From NCBI GenBank assembly GCA_041662225.1, contig JBAZSX010000007.1, positions 30,958 to 94,957 on the forward strand: a DNA stretch of 64,000 nucleotides, given 5' to 3'. The translations under genes were made by a program, and so were the position numbers. Origin of the DNA: Sulfurimonas sp. Lineage in GTDB: Bacteria > Campylobacterota > Campylobacteria > Campylobacterales > Sulfurimonadaceae. Below are positions 1 to 64,000 of the stretch, in pieces; positions within the stretch are counted from its first letter, which is position 1, and each line of letters begins with the position of its first letter. Under the pieces are notes generated by a model, which saw only the letters and a list, made by a program, of their open reading frames with translations, was not told where the DNA came from and did not search any database.

Positions 1-1
1 T

Positions 2-1330
2 ACGAAAGAGTTCAAAGATGTTGTTCTTGGCATGAACAATATGGTTTCAAAAGTAAAAGCTATGTTTGACAAAGGAAATGAGGAGCTAAAACGACAAAAA
101 GAGTTGGAGTACATAGACCCGACAACAAAACTTAGAAATCGTAAATACCTCATTGATAAACTGCCTGAGTATCTTAAAATTGATGCAAGCTCCAAGGGTG
201 GTATCAATATGATGATAGCTTTTAGCGGAGTAATCGAAGCAAATGAGAAGATAGGCTTTCGTGATGTCGATAAACTTTTTATTGATATTGCCAATGTATT
301 TAAAAGTTATACAGATAAATATGAACACTCAATAGTCTCAAGAATGAATGGCACGGAGTTTTCTATTTTGCTTCCTGATTGTAATGATGCAGATGGTTTA
401 GTACTTGCTAAGAATATCTATAAATCGGTTAGTAACCTTATTATGTCAAGTGGACTTGACTTGAATGCAACTTATATCTCCCTTGGACTTTATGAGTACA
501 ACTACACGCAAAATATCGGTCAACTCCTCTCTCTCTCGGATAATGCTCTGTCTCAAGCTAAATTTAATGACACGCATATACACCTAGAGAGAGCGGAGAG
601 TGCAATTGAAGTTATGGGTAAAGATGCTTGGAGAGGCATTATAAATGAAGCATTGAATTCAAACAGTTTTAATTTTGTCTCATGGACGGCAGTGGATGCA
701 AAAGCAAAAAAAGTAGCACATCATGCACTGAGTTTGAACCTTAAAGACAAAGATGGCAAAACATACTACTATGGTCAATTTATGGCACCGGCAAATCAGG
801 CAGGTATTAGTTCACAAATCTATAAAAATGTTATAAATATGATGTTTAAAACTCCGGATAGCAATCTAAAAGGTTTAACCTGTTCTTTGAGACTCTCTTT
901 TGAGTATTTGGATATGAAAGAGACCTACCATGAGCTTAGTAACCTCTTTAGAGAATATGCAAAACATCTTCCGTTTAAGCTGATTATGGAGATACCCGAT
1001 AGACTTGTTCGTAAAAATTCTGAGCAGATTAAACAGTATAAAGCTCTTTTTGAGAAATACAATATTGAGATGGGAATTTATGAGTTTATCGGCGAGAGTT
1101 CAGATTATCAATATCTGCAAGATTTAAGACCTGCCTATATCAAAGGCGAAACAAGCTACTTCTTAAGCCAAAGCGAGCAAGCTCTATCTGCTCTTAGACT
1201 AATAACGGACACAATAGGCATCTCACTCATTGCAACAGGAGTAATGGATTTAGAGACACTAGGCAAGCTTGAAGCAAAAGATATATTTGTTATTCAGGGT
1301 CGAGCTACGGAGATGATTGAGTTGAATTAA
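2..1330 (+). CDS. LapD-like degenerate GGDEF + EAL domain protein, 5'-truncated by the window edge
   Basis: Frame is open from base 2. End of a HAMP helix, then D-P-T-T-K-L-R-N-R, degenerate GGDEF (SRMNGTEF) and a degenerate EAL domain (YIK, LIATGV, IQG motifs). Confidence 0.75.
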   Translation, partial: TKEFKDVVLGMNNMVSKVKAMFDKGNEELKRQKELEYIDPTTKLRNRKYLIDKLPEYLKIDASSKGGINMMIAFSGVIEANEKIGFRDVDKLFIDIANVFKSYTDKYEHSIVSRMNGTEFSILLPDCNDADGLVLAKNIYKSVSNLIMSSGLDLNATYISLGLYEYNYTQNIGQLLSLSDNALSQAKFNDTHIHLERAESAIEVMGKDAWRGIINEALNSNSFNFVSWTAVDAKAKKVAHHALSLNLKDKDGKTYYYGQFMAPANQAGISSQIYKNVINMMFKTPDSNLKGLTCSLRLSFEYLDMKETYHELSNLFREYAKHLPFKLIMEIPDRLVRKNSEQIKQYKALFEKYNIEMGIYEFIGESSDYQYLQDLRPAYIKGETSYFLSQSEQALSALRLITDTIGISLIATGVMDLETLGKLEAKDIFVIQGRATEMIELN

Positions 1331-1350
1331 AATATGAACTATGTACTAGG

Positions 1351-1367
1351 CTCCTCTGGAGTTTAGA
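1351..1367. repeat. att core, left copy (integrase-proximal)
   Basis: CTCCTCTGGAGTTTAGA, identical to 5997-6013, 31 bp beyond the integrase stop. Confidence 0.9.
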
Positions 1368-1398
1368 TAAATGGTCGTTAGCGCCGTAAATTAGGGCG

Positions 1399-2499
1399 TT
1401 AGACCCGCTTCATATTTTCCATTGTAACCGTATCGTCACAGTAAAGAGAAAAATTAAGCCCTAAATTTATTTTGTCACCATCAATTACACTTGCATAATA
1501 TTCTAGTGTTGTACTAGCTTTATTATGACCGAGCAAGCCAGCTAATTCATTTATACTCACTATCTTACCTTGAAGCATTAAAGTTGCAAAAGTATGACGG
1601 GTTGAATACATTCTGTATCTTGGCACACCACTATCTTTTACAACATTATTCCATTTTCGTTTTAGCTTGTCAGCATCGTCAATATCTCCAAAAATAAAGA
1701 TATTATTTGTCTGTATCTTTTTTACTTCATCTAAAATCAATTTAGAGTAAGGAACTTTTCTAACTGCATTAACTGTTTTTCCGTTTCCTATAATGCCTTT
1801 ACTTCTAGTTCTTTTAATATGAATATACCCATCATCTTTAAAATCACCGATTTGAAGTCCTAAAATTTCACCGACTCTCATTCCCGTATTGAATGCAATC
1901 TCTAAATATGCTTTCATAATACCAGAGGCTACACCTAAAAGCTTTCTTACCTCTTCTTTGGTGTAATATTCAATTTCCTCTTTAGCTTCTTTTTTGAGCT
2001 TTATATTGAGTGCTGGATTGAAATCTATTACTGCATCGTCAACTGCCAATTCAAAAATCTCATTGACACAACTTTTATAAACTTTTAGTGATGATGCTTT
2101 CATATCTAACGAAATCAAATATCTCTTAATGTCTAGTCTGGTTATTGCGTCAATATTACGACCGTTAAAAAACTGAATGACTCGTAAAAAATATTCTTTC
2201 TTTACTAAGTAACTCCGATTTTTATCTTTTTGTTCTAAAAATATACCACCGTAATACTCGAAAGTTTTAGGTTTTTTCTTGTATATTTCACCTGTTGCAA
2301 TTTTCATATCAAGAGCTGGTATAATCTTGTCTTTCACTATTTTTATGTTTTGAGGTGTGTCTTTTAACTTAGTGGACTTTTGTTTTCTCACACCATCAAC
2401 ATAATAATTAAGCCATATTACAGAGCCTCTTAAAAAATATGTTGTCATTCCTTTGTTACCTTTTTTAGTGGTAACAGCCTTACTATGAAACAAAATCAT
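1399..2499 (-). CDS. Tyrosine recombinase / phage-type integrase (likely start 2448, MTTYFL)
   Basis: Catalytic motifs NTGMRxGE, YSTRHTFAT, LLGH and TTLEYY; N-terminal arm-binding-like domain; AAAGGA RBS before 2448. Confidence 0.92.
   Translation of the reverse strand: MILFHSKAVTTKKGNKGMTTYFLRGSVIWLNYYVDGVRKQKSTKLKDTPQNIKIVKDKIIPALDMKIATGEIYKKKPKTFEYYGGIFLEQKDKNRSYLVKKEYFLRVIQFFNGRNIDAITRLDIKRYLISLDMKASSLKVYKSCVNEIFELAVDDAVIDFNPALNIKLKKEAKEEIEYYTKEEVRKLLGVASGIMKAYLEIAFNTGMRVGEILGLQIGDFKDDGYIHIKRTRSKGIIGNGKTVNAVRKVPYSKLILDEVKKIQTNNIFIFGDIDDADKLKRKWNNVVKDSGVPRYRMYSTRHTFATLMLQGKIVSINELAGLLGHNKASTTLEYYASVIDGDKINLGLNFSLYCDDTVTMENMKRV
1423..1445. repeat. Putative integrase arm-type site, left
   Basis: TGTAACCGTATCGTCACAGTAAA matches 5906-5928 at 20/23 positions. 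Confidence 0.6.
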
Positions 2500-2505
2500 A
2501 CCTTT

Positions 2506-2715
2506 TTATATTAAAAATTTATCTAAGTCGATTTCGTCAGAAATTGAATTGATAGGCTTAATGCTATTATTGAACTCTTCTACATCAATATAAATTCTTT
2601 TATATCCATTTATTTTATGAGCTGTAAGGTCTTTGTTTCTTATCATACCTCTGATGTATGAAATATCAATACCCATATCTTCGGCGACTTTTTGAATAGT
2701 TTGAAATTTATTCAT
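2506..2715 (-). CDS. Excisionase-like winged-HTH protein
   Basis: TIQKVAEDMGID..YIRGMIRNKDL resembles Xis/MerR-type HTH; lies immediately upstream of the integrase. Confidence 0.7.
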   Translation of the reverse strand: MNKFQTIQKVAEDMGIDISYIRGMIRNKDLTAHKINGYKRIYIDVEEFNNSIKPINSISDEIDLDKFLI

Positions 2716-2716
2716 T

Positions 2717-4117
2717 TTAAAATACCTCGCATGCTTCGTTAATATCTGTAAGTTTCAACCGCTCACCCACAATCAAACCTCTGTCAATCATTTCATTCGT
2801 AGCGATTACATAGTGAGCAGGGTTCACAATTGCTATATCTATACTTTCAAAATAGCTGTTAAGCTGATAGTTTTTCATCTGATAGGGTTGTGTAGTGACT
2901 TTTTGCAGTATGTCTTGAAACGGAACAGCCTCTTTGCCTTGTTCTAAGAGCTTTTGATTTTCATAGTTGTGTTTTTTTATAGAAAAATTATAAGTGATGA
3001 ACTCTTCACCGTCAATTTCGACATTGATATAGTGCGGGGTTTCATCTTTATAGATAGACTCAAATCCGCTATCTAACTGCACTTTGCCATCTTCCCCGAC
3101 TCTGTCAGCTTCATCTAGTTTTTGCGACCAATTCACGGGTTTAGGTATGTAAATAGTGCCGTATTCATTTTCTATCATAGCTATTTTTTTAGTATCGGAA
3201 TAAACATATACGCATACTTCATTCAAATCATATTTTTCAGTCAGTTTTTGGAGCGTGTACATACCATTTAATCGTCTATACACTTCAAGAGCTACAAAAG
3301 TGCGTGAAGTATAAAACCTTGAAATGCCGTGATACAGATACCATAGAGTAAGATTTGATATATCGCTATTTTCGTCTCTTAAATCGTCTAAAGTTTTTAA
3401 TACATATTTCATCAAATAAGCTACGGGGCTATCTATATCCGTTTCAATTTTACTTTGCGGAGCAGGGAACAATCTATTAAGAGCTGCAACAATTTTATCT
3501 TTCATATCAGATGGGATAAATAAACTCATGTGGATATGAGGTGTACCGTCTTGATGTGGTTCAGTAACTCGAAAATAACATCTATCATCCTTATTGATGT
3601 TTTTGTAAGCCCTATCATCGAAAAACTTTTTTAATAGCTTAGAAAGCTCTATAGAAGCATTGTGCGGAGTGTATTTGTCTATTGTTTCACTAAAATCTAG
3701 TACAGCTTCAAAATCAAGTCCGTTAAACTTTTGCGTTACATGACAATTAAAAAATTTGTATTTCTTTTTATCAATAGGACTTTTTAAAGTAGTGATATAT
3801 GTACGACCAGAAAACTTTTTATTGTTAATGAGTTTATCTTTAAAAGACTTCTTTTTATGCCAATGAGAGGGAAGCGTCAGAGTGAGAAACACATTAGATA
3901 AGTCTTTTGACTTCGCATAATTGTAAACACTCCAAGCACGGTGCTGTAACTCTGCTATATATCTATCACTGTTCATATAGCTGTTTTGAACGAAATCAGC
4001 GAAAGGCACTATTTTGTTATCAACTTGCACACCGTTGGAGTTCATGAACTGTCTATTAAATTTTAATTTGTCATGAGCTTTTTTAATTTGATACTTTGTT
4101 AAACCGTATGTTTTCAT
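2717..4117 (-). CDS. HUH rolling-circle replication endonuclease, P2 gpA-like
   Basis: FLTLTLPSHWH, RVTEPHQDGTPHIH (HUH motif) and AYLMKYVLK (YxxxY), as in the P2 gene A family. Confidence 0.85.
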   Translation of the reverse strand: MKTYGLTKYQIKKAHDKLKFNRQFMNSNGVQVDNKIVPFADFVQNSYMNSDRYIAELQHRAWSVYNYAKSKDLSNVFLTLTLPSHWHKKKSFKDKLINNKKFSGRTYITTLKSPIDKKKYKFFNCHVTQKFNGLDFEAVLDFSETIDKYTPHNASIELSKLLKKFFDDRAYKNINKDDRCYFRVTEPHQDGTPHIHMSLFIPSDMKDKIVAALNRLFPAPQSKIETDIDSPVAYLMKYVLKTLDDLRDENSDISNLTLWYLYHGISRFYTSRTFVALEVYRRLNGMYTLQKLTEKYDLNEVCVYVYSDTKKIAMIENEYGTIYIPKPVNWSQKLDEADRVGEDGKVQLDSGFESIYKDETPHYINVEIDGEEFITYNFSIKKHNYENQKLLEQGKEAVPFQDILQKVTTQPYQMKNYQLNSYFESIDIAIVNPAHYVIATNEMIDRGLIVGERLKLTDINEACEVF

Positions 4118-4305
4118 TTTGTGACCTTTTCATCCATAAAAACAGATTTTAAAGATTCAATAATCAAAGAATTTACAGATAAATTATTTTTTTCTGCAAT
4201 ATCATAAACTACTTCTTTCAATTCCATAGGAATTCTTAAACTAATTCCATAAAGTTTTTCATTTCTTTTATTTGCTCTAAATATACTTAATTCTAATTTT
4301 GTCAT
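4114..4305 (-). CDS. Ribbon-helix-helix (Arc/CopG-like) DNA-binding protein
   Basis: GISLRIPMELKEVVYDIAEKNNLSVNSLII pattern; ATGA overlap with rep. Confidence 0.7.
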   Translation of the reverse strand: MTKLELSIFRANKRNEKLYGISLRIPMELKEVVYDIAEKNNLSVNSLIIESLKSVFMDEKVTK

Positions 4306-4434
4306 TTTGCTACTTCCTTTTTAATTTTTCTAATCGTGTCCGATAACTTTTTATAGATAGCCAAGAGGCTATCGCCTCATACTGTTTTTGTTCGGCGGAG
4401 CCTCACAAAAAAACAGTCTTCGCCTATAGCCTTA

Positions 4435-4626
4435 CTATTCATTATCATCAATTGGAGTGTAATTAAAGGAGCCTTTCAGACAATCAAGAATTAAATTGTA
4501 GTCTGTAAGATGTAAAGAGCCAAACGCATTTAAACCTAAGAGTAATCTATGAAATTCATCTAGTTTTCTATGCACAGTAGAGCAGTCAATTTCTGTTTTT
4601 TTAATATTTTTTTGTGTATTATTCAT
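4435..4626 (-). CDS. Small hypothetical element protein
   Basis: AAGGAAAG RBS upstream; co-oriented with the element genes; no motif recognised. Confidence 0.5.
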   Translation of the reverse strand: MNNTQKNIKKTEIDCSTVHRKLDEFHRLLLGLNAFGSLHLTDYNLILDCLKGSFNYTPIDDNE

Positions 4627-4836
4627 TGTTTCTTTCCTTATCGGCTTGAAACAGCATAGGGAGTTTTTATCTTGGCGGATGGACTCTCTATGTGTTCTTA
4701 TTGTTTAAGACTTCAAATAAAACTACTATTAATGCAAATAGTATGTGTTCATACTCTATCATCTAACTTTTTTTAAGACACGTAAAAACTTATGGGTGAT
4801 TTAGAAATGACATTAATTTACCTTTAACTGAGATTT

Positions 4837-5184
4837 TCATATAAATCTCCTTACTTGGTGAAATAAATTCATATATAAATCATAAGTGGCTTTCATTTTT
4901 TCTAATCTTTTATCATCGCCCTCATCAATTAATTCAAAATTGCTTATTTTATGACTAAGTTGACCTATTTCTTGCACAAGTAAATTATCTATTTGCTTTA
5001 ATAAATTACCGCAACTATCGTCCAACATTAATTCTATACACGAAGTAATCAATGCATTCATAGAAACATCTTCCTGCTCAGAAAATAATTGAAGCCTATC
5101 TTTTAAATTTTTAGGAATTTTTAAACTAATTCCAACTTTTTCCTCGTCTTGACCTTTTGCTAATTCAACAGCTTTTTTTCTCAT
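4837..5184 (-). CDS. Ribbon-helix-helix protein with C-terminal extension
   Basis: GISLKIPKNLKDRLQLFSEQEDVSMNALI; AAGGA RBS; similar to 4114-4305. Confidence 0.7.
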   Translation of the reverse strand: MRKKAVELAKGQDEEKVGISLKIPKNLKDRLQLFSEQEDVSMNALITSCIELMLDDSCGNLLKQIDNLLVQEIGQLSHKISNFELIDEGDDKRLEKMKATYDLYMNLFHQVRRFI

Positions 5185-5409
5185 TTTTTAATCCTTTTAT
5201 TCGGGATGTTAAAATGATAGCTTATAATAATATCATTGTCAACTACTATTATAAAAGATGTAGAGTTAGTATGTATTTTGAAGACTAACGCCTCGATGTA
5301 TTGTGTTCTGAAAACAACTGATAAGCTCGTTGTTATCCCTATCGTTCGTTCCTCTCTATGACGGGAGTTTATTTTTATAAATTGTGTATAATAGTTAGAA
5401 AGGAGCACT

Positions 5410-5883
5410 ATGAATTTATCAACCATCCCATCGGATAACTTATATAAGTTTATGTCTATTTTTGGTTTAGTTTTGATTGTGTCGTGTATGACTGCTTATA
5501 TGTTAGTGCATGATTCGTGGACTGAACAAACATATAAACTAGAACTAAAAATAAAAGAAATGGATGTAAAAACGAAGCACCAGAGTGATAGTATTGAATT
5601 ATTTGATATTGACTCGTGCAAAGCTAATCCTAAAGATTGTCATGACAATTTTGAAAAAATAGAAAAAACTCAAAGAGAACAGGAGATTGATAATAGTCAA
5701 CTTATTGTTCTAAATAAATATCTTAATGAAAGATTAAAAGAAATCACCAGTTATTCTTATGCTCTCTTTTTTTTAACTTTGTTTGGATTTTTGATATCTA
5801 CAGTAGGATTCATTCTATGGTATTATAAATTGCAAATCTATCAAGATGCACTGATTATTAAAGAATATAAGAAACAAACATAA
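5410..5883 (+). CDS. Two-TM membrane cargo protein of unknown function
   Basis: AAGGAG RBS; hydrophobic segments near both termini around a charged helical loop containing CKANPKDC. Confidence 0.75.
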   Translation: MNLSTIPSDNLYKFMSIFGLVLIVSCMTAYMLVHDSWTEQTYKLELKIKEMDVKTKHQSDSIELFDIDSCKANPKDCHDNFEKIEKTQREQEIDNSQLIVLNKYLNERLKEITSYSYALFFLTLFGFLISTVGFILWYYKLQIYQDALIIKEYKKQT

Positions 5884-5905
5884 CATAATTAGATGTAGAT
5901 AAAAA

Positions 5906-5928
5906 TGTAACCGTAGTGTCACCGTAAA
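5906..5928. repeat. Putative integrase arm-type site, right
   Basis: TGTAACCGTAG-TGTCACCGTAA tandem 11-bp units; matches 1423-1445. Confidence 0.6.
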
Positions 5929-5991
5929 ACAGCTATATTCATAGTAAAACTGTTACATTATACCCCTAAAAGCCCTTGTTTGTGGGGTTTT

Positions 5992-6408
5992 TCAAACTCC
6001 TCTGGAGTTTAGACCTTTTATCAGAGCTCCTTCAATTTCAGTTGTATAGTCAGGATTTAACTTTCTTAGCTCTTTTTCAAAATTTATAATTAAATCTTTG
6101 TTTGTGTTTGGATGAAGACAGATACTAAAAATTATTTCCAAGTAAGTGTCAAAATTATGATAAGTTTTAACTTCTCCCTTCCCATCAATTGCTCCGTAAT
6201 GCTGTATGACTAAATCAAGAGCCTCTTTGAGTCCTTTAGAGGTTGTATTTTCATCTTTTATAATTGCTTTTAAAGATTGTAAATCCGCTTTTGGTTCTTC
6301 CTTATTAATCTGCACATTCTTACTTCTAATAGACACAAGCCAAAAAATCAATAAACCCAAAACAACTGTTAGACCAAAACCTACCTCAAGAAGAAAGACA
6401 ATATCCAT
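5992..6408 (-). CDS. Small single-TM hypothetical protein; integration target
   Basis: N-terminal TM helix followed by a helical domain; its last codons carry the att core. Confidence 0.8.
   Translation of the reverse strand: MDIVFLLEVGFGLTVVLGLLIFWLVSIRSKNVQINKEEPKADLQSLKAIIKDENTTSKGLKEALDLVIQHYGAIDGKGEVKTYHNFDTYLEIIFSICLHPNTNKDLIINFEKELRKLNPDYTTEIEGALIKGLNSRGV
5997..6013. repeat. att core, right copy (inside the 3' end of the host gene)
   Basis: Identical to 1351-1367; encodes LNSRG of ORF 5992-6408. Confidence 0.9.
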
Positions 6409-6416
6409 AATTTTTC

Positions 6417-8066
6417 CTATACATTAAATCTATCAATTTTTTCACTCAATATTTGGGCATCCTGACTAAGAGAATTTGCTAAATCCATCAATTCATCAAT
6501 AGTTTTTGAACTTCCCTCAACCACACACTGAACATCAGAAGTGCTTTCATTAATATCTTCTATATCCAAACATATTTTAGAATTTTTTTCTAATAATATA
6601 TTTGTGTACTCTTTCGTTGTCTGCAGTTTTTTAGCAGCCTCAGTAATGAGTGATTTCACTTCATCGCTATGCTCATTTAATTCATTTAGAGAGTTAGATT
6701 GCTCTTTAATACTGTCAACTGCCTCAACCGCGGTTTGTGAGAGCACCCTAAATGTTGCATCGCTCTCTGTCAGAGACTTCTGAGTTTTCTCGGCTAGTTT
6801 TCTTACCTCGTCGGCGACGACTGCAAATCCTCTCCCATGCTCACCGGCACGGGCGGCTTCAATAGCCGCGTTCAATGCCAAAAGATTTGTCTGCTGAGCA
6901 ATGTCAGATATGATTGTCAAAATATGCTGAACATCCCCGATGGTTTGATTAAGATGACCAATACGCTCTACAGTTTCTTCTCCTCTTTCAACATTCTTCT
7001 TAATCTCTGAAATCATACCTTCAATCTTATCTTGCGCATTACTCAGCGAACTATCGGCTTCATTGATCCTATCTACAGATTCATTGTTGATTTGGTTAGA
7101 CTCTTTCATAATATTTTCTATTTTTGCAGAATTGTTCATCATGTCACGCAGAAGGTTACACCCCTTAGATATCTCATTTTTTTGTGAAACAGTCATTTTG
7201 TTTATGCGAAGTGCTACATCTTTATTGGTCGCTACGGCATGTTTTGTATCGCGAATAAAACTTGCGGAGTCTTCTATAAACTCATTTATGTATTTTGCGA
7301 TAAGACCAATCTCATCGTTATATTTGATTGTAAGTCTCTTCGAAAAATCCCCTTTCATTAAAGAGAGCTCATTCACAATCCTCTCTACCTGAGAGCCGAC
7401 GAGTACCTTCATGCCAAAATATACGGCAAGCTGGATAACCAGCTGAAGAGTAACCACTCCAATCCACATAAACAGTGTTTGGCTCTTAATTTTTTCTATC
7501 TCCGGGAGTATGTCAATGTAAACCGTAGCACCGCCAAGAACCGTTCCCTCCGGAACATTATGACATGTGAGACAATTGGTTCCCTTGTAATTTGAACTCG
7601 CAATAAACGGCATGGTAACTCTTAGAGTTTTATTATTACTTTCATCAAAATCTGTAACTATTGTTTTCGTTTCTATGCTCTTTTTGTCAAGCGCATCTCT
7701 TGATTGCTCAATCTCTAAACCTTCTCCATAGTCTGGGGTTAAATTGCTTGTTCTAAAAGCATAAAAACCTTTTACCTCATCTGTTAAAGCGGTTTTTTCA
7801 TAAAAAAGCTTTCTGTTTTCTGCATCCGATATTGCACCGGTAAGCATCATCATGTTGAGTCCATTGATGGTACTTTGAGCTATTGCAACTCCTTTTCCCT
7901 CAATAAGCTCTATTAAGTTGTCACGATTTTTATCTTGAAGCCAAAAGATAACACTGCTAAGCATAACAGATAAGATAACAAAGATTGCAATTTGCAGTTT
8001 TGTACTTATACTAAGATTTTGAAAATATTTTGGCATCGCTACTTCCGTAATATCGTTTTTTTGCAA
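6417..8066 (-). CDS. Methyl-accepting chemotaxis protein with periplasmic CxxCH heme-c motif (likely start 8036)
   Basis: Two TMs, HAMP, MCP hairpin [34 protein letters not shown]; NCLTCH between the TMs. Confidence 0.92.
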
Positions 8067-8311
8067 ATAAGTATTGATTATACACTAAAATGTAAAAAGT
8101 ATGCATTGAACAATTGTATATATTATAACAACTGTCACAAAATTGTGTTGCTTAAGAGAGTTTAATTAAAGTTCTATTTATTGCTTTTATCCTGAATATC
8201 ATAAAACTAGTTCAGTAGTGTATGCATGTAGATATAAAGATTAGAAAAAATCATCACACAACTAGCAAAATTTTTTAATGTTATTACAATTATAATAAAT
8301 GTAGAATGCAT

Positions 8312-8395
8312 CTTGTTAAAATGTGCCAAACTTGTTGTGAAGCAAGGACGGAAAGCTATGGGTCTTTGATAAGAGATCGCCAGGTTGCAATATTC
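8312..8395 (+). ncRNA. c-di-GMP-I (GEMM) riboswitch
   Basis: GCCAAAC-TTGTT-GTGA-AGCAA-GGACGGAAAGC...GGGTCT...GATCGCCAGGTTGC fits the GEMM-I consensus with a GNRA loop, G20, A47, C92 and a covarying C21-G46 pair. Confidence 0.85.
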
Positions 8396-8458
8396 TTCTA
8401 ATTTGCCTTCCTAGACTCTTTATCTACAATACAACTCATTAAATTTAAAGGATTTATT

Positions 8459-9766
8459 ATGAAAAAACAAAAGTTTATCTATTCGTTGTCGGTAATTGCC
8501 GCACTATCGTTTTATGGTTGCGGTTCTAGCACGAGTACAAACACTAGTGCAATAGCTGATGCTTCTGCTTCCGTAGAAGCTGCAATTTCTGCAGTTTCAG
8601 GATACAGTGTAGTTGTTGAAAGAGGTGCTGTTTATGATTCTAATGTTACAGATGCTAATGGGAGTGTTGCAGTACAGGTAAGCGATACAAACAATACATA
8701 TGTATTTGCGAATGAGCCTGTTTTCCCTGTTACGGCTGTAGGTGGATGGATTGATGTTGACGGTGATGGAAATTTAACGGCTGCGGATGTTGCCCTTGAT
8801 ATTAATCTTACATCTTACAGCAATGTAATTACTCCTACTACTACATATATCGCTGATGAAAATGAAACAGTTCGTGAGCAGAAATTATTTGCGCTGGCAC
8901 AGGAAACAAATACAACAATTGAAGAGTTGCTAAAAGTCCCGTCTGAGGCAACCAAGAAGTCCATTATTGTCCTTAACGCTGTTTATGAGAAATTGATTGA
9001 AAGAGACAATGAACACTCGCATGCACCTATTGCAATCGAGGCGATTTTAAAAAGATTTACAGAAATTGAGAATAACAGCAATTTGGATGAGAATGCTACA
9101 TCTTTAGAGATGGCGCTTGCCGTTGAAGAGCAAACAATGTTTAGTCTTGAAGCACAAGGTTTAATACAGACACTAAACCTTGATGAAATAGAAGAAATTA
9201 AAGCTAAAAAACCTTCAAAACAGAATAGAGGTGATGAAAACTCCGCTCCTGAGAAAGCCGAGGATGTAACTATCAAAATTTCTGCTCCCGAGAAAGCCGA
9301 GGATGTAACTTTCAAAATCTCTGCTCCCGAGAAAGCCGAGGATGTAACTTTCAAAATCTCTGCTCCTGAGAAAGCCGAGGATGTAACTATCAAAATTTCT
9401 GCTCCCGAGAAAGCCGAGGATGTAACTTTCAAAATCTCTGCTCCAGAAAAAGCCGAGGATGTAACTTTCAAAATCTCTGCTCCAGAAAAAGCCGAGGATG
9501 TAACTTCCGATTCAGAAACAACGGATGCAGTGACTTCCGACTCAGAAACAACTGACGGTACAGCTTCTAATCCAGTAACAACCGAAAGTAACACTCCAGA
9601 TTCAGCAGCAATTGATGTTGTAGCTTCTACTTCAGGAACAACTGATAGTAATTCGGGTTCAGCGACAACTGATGCTATAGCCTCAGAATCAGCAACAACC
9701 GATACTGTAACTTCCGACTCGGAAACAACCGATAGTGAAGTTTCCAACCCACTACCTATAGTATAA
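8459..9766 (+). CDS. Lipoprotein with 13-aa tandem repeats and an acidic Ser/Thr-rich tail
   Basis: AAAGGA RBS; lipobox FYG-C; SAPEKAEDVT[IF]KI repeats. Confidence 0.85.
   Translation: MKKQKFIYSLSVIAALSFYGCGSSTSTNTSAIADASASVEAAISAVSGYSVVVERGAVYDSNVTDANGSVAVQVSDTNNTYVFANEPVFPVTAVGGWIDVDGDGNLTAADVALDINLTSYSNVITPTTTYIADENETVREQKLFALAQETNTTIEELLKVPSEATKKSIIVLNAVYEKLIERDNEHSHAPIAIEAILKRFTEIENNSNLDENATSLEMALAVEEQTMFSLEAQGLIQTLNLDEIEEIKAKKPSKQNRGDENSAPEKAEDVTIKISAPEKAEDVTFKISAPEKAEDVTFKISAPEKAEDVTIKISAPEKAEDVTFKISAPEKAEDVTFKISAPEKAEDVTSDSETTDAVTSDSETTDGTASNPVTTESNTPDSAAIDVVASTSGTTDSNSGSATTDAIASESATTDTVTSDSETTDSEVSNPLPIV
9241..9505 (+). repeat. 39-bp coding tandem repeat, 6 full units plus 1 partial
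   Basis: Repeats of TCTGCTCC[CTA]GA[GA]AAAGCCGAGGATGTAACT[TA]TCAAAAT[CT]. Confidence 0.9.
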
Positions 9767-10010
9767 GATAATAATAGATTATAAGGAGCTTGCCAAACAG
9801 TTATATTTGGTAGGCTCATCAAACTTCCACCACGCAGACCGCACATGCTAGAAAATTTTCCAGAGTATCTTTTAAAATTCTCATCCCAATCTCATTTTTA
9901 ACAATTACAATTATAGAATACATACTAAAATAAAAGAACCTATTATGATAGATAAAATCTAAAGGTGCTTATATCTTAATCTTTTGGATACTAAAAATTG
10001 AGGATGAATT

Positions 10011-10205
10011 ATGTTAAATGTAATAGAAATGAAAAAAGAGATAGAAGAGAATTTTCCATTGCTAGAGCAAGCAAGAAAGTTATTAGATGAGGTAATAAGA
10101 AGTGAACAGCCGCGAATCTCATATAGTGAAGAGCAACTAGCACTCTTGGAATCGTGGGATATACTTTGTAAAAGGCAGATGGAGTTAATGATGCGGGCTC
10201 GATAA
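10011..10205 (+). CDS. Small hypothetical protein, probably part of a decayed element
   Basis: GAGGA RBS; 64 aa; no motif recognised. Confidence 0.5.
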   Translation: MLNVIEMKKEIEENFPLLEQARKLLDEVIRSEQPRISYSEEQLALLESWDILCKRQMELMMRAR

Positions 10206-10458
10206 GTAGTTGAATGTACCTTCTCTGTTTACATGTTTCTTGAACTTTATAAATTTTTAAAGGTGCATAATTTTTGTTAGAAGTGTCATACAGTTGATTT
10301 TTTATATGTTTTGTGCCTGTGAAAGCCCATGTTTTAGGGTGTTTGAAGTGAATTTTTTTCTTCTGGTGGAAGTGAGGGGTTTACGATATACCTATTATAG
10401 GGCTTTATAGGCATAACTTTAAAAATATACCCCTAAAAATTAATGTGTACTTTTATAT

Positions 10459-10740
10459 TTATAAATCATCTTGGCATTTTTTAATGCCTATGATTGTAAT
10501 AATTTCTTTTATAGTATCAACTCTATAAACAATTGTATAACCTTTAAAAATTAAATCTCTTATGCTCTCATCTTGAAAATAGATTGATTGTCGAAACTTA
10601 AAAGGCATGTTTACTAAATTATTCATTTTATGTATCAATTCATTTTTAAAATTTTTAGCGTTGCGTTTATTGTCAAGTGCTATAAAATATAAAACTTCTT
10701 TAAATTGATTATGAAATTTTATGCTTTTTATAATCTGCAT
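10459..10740 (-). CDS. RelE/ParE-family toxin
   Basis: Basic 93-aa protein with FIALDN..AKNF..EL, P...R and RDLIFKGYTIVYRV motifs. Confidence 0.85.
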   Translation of the reverse strand: MQIIKSIKFHNQFKEVLYFIALDNKRNAKNFKNELIHKMNNLVNMPFKFRQSIYFQDESIRDLIFKGYTIVYRVDTIKEIITIIGIKKCQDDL

Positions 10741-11001
10741 TTATTTAACATTATCAATAAAAGCATCTAACTCATCAAATCCATCATCAAAAGGAACTAA
10801 TCTAACTTTTCCACTTTCAATTTCTTCAAGTGCGTTTTGAAAATATGCTTTGTCATCTTGGAAGTTTTGAGAACTCAAATAGCTCTCTTTGTTATACAAG
10901 ATTTTATTAAATGCAAGTTTTAATTCATCTTGAATATTGATACCTTTTTTTATCATCTCATCGTATAAATTATCTTCAACTTGAAAATGTATAGTTTGCA
11001 T
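10741..11001 (-). CDS. Cognate antitoxin
   Basis: Acidic 86-aa ORF abutting the toxin start; C-terminal ALEEIESGK. Confidence 0.75.
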   Translation of the reverse strand: MQTIHFQVEDNLYDEMIKKGINIQDELKLAFNKILYNKESYLSSQNFQDDKAYFQNALEEIESGKVRLVPFDDGFDELDAFIDNVK

Positions 11002-11225
11002 TAAAAAATCCTTGAATATAAACTTTGTAAAATTATAGCAATGTTAGTTCAATATCATCTAAATGAATATTTATAATTAATCCGATAAAGAGATTTTTTA
11101 AATATACCCCTAAAAACTTTGGATAACTATAACATACATAAGATTAACTTAGACTAATGAAGAGGCTTAAAGTTCGTTGGCTAGGGGGCTTTGTGGGTTT
11201 CTTTGGATTGGTTTAGATTGTGTGG

Positions 11226-11313
11226 TGGTGGACAGTGAGGGGTTCGAACCCTCGGTAGGTTACCCTACGCTACCTTTCCAAGGTAGTAGATTCAACCGCT
11301 CTCCCAACTGTCC
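11226..11313 (-). tRNA. tRNA-Ser(GGA), CCA encoded
   Basis: Cloverleaf: acceptor GGACAGT/ACTGTCC, anticodon arm CTACC-TTGGAAA-GGTAG, long variable arm GTAGG-GTAA-CCTAC, T arm GAGGG-TTCGAAC-CCCTC. Confidence 0.95.
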
Positions 11314-11371
11314 ATTAATGAGAAGTTGAATTTTACCGACTTCGTTCTTAATTTTTAGTAATATTACCCAT

Positions 11372-11941
11372 TTATAAATTTTTTGCTTCGCTGAAACTTT
11401 CATTTTGGCTATCGTAAGTTATATATGAAGCATAGGGAAGAGATATGTTAAAAGCTTCTTCAAGGCTAAGATTTAATACTAAGCACATAAAAACTCTTAT
11501 AACTCCTGCATGTGTAACTACTAAAATACTTTCTTTTTTTAATGATGGTAAATACTCTAAAAAAAACTCTTTTACTCTATTTAAATAGCTCTCATAATCT
11601 TCACCGTCAAGGGCATTGATCCACTGCAAAAAATCTTTATAAACTATGCCGTCTCGCGCAACTATCTCATCAAAACTTAAGCCTTCATGTCGTCCCCATG
11701 ATTTTTCTCTTAGCTTATTTGTGCAGATAGCATTCTTAGCCTGTGAAAAGTTTTTAATACTCTCTTTTACACGAATAAGATCTGAACAAAAAACTTTGTC
11801 AAACTTTAAATCGTAAAAATGTTCGGCTAATTTTTTAGCTTGTTCGTAGCCTGCTTTAGAGAGTCCAATATCCAGATGTCCATTATATCTCTTATGATAT
11901 GCCTCATCAACCTCTGCATGACGAATGAGAGTGATTTTCAT
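11372..11941 (-). CDS. cobC: Histidine phosphatase, CobC-like alpha-ribazole phosphatase
   Basis: LIRHAE, SDLIR, LREK..G and VVTHAGVIR motifs; adjacent to cobS. Confidence 0.75.
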   Translation of the reverse strand: MKITLIRHAEVDEAYHKRYNGHLDIGLSKAGYEQAKKLAEHFYDLKFDKVFCSDLIRVKESIKNFSQAKNAICTNKLREKSWGRHEGLSFDEIVARDGIVYKDFLQWINALDGEDYESYLNRVKEFFLEYLPSLKKESILVVTHAGVIRVFMCLVLNLSLEEAFNISLPYASYITYDSQNESFSEAKNL

Positions 11942-12675
11942 GAAATGCCAATAATCAGTATGCTGTTTAACAAAATTAACTCTGTTACTTCAATACAGAA
12001 CCCGTAAATATCCCCGGTAAAGCCGCCATATCTTTTGAGAAAGTAGAGTTTTATAACAAACAAAATTAACAGACTCACAAATATCAGAACAAGATTCAAT
12101 AAACCGAACATCAAAGCGCCAATGGTAATGACATAGATTGTAGCTGCAAGAACTTGAAAATTTTTCAACTCCTCTTTTGCAAAACTGCTCATGCCATTGG
12201 GGCTGACATAGGGATAAAAGTAGATTGCCAAAACAGCGTTGAAGCGGGAGAGCATTAAAACCAGTGGAAGCAGATAAAAGGCATCAAACACCGCCAAGGT
12301 AGAAGCTTTTAATATTAAAAAAGCAGCTGTGAATATCATTCCCATTGCGCCGACATGCGGCTCTTTCATAACCTCTAGTGCTCTCTCTCTTGGAGTGTAA
12401 ATACCATCAATAGTATCACTCAAACCATCAAGATGCAGTGCACCCGTGAGAAATATCCACATGCCAAAGATGATAATGCCTAGGTGAGTATGAGGAATAT
12501 AGGGGTTTAAGAGTTCATGCATGCCCCACAATATTGCACCAAGAATAAATCCAACCAAAGGGTAGGACATGACTGCATAGCCGTTTATTCCTTTGCTGAA
12601 ATCATGCACTCTAAAAAAAGGAAGCGTCGTGAGCATGGAGACGGCAAGGGCAAAACCTTTGAAAATATCTCTCAT
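11938..12675 (-). CDS. cobS: Adenosylcobinamide-GDP ribazoletransferase
   Basis: LTGALHLDGLSDT, MKEPHVGAMG and GGFTGDIYG motifs. Confidence 0.92.
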   Translation of the reverse strand: MRDIFKGFALAVSMLTTLPFFRVHDFSKGINGYAVMSYPLVGFILGAILWGMHELLNPYIPHTHLGIIIFGMWIFLTGALHLDGLSDTIDGIYTPRERALEVMKEPHVGAMGMIFTAAFLILKASTLAVFDAFYLLPLVLMLSRFNAVLAIYFYPYVSPNGMSSFAKEELKNFQVLAATIYVITIGALMFGLLNLVLIFVSLLILFVIKLYFLKRYGGFTGDIYGFCIEVTELILLNSILIIGIS

Positions 12676-13202
12676 TTTATCCTTGTTGCTATGCCGGCAA
12701 CCGTATGATAAACTTCATCGCAGTGCGACGCAATCAGTTGTGACAGTTTTCCGCTGATATCAATAAACACTCTTGCTAGTTTATTTTCAGGAATAACTCC
12801 GCAGCCAACATCATTCATAACAAACACAATGTTTTGTTTGAGTTTTAGGATATTTGTTAGTTCTTCCTTCATATCAGAAAAATCAAATCCATGATAAAGC
12901 ATATTATTAATCCACATGCTAAGGCACTCAACCAAAAAGCTATCCTGACGCTCCAAGAGTATTTCTTTGCTATCTCTCACAGCACATGCAGAAATTTTTT
13001 CGTAAAGTTTTAACGGCTCTTCTATAGTTATAAAATTATCTTTTCGCTGTTCTTTATGCGCATGAATTCTTATTTGCATCTCATCATCAATAAACTCTGT
13101 TGTAGCCAAATAGTAGGGTTTTGTTGATGAATTTTTAAGTATGAAATTTTCTGCATTCAAAGATTTACCGCTTTTTATACCGCCGATAAAAAGTGCTTTC
13201 AT
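12672..13202 (-). CDS. cobU: Bifunctional cobinamide kinase / guanylyltransferase
   Basis: GGIKSGKS P-loop, RIHAHKEQR, EEP, ECLSMW and V.AGI motifs. Confidence 0.9.
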   Translation of the reverse strand: MKALFIGGIKSGKSLNAENFILKNSSTKPYYLATTEFIDDEMQIRIHAHKEQRKDNFITIEEPLKLYEKISACAVRDSKEILLERQDSFLVECLSMWINNMLYHGFDFSDMKEELTNILKLKQNIVFVMNDVGCGVIPENKLARVFIDISGKLSQLIASHCDEVYHTVAGIATRIK

Positions 13203-13847
13203 CTACCGTACTATATCGCTGTAGTCATATTTACTCAAATCAATATACATTTTTTTGCCAACAGTAACAACTCTCTTTTCATCTTTTATTTTTTTAAATC
13301 TCTTTTTTATTTTTTCTTGCATCTGTTCTGGAAAACCGCTGTTTTTGAGATATTTTTTTATAGAGATGCGCTGGCTTTCTTTTTTGGGTGCATCTTCAAT
13401 ATCTTCTATATCTGCTTCTACATGCGGCTCTTTTATGCTCTCTTGCATCGGAGTGTTGAGCATGAATTGTGAAGAGATAGTGTTGAGGATATTTTTTAAC
13501 TGTTCATCTTTATCCCTATAAATCTGTTCTATTTTTATTCGCTCTTCTATGAGCATCTGCTCTTTTTGGTCTCGGAGCGTTCTTGTTTCACCTTCAAGTT
13601 TTTCAACTTTTTCCTGAAGTTTTACATTTTGCTCTTCTAAAAATTTATAGTATTTATCATCGTTATTTTTGTCACTTTTTTTTGTTTGTGTTTTGTTAGT
13701 TGCTTGTGAAACAGCTCCATCTATTTCAACAAGCTTCACACCACTTTCTACAACGCTTTGCAATGAGCCTCTTCTGATTCTGTTATGGATAGCCTCTTTA
13801 GAAACCCCAAAATGGGTAGCTGCATCTTCAATGCTCATCTTCGACAT
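13203..13847 (-). CDS. HTH plus coiled-coil DNA-binding protein
   Basis: MSIEDAATHFGVSKEAIHNRIRRG HTH; central coiled coil. Confidence 0.7.
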   Translation of the reverse strand: MSKMSIEDAATHFGVSKEAIHNRIRRGSLQSVVESGVKLVEIDGAVSQATNKTQTKKSDKNNDDKYYKFLEEQNVKLQEKVEKLEGETRTLRDQKEQMLIEERIKIEQIYRDKDEQLKNILNTISSQFMLNTPMQESIKEPHVEADIEDIEDAPKKESQRISIKKYLKNSGFPEQMQEKIKKRFKKIKDEKRVVTVGKKMYIDLSKYDYSDIVR

Positions 13848-13852
13848 ATGAA

Positions 13853-14356
13853 TTATCTCATATTTTCAAACACAAGAGGAGCTTCCCACTCCATGCCGCG
13901 AATTGCAGCAATTACAGCTTGCAAATCATCAAGTTTTGCACCTTTTACTCTTATAGAATCGCCTTCTATTTGGGCATTTACTTTGAGTTTTAGGTTTTTT
14001 ATCTCAGCAGTAATTTTTTTTGCTTCCTTTGAGTCTATATAGTCCACGATTTTAAAAGTTGCTTTTCTGGTTCCGCCGCTTGCATCTTCCACTTTCTGCT
14101 CATCCAAAACTTTGGAGGATAAATCCTGTCTTAAAAGTTTTGCGATAACAACATCTTTTAGAGCATCCAGTTTATTGTCGCTTGAAGCTATTAAAATAAG
14201 CAGCTTATCTTTCTCTTTATAGGTGACTTCATAGTTCGTCCCCTTGAAATCGTAACGGTTTGCAACCTCTTTATCAACTGAGTTAATTGCATCCTTAAAA
14301 CTCTGCATGTTTATTTTTGCACTAATATCAAATGAATACTCTTTCGCCATTTTCAA
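13853..14356 (-). CDS. yajQ: YajQ-family nucleotide / c-di-GMP-binding protein
   Basis: SFDISAK, NRYDFKG, QIEGDSIRVKGAKLDDLQ and FENMR motifs. Confidence 0.93.
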   Translation of the reverse strand: MKMAKEYSFDISAKINMQSFKDAINSVDKEVANRYDFKGTNYEVTYKEKDKLLILIASSDNKLDALKDVVIAKLLRQDLSSKVLDEQKVEDASGGTRKATFKIVDYIDSKEAKKITAEIKNLKLKVNAQIEGDSIRVKGAKLDDLQAVIAAIRGMEWEAPLVFENMR

Positions 14357-14420
14357 ATCCTTTATTTCTATAATTGAAAATTATTATAACACATTTCAAT
14401 TGTTAGTTCTGTTAGTTGTT

Positions 14421-15122
14421 TTAAAAACTAGGACTCCCATCAAAACCAAAACCGCCGCCAAAATTACTAAAATTTGGGTCTGTGTATCCGAGCATCGCAG
14501 ATTTAGAGCGAAGTTTTTCTATATCGGCTTTACTTGAAATCCCCTGTGGGCAGACAACCGTGCATTCGTTGCAAAGGGTACAATCCCAAATTCCGTTTGT
14601 TTGGATATTGTCTATTTTGGCACTGACCCCGTCTTCCCTTGTATCGCTAACATATCTCCAAACTCTTGTGAGTGAGAATGGACCAAGAAACTCCTCATTT
14701 ACGGCATAAACAGGGCAAGCGCTGTAGCATGAGCCGCAAAGAATGCAGTCACTTTGAACTTCATTTCGCTTCTCATCCTCTGCACTTAATGAAATATTCT
14801 TGCTCTGTGAATTCTGCCAAGCTTTTGCTTTTACATTTAAAGAGTAAGCTTTCTCCATGTCAACAACTAAATCACGAATTACAGTTACATTTCTAAGAGG
14901 CTCAACCAAATCCCCATCTTGCACCTTATACCCGCATGCCGAAACTTCCCGGCCGTTGACGCGCACAGAACAACTACCGCAGACGCTGCTTCTGCATCCG
15001 CTGGAGTAGGTAAGGGTTGAATCCTGCTTAGTTTTTATCTCGTTTAGAACTTCTAAGAGTGTTGCATTTTGCATCTCAACTTCATACTCTGCAACCTCTT
15101 CTCTTTTGATTTTTATCTTCAT
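14421..15122 (-). CDS. Succinate dehydrogenase / fumarate reductase Fe-S subunit
   Basis: GCRSSVCGSC...C (2Fe-2S), CILCGSCYSACP and CTLCNECTVVCP. Confidence 0.9.
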   Translation of the reverse strand: MKIKIKREEVAEYEVEMQNATLLEVLNEIKTKQDSTLTYSSGCRSSVCGSCSVRVNGREVSACGYKVQDGDLVEPLRNVTVIRDLVVDMEKAYSLNVKAKAWQNSQSKNISLSAEDEKRNEVQSDCILCGSCYSACPVYAVNEEFLGPFSLTRVWRYVSDTREDGVSAKIDNIQTNGIWDCTLCNECTVVCPQGISSKADIEKLRSKSAMLGYTDPNFSNFGGGFGFDGSPSF

Positions 15123-15125
15123 ATA

Positions 15126-16745
15126 CTACTCCATAAAGTCTGCATAAAGCACATCATCATCTTTCCAAGTTATCGTATGCGCCTTGTATGCCATGTCATT
15201 TTCGTTTGGTATATCTGCTCTAAAGTGCGCACCTCGGCTCTCATTTCTGCTTATTGCACAAATAAGAATTATCTCGCAAAGCTCCACCATGTTAGTAAAC
15301 TCTATAAACTCGACAAGGTTTGTATTATAGAGTTTTGACTTATCTTTGGGACCCATAAAAGGAATCTCTTTTTGTATCTGTCTGACAGCGTCTAGAACCG
15401 TTTTTAAGCCCATCTCATCTCTGCTTATACCAACATTGCTATAAAAAATATTGCCTATAAACTCTCGTTTTTGATAAAAATCTATTTGATTTGTAAACTG
15501 TTTCACAGCTGTTATAAAGTTATGAGCACTTTTTGTTTGCACAATTGCATCAATGTTCTTATTAAACTTCTTTGCATACTCCGCCGCACTCTCTCCTGCT
15601 TGCTTACCAAAAACTACAAGCTCTAAAAGGGAGTTTCCGCCAAGACGGTTTGCACCGTGAACTTTGTGGTTTGCACACTCGCCTACGGCAAAAAGCCCTT
15701 TTAATTTTGTTTGAGACTCATTATCTACCTCTATTCCGCCCATGGTGTAGTGCGCCACAGGTTTTATTGGAATAAGCTCATAAACTGGGTCAACATTCTC
15801 ATACAGAATTGCCAGTTTTCTCTCTTGCGGAAGCTCTTCATCTATAAACTTTTCACCTAGATGGCGAATATCCAAAAACACCTCTTCACCTTTTTCTATC
15901 TCACTGTTTATTGCACGTGCGACTTCGTCGCGGGGAGCAAGCTCGTTTGTAAATCTTTTGCCTTTAGAGTTTAAAAGATGTCCTCCTGCACCTCTGGCAC
16001 TCTCGGAAATAAGTATAGATGAATTTTTAAGAGCAGTCGGATGGAATTGTATAAACTCCATGTTACTTAGTCTTGCCCCAGCACGGATTGCAGCTGCTAT
16101 TCCGTCTCCGGTTGTGCCGACGGCGTTGGTTGAGTGTTTATGATAGACTCTGCCGTATCCTCCGGTTGCGATAATCACAGAGGCACTCTCGTAGCTCTCA
16201 GCCTCGCCGGTTCTTATGTTCAAAACCGTCGCTCCACAGGCATAAGGTTTATTATTCTCATCTTTGTCTGTTATTATATTTAAAAGGTATCTCTCATTTA
16301 AAATCTCAATTCCACATGCCAAAACCCTATCATAAAGCGTATGAAGAATTTTTAAACCTGTGTAATCCTGAGCGTAACAAGCCCTCGGAGCTGAAGCACC
16401 GCCAAGAGTTCTCTGCGCGATTTTTGCATCTTTAGTTCTGCTAAAACAGACGCCTATACTGTCGAGCCAATTTACTGCGGTTGGTGCCTCTTCACACATA
16501 AACCGGACTGATGCTTCGTTGGCTAAGCCATGGGCTGATTTGAGAGTGTTTTGTACATGCGCTTCAACGCTATCTTCGCTTGCATTTCCAAGTGCCGCAT
16601 TTATCCCGCCCTGAGCCATAGTTGTCTGGCTTCTTGTCGGGTAATCTTTGGTTATTATTCTTACTTTTGCACCGGCTTCATGGGCATGTATGGCAGCAAC
16701 CAAACCTGCACCGCCTGCTCCTATGATTAAAACATCACTTCTCAT
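15126..16745 (-). CDS. Succinate dehydrogenase / fumarate reductase flavoprotein subunit
   Basis: IGAGGAG, AQGGINA, QFHPT, HYTMGG, HGANRLGGNSL and ESRGAH motifs; no signal peptide seen. Confidence 0.92.
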   Translation of the reverse strand: MRSDVLIIGAGGAGLVAAIHAHEAGAKVRIITKDYPTRSQTTMAQGGINAALGNASEDSVEAHVQNTLKSAHGLANEASVRFMCEEAPTAVNWLDSIGVCFSRTKDAKIAQRTLGGASAPRACYAQDYTGLKILHTLYDRVLACGIEILNERYLLNIITDKDENNKPYACGATVLNIRTGEAESYESASVIIATGGYGRVYHKHSTNAVGTTGDGIAAAIRAGARLSNMEFIQFHPTALKNSSILISESARGAGGHLLNSKGKRFTNELAPRDEVARAINSEIEKGEEVFLDIRHLGEKFIDEELPQERKLAILYENVDPVYELIPIKPVAHYTMGGIEVDNESQTKLKGLFAVGECANHKVHGANRLGGNSLLELVVFGKQAGESAAEYAKKFNKNIDAIVQTKSAHNFITAVKQFTNQIDFYQKREFIGNIFYSNVGISRDEMGLKTVLDAVRQIQKEIPFMGPKDKSKLYNTNLVEFIEFTNMVELCEIILICAISRNESRGAHFRADIPNENDMAYKAHTITWKDDDVLYADFME

Positions 16746-16755
16746 ACACTAACCT

Positions 16756-17160
16756 TTAAAATATTTGAGCTAAAAAGTAGTATCTTATAACTCTTAAACT
16801 TCCTGCAATTATAACAAACCAAACAAACTTAACTCTTATAACACCTGCAACAAGCGTTAGCGGATCGCCGATGAGAGGAAGCCATGTGAAGGGCAGAATA
16901 AAGTATCCGTACTTTTCTCCGTAAGAGAGGCTTTTTAAACCTGTTCTTGATTTTGAAAGTTTTGTTTTTGTTTTTTCGCCAAGCCAGTAACCAAACCAAT
17001 AGTTGAGTATTATTGCCAGAATATTTCCGGATGAGGCAAAAAACATGGCATGTGAAAATGGCATACCCTCGGAGAGAGCCAACAAAAAAGTGGCTTCCGA
17101 GCTGAGCGGAAAGATGGTTGCCGCAAGAAATGCGGAGAGGAAAAGTGCTAATCCCGGCAT
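16756..17160 (-). CDS. YqaA / DedA (VTT) membrane protein
   Basis: FLAATIFPLSSE and WLPLIGDPLTLVAG motifs. Confidence 0.85.
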   Translation of the reverse strand: MPGLALFLSAFLAATIFPLSSEATFLLALSEGMPFSHAMFFASSGNILAIILNYWFGYWLGEKTKTKLSKSRTGLKSLSYGEKYGYFILPFTWLPLIGDPLTLVAGVIRVKFVWFVIIAGSLRVIRYYFLAQIF

Positions 17161-17187
17161 GCATGTTCTCCTTGGTTGAGGATAAAT

Positions 17188-18117
17188 CTATAAACTAAAA
17201 GTCTCTTTTATATTTTCAATGACACCTGCTATTAACTTCTCTCTCGCCTCTACTGAAGCCCACGCGATATGTGGAGTAATATAGAGTTTATCTTTATTTT
17301 TTACACTCAAAAGAGGGTGATTCTCTTGCATGGGCTCTTTTGAAAGCACATCCAAACCGAAGTAAATATTCTTTTCTTCAACTAAGCGTGCAACTGCTTC
17401 TTCATTGATGATACCGCCACGTCCTAAGTTTAAAACAATGGCACTATCTTTGCAAGTAAACAACTGCTCATAATCCAAAAGATTGTTGGTTTGTTCGTTT
17501 AGAGGTGCATGAATGGAGATAATATCGCAAATTTTTAAAAGCTCTGAAATTTCAATATGCTCAAAATCTTCTGCATAGTTTTTGCCGCTTGTAGAGTAGT
17601 AAACAACTTCCGCTCCAAAAGCTTTTGCAATATTTGCAACTCCTCGACCAATGGAGCCTAAACCGATGATGCCCCATCTTTTACCCTTAATTTCAGAGAA
17701 TGGATTGGATACATCTGTAAAAATTTTGCTTCTTGAGTACGCGCCGCTTTTTACATACTCATCATAATACATTGAATGACCCATAAGAAAAAAAAGCATA
17801 GAAAAAGTGTGCTGTATAACCGAATCAGTTGAATAGCCTGCCACATTTTTAACAGCGATGCCTCTTTGTTTTGCTGAAGCCAAATCAATATTATTCATTC
17901 CCGTAGCTGCTACGCAGATAAGTTTTAAAGATGGAGTCTGCTGCATAAGCAAATCATCTATAACAACTTTGTTAGTAACAATAACATCTGCGTTTGTTAT
18001 GCGTTTGCTAACCTCATCTGGAGACGAGGTCAAATAACTTTCTACATATCCGAATTGCTCAAATTTGCTTAAGTCGGTATTTCCAAATGTGAGTGCATCG
18101 AGTAAAACTATTTTCAT
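17188..18117 (-). CDS. D-2-hydroxyacid dehydrogenase
   Basis: GIIGLGSIG, IHAPL, NLGRGG and TPHIAWAS motifs. Confidence 0.9.
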   Translation of the reverse strand: MKIVLLDALTFGNTDLSKFEQFGYVESYLTSSPDEVSKRITNADVIVTNKVVIDDLLMQQTPSLKLICVAATGMNNIDLASAKQRGIAVKNVAGYSTDSVIQHTFSMLFFLMGHSMYYDEYVKSGAYSRSKIFTDVSNPFSEIKGKRWGIIGLGSIGRGVANIAKAFGAEVVYYSTSGKNYAEDFEHIEISELLKICDIISIHAPLNEQTNNLLDYEQLFTCKDSAIVLNLGRGGIINEEAVARLVEEKNIYFGLDVLSKEPMQENHPLLSVKNKDKLYITPHIAWASVEAREKLIAGVIENIKETFSL

Positions 18118-18125
18118 ATCTGTTT

Positions 18126-19295
18126 TTACCGGTGTACATCTTTTATTTTTTTTATCAATTCTCTTGCTTTGGCAAGTGCGCTGTCAACTTTGTCAAATAC
18201 AAGAGCAACTGCTAAACGGCGACCTTTGTGCGCTTCTGGTTTTGAAAAAATTCTTACAAAACTGTTTTGGCTAAAAAGAGAGTCATCTACATCCACAACA
18301 GGAGCAAAGTTGTGAGTCTCTGATTTGAATGCGGCACTTGCTCCGTCTCCATAAAATGTAAATCCAAGTGGAAGCCCTAAAACGGCTCTTAAATGAAGGG
18401 CGAATTCGCTTTGGCTTTGCGTGATGAGTGTAACCATTCCCGTGTCATGCGGACGAGGTGAAACTTCTGAAAAATAGACTTCATCCCCTTTAATAAACAG
18501 CTCAACCCCAAAAAGACCTTGACCGCCTAGACCGTCTGTGATTTTCTTAGCCATCTCCTGAGCCTTTTGTTTTGCAACTTCGCTCATTGCCATCGGCTGC
18601 CATGAGAAGACATAATCGCCGTCTCTCTGTTCATGTCCGATAGGTTCGCAAAAAATGGTCTCTTTGCCGTTTCTAGCCGTCAAAAGTGCAATTTCATAGT
18701 CAAAATCAACAAAAGCTTCCACGATAAGCTCACTTGAATCGCCTCTTGCCTCTTTTGCCATCTCCCATGATTTTTCAATGTCTCCGGCACTTTTTGCCAC
18801 ACTTTGGCCATGCCCTGAGCTGCTCATAACAGGCTTGATAACACAAGGAAATCCCATACGCTCCGCGGCGGCTTTTAGTTCATCGAGCGTTTTTACAAAC
18901 TCATATGCACCCGTTTTTAATCCTAGCTCTTCTGCTGCAAAACGGCGAATATTTTTGCGATTCATGGTCTTGTTTACAGCTTCGGCATTTGGGATAACAT
19001 TAAACCCCTCAGCCTCCGCTTCAAAGAGAGCGGCGATGCTTATAGCTTCAATTTCAGGAAGAATATAGTCAGGCTTTTCACGACGGATAATTTCTAAGAT
19101 GGCATCTTTGTCTTGCATGTTTACGACATAGGAGCGGTGTGCCACATGGTGTGCCGGAGCATTTTGGTATCTGTCCACTGCGATAACTTCAAGCCCCAAT
19201 CTTTGAGCCTCGATAACTACTTCTTTGCCTAGCTCACCCGAGCCAAGTAACATGATTTTTTTTGAATTTGATTTTAACGGAGCGGAGAATTGCAT
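18126..19295 (-). CDS. purT: Formate-dependent phosphoribosylglycinamide formyltransferase
   Basis: [22 protein letters not shown] and [10 protein letters not shown] motifs. Confidence 0.95.
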
Positions 19296-19355
19296 AAAAA
19301 TTCCTTCATAAATAATGAAGGAATTATATCAAAAATGGATTAAACTATTAAAGTT

Positions 19356-21491
19356 CTAGTTTTTTAATCCGATTAAAGTTTGAAGAAGCTGATCTGAAGT
19401 GGTAATTGTTTTACCATTTGCCTGATACCCTCTTTGAATAATAATAAGCTGTGTCAATGCACGAGAGAGGTCAACATTTGATGCCTCAAGCGCGGCTGAC
19501 TGTATAAATCCACGCCCTGCAGTCGCCGCTGTACCGATAATCGGCTCGCCTGAGTTGGCAGACTGGGTAAATACATTTCCGCCTTCGGTTCCAAGACCTT
19601 CGTTATTCGTAAATTTAGCCATGGCAATCTGCGCAAGACCAAATGAACGACCGTTTGAAAATGAACCGACTAAAGTACCGCTTTGGTCAATTCTGATTCC
19701 CACTAAATCTCCACCCGTATAACCATCTTGAGAGATACCGGATGTTGATGATGCAGAGTCAAAACTTGTCATACCGTCAAATGCATTGGGGGTACCAAAA
19801 CTGAGACTTATCTGTTGATCAGGTGCTGAACCGTTATTTCCGGAAAATGAGACATTTGGCGGATTATAAGTTGATAATGAGCCATCATTATTAAAACGAA
19901 CCGAACCGGTTTTTTCATTATAGGGCGCAACCGTATTAATAGTAGCCGGTTCCGGAACAGTGATTTTCAGATCCCAAGTACTACCTGTTGTTAAATCTAC
20001 GGCTGTTTTTCTAAACTCCATTCTTAGTGTGTGTTTAGAGCCAAGCGAATCAAAAACATCTATACTGCTTGAGTGTGTTGCTGCATTAAAACCTTGAGAG
20101 TAAGCTTTACCACCGCTTCCAGCCGGTAAAACAGCGTTCATAGCCTGCATATTCCTAGTAAAGCGAATATTGTCGGTAATACCTGTAGCTGAGTATGCTG
20201 TGACTTTTAGATTCATATCATAATCATTAACTGCACCGCCGGGATTTGTTATCTCAAACTTTCCTTGTGCATTTACTTTAATTTCTATGTTATTACCGGC
20301 ACCGGCAACGCCACCGCCATCAGCACGCGCTTGCTGCTCCATCGCATATCTTAAATCAGAGAGAGTAGTAAACTTTTTGTCAGTGCCTGTTGCCGTTGAG
20401 ACAACTGCCGGGTCATACTGGTATTTATATGCAGTTACAACCGAACCGGTTGTAACACCACTATTTGCATTACCGGCAGCTACATTTATATTATGTGATG
20501 CAGAATCACTTGCATTAGTGTTTGTTAAGTTTATTTTATTATTTGCAATATCGTATGTAGCAGTCACACCTGTTACAGATGTTTGAGCATTAATGGCTGC
20601 TACGAATCTATTCCCATTAACTGCTGTGGTATTTAATGGGTCACCACCGGTTGTTGTAATCAGTTTAGTTGTGCCGTCATCGAGTGTAAATGTTAAATCA
20701 AGCTCTCCGGCACCTGCCTGAACTACTCCGACACCATCTTTTTGAGCACTTAAAAATGATGCCCATACACCTTGATCTTTTTGAAGACTAAAAGCTTCTC
20801 CGGCTTCATTAAACATAACCCCTGCATCACCGGCGGGAACAGGATTCCCGGCTGCGTCAACTCCGTCATAAGAACCGGGAGATGTTACGCTCGGCGGAAT
20901 GCCTGTCCTTACCTCATAAGCCGGAGAAAAACTCTCAACTAGTATTCCTGAGTCGAGGTTTGCTTTGAGTACAACTTCATTACTAGGATTTGCAGGCGTT
21001 GTGAGCCCAGGTGCTATCTTTATGCTTGTAATCGGCGCAGTTGAGTCCACTTTGCCTGTGCTGCCATCCCTTAGCCATCCCTGTGTTATAAAACCGTTAT
21101 TATCGACGAAGTTTCCGGCTGCATCAAATTTAAAGTCACCTGCTCTGGTGAATTTGTATGTACTGCCGCCATCCGGAGATATTATAAAAAAACCGTCTCC
21201 CTGAATTGCGACATCCGTATTTTTGTCAGAATTTTGGATGGAACCTTGAGAAAATATGCGTGTCATAGAGCTAATTGAAGAACCAAGACCGACCTGCACG
21301 GCATTTTTACCGCCTAACGAGCCTTGAGGAGCTGTAGCGATTGCTTGATTTTGAGCCAAAAGATCTGAAAAATTAGCACGAGAGTATTTAAAACCTGTTG
21401 TATTTACATTGGCAATATTATTCGATTCGACATCCATCGCAACTTGATGCGATTGTAATCCCGAGACGCCGGAATAAAGTGATTTTAACAT
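19356..21491 (-). CDS. flgE: Flagellar hook protein FlgE (long form)
   Basis: SNNIANVNT.GFK, D.AIQGDGFF, and C-terminal LEASNVDLS...QRGYQAN. Confidence 0.95.
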   Translation of the reverse strand: MLKSLYSGVSGLQSHQVAMDVESNNIANVNTTGFKYSRANFSDLLAQNQAIATAPQGSLGGKNAVQVGLGSSISSMTRIFSQGSIQNSDKNTDVAIQGDGFFIISPDGGSTYKFTRAGDFKFDAAGNFVDNNGFITQGWLRDGSTGKVDSTAPITSIKIAPGLTTPANPSNEVVLKANLDSGILVESFSPAYEVRTGIPPSVTSPGSYDGVDAAGNPVPAGDAGVMFNEAGEAFSLQKDQGVWASFLSAQKDGVGVVQAGAGELDLTFTLDDGTTKLITTTGGDPLNTTAVNGNRFVAAINAQTSVTGVTATYDIANNKINLTNTNASDSASHNINVAAGNANSGVTTGSVVTAYKYQYDPAVVSTATGTDKKFTTLSDLRYAMEQQARADGGGVAGAGNNIEIKVNAQGKFEITNPGGAVNDYDMNLKVTAYSATGITDNIRFTRNMQAMNAVLPAGSGGKAYSQGFNAATHSSSIDVFDSLGSKHTLRMEFRKTAVDLTTGSTWDLKITVPEPATINTVAPYNEKTGSVRFNNDGSLSTYNPPNVSFSGNNGSAPDQQISLSFGTPNAFDGMTSFDSASSTSGISQDGYTGGDLVGIRIDQSGTLVGSFSNGRSFGLAQIAMAKFTNNEGLGTEGGNVFTQSANSGEPIIGTAATAGRGFIQSAALEASNVDLSRALTQLIIIQRGYQANGKTITTSDQLLQTLIGLKN

Positions 21492-21524
21492 TTTAAATCC
21501 TTTTGATTTATAGTATATTGATTG

Positions 21525-21540
21525 AGCATTTAGCGTTCCA
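21525..21540 (-). promoter_or_regulatory. Sigma54 -24/-12 promoter of flgE
   Basis: TGGAACGCTAAATGCT, GG-N10-GC spacing, 34 bp upstream of the start. Confidence 0.8.
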
Positions 21541-21550
21541 AGTTATTTAT

Positions 21551-22834
21551 TTATTTGTGCATGCTTAAAGCTTTTTGTATCATTTGATCAGCTGTAGTTA
21601 CACACTTTGAACTAGCGTCATATGCTTTTTGATGTATTATTAAATCTGTTAGCCCTGTGCTCATTTGAACATTTGAACTCTCTAGTTTATAGTTCATAAT
21701 GCTTGCACCAACACTGTCATTACCGTTTGCATCTTTAAAAAATATTGCATTTCCGCTATTGGAAGATTCGGAAAATTTCGTTCCGGTTACTCTGTCTAAG
21801 CCTTGGTCATTTTGAAAATGGTAAACAGCAATCTTTCCGACACTGCTTTGCATACCGTTTGTGAAGGTTGCCAAAACTTCCCCATTTTTGTTAATCGAAT
21901 ACCCTTCGAGATCCCCACCGGGTGTTCCATCTGCTATACTAGAGCCTGATTTATAAATTCCGTTTGTTGTAACTACCCCACCATATCCACTGCCTAAATC
22001 AATCGCAACATTTGTTCCGTTATTATCAATAGTTGTGAGCGTAGTAGAGAGTAAATCACCATTTTCGCCAAAGTTTACACTTCCTGTTTTGGTGTCGTAA
22101 GTAGTAAATCCATCTGAAGATTTGGTAGTTGCCACTACATCCCATTGGCTTCCCGGAGGAGTTTGAGTTGCACTTTTTGTAAATTCTAATTGCAGATTGT
22201 TTTTGTTCCCTTTTGAATCAATAACTCCGGTACCGACAGGTATCATCTCTGCACCGAGACCTAGGTTGGCAAAGAACTTTGCATTTGTTGTCGGTTGGGC
22301 AGGATAGGTTAGATATTTTGGAAATTGCAGTTTTTCTTGAGCTGCTGCACTCTTTAACGGTACTTCATCTAGTGTTTTAGTAAGCGTGTTATTAGAGATA
22401 TTTCCGCCCATAGTTCCCAAAACATGAAAGCCGTCACCCGTTACTAAATTATCGTTGGAATCAAAAGAGAAACTTCCGTCACGAGTGTATAAAGGTGCAC
22501 CGGAGGATTGTACGCCAAACCATCCATCTCCGCTAATTGCCAAATCGGTATTTTTTTCTGAGAGTATTACAGAACCATTTTGCATATTCATAGTTGTTGC
22601 AGAGACTCTTGTGCCAACTCCGATTTGACTATCCACACTTGAGCTAGCAGAAGTTGAATTAAGTGCATTTTCAAAGAGTGATGAAAATTCTGTACTATAT
22701 CCACGAAATCCGTATGTACTCACATTCGCCAAGTTGTCGGATATTACATCTATAGCAGTTTGGTTACTCTTAAGAGCGGAGATTCCGGTATAAAAAGCTT
22801 GAGTCATCATAGTGAACTCCTTATAAAATCTCAT
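21551..22834 (-). CDS. flgE: Second FlgE-family hook protein (short form)
   Basis: SDNLANVST.GF, DLAISGDGWF and LESSNV; downstream of flgD. Confidence 0.85.
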   Translation of the reverse strand: MRFYKEFTMMTQAFYTGISALKSNQTAIDVISDNLANVSTYGFRGYSTEFSSLFENALNSTSASSSVDSQIGVGTRVSATTMNMQNGSVILSEKNTDLAISGDGWFGVQSSGAPLYTRDGSFSFDSNDNLVTGDGFHVLGTMGGNISNNTLTKTLDEVPLKSAAAQEKLQFPKYLTYPAQPTTNAKFFANLGLGAEMIPVGTGVIDSKGNKNNLQLEFTKSATQTPPGSQWDVVATTKSSDGFTTYDTKTGSVNFGENGDLLSTTLTTIDNNGTNVAIDLGSGYGGVVTTNGIYKSGSSIADGTPGGDLEGYSINKNGEVLATFTNGMQSSVGKIAVYHFQNDQGLDRVTGTKFSESSNSGNAIFFKDANGNDSVGASIMNYKLESSNVQMSTGLTDLIIHQKAYDASSKCVTTADQMIQKALSMHK

Positions 22835-22860
22835 AAAGCAAAGCTTTATGTAGCTTTAGG

Positions 22861-22920
22861 GGGTTGTAGGGACATCTGTCCCTGCCATTCAAACGGATGT
22901 GTTCGTTTGAATGCGTAACA
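22861..22920. repeat. 60-bp intergenic repeat, family B, copy 1
   Basis: 47/60 identical to 54281-54340; hairpin CATTCAAACG/CGTTTGAATG. Confidence 0.75.
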
Positions 22921-22924
22921 TAAA

Positions 22925-23587
22925 TTAGTAAACTTCTTTCACACTTTCAAGCGGAACATAACTTGAACCAAGTTTGACAAGAGTATCCCCCTTGTCAAAC
23001 TTAACTGATTCTATAGGATAGGCACCAAGTCTTGTTGTTTGAGTTTTTCCATCTGTGTCAGCGTATGTTGCGTTCACATGGTAAATACCGCTATCAGCTA
23101 TATTCCCTGCACTATTTTTGCCGTCCCATGTAAACTGATAGACACCGGCAGGATTAGTACCGACATCAAGTGTGCCAACTTTATTCCCATTTTTATCACT
23201 AATTGTTACTGTGCCATCTTTAACAGATTTTGGAAAATAGACCTCAAATTTAGAATCAGTTCCCTTATCAAAAGTTATCGCATCACTCCCTAAGTCAGCC
23301 ATTTTTCCAATAGCTGCAATAGTAGAAAACTGTTGCGAACTTCCTAGTGCTGTTGTTAAAGCTGTTAGGGCAGTGTTTGTTTTATCAGTTGATTCTAAAG
23401 TTGCTAGCTGTGAAGTTTGCGATAAAATTTTCTCGCTGTCCATAGGTGCAGTTGGATCTTGATACTGAAGCTCAACTAAAAGAAGTTTCATAAAATCATC
23501 TTTTCCTAAAGCACTTTTATCTTTTGCTGCGGTTGCTGTAGTCGGTGCTGCTGTTGCAGCATTTTGCCCTGTTGCTGTAATTGCCAT
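22925..23587 (-). CDS. flgD: Flagellar hook cap protein
   Basis: LGKDDFMKLLLVELQYQDPTAPMD motif. Confidence 0.95.
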   Translation of the reverse strand: MAITATGQNAATAAPTTATAAKDKSALGKDDFMKLLLVELQYQDPTAPMDSEKILSQTSQLATLESTDKTNTALTALTTALGSSQQFSTIAAIGKMADLGSDAITFDKGTDSKFEVYFPKSVKDGTVTISDKNGNKVGTLDVGTNPAGVYQFTWDGKNSAGNIADSGIYHVNATYADTDGKTQTTRLGAYPIESVKFDKGDTLVKLGSSYVPLESVKEVY

Positions 23588-23597
23588 AATATGTCCT

Positions 23598-25391
23598 TTA
23601 TATGTACCTAGGAACGACTATTTCTAAAGAGCTTAATATCTCTTCATTTTTCTCATCATTCTCAAAATAGTTATACTCTTTATGAGCCTCTTTTTGCTGT
23701 TGTCTTTGCCCTTGCTGCTGGCTTGAAGCAGAGTTGTCAGAGCTGTTACTAAAATTCAAGGTAGCATTATTTATTCCACTATTACTTAATTGAGCTTTTA
23801 ACTCCATTACATTTGCAGAGAGGGTGTTGACTGCTGTTGAATTTGAGCTGATATTCACATGTAAATTTTTGCCTCTTTGCACTACCGTCAACTCAATATC
23901 ACCGAACTTTTCCGGGTTGAGTTGCACTTTTACTCTGGTGAACGGCGCTTTGTAATCCTCTATTGCAGTTTTAACATCCGTAGAGAGATATTTAATCATC
24001 TGCTTGGCTTCATTTATTTTCACTTCAAAGCTATCGGCTTTATGTACGCTCAGTCCATCTAGCTTTGAGTTTTTGGAGTTATCGATTTTTGATTCCGTGT
24101 TGCCGACTAAAAGTTTTTCAAATGGGTTCTCGGATTGGCTTTTAGATTCAGATGAATTGCTAGATTCTATTGCCCTTGCAGCAACAACAGAGACGTTACT
24201 TGCAAGTTCGGATATGCTTTGCGTTGTTTTTTCTCCATGTAGGAGTGATTTTAGAGTCTCGTCTGCTCTGTTTTTAGTGGTTTTTTCTTCAACTTTCACT
24301 GTTCCGCCGGATTTAGCTTGAACCAACTGCTCTGTCGTGTGTTCTGTCGGTACCCAAGTTTTTAAAAGCGGTGCAGCTTTTGTCTCTTTTGTTTTAGGCT
24401 CTTCGATAGTTGCGATTTTATCAGATTGAACTACATCTATGTCGTTCTTAACTTCAGCTTTGAGTTCTTTAGTTTGCGGAGTTTTTACTTTTTTTTCTTT
24501 ATTATCAAAAGCTTCTGTTTTTATCTCTTTAATTTGTGGAACTTCCACAGCCGCGATCTCTTTAAAAGCCTCTTTAGCGATTGTTTTGTCTTTTGGAGCT
24601 TCTGCTTTAGCCACCGCCTCTTTTAAAGGTTCTTTGGCAACTGTCTTTGCATTCGGAGTTTCTGTCTTAAGTGCCTCTTTTAAAGGTTCTTTGGCAACTG
24701 TCTTTGCATTCGGAGTTTCTGTCTTAAGTGCCTCTTTTAAAGGTTCTTTGACGACTGCTCTTACTGGCTGAATCTCTTGCGGCGTACTCTCTTTTGTAGT
24801 TCTGTAAATGAGAGTTTCTGCTGATTTGCTATCGGGCTTATTGGTTTTGGTATTTGGGCGAACATCTTCCATTGTTATTTTACTAATATCTATGCCAAAT
24901 TTTTTGCCTACCTCAGCCAGACCTTTGAGTGTTTTTGGGAGCTCTTTTATCTCAGATTTTTTATAATCATCACTCTTAATAATTTTAGATTTCAGATACT
25001 CTTTGGCATCTTTTACCAGAACTTTTAGTTCCTCTTTACTTAATGATGAGGTAATTTTTGGATTTAATTCAAAGGGTGCAGTTGCTTCTTTTAACTCTTC
25101 TTTAATATCTCTGTTTTTAAGCAGTGATGTCAAGGTTTCAGTTTTTGTAGATGCTTTTGTGCTTTTTGTATCTTTTGCTTCACTCGGCAGAGATAAAACT
25201 AAAGCCCCGTTTTGAATAGGTTGAGTCTCTTTTTTGCCGCTTATTCCTTTTAAAAGTTCAGAGAACGACAGCTTTGATTTATCTTCTTTTGTCACTAAAC
25301 TTATGGGGGATGATGAACTATTTTTTGTTTTTACATCTAGCGAAATCATTTTATCTCCACATGACAAAGTTTTTATACTATACATTAGCAT
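23598..25391 (-). CDS. fliK: Flagellar hook-length control protein (likely start 25349, MISLDVK)
   Basis: C-terminal QLNPEKFG...LSNSG domain; position upstream of flgD; GGAG RBS before 25349. Confidence 0.88.
   Translation of the reverse strand: MLMYSIKTLSCGDKMISLDVKTKNSSSSPISLVTKEDKSKLSFSELLKGISGKKETQPIQNGALVLSLPSEAKDTKSTKASTKTETLTSLLKNRDIKEELKEATAPFELNPKITSSLSKEELKVLVKDAKEYLKSKIIKSDDYKKSEIKELPKTLKGLAEVGKKFGIDISKITMEDVRPNTKTNKPDSKSAETLIYRTTKESTPQEIQPVRAVVKEPLKEALKTETPNAKTVAKEPLKEALKTETPNAKTVAKEPLKEAVAKAEAPKDKTIAKEAFKEIAAVEVPQIKEIKTEAFDNKEKKVKTPQTKELKAEVKNDIDVVQSDKIATIEEPKTKETKAAPLLKTWVPTEHTTEQLVQAKSGGTVKVEEKTTKNRADETLKSLLHGEKTTQSISELASNVSVVAARAIESSNSSESKSQSENPFEKLLVGNTESKIDNSKNSKLDGLSVHKADSFEVKINEAKQMIKYLSTDVKTAIEDYKAPFTRVKVQLNPEKFGDIELTVVQRGKNLHVNISSNSTAVNTLSANVMELKAQLSNSGINNATLNFSNSSDNSASSQQQGQRQQQKEAHKEYNYFENDEKNEEILSSLEIVVPRYI
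24616..24750 (-). repeat. 57-bp coding tandem repeat in fliK (about 2.4 units)
   Basis: AKEPLKEALKTETPNAKTV repeated with identical nucleotide sequence. Confidence 0.88.
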
Positions 25392-25402
25392 TTATTATTC
25401 CA
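25387..25402 (-). promoter_or_regulatory. Sigma54 promoter facing fliK
   Basis: TGGAATAATAAATGCT on the minus strand, GG-N10-GC. Confidence 0.7.
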
Positions 25403-25408
25403 AGATTT

Positions 25409-25424
25409 TGGAACATTTAATGCT
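25409..25424 (+). promoter_or_regulatory. Sigma54 promoter facing the SPOR-barrel gene
   Basis: TGGAACATTTAATGCT, GG-N10-GC. Confidence 0.65.
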
Positions 25425-25450
25425 ATCCATTCAAAATTATTATAAAAGGG

Positions 25451-26299
25451 GTGCTTTTGAAATTATTTTATTTTCTTCTTATCTGTTTCTTCTTCTCAAC
25501 TTCGGTTTTTGCTGATTCAAAATATGTATTAGTTACAAAAACAAAAAGTCAGGCTGAATTGCCATACATAAAAGCTAAGCTTAAAAAATTAGAACTAAAT
25601 ATGGTTGCTTACAAATCTGAAGATGAATATACCGTATATTCCGGTGCTTTTAAAAACCATAAATCTGCGATTACTGCATTACAAAGTATTCAAAGTTATT
25701 TTCCTGAAGCTCTTATAGTCTCTTTTGATTCACAAACAATCCAAGAAGAAACAGGAATTTCAAAGGTGAGATACTTTTTTATAAATGGTTCACTTGCATC
25801 TTTAGGAATTCCGTTTGACCATTCTGTCCGAGAAGGAAATATAACGATAAATTCAATTGGCACGAGTGCTATGGGATATATTTTTGAAGCGGGATATAAC
25901 TTTGAAAATAATATTTTTATGACTTTAAGCTATTTGAATGCAGCCTCAACTACAAATACGATTGCAAATCTTTATAGCACAATCAACTATAAAATGAGAA
26001 TGGGTCAATTTGAGCCATATGCTGGAGTAATGGGAGGATTAAGCACTCTTAGCTGGACAAAGCCGCCAATGGGAACGGCTACTAGTGGAGCCGATAGTGC
26101 TCTGCTGTATGGTGCTCAAACGGGATTAAACTATGACACAGGTTTTAGTAATTTGGCTGTTTTCATAAACTATCAATTCGCTTTTATGAATCATAAAACA
26201 CCATTGCTAGTTACAAATACAACATCCGTAACCGGCTCTTCGACACTTACTCAGCAATTACTACACGGAATAAGTTTTGGAGTTCAATACAGATTTTGA
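25451..26299 (+). CDS. SPOR-like domain plus outer-membrane beta-barrel protein
   Basis: Signal peptide; YTVYSGAF..A..AL..I..YFPEA SPOR-like segment; amphipathic strands ending GVQYRF. Confidence 0.75.
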   Translation: MLLKLFYFLLICFFFSTSVFADSKYVLVTKTKSQAELPYIKAKLKKLELNMVAYKSEDEYTVYSGAFKNHKSAITALQSIQSYFPEALIVSFDSQTIQEETGISKVRYFFINGSLASLGIPFDHSVREGNITINSIGTSAMGYIFEAGYNFENNIFMTLSYLNAASTTNTIANLYSTINYKMRMGQFEPYAGVMGGLSTLSWTKPPMGTATSGADSALLYGAQTGLNYDTGFSNLAVFINYQFAFMNHKTPLLVTNTTSVTGSSTLTQQLLHGISFGVQYRF

Positions 26300-26307
26300 A
26301 AGAGTAA

Positions 26308-26739
26308 CTAGAAGTCTGAGTAGTTTAGATTAACTTCCATCTCAACTTCGCATAATCCATCTTTAAAAATTGTGTTTACGATTGTTGCATTTTTGATTAT
26401 ATTTTGAACATGTGCTCTAACTTCAGAACGAGTTACCTGCATATTTTTAATTGTGTCCTGACCTTCTACTGAAACTCCTTTTATACGTTCTGCTATAAGT
26501 CTGTATCCATCCACCATAGCAGCACGCTTTGCAAGGGCTTGCGCTTGAGCCGGCATTGTTGAAAATGCAGGAGCAACACCTTGACCAAATACGGTTATTC
26601 TTACATTTTTTTCAGGTTTTAATACAAGATCGCTGTCTAAATCTTTTACTTCTTGAAGTTTGCCTGACGGATAGCCGTCAGCCGCGTAAACGGCAGAGAT
26701 GTTGGCAACACATAGTATAAATAAAATTAAATATTTCAT
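26308..26739 (-). CDS. LPP20 / FlgP-like protein
   Basis: GQGVAP...AQAQALAKRAAMVDGYR..AERIKGV.V.G.DTIK resembles FlgP/LPP20. Confidence 0.75.
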   Translation of the reverse strand: MKYLILFILCVANISAVYAADGYPSGKLQEVKDLDSDLVLKPEKNVRITVFGQGVAPAFSTMPAQAQALAKRAAMVDGYRLIAERIKGVSVEGQDTIKNMQVTRSEVRAHVQNIIKNATIVNTIFKDGLCEVEMEVNLNYSDF

Positions 26740-26790
26740 TAAAATTCCTAACTTAAATTTTCAGAGGCATTATAGCAAAAAGCATATAAA

Positions 26791-27612
26791 TTAAAATGCG
26801 TACTTAATGCTAAACTTATTTCCGACAGTTTTAAAGTCGATATGATCTTTCTTTTCTATAGCTTGAAAATCTTCATACATGTAGCTATAGCCTAAATAAA
26901 TATTGCTTACAACTCGATACTCTATGCCAAACTGATAGCCGGTAGCTTTAGATTCTGAATAGGAGAGGGAACTTATATTTCCATAGAGAACAAAGTTGTA
27001 ACGGTAATACTTAAAGCCTGCGTATGGCAACACAATATTAGCATCCACTTTGTCATACATGTAAATTGCGCTTGGATTTGCATTGTCTTTCATTTCTACA
27101 ATATAATCAATTACTTTTAGATTTGCTCCAATATCTAGCTCTATGTCACCTAAATAAAAACCTTTTTTTACCGCACCTTTTGCCTTAAAGTCTTGAAAAA
27201 CCACTACATTAAATACTTTATTGTCTATATTTGTAGCAGCATTTGTAAATTGTGTTGAAACCATAGTTACGGTTCTGTTAAAAGCAACATCATTCTTTTG
27301 TACCATGTTAAAGTAGCTTATATAAATATTTGGCACATAGTCGTAATCAAACCGTGTTTCTACTGAAAAGAATGATGATGTTGAATTTGGATATTTAAAA
27401 TCATCTTTGAAGTCAATAACGGACGGAGCTGCATTTGAAAGAGTTCCTTGAAAGTCTGACATATATATTGCAGCTTCAACTGTTGGATGTATTTTTGTAT
27501 ACCAAACAGCATCCCTCGAGTCTCCATCACTTTTAGCACTCTCCGCAAGAAGCGACTCACCCGCATAAGAAGATACAAACAGAATAAACAATAAAAAAAA
27601 CTTTAACAACAT
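26791..27612 (-). CDS. Outer-membrane beta-barrel protein (TIGR04219 / YfaZ-like)
   Basis: Signal peptide; VPNIYISY segment; alternating aromatic strands; C-terminal IKYAF. Confidence 0.65.
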   Translation of the reverse strand: MLLKFFLLFILFVSSYAGESLLAESAKSDGDSRDAVWYTKIHPTVEAAIYMSDFQGTLSNAAPSVIDFKDDFKYPNSTSSFFSVETRFDYDYVPNIYISYFNMVQKNDVAFNRTVTMVSTQFTNAATNIDNKVFNVVVFQDFKAKGAVKKGFYLGDIELDIGANLKVIDYIVEMKDNANPSAIYMYDKVDANIVLPYAGFKYYRYNFVLYGNISSLSYSESKATGYQFGIEYRVVSNIYLGYSYMYEDFQAIEKKDHIDFKTVGNKFSIKYAF

Positions 27613-27677
27613 AAAAACCCCTTTTCACCTTTTTAATTGCAAGTATTTTAACATAATATTTAAATTACCGCAGAAAC

Positions 27678-30026
27678 TCATGATGCATTTGCATCGGTAT
27701 ATCTGTACACTTTAGTAAACTGTATTTCACTTGATACATTTGAGTCTAATTTAGCCCTTTGGCATCCGTATAAGCCATTGGTGTCTTTGGGTGTTTGTAT
27801 ATAAATCTGCTTGCCACTTGCCCATGCTCTGTCAAAGGCAAAATAGTAACTGTCTTGAAAAACAGTTACATTTTCATTGGTTTTCGTTGCACCCAAGAGT
27901 GGGTAGTAGAGTACAATCTCATTTGTTGACTCAAATCCAGAATTATTGTTAAAATTAAGCGTAAGACCATTTACGGAGTCGCTTTCTCTTATTGCTTCGG
28001 TTGCGTTACTATCAATTAAAGTATTTTTATAATAGCTATCTTTAATACAGGCAAATGCATCGAAAACGGCATCTGTTTTGTCAAATATACTGTATGTTAC
28101 ACTCTCTCCGGTAACATTCATGTCAACATAGGTAGAGTTTGTATATGCCGGTTCTAAAGCAGTTTCAACAACAGACTGAACTCTTGGAAATGTCCACTCA
28201 TGTATATTTGCATCTGTAGAGAGCAGAGTAAATACTCTTTTCACCTCTGCTATTTGTGATATTGCAAATGTTCTATTACCATCTGAAATTATAATATTCA
28301 TATCTAGTTCAAGTACCGATAAAACTTCCGATATACTCAAATTTTCATATCTGTTATCCAAAATCCGACTCAAGAGAGCATTTTTTACTTTGTACTGCAA
28401 ATCTTTTTTTTGAACTTCTGTTAATGTTCTAGACATTACTTTTTTTGCAATAAATTCTATGAGTGACTTTGTAATTTGTATCTCTTGTGAGAGGGTAAAG
28501 AGTTGAATATTTTGCATGGTATCACTTACTATATCGCTGCTGCTCAGTCCAAAGGCACTCCCAAGACTCGTCTTAGAAGCCTCAAATGCTGCTTTGTTTT
28601 TTATAGCTGACTGATAAAAGAGAATTTTAGCCAAATCCGTAAATGGAGTTAAGGCAATTCTGGTAGTCGAGAGCGTACTGTTGACATCCAATATATTCTG
28701 AAACTCACCCGAAAAAGATTTGTTGGTAGATATATCCGTTCCTCCGAATCCTATAAGAGGAATCATTGTGTTTTTATTGACTTTTACATTAGAAAAACTG
28801 AAATTTCCGTCGCTGAGAGTAGTTGCCGATGGTTCTGTTGTTCCGCATACGCCGTTGCTGTCTAAATCTAAGCAGACTTTAGCTCCGCTGATGTAGCCAT
28901 CCACCATAACACCCCCAAAAGAGAGTGTTGTTGTGTTGCTCTCTACCGGCACTGTCGAGTTTGTATCGGTCGTATTTGTGTCTGTAGTATTCGTATCGGT
29001 CGAGTTCGTGTCTGTAGTATTCGTATCAGTTGTATTTGTGTCCGGAACAGCAAAGATATTTATATTTATTTTTATAGGAGTTATAGAAGCTCCGCTAGCC
29101 GCATTTTCTAGTGCTGCAATAACTTTTTCCTGCTCTGTTTCTAAAGCAACTTGATAAGTGTTAATATTTGAATAAGTTAAATTTACATCTGCAATAAAAG
29201 AGTCTATTGCCATCTTAAGTTCTGCAACTTGAGCTATTACAAAACTCTTTTCATTTGCCGGAATGGTAATAGTAGAGAGTGTTTCAAGCTTTGCAAGCAC
29301 CTTTTCAATGTTTATATCTACATCTTCACTAATCTGTGTAACTATTGCACTTTTTATCTCTCTTTGGAGTTGAAGCAGCTGCACATATGTTAATAAGCCG
29401 CCTTTTGCTTTGGCGGCAGCAGCTTCAATGAGTGCCAAAGTCTGCTGAATCTCCTGCGTACTTGCAAATACGGTATCCCATTTCATGGGGTCTTTATTGA
29501 CATAATCTCTTTTAATTTTATAAGCATTCGCTATTAGAGTGGTAGAATTTTGCAGTGAAGAGTAATTTTGTGCTGACGAATTAAAAAATGAGGTGGCAAT
29601 CATGTCTGTTAAAGGTGTAACGAATAGCTGCCCAGCTTGTGGGGCGTTGTCAGTATCAACAATGCTCATGAATTTACCTGTAAAGCTTTTGTTTGTCGCT
29701 GTATCTACACCGCCGTCTGCTATAATCGGTAGGTAGAGCGTGCCTGTTATATTTGCATCCCCAAAGCTGAATGTTCCGCTGTTTGAGGTAAGAGTAGATG
29801 GCTCACTGACATCACAGGAGCCATTCATATTTAAGTCTATGCAAACTTTAGAATTTTTTATGTAACCATCGACAACAGCACCGCTGAGTGTTATTTGTTT
29901 TGTTGTTGTTCCCGTACTGTTGCTTGTTGTTTCACAGCCGGTAAAAAAGAGTAAAAAGATAGAAGTAAAAAATAAAGAGACCAAATATTTCAAGAAGATA
30001 CTCCCCACCATATAGATGGGGTGCAT
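27678..30026 (-). CDS. Large surface lipoprotein: two VDGYI-Cys domains, DTN[TS]T linker, shared C-terminal domain
   Basis: Lipobox FTG-C; two copies of G.VVDGYI..AKVC.D...NG.C...EP...T...G.F.F. Confidence 0.8.
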   Translation of the reverse strand: MHPIYMVGSIFLKYLVSLFFTSIFLLFFTGCETTSNSTGTTTKQITLSGAVVDGYIKNSKVCIDLNMNGSCDVSEPSTLTSNSGTFSFGDANITGTLYLPIIADGGVDTATNKSFTGKFMSIVDTDNAPQAGQLFVTPLTDMIATSFFNSSAQNYSSLQNSTTLIANAYKIKRDYVNKDPMKWDTVFASTQEIQQTLALIEAAAAKAKGGLLTYVQLLQLQREIKSAIVTQISEDVDINIEKVLAKLETLSTITIPANEKSFVIAQVAELKMAIDSFIADVNLTYSNINTYQVALETEQEKVIAALENAASGASITPIKININIFAVPDTNTTDTNTTDTNSTDTNTTDTNTTDTNSTVPVESNTTTLSFGGVMVDGYISGAKVCLDLDSNGVCGTTEPSATTLSDGNFSFSNVKVNKNTMIPLIGFGGTDISTNKSFSGEFQNILDVNSTLSTTRIALTPFTDLAKILFYQSAIKNKAAFEASKTSLGSAFGLSSSDIVSDTMQNIQLFTLSQEIQITKSLIEFIAKKVMSRTLTEVQKKDLQYKVKNALLSRILDNRYENLSISEVLSVLELDMNIIISDGNRTFAISQIAEVKRVFTLLSTDANIHEWTFPRVQSVVETALEPAYTNSTYVDMNVTGESVTYSIFDKTDAVFDAFACIKDSYYKNTLIDSNATEAIRESDSVNGLTLNFNNNSGFESTNEIVLYYPLLGATKTNENVTVFQDSYYFAFDRAWASGKQIYIQTPKDTNGLYGCQRAKLDSNVSSEIQFTKVYRYTDANAS
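28953..29042 (-). repeat. Six 15-bp repeats encoding DTNTT/DTNST
   Basis: DTNTT-DTNTT-DTNST-DTNTT-DTNTT-DTNST. Confidence 0.9.
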
Positions 30027-30032
30027 TTTATC

Positions 30033-30449
30033 TTAATTTGTCTTTATCTCGTATATAGGAATATTAAGAATGGAACATATATGCTCAAAAATATTTTCTG
30101 CAAAATCATAAAATTCTTTAGCATCTTTGAGGGTTGGTTTACCATAGGGAAGTAGTCCCATATCTCCAGGGTATCTTGATTCAATATATAAACTATCAAG
30201 CAGATTAATTAAATCATTATTGTTAATGCTTACATCCTCTTTGCAAATATTGAAGAGTTTATTTAAAGAGTGTATTTTTGGAATATCTATGTTTTTGGAT
30301 GTTATAAAAGCTTTGAGTGATTTTTCGATGGACTGCTGCGAGTGAAATGCAACAATAGATGTAAGATGCTCAGCTTTTATAATATAGCTGATATTTTCCA
30401 AATCTAAATAAGCAGCCTTAAGCCACTCTTTTGACAAAATTAAACTCAT
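30033..30449 (-). CDS. HEPN-domain protein
   Basis: EWLKAAYLDL, FHSQQSIEKSLKA, KIHSL and YIESRYPG motifs. Confidence 0.9.
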   Translation of the reverse strand: MSLILSKEWLKAAYLDLENISYIIKAEHLTSIVAFHSQQSIEKSLKAFITSKNIDIPKIHSLNKLFNICKEDVSINNNDLINLLDSLYIESRYPGDMGLLPYGKPTLKDAKEFYDFAENIFEHICSILNIPIYEIKTN

Positions 30450-30778
30450 AATATTGCAACTCCTTTTTCCATTATCTCTTTGGCAAACGAGCTGTTAAGT
30501 TCAATAAATTTTTGATGCATTAATTTGGTGTGAGTAATTAAATCGGTTGGATATTTTTGTAAAATATCTTGCATGGCTCTAGCTACTTTTAAGTGAACTT
30601 CACTTTTTTCTTTAAAACTTTGAGGAGTGAAGTTGTCTTTAGTTACAACATACAAATCGATATCACTATCTTCATTGGGAGTACCATAGGCATAGGAACC
30701 AAATAAAATGATTTTATAAGGGTCGAGAGGTTTGAGTCTTTCAATAATTTCATGCTTTAAAACTTCAATATTTACCAT
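30446..30778 (-). CDS. Minimal nucleotidyltransferase (MNT)
   Basis: IILFGSYAYGTPNEDSDIDL; 4-bp overlap with the HEPN gene. Confidence 0.92.
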   Translation of the reverse strand: MVNIEVLKHEIIERLKPLDPYKIILFGSYAYGTPNEDSDIDLYVVTKDNFTPQSFKEKSEVHLKVARAMQDILQKYPTDLITHTKLMHQKFIELNSSFAKEIMEKGVAIL

Positions 30779-30856
30779 TTCAATCCCTATTTTGTGCTAG
30801 TTTTGATTATACTAAAAATAATCTAAAACTAATCACTAAGCAGGAATCAAATATAT

Positions 30857-30895
30857 GCCATCGCTTCCGAGTAGGAGGGGATGGCTTGCTTTGCG
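30857..30895. repeat. Short palindromic repeat, family A (contracted copy)
   Basis: GCCATCGCTTCC-GAGTA-GGAGGGGATGGC; arms shared with 36693 and 39182. Confidence 0.65.
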
Positions 30896-30908
30896 AGAAA
30901 GTTTTGTC

Positions 30909-31691
30909 TTAGTTTTTTATACCCTCGAGGGGCACCGAGGTCTCTTTTAAAGTAGGAAAAGGCGGTATTTGCATGGATGGAAAAATGCCCTCAAAGCACT
31001 TTTGTTCTTTAAAATCATAAACAAAAAACTTCTTGGCTTCATACTCTTTGCTAAATTCAAAAAAAGTTTTTGGCAGGGCTGGTCCGTACTTGTAACTTCT
31101 TTTTGTTTTTGCTTCTACTTTTGGATAAATTAGCACAATGCGTGTGTCATTATAAATCCCCTTTTCATGGTGTGAAAGGTAGCGAGATTTTGCACTCATA
31201 GTTTTATCTTTGCTCACCACAGAATCTTGTGTTCTTCCAGAATCAAGCAAAAAGTCATATTGCTTGTCTTCTAAAATCTTCTGACATGCAGGGTTTATAG
31301 TATTACTTTTTATATCCACTTTTACACCGGAATCAGCCAGTACAAAAAAGGTTACATTTGGCTCCAAATATTTTAGAAGCAACAGATCTCCGGCTAGTTT
31401 CTCTGACGAGAATGCTGCCCACAGCTTACTTTCACTGTCATAAACAACTACAAACTTTACCTCTGCAATGGTGCCAAAAGTATTAAAAACATCCACTCCA
31501 TCCAGAGGAGTTGTAAGCTTGTTCCAACCTTTTTTTAAGTCGTATGTTTTTGAGTTGTAAAGTGCAGATATGCTAGGAATCTCTTTTGAGAGAATCTCTC
31601 TCTCTGCTTGAGAGAAAGATGGAGAAACTTCTTGCAAAGAGCTTGCAAGAAGTGTTATACAGAACAGTGAAAGGGTAAATAACTGCTTCAT
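30909..31691 (-). CDS. Secreted hypothetical protein with a LKKGWNKL-type domain
   Basis: Signal peptide; YDLKKGWNKLTTP...YD....W...LEPNVTFFV. Confidence 0.7.
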   Translation of the reverse strand: MKQLFTLSLFCITLLASSLQEVSPSFSQAEREILSKEIPSISALYNSKTYDLKKGWNKLTTPLDGVDVFNTFGTIAEVKFVVVYDSESKLWAAFSSEKLAGDLLLLKYLEPNVTFFVLADSGVKVDIKSNTINPACQKILEDKQYDFLLDSGRTQDSVVSKDKTMSAKSRYLSHHEKGIYNDTRIVLIYPKVEAKTKRSYKYGPALPKTFFEFSKEYEAKKFFVYDFKEQKCFEGIFPSMQIPPFPTLKETSVPLEGIKN

Positions 31692-31715
31692 TGTTTTATA
31701 AACCTCACTCGCTCC

Positions 31716-34700
31716 TTATGGGAGTAGTGAAGTATTTGCAGCAGTTATTTTTGTTAAAGCTATCGGAGTCATAATACTTGCATCTGCAGCAATCTGAGTT
31801 GCAGGGAATGAACCTTCGTAAATCGATCCATTATACTCTAAAAAGAATTTTTTAGTAGCATAAGAAACTACACTTTGAATTTGTGCTACCGTTGTTGCAT
31901 CAACTTTATAGTTAGCAGTTCTTGCAACATCTTGTGTAAAGTTTGCATTTGCTATCGGCTGGAATGAGATACGAGTCGTCGCTCCACTTGGAAGAGTAGC
32001 CAAACTTACACCTGCATTTTCAGTTGCAAGAGTTTGTGTAGCAGTATTCGTACAATTGTTGTCATACACAGCTCCAAGCTGAGATTTTAAGCCAACACCT
32101 TGTGTATGTGTAATCACATTAGCCGATTTTAGTAAACTTGCAAATATAACCTCTTTAGCATCTGAGAGATTTGAGCTATTCATAGCACCATCTGCTGCAA
32201 CTATGCGCAATGTATTCATGTCACCATAAGTAAACTCCGCACAAGCGTTCAATGTCGCTGCATTTCCTGTTGCTGGAACAGTTTTTATTATAGCAGCACC
32301 TCTTGCTGATTCCACTTCCGGAATATAGTTTTTAAACACATAGAAGTTTGCTGTCGTTCCTGTTGCGCCAAGTGCTAAATCTGTACCGCCTGAAACAGTT
32401 GCTGTAACATTTTCCGGAGCGGCATAATCAATGCTTAGTGTACTATTGGCTGAAACAGCTTGACCTTTACCATTTACAGCGCGTACACCAATAGCGATTG
32501 GTCCCGATTGATTTTGAGAAAAACTTGTCAATGCATAGTTCGATACATCTGCCGTAAAAGTATTCGAAGTACTTACTCTTTTGAGTGGAACTTCTTCTCC
32601 TGCAACAGTAATATATGCTGAACCGGCTACGGCATCATCAAGTCCGGTAATTGTTACCGATATTTGACCGCTGCTCATGATATTTGTTGTCGCTAGTTTA
32701 GGCGTATGAATAGAGTCATTGCTAAAGTAGTATGAATAAGAAGGACTTGTAAATGTAGCCGAAACTATAGAAACAACATCCGGTGTTTTGTTTTCTAAAT
32801 AGACCCAGTAGCCGGCATTATGGTTAATGTTAAAGAGGTTAAACTCATTGTTTAAGAACCACTCATCTTCATTACGCGTAATATCTATACTGTCCCAAAC
32901 AATAGTGCTAGAAGTAGTGCTAGTAATAGCATCTAGCTCAGTTGTAGCTTTTAAGATAGCTCTTACATCATAGCCTGTTCCGGCATTACGAAGTGTGTAG
33001 AGTGGACCAAAAATAGCGAAGTTAGGTGAATATGCAGGGTTTGTTTTAAGGTCTGCAACTAAATCACCACTTCCTAGTGTTATGTTGTTGTCGCCGGACT
33101 GAACCGCACCAGTAATAGTAGGAACAGTAAGATCACTATTACCGTCAATGATTGCTAAAGAAAAAGCAGAGGTATTAACATCGGCACCCGTTATAGCAAG
33201 ATCAACAGTATAAGGTGTAACAGCAGCAGGCAAAGTATCTGCAGCCACAGAACCGGTTGGAATTGTATAGCTGTGTGATCCGGATATATGTTTACCCGCT
33301 GTTTTAGCATATGTATTGATACTTAAAACAATTCTGTCAAGTAACGATATAAACTCACCATAGGTATTAATATTGTCAGTAACTCCAGGAACGCCACCTG
33401 CAATACTACTATTAAAATCTACAGCCGTTTGTGCAACACCATTTATTGTAACAACATATGTAGCATTAGCATCAAGGTCATTCATATAACCAGCAGCTAC
33501 AGTAGTAATCGTAGTAATTTTTTGTGTATATTGGTCTACCGGTAATCTTGCAAGGCTATCAAGAGAGTAAACTCCACCGACGGCACCTTTTGCTAAATCC
33601 GTAGCTGTCGAACTTGCAGAGAGTATATCTATCGTTCCGCTTGCTACATCTTTGACATCAAAAGTAGAGATAGAGTTTGTTGCAACTACAAGCTTTGGAG
33701 TGGCATCTGTAGTAACTGTCGCATTAACTTCTGTCGCAGTTGCCCCTGCATTTGCTGCATTGATATTAGCAGACAAAGTGGTTATAGTATTGACCGCACC
33801 GGTGTTTGATGCTACGGTTGCAGTTTTTGCACCTGAAACTGTCACATTGCCCACATTGCTCGCACTCGAATTATCGTCTGCAAAAACACGCGTATAAGTG
33901 GCATCTTGAAGACTAAAAGGGGTTAGATTGGCTATGATAAGCTTGTCTGCCACATCATCATTGTTTGTATCGACTTGTGTAGCCACAGGATGCACTGTTG
34001 CACCAATAGCTTCAATATTTGTCTCTGCAGTAGCCAAGCTGGTAATAATATTTACCGTTTGGGCACCGCCCGTTGCATTAGAAGCCGTAAATTTGAGTTT
34101 GGCACCAGCAGTGATAAGAGAACTTGTAGATGTAGCACCTGTTAGAACTTCCGTCAGTGTTGTATATTCGCCATATGCCGATGTAGCCGGAGTAGCCTCA
34201 GCATCAGCAACGGTGGTTCTGGTACCGGATACATAAGGTTTCGCACCCGTCAGTGTAGTTGTAGGAATTACTGCTACTGCAGTACCACTTACTGTAAATT
34301 TTCTATCTGAGACAAATATAAAATTTCCAGTAGCCCCACCATACAATGCCTTAATATTGAATGTTTGAGGAAGTTTGCCAAGAAGTTTTGCAGACTCTAT
34401 ATTTCTATTAATTCGTACGGTAGAATTTGCATCTGCTGCCACCCCTAGTACAATAGATAGTGAATTGAGTCCTGAATCATCTGTAAGAGTTACCGTATCA
34501 CCAGCAGCCCATCCAGAAGTAATTAAACCGGTTGCCGCATGACGGATGAATGGTTTGTGGTCGTCAAATGAGAGCATGTTCCAGCCGGCTGTAAGCGTGC
34601 TGTTGCTGCTTTCATCTACATACATTGCAGGATCCGGAATACCGCTAGGAGCAGTTGCCTGACCAAGCACGAGATTAACTGGACCATCAGTATCTATAGT

Positions 34701-35531
34701 TAATGCTCCAAGAGAGTCAACTCTATCTGCTCTACCCCAATATGCTTTACCTGCAGTAAAACTAGTGAAGTCTTGAGCAGCTGTCGGTGCGCCTCTTTGA
34801 TTGACTTCCCACTGCTGCGTAAGTGCGTTGAAGTGGTAAAAACTTGCTGTTTCACCCGTAGTGTCCTGATGAACAGTTGCGTTGTAAAATCTTGGGTCAA
34901 CAGGATTGTTGGTTGAGTTAAAATCCAGCACGCCTGAAATTGTTTTGATTTGATTTGATGAACCTATAACAGGAGTAGCACCGGTAACGGCAGTTAAAGC
35001 ATTTGCCCAAGTACTATCTTGACTAATTGTTGCAGAATAAAGAGCACCATTAAGCAAGATTTCTATTGCGTTGCCCTCGAGCGAAGATTTGTAGTTAAAC
35101 TTAACATTTGGCACACTCGTAGAACCGACTTTCATATACATACTGCGAACCGGCTCGATAGGGTCAAATCGTACGCCCGCTATATTAACACCGACTGATA
35201 ATGTACCAATAGCCGGAGTAGAATTTGCTATACCTTGAAGTGAACCTAAATATCCTGTAGGAGTACCTGTCGTAGAAGTTAAACCTTCCGTTACATTCTC
35301 ATCTGTTGGGATATTATCAGTAAGAGTTGTATAACCTGCTGAAAAACCGGAAGAGGTTACAACACCCGTACTAGGGGTACCATTACTAAAACCATTCACA
35401 CCAAACAGATTCCACACACTATCCACAGTTGGCGAAGCCAATGGTAAGTATGTTGCACCATCATCCGCCGCTGCCATATTGCCTAGTGCTATAATAGTCA
35501 CTAAACTTAATAAACTTTTTTTATAATTCAT
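31716..35531 (-). CDS. 1271-aa secreted Thr/Ala/Ser-rich surface protein (S-layer / adhesin-like)
   Basis: AAGGA RBS; Sec signal peptide; beta-rich low-charge composition; AGKAYW, AGWNML and NAGYWV motifs. Confidence 0.8.
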   Translation of the reverse strand: MNYKKSLLSLVTIIALGNMAAADDGATYLPLASPTVDSVWNLFGVNGFSNGTPSTGVVTSSGFSAGYTTLTDNIPTDENVTEGLTSTTGTPTGYLGSLQGIANSTPAIGTLSVGVNIAGVRFDPIEPVRSMYMKVGSTSVPNVKFNYKSSLEGNAIEILLNGALYSATISQDSTWANALTAVTGATPVIGSSNQIKTISGVLDFNSTNNPVDPRFYNATVHQDTTGETASFYHFNALTQQWEVNQRGAPTAAQDFTSFTAGKAYWGRADRVDSLGALTIDTDGPVNLVLGQATAPSGIPDPAMYVDESSNSTLTAGWNMLSFDDHKPFIRHAATGLITSGWAAGDTVTLTDDSGLNSLSIVLGVAADANSTVRINRNIESAKLLGKLPQTFNIKALYGGATGNFIFVSDRKFTVSGTAVAVIPTTTLTGAKPYVSGTRTTVADAEATPATSAYGEYTTLTEVLTGATSTSSLITAGAKLKFTASNATGGAQTVNIITSLATAETNIEAIGATVHPVATQVDTNNDDVADKLIIANLTPFSLQDATYTRVFADDNSSASNVGNVTVSGAKTATVASNTGAVNTITTLSANINAANAGATATEVNATVTTDATPKLVVATNSISTFDVKDVASGTIDILSASSTATDLAKGAVGGVYSLDSLARLPVDQYTQKITTITTVAAGYMNDLDANATYVVTINGVAQTAVDFNSSIAGGVPGVTDNINTYGEFISLLDRIVLSINTYAKTAGKHISGSHSYTIPTGSVAADTLPAAVTPYTVDLAITGADVNTSAFSLAIIDGNSDLTVPTITGAVQSGDNNITLGSGDLVADLKTNPAYSPNFAIFGPLYTLRNAGTGYDVRAILKATTELDAITSTTSSTIVWDSIDITRNEDEWFLNNEFNLFNINHNAGYWVYLENKTPDVVSIVSATFTSPSYSYYFSNDSIHTPKLATTNIMSSGQISVTITGLDDAVAGSAYITVAGEEVPLKRVSTSNTFTADVSNYALTSFSQNQSGPIAIGVRAVNGKGQAVSANSTLSIDYAAPENVTATVSGGTDLALGATGTTANFYVFKNYIPEVESARGAAIIKTVPATGNAATLNACAEFTYGDMNTLRIVAADGAMNSSNLSDAKEVIFASLLKSANVITHTQGVGLKSQLGAVYDNNCTNTATQTLATENAGVSLATLPSGATTRISFQPIANANFTQDVARTANYKVDATTVAQIQSVVSYATKKFFLEYNGSIYEGSFPATQIAADASIMTPIALTKITAANTSLLP

Positions 35532-35570
35532 AAACTATCCTTTTTAAAATTTAATTACATAGCACGAGTG

Positions 35571-36218
35571 CTATCTATATACTTTTTTGATGTTGATTTG
35601 TGTACCGACAACATTATTCAAAGTCAACCTGTAACATGAAGGTTTTGTAGTAATAGCAGATTGCACATACATTGTGTTGTTTATGCCAGCTATACTCGTA
35701 TCACTCCATGCTATATCGTATGTAAGGAAAAAAACGCCTTCCATCAAATAGCTTGTATATCCTTGCAAATTTAGGTTTCTTATATCCGGAAATGTCTTGT
35801 AAAACAGAGTTACCCATGTTTTCCCGGCATTTACAGAATCACCTTCTAGGTGCTCAGATCTAATTCCTAAGCCTTGATCTTTAACACTAAAAAATTCAGA
35901 GCCATTTTCTCCGGCATTTATACCATTATACGAAGCATCACCTGCTACATGGTATGTACTTGCATTGCAAGCGTTTGCATCATAAATTGCACCGGCTGTA
36001 TCAAAGTTACTCTCTGTAGGGCCGACTGAACCGCCATTTCCTGTCGAATTGGTATCAGTTGTTGTATTAGAATCTGGGTATATTGGATTAGGGTCTATGA
36101 AACCTATATCAATACCACCATTATTTGTACCTGTTGAACCTACTGAATTTGACGATGTATCCACACCGCAAGAACAGAGAAAAATAGTTACAAAAATTGA
36201 GACTAATAACTTCATCAT
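35571..36218 (-). CDS. Lipoprotein consisting mainly of the shared C-terminal domain
   Basis: Lipobox LCS-C; FDTAGAIYDANAC...YDIAW...MYVQ...CYRLTL...KKVYR. Confidence 0.8.
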   Translation of the reverse strand: MMKLLVSIFVTIFLCSCGVDTSSNSVGSTGTNNGGIDIGFIDPNPIYPDSNTTTDTNSTGNGGSVGPTESNFDTAGAIYDANACNASTYHVAGDASYNGINAGENGSEFFSVKDQGLGIRSEHLEGDSVNAGKTWVTLFYKTFPDIRNLNLQGYTSYLMEGVFFLTYDIAWSDTSIAGINNTMYVQSAITTKPSCYRLTLNNVVGTQINIKKVYR

Positions 36219-36235
36219 ATACCTTACACTCTTTC

Positions 36236-36481
36236 CTAGTTAGGAAGTCGTGGAGGCACTCCTAGGGATGGGTTAAGACTAACGCCAAGTCCATTTGCAG
36301 TGGATGTGCCACTTACATTTCCATTATCGACGACTGCAGGAGTTGGTGTTGTTGTTGTACTTGTGTTACTTGTACTTCCACCTGTGCTACCGCTTGCTGA
36401 GGTTGCCCCACTACTACTCTCTCCACACCCTGCCAACATTAACATGCTAATGCTAGCCAAAAGGAAAATTCCTTTTTTCAT
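36236..36481 (-). CDS. Small Ser/Thr/Gly-rich lipoprotein
   Basis: AGGAG RBS; lipobox LAG-C; Pro-rich C-terminus. Confidence 0.75.
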   Translation of the reverse strand: MKKGIFLLASISMLMLAGCGESSSGATSASGSTGGSTSNTSTTTTPTPAVVDNGNVSGTSTANGLGVSLNPSLGVPPRLPN

Positions 36482-36517
36482 TTTAACTCCTTTTAAATTG
36501 AAAATTGTTTCATGTCT

Positions 36518-36544
36518 ATATCGACAACATAAAACAATTTATTA
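36518..36544 (-). promoter_or_regulatory. Candidate sigma28 (FliA) promoter
   Basis: TAATAAAT-N11-GTCGATAT on the minus strand. Confidence 0.5.
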
Positions 36545-36692
36545 ATATAAATTTACGAACATTGTAAATTCCGCAAAAGGAACTCATCAATTGTTGCAAC
36601 TGAGCAAATAGTGTTCCAACTTTTATTTGGAATTGTTATTTTGTTTGTTGATGGTTTACTTAGGGTGGAGTGAGGGAAAACGATGTTCTCTT

Positions 36693-36778
36693 GGAGGCGA
36701 TGGCTTGCCTTCGCTAAAGTGATGTCAGGGAAGCTGTACTTCTGCAGCACTCTCTACCTCTAGCGCGCCATCGGTTCC
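36693..36778. repeat. 86-bp inverted-repeat element, family A
   Basis: GGAGGCGATGGCTTGCCTTCGCTAAAGTGATGTCA...GCCATCGGTTCC; same length and ends as 39182-39267. Confidence 0.8.
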
Positions 36779-36819
36779 GAAAGAGAAAGTTATTTGGTTT
36801 TAAATGCTTATTGCAGTTT

Positions 36820-37671
36820 TTAAAATTTGTACTGAATGCCAAAGAGTATATTGTCTAATCTTTTGTGATGCAGTTCTGAACTGCTACCCGGTACCTCTAA
36901 TGTAGATACATGATCCATCGCAGCAACTCTATATGCTAAGGAGAGTGAAATTTTATCATCTATCGGATAGCTAACACCAAACTGTGCACCTGTTAATACG
37001 GATGTGCTTTGGTCATCAAAAGATGTAGGATTTTCTATGGGGTACATGTTCCATTTGAGGTAACTGTTTCCTATAAATAAGCCGAAATAGGGAGAAAAGT
37101 TGTAGTAAGTTAAAAACTTGTAATTAAGAGTGAGGTAAATATTGTCCATTATTATGTCACCGTTCATTATTTGAGAATACCCTAAAGTACAAAAGATCCC
37201 ATTTCTGAACTCATAGCCTAAATTCAGACCGTAGCTTCCAAAATCTTCATATGGAGCCTTTGCAACAACGCTTCCCTCTTTGCCGATGTGGTTGGATGTA
37301 GAGTTACCGTAACCTAAATCTAAGCCGACAAAGAAGTTATCATCATCTCTGCTTGGAATATTTTTGCTTTGACTGCCTTTTTGTTTTACAACCCTCTGAG
37401 CATCTTCGCTTTTAACTATAAAAGCTCCCGGAAAATATATTTTTATTATCTCTAGTCCCTCTTTTGCAGACTCTTCATCATTATAGGGACCGGCATAGAT
37501 GAGATATTTGGAGTCATTATAGCTGTATTTTATAGGCACACCGACCTGCGAGAATGTTGAATTCAGAGACAATAATTTGTCTTTGCTTGATGTTTTAGCT
37601 ATCTTAATGTAAGACTGCTCATAGCCAAAAACAGTTGATACCAATAAAAAAATAAAAATTATAATTTTCAA
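36820..37671 (-). CDS. SPOR-like domain plus outer-membrane beta-barrel, paralog of 25451-26299
   Basis: YLIYAGPY...A..GL.II..YFPGA; LSPYFG; C-terminal GIQYKF. Confidence 0.78.
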   Translation of the reverse strand: MKIIIFIFLLVSTVFGYEQSYIKIAKTSSKDKLLSLNSTFSQVGVPIKYSYNDSKYLIYAGPYNDEESAKEGLEIIKIYFPGAFIVKSEDAQRVVKQKGSQSKNIPSRDDDNFFVGLDLGYGNSTSNHIGKEGSVVAKAPYEDFGSYGLNLGYEFRNGIFCTLGYSQIMNGDIIMDNIYLTLNYKFLTYYNFSPYFGLFIGNSYLKWNMYPIENPTSFDDQSTSVLTGAQFGVSYPIDDKISLSLAYRVAAMDHVSTLEVPGSSSELHHKRLDNILFGIQYKF

Positions 37672-37713
37672 GCTAACTCCCCTTTCTCTTCTATGTTTGG
37701 ATTTTGTTTAAGT

Positions 37714-37740
37714 ATATCGACACATTTTTATTTTCCTTAA
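37714..37740 (-). promoter_or_regulatory. Candidate sigma28 (FliA) promoter
   Basis: TTAAGGAA-N11-GTCGATAT on the minus strand. Confidence 0.55.
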
Positions 37741-37807
37741 CAAGGAGGCTTAATGTTTTTATGTTAGAATATCAACTAAAATAATCTTTCATAATTAGGG
37801 GCTGATA

Positions 37808-39163
37808 TTGAGATACAGCGTAAGAGTGGCAATTGCCGGCATTATACTTATCCTCTTATCCGCTTGTGAAAATTCAAAATTTGTCAGAGAAAATTTATCT
37901 ATTAACGGCACTGCTGTTGATGGTTATATCTCGGGTGCAAATATCTGTTTGGATTTAGACAGTAACGGAATCTGCTCTGCTACGGAAGCAAAAACTACCA
38001 CGGCTGCTGATGGAACATTTAGCTTTAGCAATATAGAAAAAGGTGCTAATGAATATGGAACTGTAATATTGACAGGGGGAACAGATACGGCAACCAATAA
38101 AGTGTTTGGTGAAGTGCTCAAAAATGTTATAGATACTAAAAATGTCCATTCAACTATTTTAATAACTCCCTTAACCGACTTAACAGCCATAAATTTTTTG
38201 GATTTATCTGTAAAAAACAGTACAAAACTGAATGATTCAAGAGAGATGATAGAGGGCGGGCTCTCTCTTTCGCAAACTGATTTAGATAAAGACCCGATGC
38301 AAGATATTAAGATGTTTTTTAAAGTTCAAGATTTGCAATACATAAAAAAAATAGTGCAAAATGTCACCATCACCTCGCTAGCCCAAGATATAAATGTTAC
38401 TAAGAAACAAGAGATAGATTATAAAATTAAAAAGGCACTATTAACTACTATAGAAGAGAAGATGTGGGACACTTTAGATTTGTATATTGTATTGTCTGTC
38501 ATGGAAGCCCAAACCGGTGCCCATATATCTACACAAGCAAAGGAGTTCGTAGCCAAAAATCTTAATCAATTTAGGGATTCGCTTAAAGTGTTGAGTGCTG
38601 ATTCAAGATTAACGGTTAACATGCTGAGTAGGCTTCAGGTTCTTTTGGAAATACAAAGAGACACCTCCATAACTGCTATAAACTCCAAGGATTATAACGC
38701 AACAATAACTCCCATAGATTTAAACATTACTATTGATAAGATTACTCAAACGGATTTTAACACTACGGATGCAATCTATGATGGAGAGGCATGTTTAGAC
38801 AGCAGTGCCTATAATGTAATTGACAATACCAGTTTTATTCCCGATTCTACAGCGGACACAACAAATGGGGTCAATATAAAATCCAACATAGGGTTCAATA
38901 CTAAAATAGAAAAAACAGTAGTACAGCTCTTTTATCCTGATTTAGCTATGGCAAAAACAGCTGCAAAGACAATGTTTATTGGAGATAAATATTATCTTGA
39001 GTTTGATAATGCATGGATTTCAAATAGTGATAATAAAGTGTATATTCAAACGCCAAGTGGCGATAGCAACCTTTCTGAATGTTATAAACTTAATCTTTCA
39101 TCCACAAATGCCAATGTACTTACAACAACAAAAGTATTTAGATACTCGGGCTCTCTGTTTTAG
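37808..39163 (+). CDS. Surface lipoprotein, shorter paralog of 27678-30026
   Basis: Lipobox LSA-C; one GTAVDGYISGANICLDLDSNGIC domain plus the shared C-terminal domain. Confidence 0.8.
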   Translation: MRYSVRVAIAGIILILLSACENSKFVRENLSINGTAVDGYISGANICLDLDSNGICSATEAKTTTAADGTFSFSNIEKGANEYGTVILTGGTDTATNKVFGEVLKNVIDTKNVHSTILITPLTDLTAINFLDLSVKNSTKLNDSREMIEGGLSLSQTDLDKDPMQDIKMFFKVQDLQYIKKIVQNVTITSLAQDINVTKKQEIDYKIKKALLTTIEEKMWDTLDLYIVLSVMEAQTGAHISTQAKEFVAKNLNQFRDSLKVLSADSRLTVNMLSRLQVLLEIQRDTSITAINSKDYNATITPIDLNITIDKITQTDFNTTDAIYDGEACLDSSAYNVIDNTSFIPDSTADTTNGVNIKSNIGFNTKIEKTVVQLFYPDLAMAKTAAKTMFIGDKYYLEFDNAWISNSDNKVYIQTPSGDSNLSECYKLNLSSTNANVLTTTKVFRYSGSLF

Positions 39164-39181
39164 GCAATGTCATTTCTTTTC

Positions 39182-39267
39182 GGAAGCGATGGCTCGCCTT
39201 CGCTAAAGTGATGTCATGAAAGCAACAATACTCAATCATTTTCTACCGAAGGCAAGCCATCGGTTCC
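39182..39267. repeat. 86-bp inverted-repeat element, family A
   Basis: 21-bp arms GGAAGCGATGGCTCGCCTTCG / CGAAGGCAAGCCATCGGTTCC with 2 mismatches. Confidence 0.8.
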
Positions 39268-39289
39268 ATAGAAAGAAAAAGAAGTTCTT

Positions 39290-40312
39290 TTACAACACTG
39301 CAAATAGCCGAGTCTCATCCCTTGAAGCAAAAGGAGAGCTGCTCATTTGCATCTCATCAATGGACACAGTATAACTCTCCTCTGCCTTTGTTTTGCAATA
39401 TGTCAAGATAATCTTTGCCGCCAAGGCTTTGTCTGACTCACTTGCGTTTTTGCTCAGCATGGAGTGTGGACCCATTATTCCGACAGTTGAAAGATGAGAG
39501 TATTTATCGTTGACTATATTTCGCAGATGCTCATTCTCCTCTTTGTCTCTTCCGACTACAAGTTTCGCACCGTCACTGAGGCGAAAATGTCTTCCGTATT
39601 TCATAACTAAAATATCTTTTACTTCAAACTTGTCATACTTTATAAAGTCAAACATCTTTTTTCCAAAATGCTCATCTGTCAAAAGACAGCCTCCACCAGG
39701 GCTTTCAAAGTCATCTAATCCTATCTCGCTTGCAAGTTGCATCTGTCTGTCGCGGCTTCTGCCTGTGATGCCTTCTAACTTTTCTCTGTTCACCCAGCCA
39801 TTGATTTCTGCAATAGTCGGAGCTAACATTTTTGCCGAAAGAGGGCGAAGAAGAAGCCCGTTGCAATTGCTCTCATCCAGAACTGTTTGAAGCGCATCTT
39901 TGTTTTGGCTCATAGGTCTCTGCCCCATAACTTCACCGCTAATTAAAAAACTGGCACCTTCTGCTTCCATGATTCTCTTTGCAACGGCGAACATCTTTGC
40001 ATGGCAATCTATGCAGGGATTGAAGTTTTTGCCATAGCCATGTTTTGGGTCGAAGAGAACATCTTGAAGATATTCGTTTTGAATATCTATGATTTTTAGC
40101 TCTGCTCCCACTTGGTCACACATACTCTGCATGTGGGCAAGTCTGTCTTTTGTGCTTCCAAAACCTGTATTGATATTTACGGCTAAAACTTCTATCCCTT
40201 GGTCGATTATAAGTTTTATAGCCAGAGTAGAGTCTAGCCCACCGCTGAAGAGTGCGATTGCTTTCATGTTGTTTTCCTTTGTCGGCATGTGAAAATCAGT
40301 CGCCAAAAGCAA
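39290..40312 (-). CDS. PP-loop ATPase, ThiI/MnmA-like tRNA sulfur-modification family (likely start 40267)
   Basis: SGGLDS PP-loop; NPCIDC, GEVMGQRPMSQ and PGGGCLL motifs. Confidence 0.75.
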   Translation of the reverse strand: MLLATDFHMPTKENNMKAIALFSGGLDSTLAIKLIIDQGIEVLAVNINTGFGSTKDRLAHMQSMCDQVGAELKIIDIQNEYLQDVLFDPKHGYGKNFNPCIDCHAKMFAVAKRIMEAEGASFLISGEVMGQRPMSQNKDALQTVLDESNCNGLLLRPLSAKMLAPTIAEINGWVNREKLEGITGRSRDRQMQLASEIGLDDFESPGGGCLLTDEHFGKKMFDFIKYDKFEVKDILVMKYGRHFRLSDGAKLVVGRDKEENEHLRNIVNDKYSHLSTVGIMGPHSMLSKNASESDKALAAKIILTYCKTKAEESYTVSIDEMQMSSSPFASRDETRLFAVL

Positions 40313-41954
40313 CCAGTTCGCCCCGTTTTAATTTTGCAATTTTACCACGAAATTTTCTTATATAAAAAGCTTTCTCTTCAAAAGAGATAGAAGTCTGTAC
40401 ATTTACTTTTTTCAACTCTCTCTCATAATGTTTAGATAAAAAGGCTATCAGCTCATTTTTGAGTGCATCTTCATCTTGAAGCGCGTTAATATTATCATCC
40501 ACCAAAATCGCCATGAGTTGGGGTGCATCGCGGTGACCTTGAAGCGCCAATGAGAACTCTGATGCGTGAAATTGTAAAAGAGAGGGGTCCAGAACATCCA
40601 AAATCTGGTCAATAAAGTGCGGATACTCCAAAACCGTTTTTATGAGGCTGAGTTCCCACATGTCTTTATGCGTATTTTTGTGTACAAGCGGCGCATTCTT
40701 TGCAGTGTTAGTTTGATTTGTCAATTTGATGTACGAAGGGTTTATGCCTAATCTTTGAGCAAAATAGTTTTTGTATTTATCTTGAAGGATTGCCGATAAA
40801 GTTTTAATATATCCAATTCCTTCATGCATGGATGCTTCTTTTGCTTTTGGGTCGCTGAGGTTATAGCCCAGAAGAAGCTCGTCAAGCACAAACTCTATAA
40901 AAGGTTTTGGTTTTCTAAATATATTCGCCAGCTCTTCAACTGCACCTTTGGCAACCATGTCGGCAGGGTCAAGTCCTCCGCCGAAGATAACAACACCGCC
41001 GTCAAAGCCTGAAGCACTCAGAAGTTTTGCAGCTTTTAGAGCTGCCGCGCGACCGGCATTATCTCCGTCATACGCCATGATAACCTTTGCTTCACCTTTT
41101 CTGAGTTGTGGTAAATGCTCCGGTGTCAGTGCCGTACCTAGCGTCGCAACGGCATTTGTAAAACCCGCTTGATGGAGCATAATAACATCGAGATACCCCT
41201 CTGTTATGATTATCTCATGCAGTTTATATATGGATTGCTTTGCATGATGATAAGCGTAGAGAAGGCGAGATTTGTTAAAAAACGGAGTCTCGGGAGAGTT
41301 TACATATTTGGCTTGATGCCCCGTGATGGTTCTTCCGCCAAAACCGACAATAGTTCCATTCGCAGAGTGGATAGGGAAGGTAATTCGTTCTATAAATCTT
41401 GCAAATGTGGTTTTATTGTCGCTGTTGTACCCCACAACCCCCATCTCAATCGCTTCACCGATGTTGAGTTTTTGAGATTTAATATAGTTGATGGTTGCGA
41501 GAGAATCAGGTGCATAGCCCACACCAAACTTCTCAAGACTGCTCTCGTAAATGCCCCTTTCTTGTAAATAGTCGGAAGCGGTTTTATTTGAGCTGAGAAG
41601 ATTTTTGTACCACTCATTCACCATGTCCATAAGCGGAGAGCGAGGCTTATTTTGTTTGTTGTCGCTGTAGGAGAGTGAAAAATTATAGGTTGAAGCAAGT
41701 TTCTCTAACGCTTCCGGATAGCTCAGTTTTTCAAATTCCATAACAAATTTAAGGCTGTCGCCGCCGACTCCGCATCCAAAACAGTGGTATATCTGCTTTT
41801 GCGGACTCACTGTGAATGAGGCAGTTTTTTCACCATGGAAAGGGCAGGGAGCTTTAAAATTTGCACCCGATTTTTTTAACTCTACATAGGAGCCGACAAC
41901 ATCAACAATATCAAGTCGTGCTTTTAAAGCTTCTATGGAGTCTTGGGTAATCAT
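40296..41954 (-). CDS. dnaG: DNA primase
   Basis: CPFHGEKTASF / HCFGC zinc finger; EGYLDV and YDGDNAG TOPRIM motifs. Confidence 0.96.
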   Translation of the reverse strand: MITQDSIEALKARLDIVDVVGSYVELKKSGANFKAPCPFHGEKTASFTVSPQKQIYHCFGCGVGGDSLKFVMEFEKLSYPEALEKLASTYNFSLSYSDNKQNKPRSPLMDMVNEWYKNLLSSNKTASDYLQERGIYESSLEKFGVGYAPDSLATINYIKSQKLNIGEAIEMGVVGYNSDNKTTFARFIERITFPIHSANGTIVGFGGRTITGHQAKYVNSPETPFFNKSRLLYAYHHAKQSIYKLHEIIITEGYLDVIMLHQAGFTNAVATLGTALTPEHLPQLRKGEAKVIMAYDGDNAGRAAALKAAKLLSASGFDGGVVIFGGGLDPADMVAKGAVEELANIFRKPKPFIEFVLDELLLGYNLSDPKAKEASMHEGIGYIKTLSAILQDKYKNYFAQRLGINPSYIKLTNQTNTAKNAPLVHKNTHKDMWELSLIKTVLEYPHFIDQILDVLDPSLLQFHASEFSLALQGHRDAPQLMAILVDDNINALQDEDALKNELIAFLSKHYERELKKVNVQTSISFEEKAFYIRKFRGKIAKLKRGELVAFGD

Positions 41955-42042
41955 GGAGAAATTATATCCTTTTAGTGAATTAAATCATTATATTGTGGTA
42001 CAATTTCAACTCCAAAATTTTAAAGAAAGTGGGTGATGTGAT

Positions 42043-42255
42043 ATGCCTGGTATTATACTACGCAGTGATGATAATTTTGATGCATCTTACCGCCGTTTCA
42101 AAAAGCAGACTGACCGTAACTTAATCGTTACTGAAGCTCGTGCTCGCCGTTTCCATGAAACAGCAACTGAAAAGCTTAAGAAATTCAAAATTGCTTCTCG
42201 CAAAAAAATGCTTAAGCGTCTTTATATGATGAGACGCTACGAATCACGCCTCTAA
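42043..42255 (+). CDS. rpsU: 30S ribosomal protein S21
   Basis: MPGI...[16 protein letters not shown]...ARARRF basic 70-aa protein. Confidence 0.93.
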
Positions 42256-42279
42256 GCGACAGCCTTCGGGCTGCGTTTA
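42256..42279 (+). terminator. Probable intrinsic terminator after rpsU
   Basis: CAGCC-TTCG-GGCTG hairpin followed by a short T run. Confidence 0.55.
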
Positions 42280-42327
42280 ACCTCTTCAAAAATCTCTTTT
42301 TTAACTAACTTCAAATATAATCCGCTT

Positions 42328-42837
42328 ATGAGATTCAGAGACATAAAAAAACAATCAAAATTACCAAAAAAAGCGTCGGCATTAGTTGCTGATTATGCAG
42401 ACTTTTTAGACCGTGCGAAAGCTTTTGTGACCGATATATTTATGATAGGTTTGCCTGTGGCACTCATTATTATGATGATGTTTGGCTACGATGAGACGAA
42501 AAGTGCCGGAGCTTTGGATGTTATCGTAAAAGATAAAAAAGCCATTACAAATGCCCCAAATCCTACGGCTTCCATAGTTCAAATAGTGCTTATTATGGGA
42601 GTGCATGTTCTTCTTTGGAGAAAAGATGGACAGACTCCGGGAAAAAAATTTGCACATATAAAAGTAGTAGATGCTAAAACCCTCAAAGAGGCTTCACTCT
42701 TTAAACTTATTATCCGTTTTATTGGCTATTTTGTATCGGTTCTTACGCTTGGATTTTTTTTGGGGCTTTTTAGAGATGATAAAAAAACTCTGCATGATTT
42801 ACTGAGCGGAACGGCTGTCATTCATACAAAATCATAA
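42328..42837 (+). CDS. RDD-family membrane protein
   Basis: RAKAFVTD, GQTPGKK...IKVVD and LHDLLSGT.V motifs. Confidence 0.88.
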   Translation: MRFRDIKKQSKLPKKASALVADYADFLDRAKAFVTDIFMIGLPVALIIMMMFGYDETKSAGALDVIVKDKKAITNAPNPTASIVQIVLIMGVHVLLWRKDGQTPGKKFAHIKVVDAKTLKEASLFKLIIRFIGYFVSVLTLGFFLGLFRDDKKTLHDLLSGTAVIHTKS

Positions 42838-42845
42838 CCTTTGCA

Positions 42846-43982
42846 ATGCATAGCAAAGAAGAAGGAAGTACTCTTAGAATGCCGGCACTCTTAGGAACTT
42901 TTTACTTTTTTTACTTCTCTATCGTCGGTGTTTACATTATCTTCATGCCAAAAGTGTTGGCGATGTCCGGCTACTCTGCAACCGAAATAGGAACAATCTT
43001 CGCAGTTGCTCCTCTGGTTCGTTTTTTACTCCCGTTTGCCTTTACAAGAGGATTAAAACTGAGTGTAAAAACATTTAATGCAGCACTCCTTGTTATGCTG
43101 CTGAGTTCTGTTGCCTTTTATTTTTCCCTCGATAATTTTTACAAACTTTTACTTGCAAACACAGGACTTGGAATCGGATTAAGCTTGATCCTCCCATACA
43201 TCGAACTCATTGCACTGAATCAAATAGGCAAAGAGAAGTATGGCAAGATTAGGCTCTTTGGCTCTGTCGGTTTTGTTTTGGTTGCACTTGTTTTGGTTCG
43301 CTTTTTAAGTGAGCCGATTGTAGCGTTAGAATTCTTAGTAGTGCTTACTTTTTTAACCGCGATAGTCGCTTTTGTAATTACAAAAGACACAAACAAAACG
43401 GAAGATAAAACAGAAGATGTGCAAAACGACATCAACCTCTTCCGTGATTGGAGGCTTTGGCTAGGGCTTACTCTTATGCAGGTAAGTTTTGGAGCCTATT
43501 ACAACTTTTTTACCATCTATGAAACAGACCATAGCGTGAGCATGAATATGACAATCTATTTGTGGAGTTTTGGGGTTTTGGCCGAGATTTTTATGCTCTA
43601 TTTTCAGGGAAAACTGCTTCGAGGAAATCTGCTTCTGATTTTGCAGATAACCACTTTTGTAACTGCTTTAAGATGGTTTTTACTATTTTTGTTTCCGCAA
43701 AACCTTTGGATACTCTTCTTCTCCCAAACACTCCATGCTCTCAGCTTCGCACTTTTTCACTCTGCGGCAATCAGCTATCTTTTTTATCTCTACAAGCACA
43801 AACCGCTTGCGCAACAGTTTTTTTCAGGAATCAGTTACGGTTTGGGGGGATTTAGCGGAGCACTACTTGCGGGATATATTTATGAGTTTTACCCGAAATA
43901 TCTCTTTTTAAGTTCAGCAATTCTTGCTCTCTTGGCATGTTGGTTTTTGTATGTGTGGAGTAGAGAGCGTATCATCCTATAA
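42846..43982 (+). CDS. MFS transporter, HcaT/MaltP-like
   Basis: About 12 hydrophobic segments; YGKIRLFGSVGF and LHALSFALFH. Confidence 0.85.
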   Translation: MHSKEEGSTLRMPALLGTFYFFYFSIVGVYIIFMPKVLAMSGYSATEIGTIFAVAPLVRFLLPFAFTRGLKLSVKTFNAALLVMLLSSVAFYFSLDNFYKLLLANTGLGIGLSLILPYIELIALNQIGKEKYGKIRLFGSVGFVLVALVLVRFLSEPIVALEFLVVLTFLTAIVAFVITKDTNKTEDKTEDVQNDINLFRDWRLWLGLTLMQVSFGAYYNFFTIYETDHSVSMNMTIYLWSFGVLAEIFMLYFQGKLLRGNLLLILQITTFVTALRWFLLFLFPQNLWILFFSQTLHALSFALFHSAAISYLFYLYKHKPLAQQFFSGISYGLGGFSGALLAGYIYEFYPKYLFLSSAILALLACWFLYVWSRERIIL

Positions 43983-43985
43983 TAG

Positions 43986-44771
43986 TTAAAAATCCATAAT
44001 CAAGTTGGCTGTAAATGTTCTATCTCCCCTTTGTGTATCTCGTGTAGGTAGATTTACATAATCAATTTTATAGCTTACACCTGCTGATAAAATATCTGTG
44101 ATCTTATTCGTAAATGCTGTTTTAGAGTAGATAAAGAAGTTGCTTACATCAAAAAATTCTGATCTGTAACTAAGCTCTTCAGTAAATTTTAGGTTTTCAA
44201 CTATATTTCTTTCGTAAAGTGCTTTGGCTCTGTATGAAGCGTAAGCCCTTGTTCCTCCGATGTCAGTGCCGATTATAGCAATACCCCCTGCATTTGGATA
44301 GGGAATTTCATTTCCAAGAGCATCAAAATTTACATCTGCTCTCTTATCTTTTGCATAAAGAATATTTCCCTCCATCGTTAGTTTATGCTCCTCTGTTTTA
44401 AAAAGCTTATGTTTCGCACTCGGACCTGTATAAAACTGATAATCAAAACTCGAAAATTTATCCTCTTTGTACCCGACCAAATAACCAAAAGAGAAGGTAT
44501 CCGTAACATCATAGTCGTAAGAAAACTCCGTATAGTATTTATTTTTATTCTCAACATTTTTATTTGTGCTGTATTGTCCGTCTAACATGAGCTCGAAAAC
44601 ATGTTGATTCCAACCCTTTTTTGCCTTTGCGTCAAGGCTTACGGCTGTAGTTGTGCTGGTTCCCTGTGTGTTGACATAGCCGAGTTCTGCATGAGAGACA
44701 AGATTATTGTCTGACTCTTTTGCCATGACTAAAGAGCTCAGTAGCATGGCAGCAGAGATTACTTTTTTCAT
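43986..44771 (-). CDS. DUF481 / YdiY-like outer-membrane beta-barrel
   Basis: HAELGYVNTQG, EDKFSS..YQ...GP; terminal Phe. Confidence 0.8.
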   Translation of the reverse strand: MKKVISAAMLLSSLVMAKESDNNLVSHAELGYVNTQGTSTTTAVSLDAKAKKGWNQHVFELMLDGQYSTNKNVENKNKYYTEFSYDYDVTDTFSFGYLVGYKEDKFSSFDYQFYTGPSAKHKLFKTEEHKLTMEGNILYAKDKRADVNFDALGNEIPYPNAGGIAIIGTDIGGTRAYASYRAKALYERNIVENLKFTEELSYRSEFFDVSNFFIYSKTAFTNKITDILSAGVSYKIDYVNLPTRDTQRGDRTFTANLIMDF

Positions 44772-44782
44772 TCATCTTTTCC

Positions 44783-45604
44783 TTATATGTTTTTTGTAAT
44801 AGTTTTGTTGTTCTCATGTTGCGTGAGCGGAAAAGAGAACCCTTTTTCTTCAAATGCAAGTTTTACGACTTCGAGCATGTCTGAGCAGACGCTTGTATAA
44901 TTTTCGGTTGCTACCCAAACTTTAAACGCCAGATTTACGCTGTATTGAGTAAGTTCATGTACTGCAACCAAAGGAGCAGGTTCGCTTAAAACTCTTGCAT
45001 CCTTATGAATAATATCCATTAAAATCTCTTTGGCAGCTCTTAAATCATCGCCGTAGCTTATGCTGAAGATAAGCTCAACTTTTCTCTCATGTCTGTTTGA
45101 AAAGTTTGTGATATTTTTGCTGATAATTGTTGAGTTGGGTATCGTGATAGTACTTCTGTCTGCGGCTTCCAAGATAGTTGAGAATAAATTTATCTCTTTT
45201 ACATTTCCGGTTGCCCCGGCTGTTTCGATTAAATCTCCGATTTTGAAGGGTCTAAAAACTATAATGATGATAGCAGCACCGATGTTTGAGAGTGAATCTT
45301 TGAGCGCCAGACCAACCGCTAAAGATGCCGCACCGAATACTGCCAAGAAAGAGGTTGTATTGACGCCGATAGTACTTAAAGCGGCTAAAACAACCATAAC
45401 GATGAGTAAAAAGTAGATAACGCTATTGGCAAATTCTACTAAAGTTTGATCAACGGCAGCCGTTTCCATCAGATTCTTTGTAATCATCGCAATCTTCCTT
45501 GCAGCCCACTTCCCGATAATAAAGATAAGAAGTGCCGCAAAAATATTTAATCCGTACTGGCTAGCATAAACCAGTAACATGTCTGAGTATTTTGATAGAT
45601 TCAT
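44783..45604 (-). CDS. mscS: Small-conductance mechanosensitive channel
   Basis: GLALKDSLSNIGAA, RPFKIGD and IPNS...ITNFS motifs. Confidence 0.9.
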   Translation of the reverse strand: MNLSKYSDMLLVYASQYGLNIFAALLIFIIGKWAARKIAMITKNLMETAAVDQTLVEFANSVIYFLLIVMVVLAALSTIGVNTTSFLAVFGAASLAVGLALKDSLSNIGAAIIIIVFRPFKIGDLIETAGATGNVKEINLFSTILEAADRSTITIPNSTIISKNITNFSNRHERKVELIFSISYGDDLRAAKEILMDIIHKDARVLSEPAPLVAVHELTQYSVNLAFKVWVATENYTSVCSDMLEVVKLAFEEKGFSFPLTQHENNKTITKNI

Positions 45605-45630
45605 GCTATTTCCTTTGATTTTTTTTTATA

Positions 45631-45951
45631 TTATAACGAATCATCAAAAAGCGTCATATTTTTTCTCCAATAGCCTCTGCCGCCTTTGAGCGAAATACAG
45701 TGATACTCCGGAAATTTCTCTTTGTACTCTTTAAGTCTATAAAGTGTTGATTTTCCGCTGTCGCAGTAAAATACAAAAACACTTCCTTTAGGATATTTTT
45801 TCATTTCAAAAGGGTTGTAGGTTATAGTGCGTGTATTTTCAATGGGCGATAAAATCGTATCAATCAAAACAACTTTAACACCATTCGTCTCAAGCTTTAA
45901 TTTATTTTGTAAGTACTCTTTTTGTGTCCACTCATCTGGATAACTCATCAT
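45631..45951 (-). CDS. Small rhodanese-like protein
   Basis: VFYCDSG and SLKGGRGYW resemble the rhodanese active-site loop and C-terminal motif. Confidence 0.5.
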   Translation of the reverse strand: MMSYPDEWTQKEYLQNKLKLETNGVKVVLIDTILSPIENTRTITYNPFEMKKYPKGSVFVFYCDSGKSTLYRLKEYKEKFPEYHCISLKGGRGYWRKNMTLFDDSL

Positions 45952-46002
45952 AAAACCTCTTGTTTATTTGTGCAATTATATAAAAGAAGTTTGAGTTGCA
46001 TA

Positions 46003-46743
46003 TTAAACTCTTTTAGAATTCACAAAAACCGCAACCGAACTAAGCAGTGCACCTAAAAATACTATGGTGTAGCCTGTCGGCAAATCGTAGTAGTAGGAGA
46101 CGATTATGGCAGTTATGCTAAAAAACCACCCAATGCCAAAACCGGCGAAAAGTGGGTTTTTAAAGGAGAGTGCTGTCGCCATGAGCGCCGGAGCGATAAG
46201 TAAAACAAACACGACCAGTACACCTGCTAAATGTACCGATGATGTGACTGTAAGAGCTAAAAGCGAGAAGAACAAAAGCTCCTTGTAAAAGCCATGAAGC
46301 CGTGGATGAACTTTCCAGATTGCAAGAGCAATAAGAGCGTAAATCGCTCCACTTTTTAACACATCGCTCATCGGCGTAAAGAGTATATCGTTGGCTAATA
46401 GTGATTTAAAGTGCTCCATTCCCTCTGCCGAGCTTGAGAGTACCATCATGATTCCACTTGCACCCAGAACATACAAAAGCCCGATAAATGCCTCGAGCTT
46501 CATCTCCCTTTGCGAAGCGACGGCTATTAAAAAAGCACTTAGCAGTGCAAAGAGAAGAGTTAAAATGTAAAAGTACTCTCCATGGAAATAGCCAAGGCTT
46601 ACAGCCGAGCCAAGCGCTGCGAACTGAGCTATAGCTAAATCTGTAAATATAATCCCTTTTTCTAAAATTTTTATCCCAAACCATGCATGTATCATTACAA
46701 GGATAATTACTAAAGCGATAGGAACTAGGAGAATATCAATCAT
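46003..46743 (-). CDS. Metal ABC transporter permease (ZnuB-like)
   Basis: IFTDLAIAQFAALG, GVLVVFVLLIAPA and DLPTG motifs. Confidence 0.85.
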   Translation of the reverse strand: MIDILLVPIALVIILVMIHAWFGIKILEKGIIFTDLAIAQFAALGSAVSLGYFHGEYFYILTLLFALLSAFLIAVASQREMKLEAFIGLLYVLGASGIMMVLSSSAEGMEHFKSLLANDILFTPMSDVLKSGAIYALIALAIWKVHPRLHGFYKELLFFSLLALTVTSSVHLAGVLVVFVLLIAPALMATALSFKNPLFAGFGIGWFFSITAIIVSYYYDLPTGYTIVFLGALLSSVAVFVNSKRV

Positions 46744-47621
46744 TTTATGGCGCTTGTAAGGTAGTCAAAAAGTGAGACCAAATCTTCAATATTTTCTAAA
46801 GCACCAATATCATGAGGCATTGTAACAACTTTAATTCCTGATTTTTCACTTATGAACTCAGCCGTTTTTGTATCATGATAGACATCATGCAAGATACAGC
46901 AAGGGCTCTCTTTTTTGATAAGTTCAATAAGCTCCATAGTGTGTTTTGAACTTGGCGGGATTCCGGGGAGCGGCTCAATCGTCGCAATAGAAGTGAGCCC
47001 ATACGCATGGTTAAAATACGCCATAACATTATGGTACTGCACAACTTTAAGAGCGTTTTTGTCTGCCATTTTGCTTTTCCACATATCAAGCTTTTTATTC
47101 CACATGTCAGAAAATTGTGCATAATTTTTTTCATACACTGCACTGTTTTGGCTGTCGATAGATATTAAAAACTCTTTTACGCTTCCGGCAAGAATCAAAA
47201 TATTGTTTGGGTCAAGGTGAAAGTGCGGGTTTCCATCAGGATGCACATCACCGCCTGAACGGTCAACGCTTGTCGGCTTTTGCAAAAGTTCTACATGCTG
47301 TGAAAGGTCTAAAAATGTTTTTGCATTTGTAGCTATTTTTGGGTTTGAAGCGCGATCTATGAGTGGAGGGAGCCAGCCGATTTCTAGCTGTCCCCCGTTC
47401 ATAATGAGCGCATCTGCATCTCTGACTTTAGCAATGAGCGAAGGGCGAGGAACCACAAAATGCGGGTCCCAATTTCCTTTTGCCAAAACTACCGTATCAA
47501 CCTTATCTGCGCCGATTGCTTTTGTCAGAGCACCGATGTAAGGGTAGGTAACGGCAATACTTAGGTTAGCAAAGAGTGAAAGCGGCGTAAGAAAGAGTAA
47601 TGTAAATATATATTTTTTCAT
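46740..47621 (-). CDS. Metal ABC substrate-binding protein (ZnuA/TroA-like)
   Basis: DPHF...PS, DVHPDGNPHFHLDP, YHN and IEPLPGIPPSSKH motifs. Confidence 0.9.
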   Translation of the reverse strand: MKKYIFTLLFLTPLSLFANLSIAVTYPYIGALTKAIGADKVDTVVLAKGNWDPHFVVPRPSLIAKVRDADALIMNGGQLEIGWLPPLIDRASNPKIATNAKTFLDLSQHVELLQKPTSVDRSGGDVHPDGNPHFHLDPNNILILAGSVKEFLISIDSQNSAVYEKNYAQFSDMWNKKLDMWKSKMADKNALKVVQYHNVMAYFNHAYGLTSIATIEPLPGIPPSSKHTMELIELIKKESPCCILHDVYHDTKTAEFISEKSGIKVVTMPHDIGALENIEDLVSLFDYLTSAIK

Positions 47622-47630
47622 GTGTATCTC

Positions 47631-48764
47631 CTAAAAACTATGTGCGCCATGTGCGCCGATAGCAAATGTTAATTGAAGGATAATTTCATCAATCGCCTTT
47701 TTGTTCCCATACATCTTAAATGTCTCATCATACGAATATTGGAGTCTCAGCTGCGCAAATTCACTTGTTTTATAGGAAGCATTCACCGTCGTTTTAGCAC
47801 CGTAAGAATCTTGTAAAAAATCCTCGTATCTCAAACCGGCTTTCCAGTTCTCGTCCATCTGATAAATCAACTGCGTGTAGTAGCCGCTCTGTTTTTTATC
47901 TTTGTCGATTGTTGCATCATCGCTTTTCATATCTCTGTATAAAAGTTCACTCTGCCAGTTGATGAAACTGTAGCTGTTAAAATAGTTTTTGACGCTCAAA
48001 TCAGCACCGTAAACCTCTGAATTTCCCTTATATGTAGGCATTGCAGACTCTGCGTCTTCTATGTTTGAGACGCCGTTTGCATAGCTCACTCCAAGAAGCA
48101 GAGAAGCATCTTTTATATCAAACGAGTTCTTTAAATATCCGACATAGAGTGCTTCGCCGTCTTTTTTATCAAAATCATTGGCGAATGTACCGCCGTTTCC
48201 TTTTTGCATCGCCTCAAATCCCAGTTTCATGTACCATGGAGTCGGAGCCAACCACTGAAACTGGACTCCGGGCGCATTGATGCCTTCGGGTGATAAAAAG
48301 CTGTTATATACAAGAGGTGCATCTGCAAAATCCCAAACATGCGCATGTTGAGAGTTTAATCTTCCAAAATCAGATTTAAACTTTCCGCCTTTCACTCTTA
48401 AACTGTAGGGCAGTGCTTTTGTAGTGAAATAAGCCTCTTCGATTTCAACACTCTCAGTGCCATAATGAAATATGCCGTCAAGTTCAAAAGCTTGGTCAAC
48501 ATTGCTGTGCATTGCTAACTCTGCATAGTTTAGGTTAAAACCGTTATTTGTATTGAACTCTTTAAACGTTCCATACTCTCCATAGTTTGAAGTCGGAGCA
48601 CTATTTTCTAAATCAATGTTGCTTACATTTCTGTGAACATAACCTGTATCGACTATAAGTGAGATGTCCGGTATAAATTTCGATTGATCAAAACTCCCGC
48701 CGCTCTCTCCTGCTAGTGCCAAAGTTGCACAAAGCGTGCTTAATAATAGTAATTTTTTTTGCAT
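47631..48764 (-). CDS. Outer-membrane barrel associated with metal uptake
   Basis: Signal peptide; IEEAYF, GKFKSDFGRLN.QHAH.WDF; C-terminal GAHGAHSF. Confidence 0.75.
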   Translation of the reverse strand: MQKKLLLLSTLCATLALAGESGGSFDQSKFIPDISLIVDTGYVHRNVSNIDLENSAPTSNYGEYGTFKEFNTNNGFNLNYAELAMHSNVDQAFELDGIFHYGTESVEIEEAYFTTKALPYSLRVKGGKFKSDFGRLNSQHAHVWDFADAPLVYNSFLSPEGINAPGVQFQWLAPTPWYMKLGFEAMQKGNGGTFANDFDKKDGEALYVGYLKNSFDIKDASLLLGVSYANGVSNIEDAESAMPTYKGNSEVYGADLSVKNYFNSYSFINWQSELLYRDMKSDDATIDKDKKQSGYYTQLIYQMDENWKAGLRYEDFLQDSYGAKTTVNASYKTSEFAQLRLQYSYDETFKMYGNKKAIDEIILQLTFAIGAHGAHSF

Positions 48765-48814
48765 AGGTATCCTAAATAATTTATTTTTGTTTGTAATGTT
48801 TTTTTGATTTGTAT

Positions 48815-49081
48815 TTAGGAGAGGAGAGGAGGAGCGCGACTTTTGTAAGTGGTTTGCTTTGTTTGAAAGTTTAAAATTTGTGTTTGCGAGGAGATTTGTT
48901 CAAAACTAAAAAGCACTACTTCTTTAAAATCAACTGCTATATCAGCGGAAACGGAGTGGTCATCGACTATACAAATCTGACATTTAGAACTGTCGTGATT
49001 CTTTACATGTTCGATTTCGTGCAGAGCCGTAAAGGTTGTGGCAATGATAAAAAAGATGGATAGTAGTAGCCTGAGTTTCAT
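48815..49081 (-). CDS. Small His/Cys membrane-anchored protein (DUF2946-like)
   Basis: TM segment, then HEIEH...HD..KCQIC; ends SRAPP. Confidence 0.65.
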   Translation of the reverse strand: MKLRLLLSIFFIIATTFTALHEIEHVKNHDSSKCQICIVDDHSVSADIAVDFKEVVLFSFEQISSQTQILNFQTKQTTYKSRAPPLLS

Positions 49082-49169
49082 AGGTGCAATTTTAGCACTA
49101 TTTATGTAACAACCAAAGGTCTGATCAAAGTTACCGCTCCAAAAAAAGAGCGATACTAGTTTAGAATCT

Positions 49170-49994
49170 CTACTGTGCTACTTTTGGCAGTTCGCTAGAG
49201 AGAATATCAAGGTTCGGAAGCATGATAATCTCTATACGGCGGTTGAGTGCTCTTCCCTCTTTCGTGTCGTTGTCTGCACGAGGATGAAATTCGCCAAAGC
49301 CTGCCGCTGACACATTTGTTGACAATACGCCTTTTTCAATCATCAAGTGAAGAACGCTAAGCGCGCGGGCAGTTGAAAGCTCCCAATTGCTTGGGAAATT
49401 TGAACTCTTAATTGGCACGCTATCCGTATGCCCTTCTATTTGGAACTTGCGGTCAGTAAAGTCTTTTAATACATCCGCTATATTGGTAAGAGCTGTCTTT
49501 CCATTGGAATTAACCACGGCATTTCCGCTTGCAAAAAGAACATTTTCCGGCAGATTGATAACAATTCGCCCATTCTCAATGGTAACCGTAAGCTGTCCGC
49601 CGTCAATCATCTTTTGAAGCTGTTGCACGAATCTTGCATAGATTTCATTTCGTTTTTTTGTCTCATTGTCAATCAAGCGCATAGTTTCTAGCTGTTTCTC
49701 ATAATCTTCTAACTTCATCAGCGATGAATTCAGGAGGTTTTGCGCATCGTAGAGCTCCTCTTGAAGAGCCAGTTTTTTAATATCAAGACCAGAGAGTTCA
49801 TTTTTTGTTTGTGCTATCTCATCTTTGTTCATTTTAATTATATTATCCTGCTCTTCAATGGTTTTTTCAGCCATTTCTAACGAAGATTTTGTTTTATCAA
49901 GCTCTTGCAGTGTCGCTTCATGCGTCTGTTTCATGACACAGCCGGAATTAAACAGTGCCAAGAGACCCAATGTTGCTATAATTGCTAATTTCAT
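49170..49994 (-). CDS. Lipoprotein with coiled coil and OmpA/MotB peptidoglycan-binding domain
   Basis: Lipobox NSG-C; IEGHTDSVP, NWELSTARA and NRRIEI motifs. Confidence 0.88.
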   Translation of the reverse strand: MKLAIIATLGLLALFNSGCVMKQTHEATLQELDKTKSSLEMAEKTIEEQDNIIKMNKDEIAQTKNELSGLDIKKLALQEELYDAQNLLNSSLMKLEDYEKQLETMRLIDNETKKRNEIYARFVQQLQKMIDGGQLTVTIENGRIVINLPENVLFASGNAVVNSNGKTALTNIADVLKDFTDRKFQIEGHTDSVPIKSSNFPSNWELSTARALSVLHLMIEKGVLSTNVSAAGFGEFHPRADNDTKEGRALNRRIEIIMLPNLDILSSELPKVAQ

Positions 49995-50018
49995 ATTACT
50001 CTCCTTTTTCCGCTTCGT

Positions 50019-50423
50019 TTATTTTTGCATAACTTTTTTGTCTGTTTTCTCTACAAGTATCTTCGATTTATCTCGTATTTTATTTTCTCTTTCCATATCT
50101 TTTTGTCGTCGCTCTATATCTTTTTTCAGTCGTTCTGCTTCTTTGTTCTTAAGCTTATCTTCTCTTTGTATCTGTTTTTGTGTATTTCTTTGAATTTGAG
50201 TTTCTTGTGTTTGGGCAAACTTTTCTACTCTCTCTTGCTGCTTCTCTCCCATCTCTGCTTGTTTTTCATCGAACTTATTTTGCTTTTGCTCTTTTATGTT
50301 TGCCTTTTCACCCACCGCCGTCTCAGCTTCAACAGCCAGCAATAAGCACGATGCACAAAGAAATGCCGATACTGTCTTTTTCATTATTTTCCCTTTTAAG
50401 TAAATTGCATTATTATAACTCAT
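50019..50423 (-). CDS. Secreted Lys/Glu/Gln-rich coiled-coil hypothetical protein
   Basis: Signal peptide from MKKTVS; highly charged helical body. Confidence 0.6.
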   Translation of the reverse strand: MSYNNAIYLKGKIMKKTVSAFLCASCLLLAVEAETAVGEKANIKEQKQNKFDEKQAEMGEKQQERVEKFAQTQETQIQRNTQKQIQREDKLKNKEAERLKKDIERRQKDMERENKIRDKSKILVEKTDKKVMQK

Positions 50424-50498
50424 ATTATTGAAATTATTATAAAAACATATATTTTATGTTAATATATAAAAACATGTTTTGTTTAAAGGAGCTTTGCC

Positions 50499-52883
50499 AT
50501 GAAATATATTCGTTTTTTTAATCAACTTACTATTAATGATATTCCAATGGTGGGCGGGAAAAATGCCAGTTTGGGTGAAATGTATCAGCACCTCACTTGT
50601 GAGGGAGTAAATATTCCTAATGGTTTTGCAACTACGAGCGATGCCTATTGGCTGCTGTTGGAAGAGAACAAGATAAAAGAAAAAATAAAAGATGCACTTG
50701 AAGGTCTTGATATTTCCGATACTGCCAATCTTCAAAAGAGAGGCAAAGAGGTTCGAGAATTAATACTCTCTTCAAAACTCCCACATGTGCTTGAAGAGGA
50801 GCTGTTGGAGGCATACGAAACTTTGTCGGATGAGTATGGCTCACAAAATGTTGATGTTGCAGTTCGCTCCTCCGGAACGGCTGAGGATTTGCCGGATGCA
50901 AGTTTTGCGGGGCAGCAGGAGACTTTTTTAAATATTAACAGCAGCGATAAACTTTTAAAGAGTGTTTTGAAGTGCTATGCTTCGCTCTTTACCGACCGTG
51001 CAATAAGTTACAGAACAAGCCGCGGATTTGACCACTTCAAAGTGGCTCTCTCTGTCGGTATTCAGAAAATGGTGCGAAGTGATATTTCATCAAGCGGAAT
51101 CATGTTTACAGTTGGTACGGAGAGCGGTTCGGAAAATCTGATACTTATTAACTCTATCTGGGGCTTGGGCGAAAATGTAGTGAGTGGGAGGGTGAATGCA
51201 GATGAATTTTTTGTTTTTAAACCTACACTCAAAGAGGGAATGAACACCATTCTCAAACATACGCTAGGGGGCAAAAAAGAGAAAATGCTCTACGGAGGAG
51301 ATGAGAGTAGTCAGACACAAAATGTGAGCACCTCAGTGGAGGAGCAAAACAGTTTCTCTATAAGTGACAGCGAGGTAATAACTCTAGCAAAAGCGGCACT
51401 CATCATTGAAGAACACTATGGATATCACATGGACATTGAGTGGGCGAAAGATGGAAGAGACAATAAACTCTACATAGTCCAAGCAAGACCCGAAACTGTG
51501 CAGAGCAAACTTCATGATGAGATTAGCATAGAAAAATATTCACTTCAAAAGAGTGCAGATGCAAAAGTGCTAACATCGGGAAGGGCGGTTGGCGATAGGA
51601 TTGGCAGCGGAAGAATAAGAGTTATTCATAATATATCTGAGTTTGGCACATTCGAAGATGGAGAAGTTTTAGTCGCAGACACTACGAACCCCGACTGGGA
51701 ACCGATCATGAAGAAGGCCTCTGCCGTTATAACGAACCGCGGAAGCCGCACCTGCCATGCAGCCATAGTAGCCCGAGAAATTGGGGTGCCTGCAGTGGTT
51801 GGATGTAACAATGCAACAGAGATACTTCAAAACAGTGAGAGCGTTACCGTGAGTTGCGCAGAGGGCGATGAGGGCTATATCTATGAGGGGGAGGTTCCAT
51901 ACTCTGTCAAAACGATAAATATGAGTGACCTTAAACCGACAAGAACAAAACTTTTTATGAATATAGGAAATCCGGCTGAAGCATTTAACCTTGCAAAAAT
52001 GCCAAATGACGGAGTCGGACTTGCAAGAATGGAGTTTATTATGAGCCACTCCATAAATGCCCACCCGATGGCACTTGTTGATTTGCACAAAGGTCGTCAT
52101 GTAAAAGATGAGAATGGAATAGTCTCGTTTGCAGCAGGATATAGCGACATGAAAGAGTTTTTTCTGCAAAAAATCAGTGAGGGAGTGGGGACAATCGCCG
52201 CCGCTTTTTATCCAAAACCCGTCATCATAAGAACAAGCGACTTTAAAAGTAATGAGTACAGAAACATGAGAGGCGGATTTGTGTATGAGGCGGAGGAGGA
52301 GAACCCGATGATAGGTTTTCGCGGTGCGAGCCGTTACTATGATGAGAGTTCCAAAGAGGCGTTCGAGTGGGAGTGCGAGGCTCTGAAGCGTGTGCGTGAC
52401 GAGATGGGACTCACAAACATAAAAATAATGATTCCTTTTGTAAGAACACCGGAGGAGGGGAAAAAAGTGCTGGAGATTATGAAAGGCCAAGGTTTGGTTC
52501 AGGGCGAAAACTCTCTTGAAATATATGCTATGTGCGAAATTCCTGCCAATGTAATCATAGCCGATAAATTTTTAGAGATATTTGACGGCTACTCTATCGG
52601 CTCCAACGACCTGACACAGTTGACACTCGGAGTTGACCGTGAGAGTGCAAAAATAGCACACATATTTGATGAGAGAAACGAGGCTGTGAAGAGAATGTTG
52701 CAAATGGCGATAACGGCATGTAAAAAAGCAGATAAATACATCGGCATCTGCGGACAAGCACCTTCAGACTATCCTGAAATCACCCAATTTTTAGTCGAAA
52801 ATGGGATAGATTCTATCTCACTAAATCCAGATTCTTTGTATAAAATGCATGTGGTTGTAAGTGAGATTGAGAGTAAGCTTTAA
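50499..52883 (+). CDS. ppsA: Phosphoenolpyruvate synthase
   Basis: VGGKNASLGEM, AVRSSGTAED, RTCHAAIVARE (phospho-His) and SIGSNDLTQ motifs. Confidence 0.96.
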   Translation: MKYIRFFNQLTINDIPMVGGKNASLGEMYQHLTCEGVNIPNGFATTSDAYWLLLEENKIKEKIKDALEGLDISDTANLQKRGKEVRELILSSKLPHVLEEELLEAYETLSDEYGSQNVDVAVRSSGTAEDLPDASFAGQQETFLNINSSDKLLKSVLKCYASLFTDRAISYRTSRGFDHFKVALSVGIQKMVRSDISSSGIMFTVGTESGSENLILINSIWGLGENVVSGRVNADEFFVFKPTLKEGMNTILKHTLGGKKEKMLYGGDESSQTQNVSTSVEEQNSFSISDSEVITLAKAALIIEEHYGYHMDIEWAKDGRDNKLYIVQARPETVQSKLHDEISIEKYSLQKSADAKVLTSGRAVGDRIGSGRIRVIHNISEFGTFEDGEVLVADTTNPDWEPIMKKASAVITNRGSRTCHAAIVAREIGVPAVVGCNNATEILQNSESVTVSCAEGDEGYIYEGEVPYSVKTINMSDLKPTRTKLFMNIGNPAEAFNLAKMPNDGVGLARMEFIMSHSINAHPMALVDLHKGRHVKDENGIVSFAAGYSDMKEFFLQKISEGVGTIAAAFYPKPVIIRTSDFKSNEYRNMRGGFVYEAEEENPMIGFRGASRYYDESSKEAFEWECEALKRVRDEMGLTNIKIMIPFVRTPEEGKKVLEIMKGQGLVQGENSLEIYAMCEIPANVIIADKFLEIFDGYSIGSNDLTQLTLGVDRESAKIAHIFDERNEAVKRMLQMAITACKKADKYIGICGQAPSDYPEITQFLVENGIDSISLNPDSLYKMHVVVSEIESKL

Positions 52884-52899
52884 AAAAGCTTACTTCTTT

Positions 52900-53349
52900 T
52901 TATTTAACTGCTATCTTTTTAACTTCTTTTTCTTTTTCTTTGACCTTGATTTTCGGAATTATTACTTCGAGAACTCCATCTTTTGATGCAGCTTCAATAT
53001 TTTCTACATCTACATTATCAGGCAGAGTAAAGTTTCTTTGAAACTTACCAAAAGATGTCTCTATCTTGTAATAATCTTCCTCCTGTACCTCTTTTTTGAA
53101 ATTTCTCTCCCCGGAAATTTTGAGTACATTATCTTCTACATCTACCTTGATGTCCTCTTTTTTGACCCCCGGTAAATCTACATCAATATGGTAAGCAAAT
53201 TCGCCCTCTCTTGTATTCATCGTAGGTACAAAGCCAGAAATAGAGGACTCCTCACTCAAATCTATCTTTGGTAAAGCAGCGCTCATATAATTAAACCTTC
53301 TGTTGAGGTCTCTTAAATCTTTAAATGGGTCAAATCTTGTAATTAACAT
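52900..53349 (-). CDS. Hsp20 small heat-shock protein
   Basis: DVDLPGVKKEDI, FGKFQRNFTLP and GVLEVIIPK motifs. Confidence 0.93.
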   Translation of the reverse strand: MLITRFDPFKDLRDLNRRFNYMSAALPKIDLSEESSISGFVPTMNTREGEFAYHIDVDLPGVKKEDIKVDVEDNVLKISGERNFKKEVQEEDYYKIETSFGKFQRNFTLPDNVDVENIEAASKDGVLEVIIPKIKVKEKEKEVKKIAVK

Positions 53350-53567
53350 GGCGAACTCCTGAAAATAATTTTATATAGGGGGGGCGGTAAATAACATAAA
53401 TAAATATTTACTACCGTCTATACTTTTGACAGTTTAAACGAAATCAGATTAATTTAACTTTAAATAATTATATGAAACAATTTTATGCATCTTTCTTCTT
53501 TTAAGTAATAGATAGATACAATAACTCAAGGATAATTATTTTCCTTTATACTTTTATTTTCGAAGGA

Positions 53568-54071
53568 TTGAACATGTCAACAACAAAAGAGAATTTAGAT
53601 ACTGCCTTTTGCGGTGAAAGTCAGGCGTATCAGAAATATGCAGCATTTGCCAAAAAAGCTGAAAAAGACGGGTTTGAAAATATTGCAAAACTATTTCGCA
53701 CAACTGCAGAAGCTGAGCGTATTCATGCCGAGGGTCACTTAAAAGCCATGGACAAAATAGGTTCAACACTTGAAAATCTTGAAGCTGCAATCGGCGGAGA
53801 GACTTATGAATTTGAAGACATGTACCCTCCAATGTATGAGCAAGCAGAAAAAGATAATCACAAAGCTAAAAAAATGTTTGGTTATGCACTTGAGGCTGAA
53901 AAAGTTCATGCTGCGCTTTATGCAAAAGCACTTCAAGCTGTCAAAGAGGGAAAAGATTTAGACGAAGTAAATATCTATTTATGCCCTACATGTGGATATA
54001 TCGAGTTAGGAACTCCTCCAGAGAAGTGTCCTGTGTGTGGAGTAAAAGGCTCTACATTTGTTCAAATTTAA
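53568..54071 (+). CDS. rbr: Rubrerythrin
   Basis: GESQA, EAERIHA, EKVHA diiron ligands; CPTCG / CPVCG rubredoxin-like domain. Confidence 0.93.
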   Translation: MNMSTTKENLDTAFCGESQAYQKYAAFAKKAEKDGFENIAKLFRTTAEAERIHAEGHLKAMDKIGSTLENLEAAIGGETYEFEDMYPPMYEQAEKDNHKAKKMFGYALEAEKVHAALYAKALQAVKEGKDLDEVNIYLCPTCGYIELGTPPEKCPVCGVKGSTFVQI

Positions 54072-54080
54072 GGAGTTAAA

Positions 54081-54275
54081 ATGTTAGTATGCGATTGTAA
54101 TGATGTCCATTTTGATGAGATTAAAGAAGCCGTAAAAAAGCATGGCAATAATATAGAAGCCATTATGGAAGAGACCGGTGCAGGAACTGCATGTGAATGT
54201 TGTCTAGAAGAGGATTGTGAGAAAGTGGATTTACCGCTTCCTTTGGCAATAAAAAGAGCTTTGCAAGAGCTTTAG
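54081..54275 (+). CDS. Bfd-like [2Fe-2S] protein
   Basis: VCDC...AGTACECC. Confidence 0.8.
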   Translation: MLVCDCNDVHFDEIKEAVKKHGNNIEAIMEETGAGTACECCLEEDCEKVDLPLPLAIKRALQEL

Positions 54276-54280
54276 GGGAG

Positions 54281-54340
54281 GGGTTGTAGGGACATCTACA
54301 GCCGCCGCCTAAACGGTTGCGTTCGTTTTAGTGCGTAACA
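54281..54340. repeat. 60-bp intergenic repeat, family B, copy 2
   Basis: GGGTTGTAGGGACATCT...TGCGTAACA shared with 22861-22920. Confidence 0.75.
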
Positions 54341-54361
54341 TTAGTAAATAAGGAGTCGATT

Positions 54362-54877
54362 ATGGCTATTCGTGGTAATTCAATTATTAAAGGTGTGGAA
54401 ATCAGTGAAATTATTAGGCTTTTAAACAGAGCTTATGCGGATGAGTGGTTGGCGTATTACCAATATTTTATAGAAGCGAAAGTTGCTAAAGGCATTATGA
54501 AAGATGCTGTTATCTCTGAATTGACACTTCATGCGGCGGATGAACTTAGACATGCGACGATGCTGGCGGATAGAATTGTCCAGCTTGGAGGCATACCTCT
54601 CTTGAATCCGCAGGAGTGGTTTAAACATGCAAATTGCGGCTATGAAGAGCCCTCAGAGTTTGATGTTGTCGGCATACTAGAAGATGCTATAAAGGGCGAG
54701 CAGTGTGCAATAAGCACCTACGCATCCATATCTGACATAGTAAAAGATAAGGACATTATTACATACAATATGGTGTCGCAAATTTTGGCTGACGAGGTTG
54801 AACATGAAGAGGATTTACAAGCTCTCCATAATGACATCTCAGAATTTATCTATAACATTAAAAAGAGTATAAGTTAA
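54362..54877 (+). CDS. Ferritin-like protein, DPS-like (DPSL) / bacterioferritin-related
   Basis: ADEWLAYYQY, HAADELRHA..LADRI.QLGG, GEQCAI and DEVEHE motifs. Confidence 0.85.
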   Translation: MAIRGNSIIKGVEISEIIRLLNRAYADEWLAYYQYFIEAKVAKGIMKDAVISELTLHAADELRHATMLADRIVQLGGIPLLNPQEWFKHANCGYEEPSEFDVVGILEDAIKGEQCAISTYASISDIVKDKDIITYNMVSQILADEVEHEEDLQALHNDISEFIYNIKKSIS

Positions 54878-54889
54878 AAATACTCCTTT

Positions 54890-56650
54890 TTAATCTTCGT
54901 GGTGCACCTCTGGAGCTATTTCGATTACATTCATGTGTTCTATGTTTATACCTTTGCCATCAATACATTTAATTGGACAGATTGCTTTTGCTCTTGACAT
55001 AAGAACAGGAATGTAAAAGAGTGAAACAAGAGTAGATGCGATACTTCCAAATATCAGAGCAATTCCAAGCCCACCAAATATAGGGTCGGTTGCAAGAAGC
55101 AAACTACCTAAAATAATCGCAACAGCGGTGAGTAGAATAGGTTTTGCTCTTGTAGCTGTGGATATAGCGATTGCTCTATTTTTTTCTATGCCGCTCTCAA
55201 TAAGTGATTTTGTAAAATCTATTAAAAGAAGCGAACTTCTGGCACTGATGCCCATAAGTGAAATGAATCCGATAAGTGATGTTGCTGTGAGAAAAAAGTG
55301 CACATCAGTAATAACCAGTGAAATCATATCGGTTATAAAGTGACCGATAATTACCCCGATAATAGATAAAAAACTTCCTACCAAAACTATACCGCTAAGG
55401 GCAAAAGATTTATAATAGACAACCATTAAGAGAAACATCAAAACCAAAGCAGATATAAACGCTCCGCCCAAATCTCTGAATGTATCAAGCGAGACTTTCA
55501 TCTCTCCGTCCCAGCGAACTAAAACCTTCTCTTTTGTCTCTTTGTGCGTCAATTCTAGGTCGAACATGTAGGTGCTCATGCCTGTTAATTTTTTAATATC
55601 AAAATCTCTTGAGAGTTTTTCTATTATGGTTTCTCTTGCGTCCATAAGAGGATACACTTGAGAGACTAAGTCGCACTCCGCAGTAATCGATACCATGTTT
55701 CTCATATTTTTCTTAAAAATAGTCGGGTCGGCAACCGTTGGAACTACATCTATTACCTCTTTCATAGGAACCATTATTCCTGCCATGTTTGTTAGCTTTA
55801 ATCTTGAAAGTTTTAGTTCAAGCTCCTCTTTTGATGCACTATCTAGGGTTCTTGTTTCTTCTGTCAAACTCACAAAAATTGGAATTTGATCTTGCTGTAG
55901 TCCTGAGTTTTTAATGGCTACTACATTCCCTTTAAACGCCATGTAGAGTATGTTGCTGACCTGTTCTACGCTTAGATTACTGGCAATTATTTTTTCAACA
56001 TTCGGGATTATCTCATATTTTGTATAGACATCATCCTGCATAACATCAATGTCAGAAAGCCCCTCAGTTTCTTTTAATGACTCCTGTATAATTTTTGATG
56101 TTTCTCTTAGGAGCAGATTGTCTTTTCCAAACAGATTCACCTCTATGGTTGCGAATGTCGGCGGACCTGAGGGCATCTCTATAAATTTGACTGTTGCATC
56201 CGGATAGACGCTTTCGCACTTCTTTTGGATTATTGGTCGTATTCTGTGAACCATCATGTAGGAAGCTTCATCTCTTCCATGTTTAGGAGTCAGATTTACA
56301 ACTATTTCAGCTTGATTTTTTAGATTTTTAAATCCACTTCCCTTTACTAGCCCTGCATAATCAAGTGGAGCACCTTGACCCAAAAACATCTCCATATTTA
56401 AAATCTCTTTCTCTTTTTTTAGCTCATGTGCCACGCACTCAACTACCTCTTTTGTCTGGTTAATTGTGCTGTTTGTCGCAGTATCAACATATATACTAAA
56501 GGTGTCGGCACTTTTTCCGGGTAACATTTTTGCGAGAACGATTCTAGTAGGTATCATCATAAGTGAGAAGATTAACAGACCTAAAACTATAAAGCCTATT
56601 TTTCTCTGCTCCTTTCTATCGCTCGCTATTTTATATATATACTCTTCCAT
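54890..56650 (-). CDS. RND permease, C-terminal half
   Basis: KMLPGK..DTF, LIGFISLMGISARSSLLL and RAKPILLT motifs. Confidence 0.85.
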   Translation of the reverse strand: MEEYIYKIASDRKEQRKIGFIVLGLLIFSLMMIPTRIVLAKMLPGKSADTFSIYVDTATNSTINQTKEVVECVAHELKKEKEILNMEMFLGQGAPLDYAGLVKGSGFKNLKNQAEIVVNLTPKHGRDEASYMMVHRIRPIIQKKCESVYPDATVKFIEMPSGPPTFATIEVNLFGKDNLLLRETSKIIQESLKETEGLSDIDVMQDDVYTKYEIIPNVEKIIASNLSVEQVSNILYMAFKGNVVAIKNSGLQQDQIPIFVSLTEETRTLDSASKEELELKLSRLKLTNMAGIMVPMKEVIDVVPTVADPTIFKKNMRNMVSITAECDLVSQVYPLMDARETIIEKLSRDFDIKKLTGMSTYMFDLELTHKETKEKVLVRWDGEMKVSLDTFRDLGGAFISALVLMFLLMVVYYKSFALSGIVLVGSFLSIIGVIIGHFITDMISLVITDVHFFLTATSLIGFISLMGISARSSLLLIDFTKSLIESGIEKNRAIAISTATRAKPILLTAVAIILGSLLLATDPIFGGLGIALIFGSIASTLVSLFYIPVLMSRAKAICPIKCIDGKGINIEHMNVIEIAPEVHHED

Positions 56651-56653
56651 AAT

Positions 56654-58228
56654 TTAATGGTGTCCTTTGGTATGTTTGAGAAGTTTTTTTGCCAAGAAAG
56701 GAGTAAAAACATAAGCTACAAAAAGTGATACGGCAAGCGCAACGGGAACATTCAAAGGGATAGGAAGCATAAACTGTCCCATCATTCCACCGACAAAAGC
56801 CATGGGTATCATGGTAAGCATAATCGCGATTGTTGCTATATTTGTTGAGGGTCCAATCTCATCTGTAGCTTCGATGATAATCTGGTCAAAATTTTTATGC
56901 ACAGACTCTTTGAGGTGCATCCGCCTATGTATATTTTCGATAACAATAATAGCATCATCCACAATAAGCCCTAAGCTAAGTAAAAAGGCAAAAAGTGTAA
57001 TCCTGTTGATGGTTTGATCCGTCATCATGGCAATAAAAAGTGTAGCTGCGAGTATCATGGGCACCGCAATCGTTACAACAAGAGATTCTCTCCAACCCAA
57101 AAAAGGGATGAGAATAAGAGATATTATGGCAATGGTTAAAACAAGGTGATGCACAAGCTCATTTACCGCCTCGTTTGCCCTCTCTCCATAATTTCTGGTA
57201 ACAATATACCCCAGACCATTCTTTCCTAGCTCCTCTTCATTCTCTTTTAATGTTTCTATAACACTTTCAGCCAAATGAACAGCGTTCGTTCCTTTTAGCT
57301 TTGAAATAGTCATAGTAACTTGGTCCTGACTCTCCGAAAATGGAGAGCCGTCTGCTTGATAGTTGATAAAAGCCTCTTGATAATTTTGTATATCGTAAAA
57401 GTATTTAACATCGGCAATATCTTTGAGATAGATAAGAGAATCCATATATTTTGCGATAATGAGATTTTGGAGGTCTTCTATATCGTTGATGGCATTTTTA
57501 ACTCCAAACACTATGAGCCGATTCTCTTTTGTCGGCAAATCAACTTCCGGAGAGTTTTTTGCGATTGCTTGGATAGATTGAACCACTTGACCGATGGAGA
57601 TATGATAACCTGAGAGTTTATCAAGGTCTAAAAGAACATTGAATTGCGGTTTCTTTGCCCCTTTTAAAGTGGTTTTTGAAATATGCTCAATAGAATTTAT
57701 ATCTTGCTGAATATCTTTGATCTGTTTATAGAGAACAATATGGTCAATCCCTTTCTCCTCCTTTTTGTAAAAGGCAACCGTTACTATAGGAACATCAATA
57801 TCAATATCAAAAGGTTTCACGAGTGGCATCATGGCTCCACCCGGCAGTGAGTCCATGTTCTGCATAACTTTGTCATAGAGCTTTAGGTTTGAGGATTCTC
57901 TATCTTGACCGATATCATATTGTATGTTCAACATTCCGACATTGTGCATGGCAGTACTGTAAATATCTTTTATACCCTTTATTTCGCTTATTCTTCTCTC
58001 TAAGGGTTTTAAAATAGCATTGTTTATCTCATCCGGTGAAGCACCCGGCATGGGAACAATTATAGAACCGCCGCTTACTGCAATTTGCGGGTCTTCTTCT
58101 CTGGGCATAACGACTAAAGAGATATAACCCAAAGAGAGAATAGAAAATGCAAGAATAGCGGTGAGAGGGTTGTTTAAAAACCCTTTTGCTAAGTGCCCTG
58201 CAATGTTATTTATCTTGTATGGTTTCAT
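56654..58228 (-). CDS. RND permease, N-terminal half
   Basis: PREEDPQI, GASPDEI, INRITLFAFLLSLGLIVDDAIIVIENI motifs. Confidence 0.88.
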   Translation of the reverse strand: MKPYKINNIAGHLAKGFLNNPLTAILAFSILSLGYISLVVMPREEDPQIAVSGGSIIVPMPGASPDEINNAILKPLERRISEIKGIKDIYSTAMHNVGMLNIQYDIGQDRESSNLKLYDKVMQNMDSLPGGAMMPLVKPFDIDIDVPIVTVAFYKKEEKGIDHIVLYKQIKDIQQDINSIEHISKTTLKGAKKPQFNVLLDLDKLSGYHISIGQVVQSIQAIAKNSPEVDLPTKENRLIVFGVKNAINDIEDLQNLIIAKYMDSLIYLKDIADVKYFYDIQNYQEAFINYQADGSPFSESQDQVTMTISKLKGTNAVHLAESVIETLKENEEELGKNGLGYIVTRNYGERANEAVNELVHHLVLTIAIISLILIPFLGWRESLVVTIAVPMILAATLFIAMMTDQTINRITLFAFLLSLGLIVDDAIIVIENIHRRMHLKESVHKNFDQIIIEATDEIGPSTNIATIAIMLTMIPMAFVGGMMGQFMLPIPLNVPVALAVSLFVAYVFTPFLAKKLLKHTKGHH

Positions 58229-58980
58229 TTGATTCCTAAATAGTTGTCATGTGCAGCTTCCAGAGAACTTATAATCTCTTTAATATCACTCTTTTCCAAG
58301 AGTATTTCGGGGGTATCATTCTCAATATTTTTTAAAAAATTACCCTCTTTTTGTCCAACACCCATCAGCGCAATATTGGTCACTAGCCAATCACTCTTTC
58401 TTAGTTTTGCTCGGTCTATTACAGTGTTCACAAATTCATCTTTTTTGCTAAACATCTGTTCTTGAAGTTTTGTCAGATTTTGATTTTGATGTTCATCTAA
58501 CCCATAAGCGTTTAACTTGCCTATCATATAAGGAGTGACTTTATAATTGCTCGGTAATTTTACAAATCTTTTTGATTGAAAAAGATTTATTTTTTCATTA
58601 TCAAACATCATATAAGCGTTAATTTGTATGTCGTAAAAATCACTCTTTTTGCTTAACTCTAAAAATTTTTCAATTTTCGATATTTCATCCAAGTTAAAAT
58701 GTGTTGAGTATTTACGATTAAAATCTTCATCTTTATCTTGAGAAAGTGTTGCCACATAATCAACCCTTGACTGAACATATTTAACCGCAGCTAGATTAAT
58801 TTTTTTATTATCAAATTGATAAAAATTTGTCAGCTTCTCATCTATACCGCTTAAGCGAAACAACCCAACTACTAAAGCTATTAAAATTGATGATAACAGC
58901 AATAACTTAACATTTTCTATAACTTTCATTTCAATCCTTTTGCATCCCTTTTGATAAGAAGATTTTATATCAATACGCAT
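58225..58980 (-). CDS. Single-TM hypothetical protein coupled to the RND genes
   Basis: Hydrophobic LLLLSSILIALVVGLF; 4-bp overlap with the next gene; no MFP motifs recognised. Confidence 0.6.
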   Translation of the reverse strand: MRIDIKSSYQKGCKRIEMKVIENVKLLLLSSILIALVVGLFRLSGIDEKLTNFYQFDNKKINLAAVKYVQSRVDYVATLSQDKDEDFNRKYSTHFNLDEISKIEKFLELSKKSDFYDIQINAYMMFDNEKINLFQSKRFVKLPSNYKVTPYMIGKLNAYGLDEHQNQNLTKLQEQMFSKKDEFVNTVIDRAKLRKSDWLVTNIALMGVGQKEGNFLKNIENDTPEILLEKSDIKEIISSLEAAHDNYLGIK

Positions 58981-59132
58981 AAAAAAACAACACTATCTAT
59001 TTGTTATGCGAATATTAATTAGAAATCTTACTTTATTACACAAAGTTAATATAAATAATAAAAAATAATAACAATCTTATGAATATATATTGAATAAATT
59101 GATATGCTTACAATATAGAAAAAAATTAAAGG

Positions 59133-59756
59133 GTGTTTATGAAAAATGTGCTGATGACGACTATCTTAATGTTTGGGTTAAGCCTTACTCTTAATGCAAA
59201 AGATGTTGATGGAAATATACTTATTGTAAAAGATAATTTATCGTATGAAAAAGATAAGAATGAAGTTTTTACAGGAAATGCTTACTTCTTTTTTGAAGAC
59301 GGCAAAACAAAAAAAATCGTACCTTACTACCAAGGACAAATGGACGGTAGATTGACAGAGTGGCGAAGTGATGGAGCTATAAAAACTGTTGCTTATTTTA
59401 GAAAGGGCAAACAAGACGGTGAATATATCGGTAATTATGACAATGATAAAAAAGCTGTAGTAGCTTACTTTAAAGAGGGACTGCAAAACGGGGAAGTCGC
59501 TACTTGGTATGAAAACGGCAGAAAAAAAAGCAGTTCATATTTTAAAAATGATCTTCAGGACGGGGAGTATAAAACTTGGCATGAGAATGGAAATTTAGCA
59601 TCTCAAGGGCTCTATATAAGCGGTAAAAAAGACGGCATTCAAAAAAAATGGCATGAGAATGGACAGCTAGGCTATAAAGCTTTTTTCAGCAACGGCAACA
59701 TTATGGGAGAAATTGACATTTGGGATCAAAATGGCGTTTATGTGCCAAAAAAATAG
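59133..59756 (+). CDS. Secreted MORN-variant repeat protein (YwqK-like)
   Basis: Signal peptide; repeated G...G....WYENG.K units. Confidence 0.85.
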   Translation: MFMKNVLMTTILMFGLSLTLNAKDVDGNILIVKDNLSYEKDKNEVFTGNAYFFFEDGKTKKIVPYYQGQMDGRLTEWRSDGAIKTVAYFRKGKQDGEYIGNYDNDKKAVVAYFKEGLQNGEVATWYENGRKKSSSYFKNDLQDGEYKTWHENGNLASQGLYISGKKDGIQKKWHENGQLGYKAFFSNGNIMGEIDIWDQNGVYVPKK

Positions 59757-59795
59757 TATATAATTTCGCCTTTATCTAATATACTAGGAAGAAAC

Positions 59796-60926
59796 ATGCA
59801 AATTTCAAGAGGCACCTCATTGTGCACTGCAAACTTTATTGTTATTTCTATGATTCCCTCACTATTCTTTTTAGCGATAGTGATGGGATACATGGGCATA
59901 ATTCCACTTAATGTACCACTCTCTTCCGTCTTGATTATTGGATTTATTTTACTTACCTTCTTAATGTTTACTAAACATAATGCTAATTACAGTATTTGTA
60001 AAATGCGCTCTTCTTATATAAAGATGGAGCATGCTTTGAATTCTAAACTAGAGGCAAACTCTTTAGTTATCAATAGCGAGAGAAAATCTGTGCTTGATAT
60101 TGGAGATTTTTTAAATCACTATTATGCAGATATTAGGAATAACAACTTTGTGGCGGTTGCGGCATCCATATTTCCTATGTTGGGAATATTAGGGACATTT
60201 TTAGCAATCTCTATCTCGATGCCTACTTTTTCAGTTTCAGATACTACGGCTCTTGATCATGATATATCTATTCTTTTAAGTGGTGTTGGCTCTGCATTCT
60301 ATGCTTCTATCTATGGAATTCTGCTCTCTCTTATATGGACATATTTTGAAAAAAGCGGTCTTAGCAAGATTGACCACTACTTTGCAGCTATAAAAGAAAG
60401 ATTTAAATCAAATGTATGGTCAAATGATGAGTTGACAATCTATAAATATTCACAATATGAACTCAAAGACAATAGATTTCTTACGGCATTGCGTGAAACA
60501 TTTAATCTTGATTTCGTCAAGACACTCAACGAGCAGCATTTATCAAGTTTTAAAGAGATTATGCATGAAAGTAACTATAACTTTACGCAAATATCAAGCC
60601 ATCTTCAATATGCATCCAAAGAGCTAAAAGAGACACTTTCTTTGATGGATAATAATCAAAGTGCGCAAGAAGCGAAAAATCAGATAGAGAAGAATTTATT
60701 AGACTTTACCTATGCAACAAAAAATCTTGAAAAGAGCACTAAAATATTTAATGCACATCTTACGACTTCACTTGATAAAACATTTGAAAAGATTGATGCA
60801 GAAATAGGCGATATAGTTATAAAATTGGCAGATTTCGCAACACATGTGAGCTTAGAGAGCAAAGAGGTTCAAGATAGTGTAAAAAAATATCATCAGATGA
60901 TAGCTAGTCAGATAAAAGCTCAGTAA
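59796..60926 (+). CDS. MotA/TolQ/ExbB-family protein with cytoplasmic helical tail (ZorA-like)
   Basis: FPMLGILGTF and AFYASIYGI TM motifs, followed by a ~190-aa helical tail. Confidence 0.8.
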   Translation: MQISRGTSLCTANFIVISMIPSLFFLAIVMGYMGIIPLNVPLSSVLIIGFILLTFLMFTKHNANYSICKMRSSYIKMEHALNSKLEANSLVINSERKSVLDIGDFLNHYYADIRNNNFVAVAASIFPMLGILGTFLAISISMPTFSVSDTTALDHDISILLSGVGSAFYASIYGILLSLIWTYFEKSGLSKIDHYFAAIKERFKSNVWSNDELTIYKYSQYELKDNRFLTALRETFNLDFVKTLNEQHLSSFKEIMHESNYNFTQISSHLQYASKELKETLSLMDNNQSAQEAKNQIEKNLLDFTYATKNLEKSTKIFNAHLTTSLDKTFEKIDAEIGDIVIKLADFATHVSLESKEVQDSVKKYHQMIASQIKAQ

Positions 60927-62042
60927 ATGTTTTACAAAAACGAAAATGATGATAACACAAACTTCTGGATATCGTATGCTGACCTTATGGCAGGCTTGCT
61001 TTTTGTTTTTATTCTGCTTATCGGTGCAATAGTTGTAAAATCAATCGTGCTCAAAACAAATCTCGATAAGAAAGAGAGCTCTTTGGAGAGTTCAACTCAA
61101 ATGCTGCTTTTAAGAGACACGGAAGTGCAAAAACTGAAGAAATTACTCGAAGCAAGAATGAGTGAACTCAAAAGTACAAAAGATGCCTTGATTTTGACAA
61201 GAGATTCTCTCAAGTTAAAAACGGAAGAGATAGAGAATTTGAATAATATTTTACTGTCGCAAAATATGAAAGTTGATGATTTCAACTCTAAAATTATAAT
61301 CATACAAAATCTACTCAACGAAACAAACACAAGCTTGAGCAATCAGAACAAAAAGTTACAAGATTATGAGGACAAAGTTTTAATACTCTCCAATGAATTA
61401 AGTGGCAAAAATGAAACACTAAAACTAAAAGATAAAGAGCTTTTAGATCTATTACAAGCAATAGAGCAGAAGCAGACAAAGTATGATGTGCTCATAGCAA
61501 AACTTCAAGCACAAAAAGCTAAAATCAAAGGTTTGACAGGCATAAAAATAAAGCTTATTGCAGAACTAAAAGAGAGTCTCGGAAAAAATGTTGAGATTGA
61601 CCCAAAAAGTGGCTCTTTAAGATTAGCATCCAATATATTATTTGACAAAGGAAGTGCCGAGTTAAAGGAGTCATCCAAAATTGAGCTGAAAAAAGTTTTT
61701 ATTGATTATATCGGAGCTTTGATAGCAAATAAAAGTATAAAATCTCAGCTTGATAGGATAAGCATAGAAGGGCATACGGACAGCGATGGAGGATATCTAT
61801 ATAACTTAAACCTCTCCCAACAAAGAGCATATGCGGTTATGAACTATCTTTTAACACTAGATTTTACTAACGATAACAATCTTAAGCCTCTTTTAGTGGC
61901 AAGCGGTCGCTCGTATCAAGACACTATTTACAATAAAGACATGGTAGAAGACAAAGATGCTTCAAGAAGGATTGAGATTAAATTTAGCTTGAGAAATGAT
62001 GATGCTATGGATGAAATTGGTAGGTTGCTAGATTTTGAATAA
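60927..62042 (+). CDS. MotB/OmpA-family protein with long coiled coil (ZorB-like)
   Basis: FWISYADLMAGLL (conserved Asp TM); IEGHTDS, NLNLSQQRA and RRIEI motifs. Confidence 0.85.
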   Translation: MFYKNENDDNTNFWISYADLMAGLLFVFILLIGAIVVKSIVLKTNLDKKESSLESSTQMLLLRDTEVQKLKKLLEARMSELKSTKDALILTRDSLKLKTEEIENLNNILLSQNMKVDDFNSKIIIIQNLLNETNTSLSNQNKKLQDYEDKVLILSNELSGKNETLKLKDKELLDLLQAIEQKQTKYDVLIAKLQAQKAKIKGLTGIKIKLIAELKESLGKNVEIDPKSGSLRLASNILFDKGSAELKESSKIELKKVFIDYIGALIANKSIKSQLDRISIEGHTDSDGGYLYNLNLSQQRAYAVMNYLLTLDFTNDNNLKPLLVASGRSYQDTIYNKDMVEDKDASRRIEIKFSLRNDDAMDEIGRLLDFE

Positions 62043-62208
62043 ATTTGAAGCAAAGAATATTCATATAGCATCTGAATATCTAAAAAATAAGTTAAATGCA
62101 TTTAAGAAAGTGGAGAAGAACAATATAAAAAGTGAAAATGTCTATATTGTTGAAGGAAAAAAAGAGTCACTCTTTAAACGAGTAATCAATTTAATATTTA
62201 AGTCTTAG
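62035..62208 (+). CDS. Candidate 57-aa ORF below the track cut-off
   Basis: TTG start overlapping the ZorB-like stop; fills the intergenic gap; weak RBS. Confidence 0.35.
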   Translation: MNKFEAKNIHIASEYLKNKLNAFKKVEKNNIKSENVYIVEGKKESLFKRVINLIFKS

Positions 62209-62212
62209 GATT

Positions 62213-62896
62213 CTACAATAGCTGAAAAATATAGCTGTCATCGCTATTTTTCACATTATATCTATAGTAACCGTCTAATTCAATAACAACTCTATAGTAG
62301 CCATCGTGATTTCCTACTCTTATCTTTGTAAAGACATTTTCTGTGATATCTTGCTCGTAGAATTTTACATCTTTGCTGCTTTTAAAATCTATCACAATCC
62401 TATGTGGTTGAACAAGCAGAAAGCTTCTTATGATTTTATCATTGGTAACAATTTTAAAATATTTTTCCGATGAAAAAAAACTTGCATATTCGAAAGAGGC
62501 TATTTTTTGATATTTATCCCCATTCTTCACAACATGTTCTTCTGTTTTTACTATCTCTTTTTTCTCAGAATCTTTTTTTACATTCTCTTCTTGAGGGTTA
62601 TCATTAGAACTATAGTTTTGAGATATGAAAATTGGCTTATGCCAATCAACAGAATTCTCCAGCTGGATAGTTTTATTCTCTTGCGAACCATCAAGATTTT
62701 TATACTGTATTGTTACACCCTGAAGAACTCTTGCTTGTGGAGGAAGTGCAATAGTTGCTTTTTTTAGCGGCAACACAACTGCACTTTCATTTGTGGTGTA
62801 TGGAATATCCTTTTCGCCATCAGAAGGGAAAAAAGGATTTTCTCGAGCATCTAATATACCAATAATAATAAATGCAATTAGCAGTATTTTCACCAC
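62213..62896 (-). CDS. AMIN-domain protein
   Basis: ARENPF N-terminus; PHRIVIDF and GNHDGYYRVVIELDG motifs. Confidence 0.85.
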   Translation of the reverse strand: MVKILLIAFIIIGILDARENPFFPSDGEKDIPYTTNESAVVLPLKKATIALPPQARVLQGVTIQYKNLDGSQENKTIQLENSVDWHKPIFISQNYSSNDNPQEENVKKDSEKKEIVKTEEHVVKNGDKYQKIASFEYASFFSSEKYFKIVTNDKIIRSFLLVQPHRIVIDFKSSKDVKFYEQDITENVFTKIRVGNHDGYYRVVIELDGYYRYNVKNSDDSYIFQLL

Positions 62897-62928
62897 TTCA
62901 ACCCTTATTTTTTTATTTATTATATCAT

Positions 62929-63207
62929 TTATTGTGTGGAAATCTCTTTTAGTTCAAAATACTCTCTTTGAAGTTCTGCATTATCATTTTTAAGTCTATT
63001 AATCTCAGATTGAAGGTAATTTTCATAATCTTGAAGCCCAAAGAGAACTTCAAGAGAGTTTGTTCCATACAGCACGGCACCAAGATAAACACCCAGCCCT
63101 AATACAAGTAAAATAAGAATCAGAAATTTTGCTAACGTCAATCCCAGATATTTTTGAGTAAAGCTCTGAGATGAGACATTTTCTTCATATAACTCTTCTA
63201 TATTCAT
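62929..63207 (-). CDS. Septum formation initiator / FtsB-like protein
   Basis: TM plus coiled coil (GTNSLEVL...LKNDNAELQREYFELK); directly downstream of eno. Confidence 0.75.
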   Translation of the reverse strand: MNIEELYEENVSSQSFTQKYLGLTLAKFLILILLVLGLGVYLGAVLYGTNSLEVLFGLQDYENYLQSEINRLKNDNAELQREYFELKEISTQ

Positions 63208-63218
63208 TTGGATAAAGC

Positions 63219-64000
63219 TTAATTAAACAGCGTTGAACCTAAATACTCGCCATACATAACCTCATTTTCTATCTCCAAAAGACGGTTGTATTTTGCAGTT
63301 CTCTCACCTCTGGCAGTTGATCCTGTTTTAATTTCTCCACAGTTAAGAGCCACTGCGAAGTCGGCGATAAAAGCATCTTCACTCTCTCCGGAACGGTGGC
63401 TCATAACGCACTTATATCCATTTCTTTGTGCAAGTCTTACCGTTTGCATAGTTTCACTTACAGAGCCAATTTGATTTGGTTTAATAAGTATAGAGTTTGC
63501 GATACCCTTTTTGATACCTTCATTTAATATACCGGCATTTGTAACAAACAGATCATCTCCGACTATCTGAACTTTATCACCCAATTTTTCTGTTAAAATT
63601 TTCCATCCATCCCAGTCGTCTTCACTTAAACCATCTTCAATAGAAACTATTGGATATTTAGAACATAGGTCAACATAGTAGTCAACTAATTCAGCAGAGG
63701 ATACTGTTCTGTTTTCAGAATCTAGTCTGTATCCACCCTCTGTTACCAACTCAGAAGCAGCAACATCAAGTGCAATTCCCATCTGCGAGCCGGCTTTGTA
63801 TCCTGCTTTTTCAATAGCTTCCATAATGATTTGAATCGGCTCTTCATTTGAGCCTAAATCCGGTGCAAAACCACCTTCATCGCCAAGAGCAGTATTATGT
63901 TTTTTAGCCTTTAGAATTGCTTTGAGGTGATGATAAACTTCAGAACTAGCTTGAAGAGCAGTAGCAAAATCATCAAATCCGATTGGCATAATCATGTACT
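63219..64000 (-). CDS. eno: Enolase, 5'-truncated by the window edge
   Basis: [31 protein letters not shown] and MSHRSGE motifs. Confidence 0.97.

Follow-up and report, generated by a model that had tools for sequence, protein, structure and literature searches.

What is a 4,646-bp insertion that carries a tyrosine integrase and a rolling-circle replication initiator, and no virion or transfer genes? Such an element occupies the last codons of a gene for a 138-aa protein in the genome of a groundwater Sulfurimonas, within a 64,000-nucleotide stretch of DNA analysed here (the window; Table 1). The original prediction was of a minimal integrative replicon, either a phage satellite or an integrative plasmid, unable to package or conjugate itself and not recognised as a named Campylobacterota family. 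Here we describe the element as intact and non-autonomous, and suggest that it is most likely a satellite of filamentous phages; to this account as a whole we give a probability slightly better than even.

Table 1 Features of the element and its flanks, in window coordinates
Feature	Position	Strand	Evidence
Host GGDEF-EAL gene, left flank, outside the element	32..1330	+	PF00990, PF00563
attL core: first copy of CTCCTCTGGAGTTTAGA, a 17-bp perfect direct repeat	1351..1367		Repeat search
Tyrosine integrase, 366 aa, arm-binding N terminus	1399..2499	-	PF00589 E 2.4e-14, PF12167, phrog_1 E 5.8e-54
Arm-type repeat TGTAACCGTATCGTCACAGTAAA, putative Int arm site	1423..1445		Repeat search; partner 5906-5928, 87%
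Xis-like HTH protein, 69 aa	2506..2715	-	HTH_17 E 0.0047, excisionase PHROG E 0.01
HUH rolling-circle Rep, inovirus type, 466 aa	2717..4117	-	PF05840, PF23343
RHH protein (Arc/CopG-like), 63 aa (rhh63)	4114..4305	-	Arc PF03869 E 5e-6
Invariant 25-nt motif CTTGGCTATCTATAAAAAGTTATCG (coding strand), overlapping the operon promoter	4341..4365	-	Conservation across long-Rep loci
Imperfect hairpin, 24-bp arms, immediately 5′ of the motif	4366..4432	-	Inverted-repeat search
orf63, small-element hallmark protein, 63 aa, helical hairpin	4435..4626	-	Family conservation
RHH-type regulator, 115 aa, probable repressor (rhh115)	4837..5184	-	PHROG Arc-like repressor E 2.1e-5
Sigma-70-like promoter of rhh115	5242-5214	-	11/12 positions match
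Moron-type control region: terminator-like hairpin (5352-5367), extended -10 TGTGTATAAT, cargo RBS	5352..5409	+	
Cargo, 157-aa TM/coiled-coil/TM membrane protein	5410..5883	+	94% identical in G163 element
Right arm of attP, includes TGTAACCGTAGTGTCACCGTAAA	5901..5975		86-96% conserved: L005, L006, L010, L011, L069, other genomes
attR core, second CTCCTCTGGAGTTTAGA copy	5997..6013		Repeat search
Host 138-aa target gene	5992..6408	-	Empty-site homologues; last codon and stop (..LNSRG-V-stop) element-supplied

Site-specific recombination at a core of 17 bp produced the insertion in the 3′ end of the host gene. A repeat search confirmed the predicted terminal repeats: the two copies of CTCCTCTGGAGTTTAGA are 100% identical and lie 4,646 bp apart, start to start. 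By chance, about 1e-3 such perfect 17-mer pairs would be expected in 5.5 kb of sequence, and 16 of the 17 bp also flank a related element (L069) at the homologous gene of another genome. The displaced original end of the host gene (..LNSRG-A-stop) runs through attL on the minus strand. Contiguous empty sites are found in four related genomes (G023, G009, G008 and G005), in which the GGDEF-EAL gene directly adjoins the 138-aa gene, and in the source metagenome, where a contig of a co-occurring strain (depth 63) joins position 1332 to 5994. Both junctions are covered by mismatch-free source-metagenome contigs at flank depth, and the element is therefore not an assembly artefact; its GC content is 31.1%, compared with 36% in the flanks. 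Its own depth equals that of the flanks (40x), that is, one copy per chromosome in situ. Thus the anticipated empty attB exists, whereas the anticipated excised circle was not seen, no circle junction being present in the contig-level data of the source metagenome.

The integrase carries the catalytic-type motifs RVGE, RHTFA, LLGH and EYY and is 95% identical to that of an element at the same att in another genome, G163 (dN/dS 0.13). The right-hand copy of its arm repeat sits in a 75-nt block that is kept by all elements with this integrase type. Profile matches of the Xis-like protein are weak alone, yet its position between rep and int is always kept, and it is 90–100% identical among relatives (dN/dS 0.05–0.09); int, xis, rep and orf63 are all under purifying selection (dN/dS 0.04–0.19). 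Profiles and coordinates bore out the predicted inventory of int, Xis-like HTH, 466-aa HUH Rep with YLMKY, two RHH proteins and an oppositely oriented cargo gene, which had overlooked one conserved ORF, orf63. As had been claimed, Pfam and PHROGs searches of all ORFs detected no Zot/pI, secretin, coat or transfer genes; no small hydrophobic ORF occurs in any intergenic space of the element, and tRNA and Rfam searches gave no matches. The element can probably excise and replicate by rolling circle, but cannot by itself build a particle or conjugate. The minimal-replicon reading accordingly stands, given the att repeats, the empty sites, the intact int, xis and Rep, and the missing morphogenesis and transfer genes.

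The Rep links the element to filamentous phages. With HIH at residues 194–196 and YLMKY at 234–238, it scores 46.3 bits against PF05840 (cut-off 31.4) and 40.7 bits against PF23343, and its assignment as P2 gpA-type holds at the superfamily level. The gene A proteins of P2 and phiX174 share PF05840, the HUH motif and the two-tyrosine YxxKY, and the element may also have a CTTG-type nick sequence, as these initiators do; however, identity to the Reps of P2-like phages is only about 24%, and the element does not lie in a tailed-phage or microvirus genome. Its nearest Reps are instead those of Sulfurimonas filamentous phages, at 91–93% identity to two full-length, Zot-bearing integrative inoviruses, L007 and L008. 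In the tree, the element's Rep groups with L005 and L006 and the Zot-linked L007 and L008 (100/100 support), nested in an otherwise Zot-linked clade (dN/dS 0.04–0.09). Zot or a secretin accompanies the long Rep at nineteen loci, the sole exception with adequate context being the lineage of this element, and metagenomic long-Rep contigs are Zot- or secretin-linked without exception; in the inovirus L009 the order is p614-p71-Zot-secretin-Rep-xis-int.

The sequences upstream of rep follow the same pattern. The stop of the 63-aa RHH gene overlaps the rep start, placing it at the head of an rhh-rep-xis-int operon, and the protein shares 73% identity with its counterpart ahead of Rep in L007. In each of the 20+ long-Rep loci the motif CTTGGCTATCTATAAAAAGTTATCG recurs, identical or with 1–3 changes, at a distance of 35–45 nt upstream of rep or of the rhh-rep pair, even where the Reps are only 54% identical, and was not found in short-Rep elements or in the C21 prophage described below. 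Folded as single-stranded DNA, the adjacent hairpin has an energy of −18.8 kcal/mol (z −4.05); its apical loop is common to L009, and a GC-rich hairpin of differing sequence lies at the same place in every relative. From this conservation, motif and hairpin probably constitute the double-strand origin or a Rep operator.

This Rep bears directly on whether the element might be an integrative mobilizable element, in which the HUH Rep doubles as a relaxase and the type IV secretion system of a conjugative element moves the circle. HUH Rep-related relaxases are known in such elements of Firmicutes, and the element lacks transfer machinery of its own. We nevertheless consider this very unlikely: relaxase, coupling-protein and oriT-like features were not detected, Reps of the GPA/G2P type are not known to serve as relaxases, and the close relatives of the Rep are all in filamentous phages.

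The rest of the element has a different affiliation. Its backbone (int, xis, orf63, cargo and att) matches Zot-less elements of 3.7–7 kb that carry a different, shorter Rep. Searches for conserved gene order, as originally proposed, revealed this family in about 9% of Sulfurimonadaceae genomes; no published name for it was found in the literature, and it is apparently undescribed. Eighteen short-Rep elements (3.66–7.07 kb, bounded by direct repeats) have the order rhh-orf63-Rep-(xis)-int and lie at tRNA-Asn, tRNA-Leu, tRNA-Arg or gene ends; Zot is near none of the 18, and in three carrier genomes it is missing altogether. The hallmark orf63 matches 14 unnamed clusters, and homologues 42–97% identical to it lie just upstream of Rep in Zot-less elements. 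It gave no family match in Pfam, PHROGs or PADLOC, and its AF2 model (pLDDT 83) has no PDB match; its dN/dS is 0.08–0.19. Homologues of the 115-aa RHH protein, which has no Pfam match, occur in 27 of 353 Sulfurimonadaceae genomes, always heading small elements. Beyond it lies a cargo slot whose control region is 86–95% conserved in other elements irrespective of cargo; other copies hold a RES-domain protein, an M48 peptidase or membrane proteins in this slot. The cargo protein here is modelled as all-helical and has no significant Pfam, PHROGs or PADLOC match.

Comparison with the G163 element delimits what was exchanged. At the DNA level the two are 93% identical over int and xis, 84% over orf63 and 93% over cargo, arm and att, whereas the Reps are only 31% identical at the protein level, and the 63-aa RHH belongs to the swapped block. 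The small-element backbone, joined to an inovirus-type Rep, small RHH and origin motif, marks the element as a chimera; from these comparisons we are highly confident of its anatomy and that a small-element backbone captured an inovirus Rep–origin cassette. Decay of a full-length integrative inovirus by deletion of its structural module might likewise leave an inovirus-derived Rep, rhh63 and origin motif, and defective prophages have been reported among Sulfurimonas inoviruses (PMC11531552), but such an origin is highly improbable: the affinity of int, xis, orf63, rhh115, cargo and att is with the Zot-less short-Rep family rather than inoviruses, purifying selection acts on the genes, all of them intact, neither att core has a mismatch, and elements of this architecture are found in four genomes and at two att sites, with different cargo. 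That the element is a piece of some larger, known prophage was rejected on similar grounds, since it is bounded and recurrent at two att sites, with backbone genes that are not inoviral.

On dependence upon inoviruses the evidence points both ways. In favour of a satellite, a mini-element and a full inovirus that share Rep and motif occur together in one MAG (G362/CANMJR). Zot prophages occur in 8 of 31 carrier genomes and in 34 of 322 others (odds ratio 2.9, p 0.02, in a test that ignores phylogeny and MAG incompleteness). This enrichment, together with the capture of a complete inovirus Rep–origin cassette, suggests a functional tie to inoviruses. The co-occurrence is modest, with 23 of the 31 carrier genomes lacking a Zot prophage; the only one in the element's own genome (C21) has an unrelated Rep and a Zot with a +1 frameshift at codon 10. 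Activity left no direct sign either, given the flank-level depth, the lack of a circle junction and of circular forms among 15 small metagenomic contigs, and IMG/VR searches with Rep and orf63 patterns that found nothing. The many carriers without Zot prophages favour a phage-independent integrative plasmid that leaves the chromosome, replicates as a circle in the manner of a plasmid and inserts again, spreading by vertical descent and through natural transformation or vesicles, its Rep cassettes having been swapped with inoviruses only because both share hosts. The CopG-like RHH overlapping rep is a classic layout of rolling-circle plasmids, and no packaging signal, as sequence or hairpin, was found to be common to the mini-elements and the full-length phages. 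Past attR, G000 and G163 agree at 93% over about 100 nt of the host gene, whereas the whole genes are 38% identical, which fits transfer by recombination with flanking DNA. Against this, PLSDB contains no free plasmid relatives (nothing there matches the long Rep, and for the short Rep the only matches are Reps of P2-like prophages, at <=32%), none of the 15 small metagenomic contigs is circular, the element has a single copy per chromosome, and the apparent tie to inoviruses would be left aside. We regard the plasmid as possible but distinctly the weaker account.

The element might also primarily benefit its host as an island interfering with inoviruses, a role compatible with that of a satellite. 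It could act by Rep titration at a decoy origin, RHH-mediated immunity or a membrane exclusion protein, and would fit an origin motif and RHH shared with co-circulating inoviruses, a variable cargo slot with its own promoter, and a cargo gene differing from its G163 homologue by nonsynonymous changes only. PADLOC was negative for every cargo and backbone protein, and we think this role improbable.

The satellite reading finds its closest parallels in pDolos, RS1 and TLCphi. In Vibrio cholerae, the filamentous satellite phages RS1 and TLCphi are integrated elements of 2.7–4.7 kb that keep a filamentous-phage replication and regulation module without coat or assembly genes, and integrate at dif through host XerCD. 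RS1 has the Rep and origin type of its helper CTXphi, just as the element shares these with L007/L008-type inoviruses; unlike both satellites, the element has its own tyrosine integrase, Xis, private att and promoter-equipped cargo slot, in a different host phylum and with no sequence relationship. PICMI, P4 and PICI are also small, helper-dependent integrated islands with an integrase, excision regulator, replication initiator and variable cargo, but they parasitize tailed dsDNA phages through primase-helicase-type replication and dsDNA packaging, and none is known to use an HUH Rep. pDolos, a 2.9-kb rolling-circle plasmid satellite, was shown to be packaged and spread by the Shewanella inovirus Dolos, and its authors predict such systems to be common (bioRxiv 10.1101/2023.11.28.569023). 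It too is small, with its own rolling-circle Rep (359 aa), a small repressor, tiny ORFs and no structural genes; it is an autonomous plasmid, however, never integrated and without int or xis, whereas packaging of our element is putative, and the Rep of phage Dolos matches the element's only over 87 aa (34%). The integrative Sulfurimonas inoviruses proposed as 'Amplinoviridae' were found through their pI marker, in a study that does not mention satellites (Commun Biol 2024, PMC11531552). They share the element's hosts, its Rep (91–93% identical in two members), an identical origin motif, a homologous RHH upstream of rep and tyrosine int and Xis downstream; they differ in having 13–18 genes, with pI/Zot, usually secretin, a large pIII-like gene and small coat-like genes that the element lacks, and in lacking orf63 and rhh115.

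In the life cycle that we propose, relief of the RHH repressors would allow expression of the rhh63-rep-xis-int operon, Int and Xis would excise the circle, and Rep would nick it within the conserved motif. Rolling-circle replication would then produce circular single strands corresponding to the coding strand (minus in the window), which would most likely be extruded in the filaments of a helper inovirus, in the manner of a natural integrating phagemid. This packaging by a helper, which would make the element a satellite, is the more tentative step, to which we give slightly less than an even chance. The helper-type Rep–origin cassette would also allow replication by the Rep of the helper, and the CTTG/G of the motif resembles CTTG/ATA, at which phiX174 and pC194 are nicked. 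With its replication gene and origin borrowed from filamentous phages, the element is well suited as a candidate for a satellite of such phages that integrates by its own means.

The element in G000, a Sulfurimonas-genus genome of 2.74 Mb in 25 contigs from which the window covers C7:30958-94957, is bounded by exact 17-bp direct repeats of CTCCTCTGGAGTTTAGA spaced 4,646 bp apart, as originally predicted, and has a GC content of 31% compared with 36% in its flanks. The predicted gene list (int, an Xis-like HTH gene, a 466-aa Rep, two RHH genes and a cargo gene) stands, with the addition of a 63-aa ORF, orf63, that it left out. The proposed HUH plus YxxxY initiator class also holds: Rep passes the curated PF05840 cut-off of 31.4 bits and carries HUH and YxxKY motifs, placing it in the superfamily of the P2 gpA and phiX174 A initiators. 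PF23343, PF05840 and a tree position in a Zot-linked clade identify it as a HUH rolling-circle Rep of the G2P/GPA type. The element belongs both to the PF05840 Rep superfamily and to the integrative elements with tyrosine integrases. Successive genes from rhh63 through rep and xis to int are separated by −4, 1 and 6 nt.

Features of the 4,646-bp element (window coordinates)
Feature	Coordinates	Strand	Evidence and remarks
Left repeat, 17 bp	1351-1367		
int, tyrosine integrase	1399-2499	-	PF00589; phrog_1, E 5.8e-54
xis-like HTH gene, 69 aa	2506-2715	-	Weak matches to HTH_17 and excisionases
rep, 466 aa	2717-4117	-	PF05840, 46.3 bits; PF23343; HIH at 194-196, YLMKY at 234-238
rhh63, Arc/CopG-type RHH gene, 63 aa	4114-4305	-	Stop overlaps the rep start
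Origin-like motif CTTGGCTATCTATAAAAAGTTATCG	4341-4365		
Hairpin beside the motif	4366-4432		-18.8 kcal/mol as ssDNA, z -4.05
orf63, 63 aa	4435-4626	-	
rhh115, RHH-like regulator gene, 115 aa	4837-5184	-	
Cargo gene, two-TM protein, 157 aa	5410-5883	+	Sole plus-strand gene of the element
Right repeat, 17 bp	5997-6013		

Pfam and PHROG searches of the element ORFs returned no virion, assembly or transfer domain, including no PF05707 (pI/Zot) match and no relaxase or coupling-protein domain of the kind that would mark an integrative mobilizable element, and the intergenic spaces of the element contain no small hydrophobic ORF as a coat candidate, in agreement with the predicted lack of virion and transfer genes. 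No homologue of the p614, p71 and p120 proteins of relatives lies within the element, nor does any tRNA or Rfam match. To our knowledge, the pI/Zot-like morphogenesis ATPase is the sole universal inovirus marker. Autonomous inoviruses carry this marker and coat genes, whereas the element has neither; because both were searched for and are absent, the element is not itself an inovirus. The orf63 and cargo products are without Pfam, PHROG or PADLOC matches; the former is predicted to fold as a helical hairpin without a PDB match, and the structure model of the latter is of low confidence. Elsewhere in the window, 8459-9766 encodes a 435-aa predicted lipoprotein with six tandem copies of approximately SAPEKAEDVT(I/F)KI and, after them, repeats rich in Thr, Ser and Asp.

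The final codons of a 138-aa host gene overlap with the right repeat, and insertion changes the end of this gene from LNSRG-A-stop to LNSRG-V-stop. Empty attB sites, a proposed check of the original prediction, are present in four related genomes, in which a GGDEF-EAL gene adjoins the 138-aa gene and alignments cross the junction uninterrupted, and in a co-occurring strain (flank 92% identical) in X1, the probable source groundwater metagenome run, as a 352-nt contig of depth 63 joining 1332 to 5994. The integrase catalytic domain, the direct-repeat att sites and the unoccupied attB elsewhere together mark a tyrosine-recombinase element. At the occupied site, both junctions are covered by mismatch-free X1 contigs at a depth of 40, equal to that of the flanks; each chromosome therefore carries a single integrated copy. 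An excised circle would carry the attP junction ...GGGGTTTTTCAAA-CTCCTCTGGAGTTTAGA-TAAATGG..., and this back-joint, the other proposed check, did not appear in the X1 Logan contigs; because such contigs drop rare variants, the negative is a weak one for excision. Contig-level depth in X1 showed no excess element copies, and none of 15 small metagenomic contigs with Rep or orf63 has the terminal overlaps of a circular form. With no PLSDB match to Rep, no circular contigs and chromosome-level depth, we found no free circular replicon of the rolling-circle plasmid kind. Around a related element in genome G163 (L069), approximately 100 nt of the host gene outside attR (6014-6110 versus L069:9454-9552) is 93% identical between G000 and G163, and the target-gene host proteins are merely 38% identical overall, which suggests that flanking host DNA travelled with the element, through recombination or imprecise excision.

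The replication module points to filamentous phages. The 298 relatives of the window Rep are nearly all from Sulfurimonas or other Campylobacterales; this long type of Rep has no plasmid relative in PLSDB, a comparison that the original prediction had proposed, and among phages it is related only to P2-like Reps, at ~24% identity. A Campylobacterales metagenome-assembled genome contains, with a Rep 70% identical to that of the window, a complete filamentous prophage (L009) that encodes in order a 614-aa protein, a 71-aa protein, Zot (PF05707), secretin (PF00263), Rep, HTH, Xis and Int. The same layout occurs in nine more genomes, on metagenomic contigs and in the inovirus loci L007 and L008, the Reps of which are 93% and 91% identical to that of the window. 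Among long-type Reps with sufficient context, 19 are linked to Zot, secretin or a pIII-like protein; the sole unlinked lineage comprises the window element, two mini-elements (L005 and L006) and a truncated copy on G000 contig C8. In the Rep tree, the window and both mini-elements form a clade with the Zot-linked L007 and L008 (support 100/100) that nests among Zot-linked Reps.

Upstream of every long-type rep lies CTTGGCTATCTATAAAAAGTTATCG, at a distance of 35–45 nt from the rep start or from that of the small RHH gene; it is invariant or nearly so even among Reps down to 54% identity, and a GC-rich hairpin, variable in sequence, precedes it in every case. Because non-coding conservation this strong stands beside a hairpin, the pair looks like a candidate rolling-circle double-strand origin or Rep-binding site. 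As a lead, the motif contains CTTG/G, which we take to resemble the phiX174 and pC194 nick site CTTG/ATA. Summed over many sequence variants, X1 contig depth across the rep core (3144-3517) reaches 360–400× compared with 40× for the host chromosome; related elements or phages with such a Rep are numerous in the groundwater community. On an inovirus-type metagenomic contig (L090:973-1959), rep is immediately preceded by a PAPS-reductase gene (PF01507), which may be an auxiliary gene of sulfur metabolism. A complete genome (G219:C1:1,997,000-2,030,000, L052-L053) carries three tandem inovirus-type units at ~13.5-kb spacing, the first with other structural genes and no detected Zot, in an array that recalls the RS1–CTX type.

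The remainder of the element has other relatives. Searching 353 family genomes with orf63 and the 115-aa regulator gave a second set of loci, ordered RHH regulator, orf63, a shorter Rep (annotated at 341–388 aa; PF05840 and PF23343), sometimes Xis, and a tyrosine integrase. These elements span 3.66–7.07 kb between direct repeats of 16–38 bp, target tRNA-Asn, tRNA-Leu, tRNA-Arg or gene ends, and occur in roughly one in eleven Sulfurimonadaceae genomes; the same architecture was found again on metagenomic contigs. No Zot, secretin or coat-like gene lies within reach of any of them. Where a carrier genome does encode Zot, it is on a contig other than that of the element, and three carriers (G022, G192 and G240) have no Zot anywhere. 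The short Reps form a separate tree clade made up wholly of Zot-less elements, and a search for plasmid relatives matched nothing but P2-like prophage Reps, at ≤32%. We found the family described neither in the Sulfurimonas phage survey nor in full-text searches on inovirus satellites; the original prediction likewise recognised no named Campylobacterota family in it.

The short-Rep element L069 (4,351 bp) occupies the homologous gene, keeps 16 of the 17 core bases and matches the window closely in int (95%), xis (90%), orf63 (90%) and the membrane cargo protein (94%), with a Rep that is only 31% identical. At the DNA level, identity is 93% over 1346-2719, 84% over 4337-4808 and 93% over 5276-6110; between 2717 and ~4336, which holds rep and rhh63, no match to L069 is detectable. 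CTTGGCTATCTATAAAAAGTTATCG sits at the upstream edge of this unmatched block, and the block is exactly the part that the window shares with the inoviruses L007 and L008, so a small-element backbone has captured a complete inovirus Rep–origin cassette. The window element is a chimera of the two. L069 itself has an analogous hairpin, then CTCTTGACTAATTATAAAAAAGTTGTGGACA, between orf63 and rep, so both Rep types are found with the order orf63–hairpin–motif–rep, and the motif differs by type. The original prediction had also considered a fragment of a larger known prophage, and both forms of this are rejected: a simple deletion derivative of an inovirus, as the backbone matches the short-Rep family, and a P2-like prophage fragment, given ~24% Rep identity and no tailed-phage genes.

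The element is intact and real, and its low dN/dS values, a second att site and an exchangeable, promoter-equipped cargo slot are unlike a decayed prophage remnant. dN/dS is 0.13 for int, 0.05–0.09 for xis, 0.04–0.09 for rep, 0.08–0.19 for orf63 and, against the C8 copy, 0.125 for rhh115. The second att site, at the 3′ end of rpsR with a core of about CGAAAAYCTTAGATAG, holds L005, L006 and the C8 copy (G000:C8:1-3,960, L011; Rep 95% identical), and the integrases of relatives there are merely 69% identical to that of the window. The int and xis of the C8 copy are nowhere in the G000 assembly; int is missing because the contig breaks off within rep. The cargo slot, flanked by the regulator gene and the right arm, differs from copy to copy: the window copy has a membrane protein, the C8 copy a 299-aa RES-domain protein (PF08808), L006 an M48-type peptidase along with others, and L005 two proteins of no assigned function. 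Upstream of the cargo are a conserved terminator-like hairpin, an extended −10 (TGTGTATAAT) and a ribosome-binding site, and X1 variants joining 5370 or 5377 to 5901 show the slot being exchanged. Between the window cargo gene (5410-5883) and L069:8851-9324 there are ~10 nonsynonymous and 0 synonymous changes (pN 0.029, pS 0), a small sample that hints at diversifying selection on the membrane protein. The 111-nt cargo promoter block occurs a third time (87%), driving an unrelated 134-aa ORF at a contig end beside ordinary host genes (G000:C6:73-613, L064); this may represent a lone moron or the margin of a further element.

We propose that rhh63, rep, xis and int would form a single operon from a promoter overlapping CTTGGCTATCTATAAAAAGTTATCG that the RHH proteins would repress. 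Derepression would allow Int and Xis to excise the 4,646-bp circle, Rep would nick CTTGGCTATCTATAAAAAGTTATCG and, through rolling-circle replication, yield single-stranded circles, and a helper inovirus would package these and move them between cells. The element has a replication module of its own without particle genes, a trait of satellites of the RS1, TLCphi and pDolos kind. This satellite mechanism is plausible but unproven, and helper packaging is the route of cell-to-cell transfer that we favour, because Rep, RHH and origin are common to the element and co-circulating inoviruses of the L007/L008 type, because one metagenome-assembled genome (G362/CANMJR) holds a mini-element and a full inovirus with the same Rep type, because Zot prophages are modestly enriched in carrier genomes (8 of 31 versus 34 of 322 others; odds ratio 2.9, Fisher p 0.02, uncorrected for phylogeny), and because the rolling-circle replicon pDolos is spread by an inovirus. 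pDolos, at 2.9 kb, consists of Rep, a repressor and small unknown ORFs and is packaged and disseminated by that phage (10.1101/2023.11.28.569023). By gene content, G186, G199, G230, G198 and G196 are candidates for genomes with a small element as well as a Zot prophage.

Against helper packaging, most carrier genomes are without a Zot prophage, neither circles nor excess copies were seen in X1 contigs and small metagenomic contigs, and IMG/VR gave nothing in either a Rep scan or an orf63 alignment scan. Comparing the non-coding regions of the element with 13 full-length inoviruses (blastn-short, nhmmer) revealed no shared packaging signal and, apart from the origin motif, returned solely one weak match of 42 nt. 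The resident prophage of G000, on contig C21, also counts against it, with an unrelated Rep, no CTTGGCTATCTATAAAAAGTTATCG and a frameshifted Zot. C21 has the only strong, above-cut-off Zot match in G000 (E 1.8e-22); a marginal one (20.5 bits, E 3.8e-4) falls in an 849-aa frame on C5, outside the element. The structural genes of the C21 prophage (~7,900-16,000, L062) are 57–89% identical to those of L009, with a distant Rep (26%). Near the Zot start (11,590-11,605), an additional A in codon 10, immediately ahead of Walker A, makes its Zot read MITFLLGLP/RLR-stop and resume as GYLGSGKSY in the next frame; either this zot is a pseudogene or the assembly is in error. Among 194 Sulfurimonas-genus genomes, no convincing CRISPR-spacer-like match to the element was found.

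We know of merely a handful of filamentous-phage satellites and of no cultured filamentous phage in the Campylobacterota. The functionally closest known systems are pDolos, RS1 and TLCphi. RS1 and TLCphi of Vibrio rely on the Xer system of the host, and pDolos exists as a free plasmid; unlike all of these, the element encodes a tyrosine integrase and Xis of its own and has private att sites and a self-promoted cargo slot. Inoviruses of Sulfurimonas were described in 2024 by means of the pI marker, with satellites unmentioned (PMC11531552). Our tentative reading, which we rate as possible rather than probable, is that the Sulfurimonadaceae, and possibly many other phyla, harbour undescribed self-integrating inovirus satellites, or natural integrative phagemids. 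Such satellites would retain solely integrase, excisionase, regulators, a cargo slot and Rep together with its origin, would travel in the filaments of helpers as single-stranded DNA, and would keep pace with helpers by swapping in the helper's Rep–origin cassette, as the window element did.

The captured cassette offers a concrete, testable model of satellite–helper coupling, and the invariant 25-nt motif is a ready substrate for biochemical mapping of the inovirus origin. Should the satellite step be wrong, the family would still be among the smallest elements able to integrate and replicate. If it is right, hitchers on filamentous phages would be common in environmental bacteria, as a family overlooked by inovirus finders based on the pI marker, and would pass exchangeable, self-promoted cargo genes, among them those for a RES-domain protein, a peptidase and membrane proteins, from strain to strain while the host survives.

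Follow-up and report, generated by a model that had tools for sequence, protein, structure and literature searches.

A fourteen-kilobase gene cluster beside the flagellar gene fliK in Sulfurimonas sp. is a real genetic unit that is inherited together, and it appears, judging by motifs of the sigma54 and sigma28 classes, to be wired into the flagellar transcription hierarchy. The window analysed here is a stretch of 64,000 nt (contig JBAZSX010000007.1, positions 30,958-94,957), in which the cluster spans window positions 25451-39163 (Table 1). The explanation that we favour, to which we give slightly less than an even chance, is that the cluster product is a surface glycoprotein coat or a structure of the flagellar pole, made by an accessory envelope module tied to the flagellar regulon.

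A co-inherited gene cluster adjoining fliK

The open reading frames were found where the sequence-only reading had placed them. Among 25 Sulfurimonas genomes, big1271, p260, barrel273, the SPOR-barrels and the C-domain lipoproteins were distributed all-or-none, occurring in an identical set of seven, and the five families were found neither in the other 18 nor in 16 other genera. Synteny across relatives, which the earlier reading had proposed as a check, was also observed: the order lipoprotein, large protein, p260, (long lipoprotein), barrel and FlgP paralog was kept in 25 public loci. The cluster adjoined fliK in almost all of these loci wherever the flank was visible, and the linkage persisted across deeply diverged genomes. 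Cluster-free genomes had a clean empty site composed of fliK, a 140-aa gene, a thiI-like gene and dnaG. In one relative (G007), the cluster parts were scattered over three contigs, which we count against the favoured explanation.

Leaders and lipoboxes read directly from the translations bear out the claim that every gene except the MNT-HEPN pair encodes an exported protein, and the SPOR-barrel and VDGYI-lipoprotein paralogs do lie at both ends in inverted orientation. That these genes are unrelated neighbours merely resembling a system has next to no chance of being correct. Only the absence of functional annotation speaks for it, and it is already refuted by the co-occurrence of five families in the same seven genomes, together with the conserved gene order.

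Table 1. Genes and promoter-like elements of the cluster (window positions)
Feature	Position	Strand	Description
sigma54-type -24/-12 element TGGAATAATAAATGCT	25387..25402	-	faces fliK
sigma54-type element TGGAACATTTAATGCT	25409..25424	+	faces SPOR-barrel A, back to back with the fliK promoter
SPOR-barrel A	25451..26299	+	signal peptide, SPOR-like N-domain, 8-stranded OmpA/NspA-like C-terminal barrel
FlgP'	26308..26739	-	homolog of basal-disk protein FlgP; signal peptide, without lipobox
barrel273	26791..27612	-	outer-membrane beta-barrel, distantly TIGR04219-like, invariably directly upstream of FlgP'
lipo782	27678..30026	-	two VDGYI/helical modules, DTNTT sequon array, shared C-domain
HEPN	30033-30449	-	Pfam HEPN 3e-23
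MNT	30446-30778	-	Pfam NTP_transf_2 6e-12
p260	30909..31691	-	secreted, two beta domains, invariably directly downstream of large protein
big1271	31716..35531	-	secreted, 1271 aa, Thr/Ala/Ser/Asn- and sequon-rich, mostly beta, FN3-like C-terminal domains
lipo215	35571..36218	-	C-domain lipoprotein, invariably directly upstream of large protein
lipo81	36236..36481	-	small Ser/Thr/Gly-rich lipoprotein; first gene of long minus-strand unit
sigma28-like -10 box GTCGATAT	36518..36525	-	upstream of lipo81
sigma54-type element TGGAACACTATTTGCT	36603..36618	-	upstream of lipo81-lipo215-big1271 unit
SPOR-barrel B	36820..37671	-	paralog of SPOR-barrel A
sigma28-like -10 box GTCGATAT	37714..37721	-	upstream of SPOR-barrel B
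lipo451	37808..39163	+	VDGYI module, helical module and C-domain; divergent from SPOR-barrel B

Barrels, lipoproteins and p260

SPOR-barrels A and B are indeed paralogs (29% identity, E 1e-30), and both have signal-peptidase-I type leaders in their translations, as do barrel273, p260 and big1271. Within the SPOR-barrel family, OMP_b-brl matched 7 of 11 members (best 1e-14) and NspA matched at 3e-6, and the SPOR model PF05036 matched 5 of 11 at threshold level only (best E 1.9e-4). On SPOR-barrel B the SPOR model reached 21.0 bits, exactly the gathering score, and SPOR-barrel A was not matched; an SPOR assignment at the Pfam threshold counts against the favoured explanation. Like OmpA-type tethers between the outer membrane and peptidoglycan, these proteins join an 8-stranded barrel to a putative wall-binding domain. 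Unlike the tethers, they have the reverse domain order, carry a weakly scoring SPOR-like domain instead of OmpA_C and exist solely within this cluster. The third barrel, barrel273, matched TIGR04219 weakly (E 3e-10, 39.6 bits versus a curated cut-off of 105), and it was rejected as a member of that family, being at most a distant relative.

All four lipoproteins have a lipobox (FTGC in lipo782, LCSC in lipo215, LAGC in lipo81 and LSAC in lipo451), and the domain attributed to three of them was recovered as the C-domain of lipo782, lipo451 and lipo215. lipo782 matches lipo451 at 34% identity (E 2e-70), with the lipo451 N-module doubled in tandem and the C-domain shared; the C-domain of lipo215 matches that of lipo451 at E 2e-10, with a Cys pair conserved in the alignment. 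The motif said to relate big1271 and p260 is real but weak, a 35-residue C-terminal stretch with an hhalign E of 2.5e-4 and a probability of 43%.

In agreement with the earlier statement that no known secretion-system core is recognisable, Pfam, NCBIfam and PADLOC gave no secretion-system family match, and none of T1SS, T2SS secretin, T5SS, usher, T9SS, CsgG, Slam/T11SS or FapF was found among the 10 cluster proteins (Pfam/NCBIfam, E<=0.1). PDB sequence searches with big1271, p260, barrel273 and the lipoprotein C-domain returned no matches. For the core proteins, whose five families carry no annotation at present, we found no matching known secretion core, Pfam family, PDB fold or paper; on these comparisons, no described system seems to match the cluster.

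A large, variable and sequon-rich secreted protein

The sequence of big1271 contains 13.6% Thr, 12.7% Ala, 9.3% Ser and 0.2% Cys, and the protein is acidic overall (D+E 8.0% versus K+R 4.8%). Strict sequons number 11 against 1.2 expected, compared with 16 against 0.75 in lipo782 and 5 against 0.43 in lipo451. By sequon enrichment, all three proteins rank within the genome's top ~1%, which upholds the report of many PglB sequons, and the genome also encodes a PglB-like ORF that has the WWDYG motif. Among strains with 95-98% DnaG identity, big1271 is only 58-61% identical, versus 77-98% for the neighbouring genes. The ends are conserved and the centre (approximately residues 550-800) is hypervariable, at 18-30% identity between those strains, suggesting strong selection from outside the cell, for example by phages or grazers. 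Such selection would matter for Sulfurimonas ecology in groundwater and at redox interfaces. Some genomes contain duplicated, diverged copies of big1271.

S-layer proteins lie on the cell surface, where they self-assemble into a two-dimensional lattice; they are typically acidic, Thr/Ser/Ala-rich, very poor in Cys and 40-200 kDa in size, and are among the cell's most plentiful proteins or transcripts. Gram-negative S-layer glycoproteins include SapA of Campylobacter fetus, RsaA of Caulobacter, VapA of Aeromonas and TfsA/B of Tannerella. The composition of big1271 agrees with that of S-layer proteins, and it resembles the Gram-negative glycoproteins in being a large, acidic, Cys-poor, Thr/Ala/Ser-rich single protein with conserved ends, a variable centre, abundant predicted glycosylation sites, high transcript coverage relative to its window and dedicated neighbour genes. 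In contrast to them, it has a Sec signal peptide rather than a T1SS signal and no sequence or fold relation to SapA, RsaA, VapA or TfsA/B, and its cluster lacks T1SS, T2SS and T9SS genes and has ties to flagellar genes and promoters. To reach the surface, a 130-kDa protein exported by Sec must also cross the outer membrane, and the lack of any such route among the cluster genes counts against the favoured explanation. A secretin/GspE/GspF-like locus, read from ORF sizes and N-terminal sequence alone, lies elsewhere in the genome, unlinked to the cluster.

The AF2 model of big1271 is confident and beta-rich (pLDDT 83, pTM 0.74), with FN3-like domains in tandem. These domains, the variable centre and a sequon load that fits exposure would also suit a large FN3-containing adhesin, polar or on the cell surface, held on the outer membrane by the lipoproteins and barrels and produced alongside the flagellum for attachment of swimming cells to the surfaces of minerals, sulfur or partner cells. 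The recurrence of the p260 N-domain in many large secreted proteins agrees with this, and co-expression with motility genes is plausible. However, the model is compact, unlike a stalk of repeats, neither an autotransporter, T1SS nor usher partner was found in Pfam/NCBIfam, and no known adhesin family was matched; we consider an adhesin improbable.

A FlgP paralog without a lipid anchor

FlgP is anchored to the outer membrane by its N-terminal lipobox cysteine. The FlgP-like protein of the sequence-only reading proved to be a true paralog, matching C. jejuni FlgP (9HMF_C) at E 4e-20 with residues 43-139 aligned ungapped onto 65-161, and Pfam LPP20 at threshold (26.8 bits, cut-off 25.9). Its leader is of the signal-peptidase-I type and ends ...ISAVYA/ADGYP; a lipobox is likewise absent from the copies of G014, G012, G007 and G001, and, as a correction, FlgP' is a lipoprotein in none of the cluster copies. 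A second FlgP copy was confined to the cluster-bearing genomes among the 25. The canonical lipoprotein gene flgP (lipobox ITGC) is located elsewhere in the genome, at C9, followed by a 136-aa ORF (candidate flgQ) and a sigma54 activator gene (likely flgR).

The structure 9HMF is the FlgP/FlgQ basal disk of a Campylobacter-type flagellar motor (Drobnic et al. 2025, PMC12222027), in which FlgQ has a double-FlgP fold. FlgP' resembles this disk in its match to C. jejuni FlgP, its position beside hook genes and the sigma54-type motifs that head cluster units, directly upstream of FlgP' itself in L031 and L040. It differs in being non-lipidated, in being encoded with the 273-aa barrel rather than with FlgQ and in being an extra copy in 7 of 25 genomes. 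A FlgP-family protein encoded together with an outer-membrane partner also recalls the Vibrio/Arcobacter H-ring (FlgO, FlgP, FlgT), a flagellar outer-membrane accessory without a 1271-aa glycoprotein and lipoproteins. The cluster has a putative glycoprotein of that size and lipoproteins in addition, and barrel273 matched neither FlgO nor FlgT in Pfam.

PglB glycosylates periplasmic proteins too. An alternative product is a periplasmic accessory of the flagellar motor, namely a disk, collar or cage added at the flagellar base beneath the outer membrane. FlgP' would then be the ring former, barrel273 and the SPOR-barrels the membrane and wall anchors, and big1271 with the lipoproteins a periplasmic scaffold. 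The FlgP paralogy with a conserved barrel partner, the position beside fliK, the rod/hook-class sigma54 motifs and the large FlgP, PflA/B and PflC/D disks of Campylobacterota motors (PMC12222027) all favour this possibility. Nevertheless, we rate it as unlikely, if still credible: strains that are almost identical differ widely in the centre of big1271, which would be unusual in an internal scaffold; 18 of 25 flagellated congeners do without the module; in situ transcription of big1271 far exceeds that of the hook genes; and its copies are duplicated and diverged in some genomes.

Promoter motifs and transcription in the field

The candidate sigma54 and sigma28 promoters are present as motifs, those of sigma54 in the same form as before rod and hook genes; all are consensus matches, as opposed to mapped transcription starts. 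TGGAAY-N6-TGCT occurs 5 times in the window versus 0.32 expected, and 0 of 100 shuffles reached 5. Genome-wide there are 32 matches; the intergenic ones precede FlgH, FlgF/G, FlgB, FliK, FlgD, FlgE, FlgP, FlgL, FlgI, a flagellin, two cluster units and a few other genes. The element facing fliK implies a true fliK start at 25349, and the back-to-back pair between fliK and SPOR-barrel A is conserved in L023-L025. In 12 of 19 related loci, the motif lies upstream of the lipoprotein-big operon. The sigma28-like box GTCGATAT was found at 8 intergenic sites of the genome, including those of flaG, flgM and two cluster units. As the genome has two sigma54 activators, the sigma54 motif alone is insufficient to prove control by FlgR.

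Of the 31-letter words sampled from big1271, 51% and 28% had exact matches in two freshwater metatranscriptomes. Both data sets also contained lipo215, transcribed together with big1271 in situ, and the other ~55 kb of protein-coding window sequence was nearly absent. big1271 was the best-covered coding gene of the window in these data, contig depth being a poor measure of expression, and EF-Tu and flagellins were far deeper. The hook genes with the same sigma54 motif were barely represented, indicating that their regulation and that of big1271 cannot be identical. The depth comparison and this weak hook-gene coverage, like the two sigma54 activators and motifs that are consensus matches, count against the favoured explanation. 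The proposed co-regulation with the hook genes is supported as to motif class and position beside fliK.

The weak hook-gene signal, the second sigma54 activator, and the composition and in situ transcript abundance of big1271 would all fit a cell-wide S-layer or coat functionally untied to the flagellum, with a historical position beside fliK and sigma54 motifs that serve another activator or stay unused. Against this stand the FlgP paralog as an integral, always-present member, the fliK linkage maintained across deeply diverged genomes, a sigma54 motif class found elsewhere in this genome almost exclusively at flagellar genes and a sigma28-like box shared with flaG and flgM, and we regard an untied coat as improbable, on a par with the adhesin.

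Proposed assembly and its significance

From composition, sequon load, hypervariability and relative transcript abundance, we infer a surface location, export by the barrels, peptidoglycan binding by the SPOR-like domains and a layer, sheath or polar product; glycosylation, the contacts between the proteins and the site of assembly are conditional in the same way. In the favoured explanation, big1271 would be the main structural subunit, which would pass through Sec, receive N-glycans from PglB in the periplasm and finally lie exposed outside the cell, where the central region diversifies. Its dedicated anchoring or assembly partners may be the C-domain lipoprotein encoded immediately upstream and p260 immediately downstream. 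FlgP' and the co-transcribed barrel273 would make up a ring or foot in the periplasm, attached to the outer membrane and descended from the flagellar basal disk, and the two SPOR-barrel proteins would act as staples between peptidoglycan and the outer membrane. The product would be either a glycoprotein coat resembling an S-layer or a structure at the flagellated pole, and the sigma54- and sigma28-type promoters on the cluster units suggest that it would be made during hook and filament production.

If true, an abundant group of sulfur oxidisers ties production of a variable surface structure made of glycoprotein to the assembly of flagella, FlgP of the basal disk is reused as a copy that lacks the lipid anchor, and a flagellar motor accessory has been recruited naturally to another envelope task. 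It would also add a new partner set (SPOR-barrel, small barrel, C-domain lipoproteins and p260) that anchors a large glycoprotein in a Gram-negative envelope. A slimmer chance than any functional alternative above goes to a new outer-membrane assembly device evolved from flagellar parts, in which a non-lipidated FlgP-derived ring on a small barrel, with SPOR-barrel staples, would place the Sec-exported, N-glycosylated 130-kDa protein and p260 on the surface, timed by the flagellar sigma54/sigma28 hierarchy.

An MNT-HEPN pair within the cluster

The MNT-HEPN pair (30033..30778) noted earlier was confirmed by Pfam. It is missing at the same site in loci L023 and L024, where p260 and lipo782 are separated by a gap of ~22 nt, and we read the pair from these sequences as a passenger insertion that lies outside the system.

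Composition of the cluster

The cluster, which lies between the hook operon (flgE, a second flgE-like gene, flgD and fliK) on one side and the thiI-like and dnaG genes on the other, comprises ten genes for exported proteins and one MNT-HEPN pair, and the flanking genes were all confirmed by Pfam. Reading of the leader sequences gave signal-peptidase-I type leaders for six proteins, namely the paralogous SPOR-barrels A and B, the FlgP paralog FlgP', the 273-aa outer-membrane barrel (barrel273), the 1271-aa secreted protein (big1271) and its 260-aa partner (p260), and lipoboxes for four (lipo782, lipo215, lipo81 and lipo451).

Positions of cluster genes, candidate sigma54 motif sites and RNA features in the window
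Feature	Position	Strand	Location
c-di-GMP-I riboswitch	8315-8392	+	
flgE	19356-21491		hook operon
sigma54 motif site 1			upstream of flgE
sigma54 motif site 2, TGGAATAAATAATGCT	23763-23778	-	within fliK, ~176 nt ahead of flgD
sigma54 motif site 3	25387-25402		upstream of fliK
sigma54 motif site 4			upstream of SPOR-barrel A
SPOR-barrel A	25451-26299	+	
FlgP'	26308-26739	-	
MNT-HEPN pair	30033-30778		inserted inside operon, between p260 and lipo782
sigma54 motif site 5	36603-36618		upstream of the lipo81-lipo215-big1271 unit
SPOR-barrel B	36820-37671	-	
transcribed stretch	42024-42260	+	between dnaG and the ORF at 42328

The paralogies proposed in the sequence-only reading were borne out, both for the two SPOR-barrels (E 1e-30) and for lipo782 and lipo451 (2e-70), with lipo782 consisting of a tandem duplicate of the lipo451 N-module plus the same C-domain. 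This C-domain was also present in lipo215 (2e-10), and its alignment retained a Cys pair together with a Trp and a KVYR end. Of the SPOR plus beta-barrel architecture, the 8-stranded, OmpA/NspA-like barrel was solid (OMP_b-brl in 7 of the 11 family members, best 1e-14; NspA match 3e-6), while the N-domain matched the SPOR model at threshold only, in 5 of the 11. Searches of Pfam, NCBIfam and PADLOC returned no family for big1271, p260, lipo782 or lipo215, and the MNT alone matched candidate defence models. Sequence and profile searches of the PDB gave no match for big1271, p260, barrel273 or the lipoprotein C-domain.

The VDGYI module of the lipoproteins (residues ~48-75 and ~372-400 of lipo782, ~34-60 of lipo451) contains a two-Cys loop, CxDxNxNGxC(D/G), resembling calcium-binding loops of the DxDxNG type. 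The VDGYI N-module was also carried by other very large lipoproteins of relatives, such as a 3852-aa ORF in the related genome G012. Within the cluster, the same genome has an extra giant lipoprotein, repeat-rich and >1600 aa long, that is encoded between p300 and the barrel gene (L013 15650 to L014 677), and in G014 an extra 913-aa giant lipoprotein of PKD-like repeats is located between fliK and SPOR-barrel A, again within the cluster (L011 2796-5537).

Co-inheritance and synteny

Presence and absence were surveyed in 25 genomes of the genus Sulfurimonas and 16 genomes of other genera. As the proposed co-occurrence would have it, big1271, p260, barrel273, the SPOR-barrels and the C-domain lipoproteins were each present in the same 7 of the 25 genus genomes, and these five families were not found in the remaining ones. 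A scan of species-representative genomes recovered 25 loci, labelled Sulfurimonas, Sulfuricurvum, Sulfurimonadaceae, Helicobacteraceae, Campylobacterales or Campylobacterota; all sources were MAGs except the strain-labelled record SAG-AH-194-C21, with no named cultured type strain among them. Synteny held across these loci, the order [C-domain lipoprotein] - big - p260 - (lipo782-like) - barrel273 - FlgP' being maintained, with fliK-flgD-flgE directly after FlgP' in every locus with a visible flank and the SPOR-barrel/lipo451 pair on the dnaG side in most. A chance neighbourhood of unrelated genes is excluded.

The MNT-HEPN pair is a passenger, seen in this genome alone. It was missing from the site in two of the three closest relatives (L023 and L024), where p260 and lipo782 are ~22 nt apart, and the third (L025) has a gap of ~760 nt between the two genes.

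In two cluster-free congeners, the empty site consisted of fliK, a 140-aa gene, the thiI-like gene, a helicase gene and dnaG. Genomes with and without the cluster were interleaved on the DnaG tree. Given also the fixed site, this pattern suggests that the cluster is old and was lost repeatedly, one gene tree being weak evidence for such a history. A horizontally moving island was rejected on the grounds of the identical site in deeply diverged genomes, the lack of mobility genes and the interleaving on the DnaG tree.

Promoter motifs of both flagellar classes

The sigma54 motif TGGAAY-N6-TGCT, with correct -24/-12 spacing, has five copies in the window where 0.32 would be expected, a count not attained in any of 100 shuffles. 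At site 5, the sequence-only reading had proposed a sigma28 box rather than a sigma54 site. Many related loci have TGGAATAAATAATGCT inside fliK without a single letter changed, which suggests that flgD-flgE2 have a conserved promoter within that gene. Because site 3 overlaps the start of the longest fliK ORF (25391) and the relatives begin MISLD..., translation of fliK probably starts from the ATG at 25349 (583 aa). Genome-wide there were 32 matches; the intergenic ones precede FlgH, FlgF/G, FlgB, FliK, FlgD, FlgE, FlgP, FlgL, FlgI and one flagellin, and further genes with the motif encode an MCP, a DnaJ-domain protein, a PAS protein and three unknowns. When the motif was slightly relaxed, it was found ahead of the lipoprotein-big operon in 12 of the 19 related loci with the region present, and also ahead of lipo451-like or SPOR-barrel genes in several.

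A sigma28-like box, GTCGATAT, lies upstream of both lipo81 and SPOR-barrel B. This box had eight non-coding sites genome-wide, including those upstream of flaG (Pfam 5e-21) and flgM (1e-7); it was retained in the closest relatives, and the variant GCCGATAT was present in two further loci. The cluster thus bears candidate promoter motifs of both flagellar classes, these being motif matches and not mapped transcription starts, and any assignment of sigma54 control has to allow for the two sigma54 activators encoded in the genome.

Taken together, the results support the view that the cluster is a genuine envelope module, so far undescribed, that is inherited as a unit and linked to the flagellar regulon. 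Literature searches on an S-layer in Sulfurimonas, on its flagella in cryo-EM, and on SPOR plus beta-barrel found no description of the cluster. A product that is a coat functionally independent of the flagellum appears rather unlikely.

Elsewhere in the source genome, four tandem short flagellin genes (~281-286 aa; C22:15159-19011) have a strict sigma54 motif at C22:16026, just ahead of the first, and a further flagellin fragment lies at the end of contig C7. The c-di-GMP-I riboswitch in the window was confirmed by Rfam (55.9 bits, gathering score 35).

FlgP' and barrel273

The cluster gene product matched the basal-disk protein FlgP of C. jejuni (structure 9HMF, E 4e-20, gap-free over the domain), yet all cluster FlgP' copies have a cleavable signal peptide and lack a lipobox. 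At least one FlgP family copy was present in 24 of the 25 genus genomes, and a second was visible in six of the seven cluster genomes, the seventh (88% complete) showing the cluster copy alone. The canonical flgP lies on a separate contig (C9), encodes a lipoprotein with ITGC and has a sigma54 motif ahead of it; it is followed by a small ORF, which may be flgQ, and then by a sigma54 activator gene, most likely flgR.

In every case barrel273 comes before the cluster copy. The published description of FlgQ is that of a double-FlgP fold (PMC12222027), so barrel273 was rejected as FlgQ, a possible flgQ ORF following flgP on C9 in any case; it was also rejected as FlgO, with no FlgO match in the Pfam search. 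FlgP' and barrel273 would form a ring or foot of basal-disk descent. That the whole cluster serves as a periplasmic motor accessory is unlikely.

Features of big1271 and p260

big1271 is rich in Thr/Ala/Ser/Asn, acidic and nearly without Cys. The sequon claim was upheld with strict PglB-type sites, observed versus expected being 11 versus 1.2 in big1271, 16 versus 0.75 in lipo782 and 5 versus 0.43 in lipo451, each load within the top ~1% of the genome, which also contains an ORF with the STT3/PglB WWDYG motif. In strains with DnaG 95-98% identical, big1271 was 58-61% identical, compared to 77-98% for neighbouring cluster genes; identity fell to 18-30% at residues ~550-800, and the N-terminus and residues 850-1000 were conserved.

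AlphaFold2 modelling of residues 23-1222 on 50 homologs gave a confident, mainly beta model (pLDDT 83, pTM 0.74). Since its Foldseek matches among PDB and viral models were nothing beyond generic FN3/Ig tandems, a phage tail-fibre origin is not indicated. The p260 model was confident, with two beta domains, and had no fold match in the PDB by Foldseek (best E 0.04); the two proteins have a 35-residue C-terminal motif in common (hhalign E 2.5e-4). When 1.8 billion representative proteins were searched with a p260 profile, only ~37 full-length relatives emerged, the remaining hits being loose matches to single domains in large proteins that carry no annotation.

Some genomes have two diverged big1271 copies with one C-domain lipoprotein per copy. 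At L033 10001-18544 and L034 4155-12516, two paralogs (30-32% identity to the query) lie in opposite orientation, each with its own C-domain lipoprotein ahead of it and a single p260 between them.

Transcription in freshwater

The window derives from a groundwater metagenome, and two freshwater metatranscriptomes contained 51% and 28% of sampled 31-letter words of big1271. Metatranscriptome contigs matched big1271 and lipo215, many exactly. Coverage was nearly absent from the hook genes, barrel genes and dnaG, as well as from the remaining ~40 kb examined, contig depth being a poor measure of expression. EF-Tu and flagellins were far deeper than big1271, but their depth pools several strains, which confounds the comparison.

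Beside dnaG, ~200-230 nt of the transcribed stretch lay under exact metatranscriptome contigs at a depth of 14-23, well above the surrounding genes. Rfam gave no family at gathering score for this stretch, and it represents a small RNA or else a 5' leader.

Proposed product and export

In its composition, number of glycosylation sites, hypervariable central region and relative transcript abundance, big1271 is as expected of an exposed structural protein. We therefore favour a glycoprotein coat of S-layer-like type as the product, or else a structure located at the flagellated pole; a polar adhesin seems rather improbable. For the coat or polar structure, big1271 would have the C-domain lipoproteins and p260 as its partners, and the SPOR-barrels would act as wall staples. 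As the sequence-only reading had stated, no secretion core is encoded in the cluster; a secretin/GspE/GspF-like locus, recognized from ORF sizes and N-terminal sequence alone, lies elsewhere in the genome, unlinked to it.
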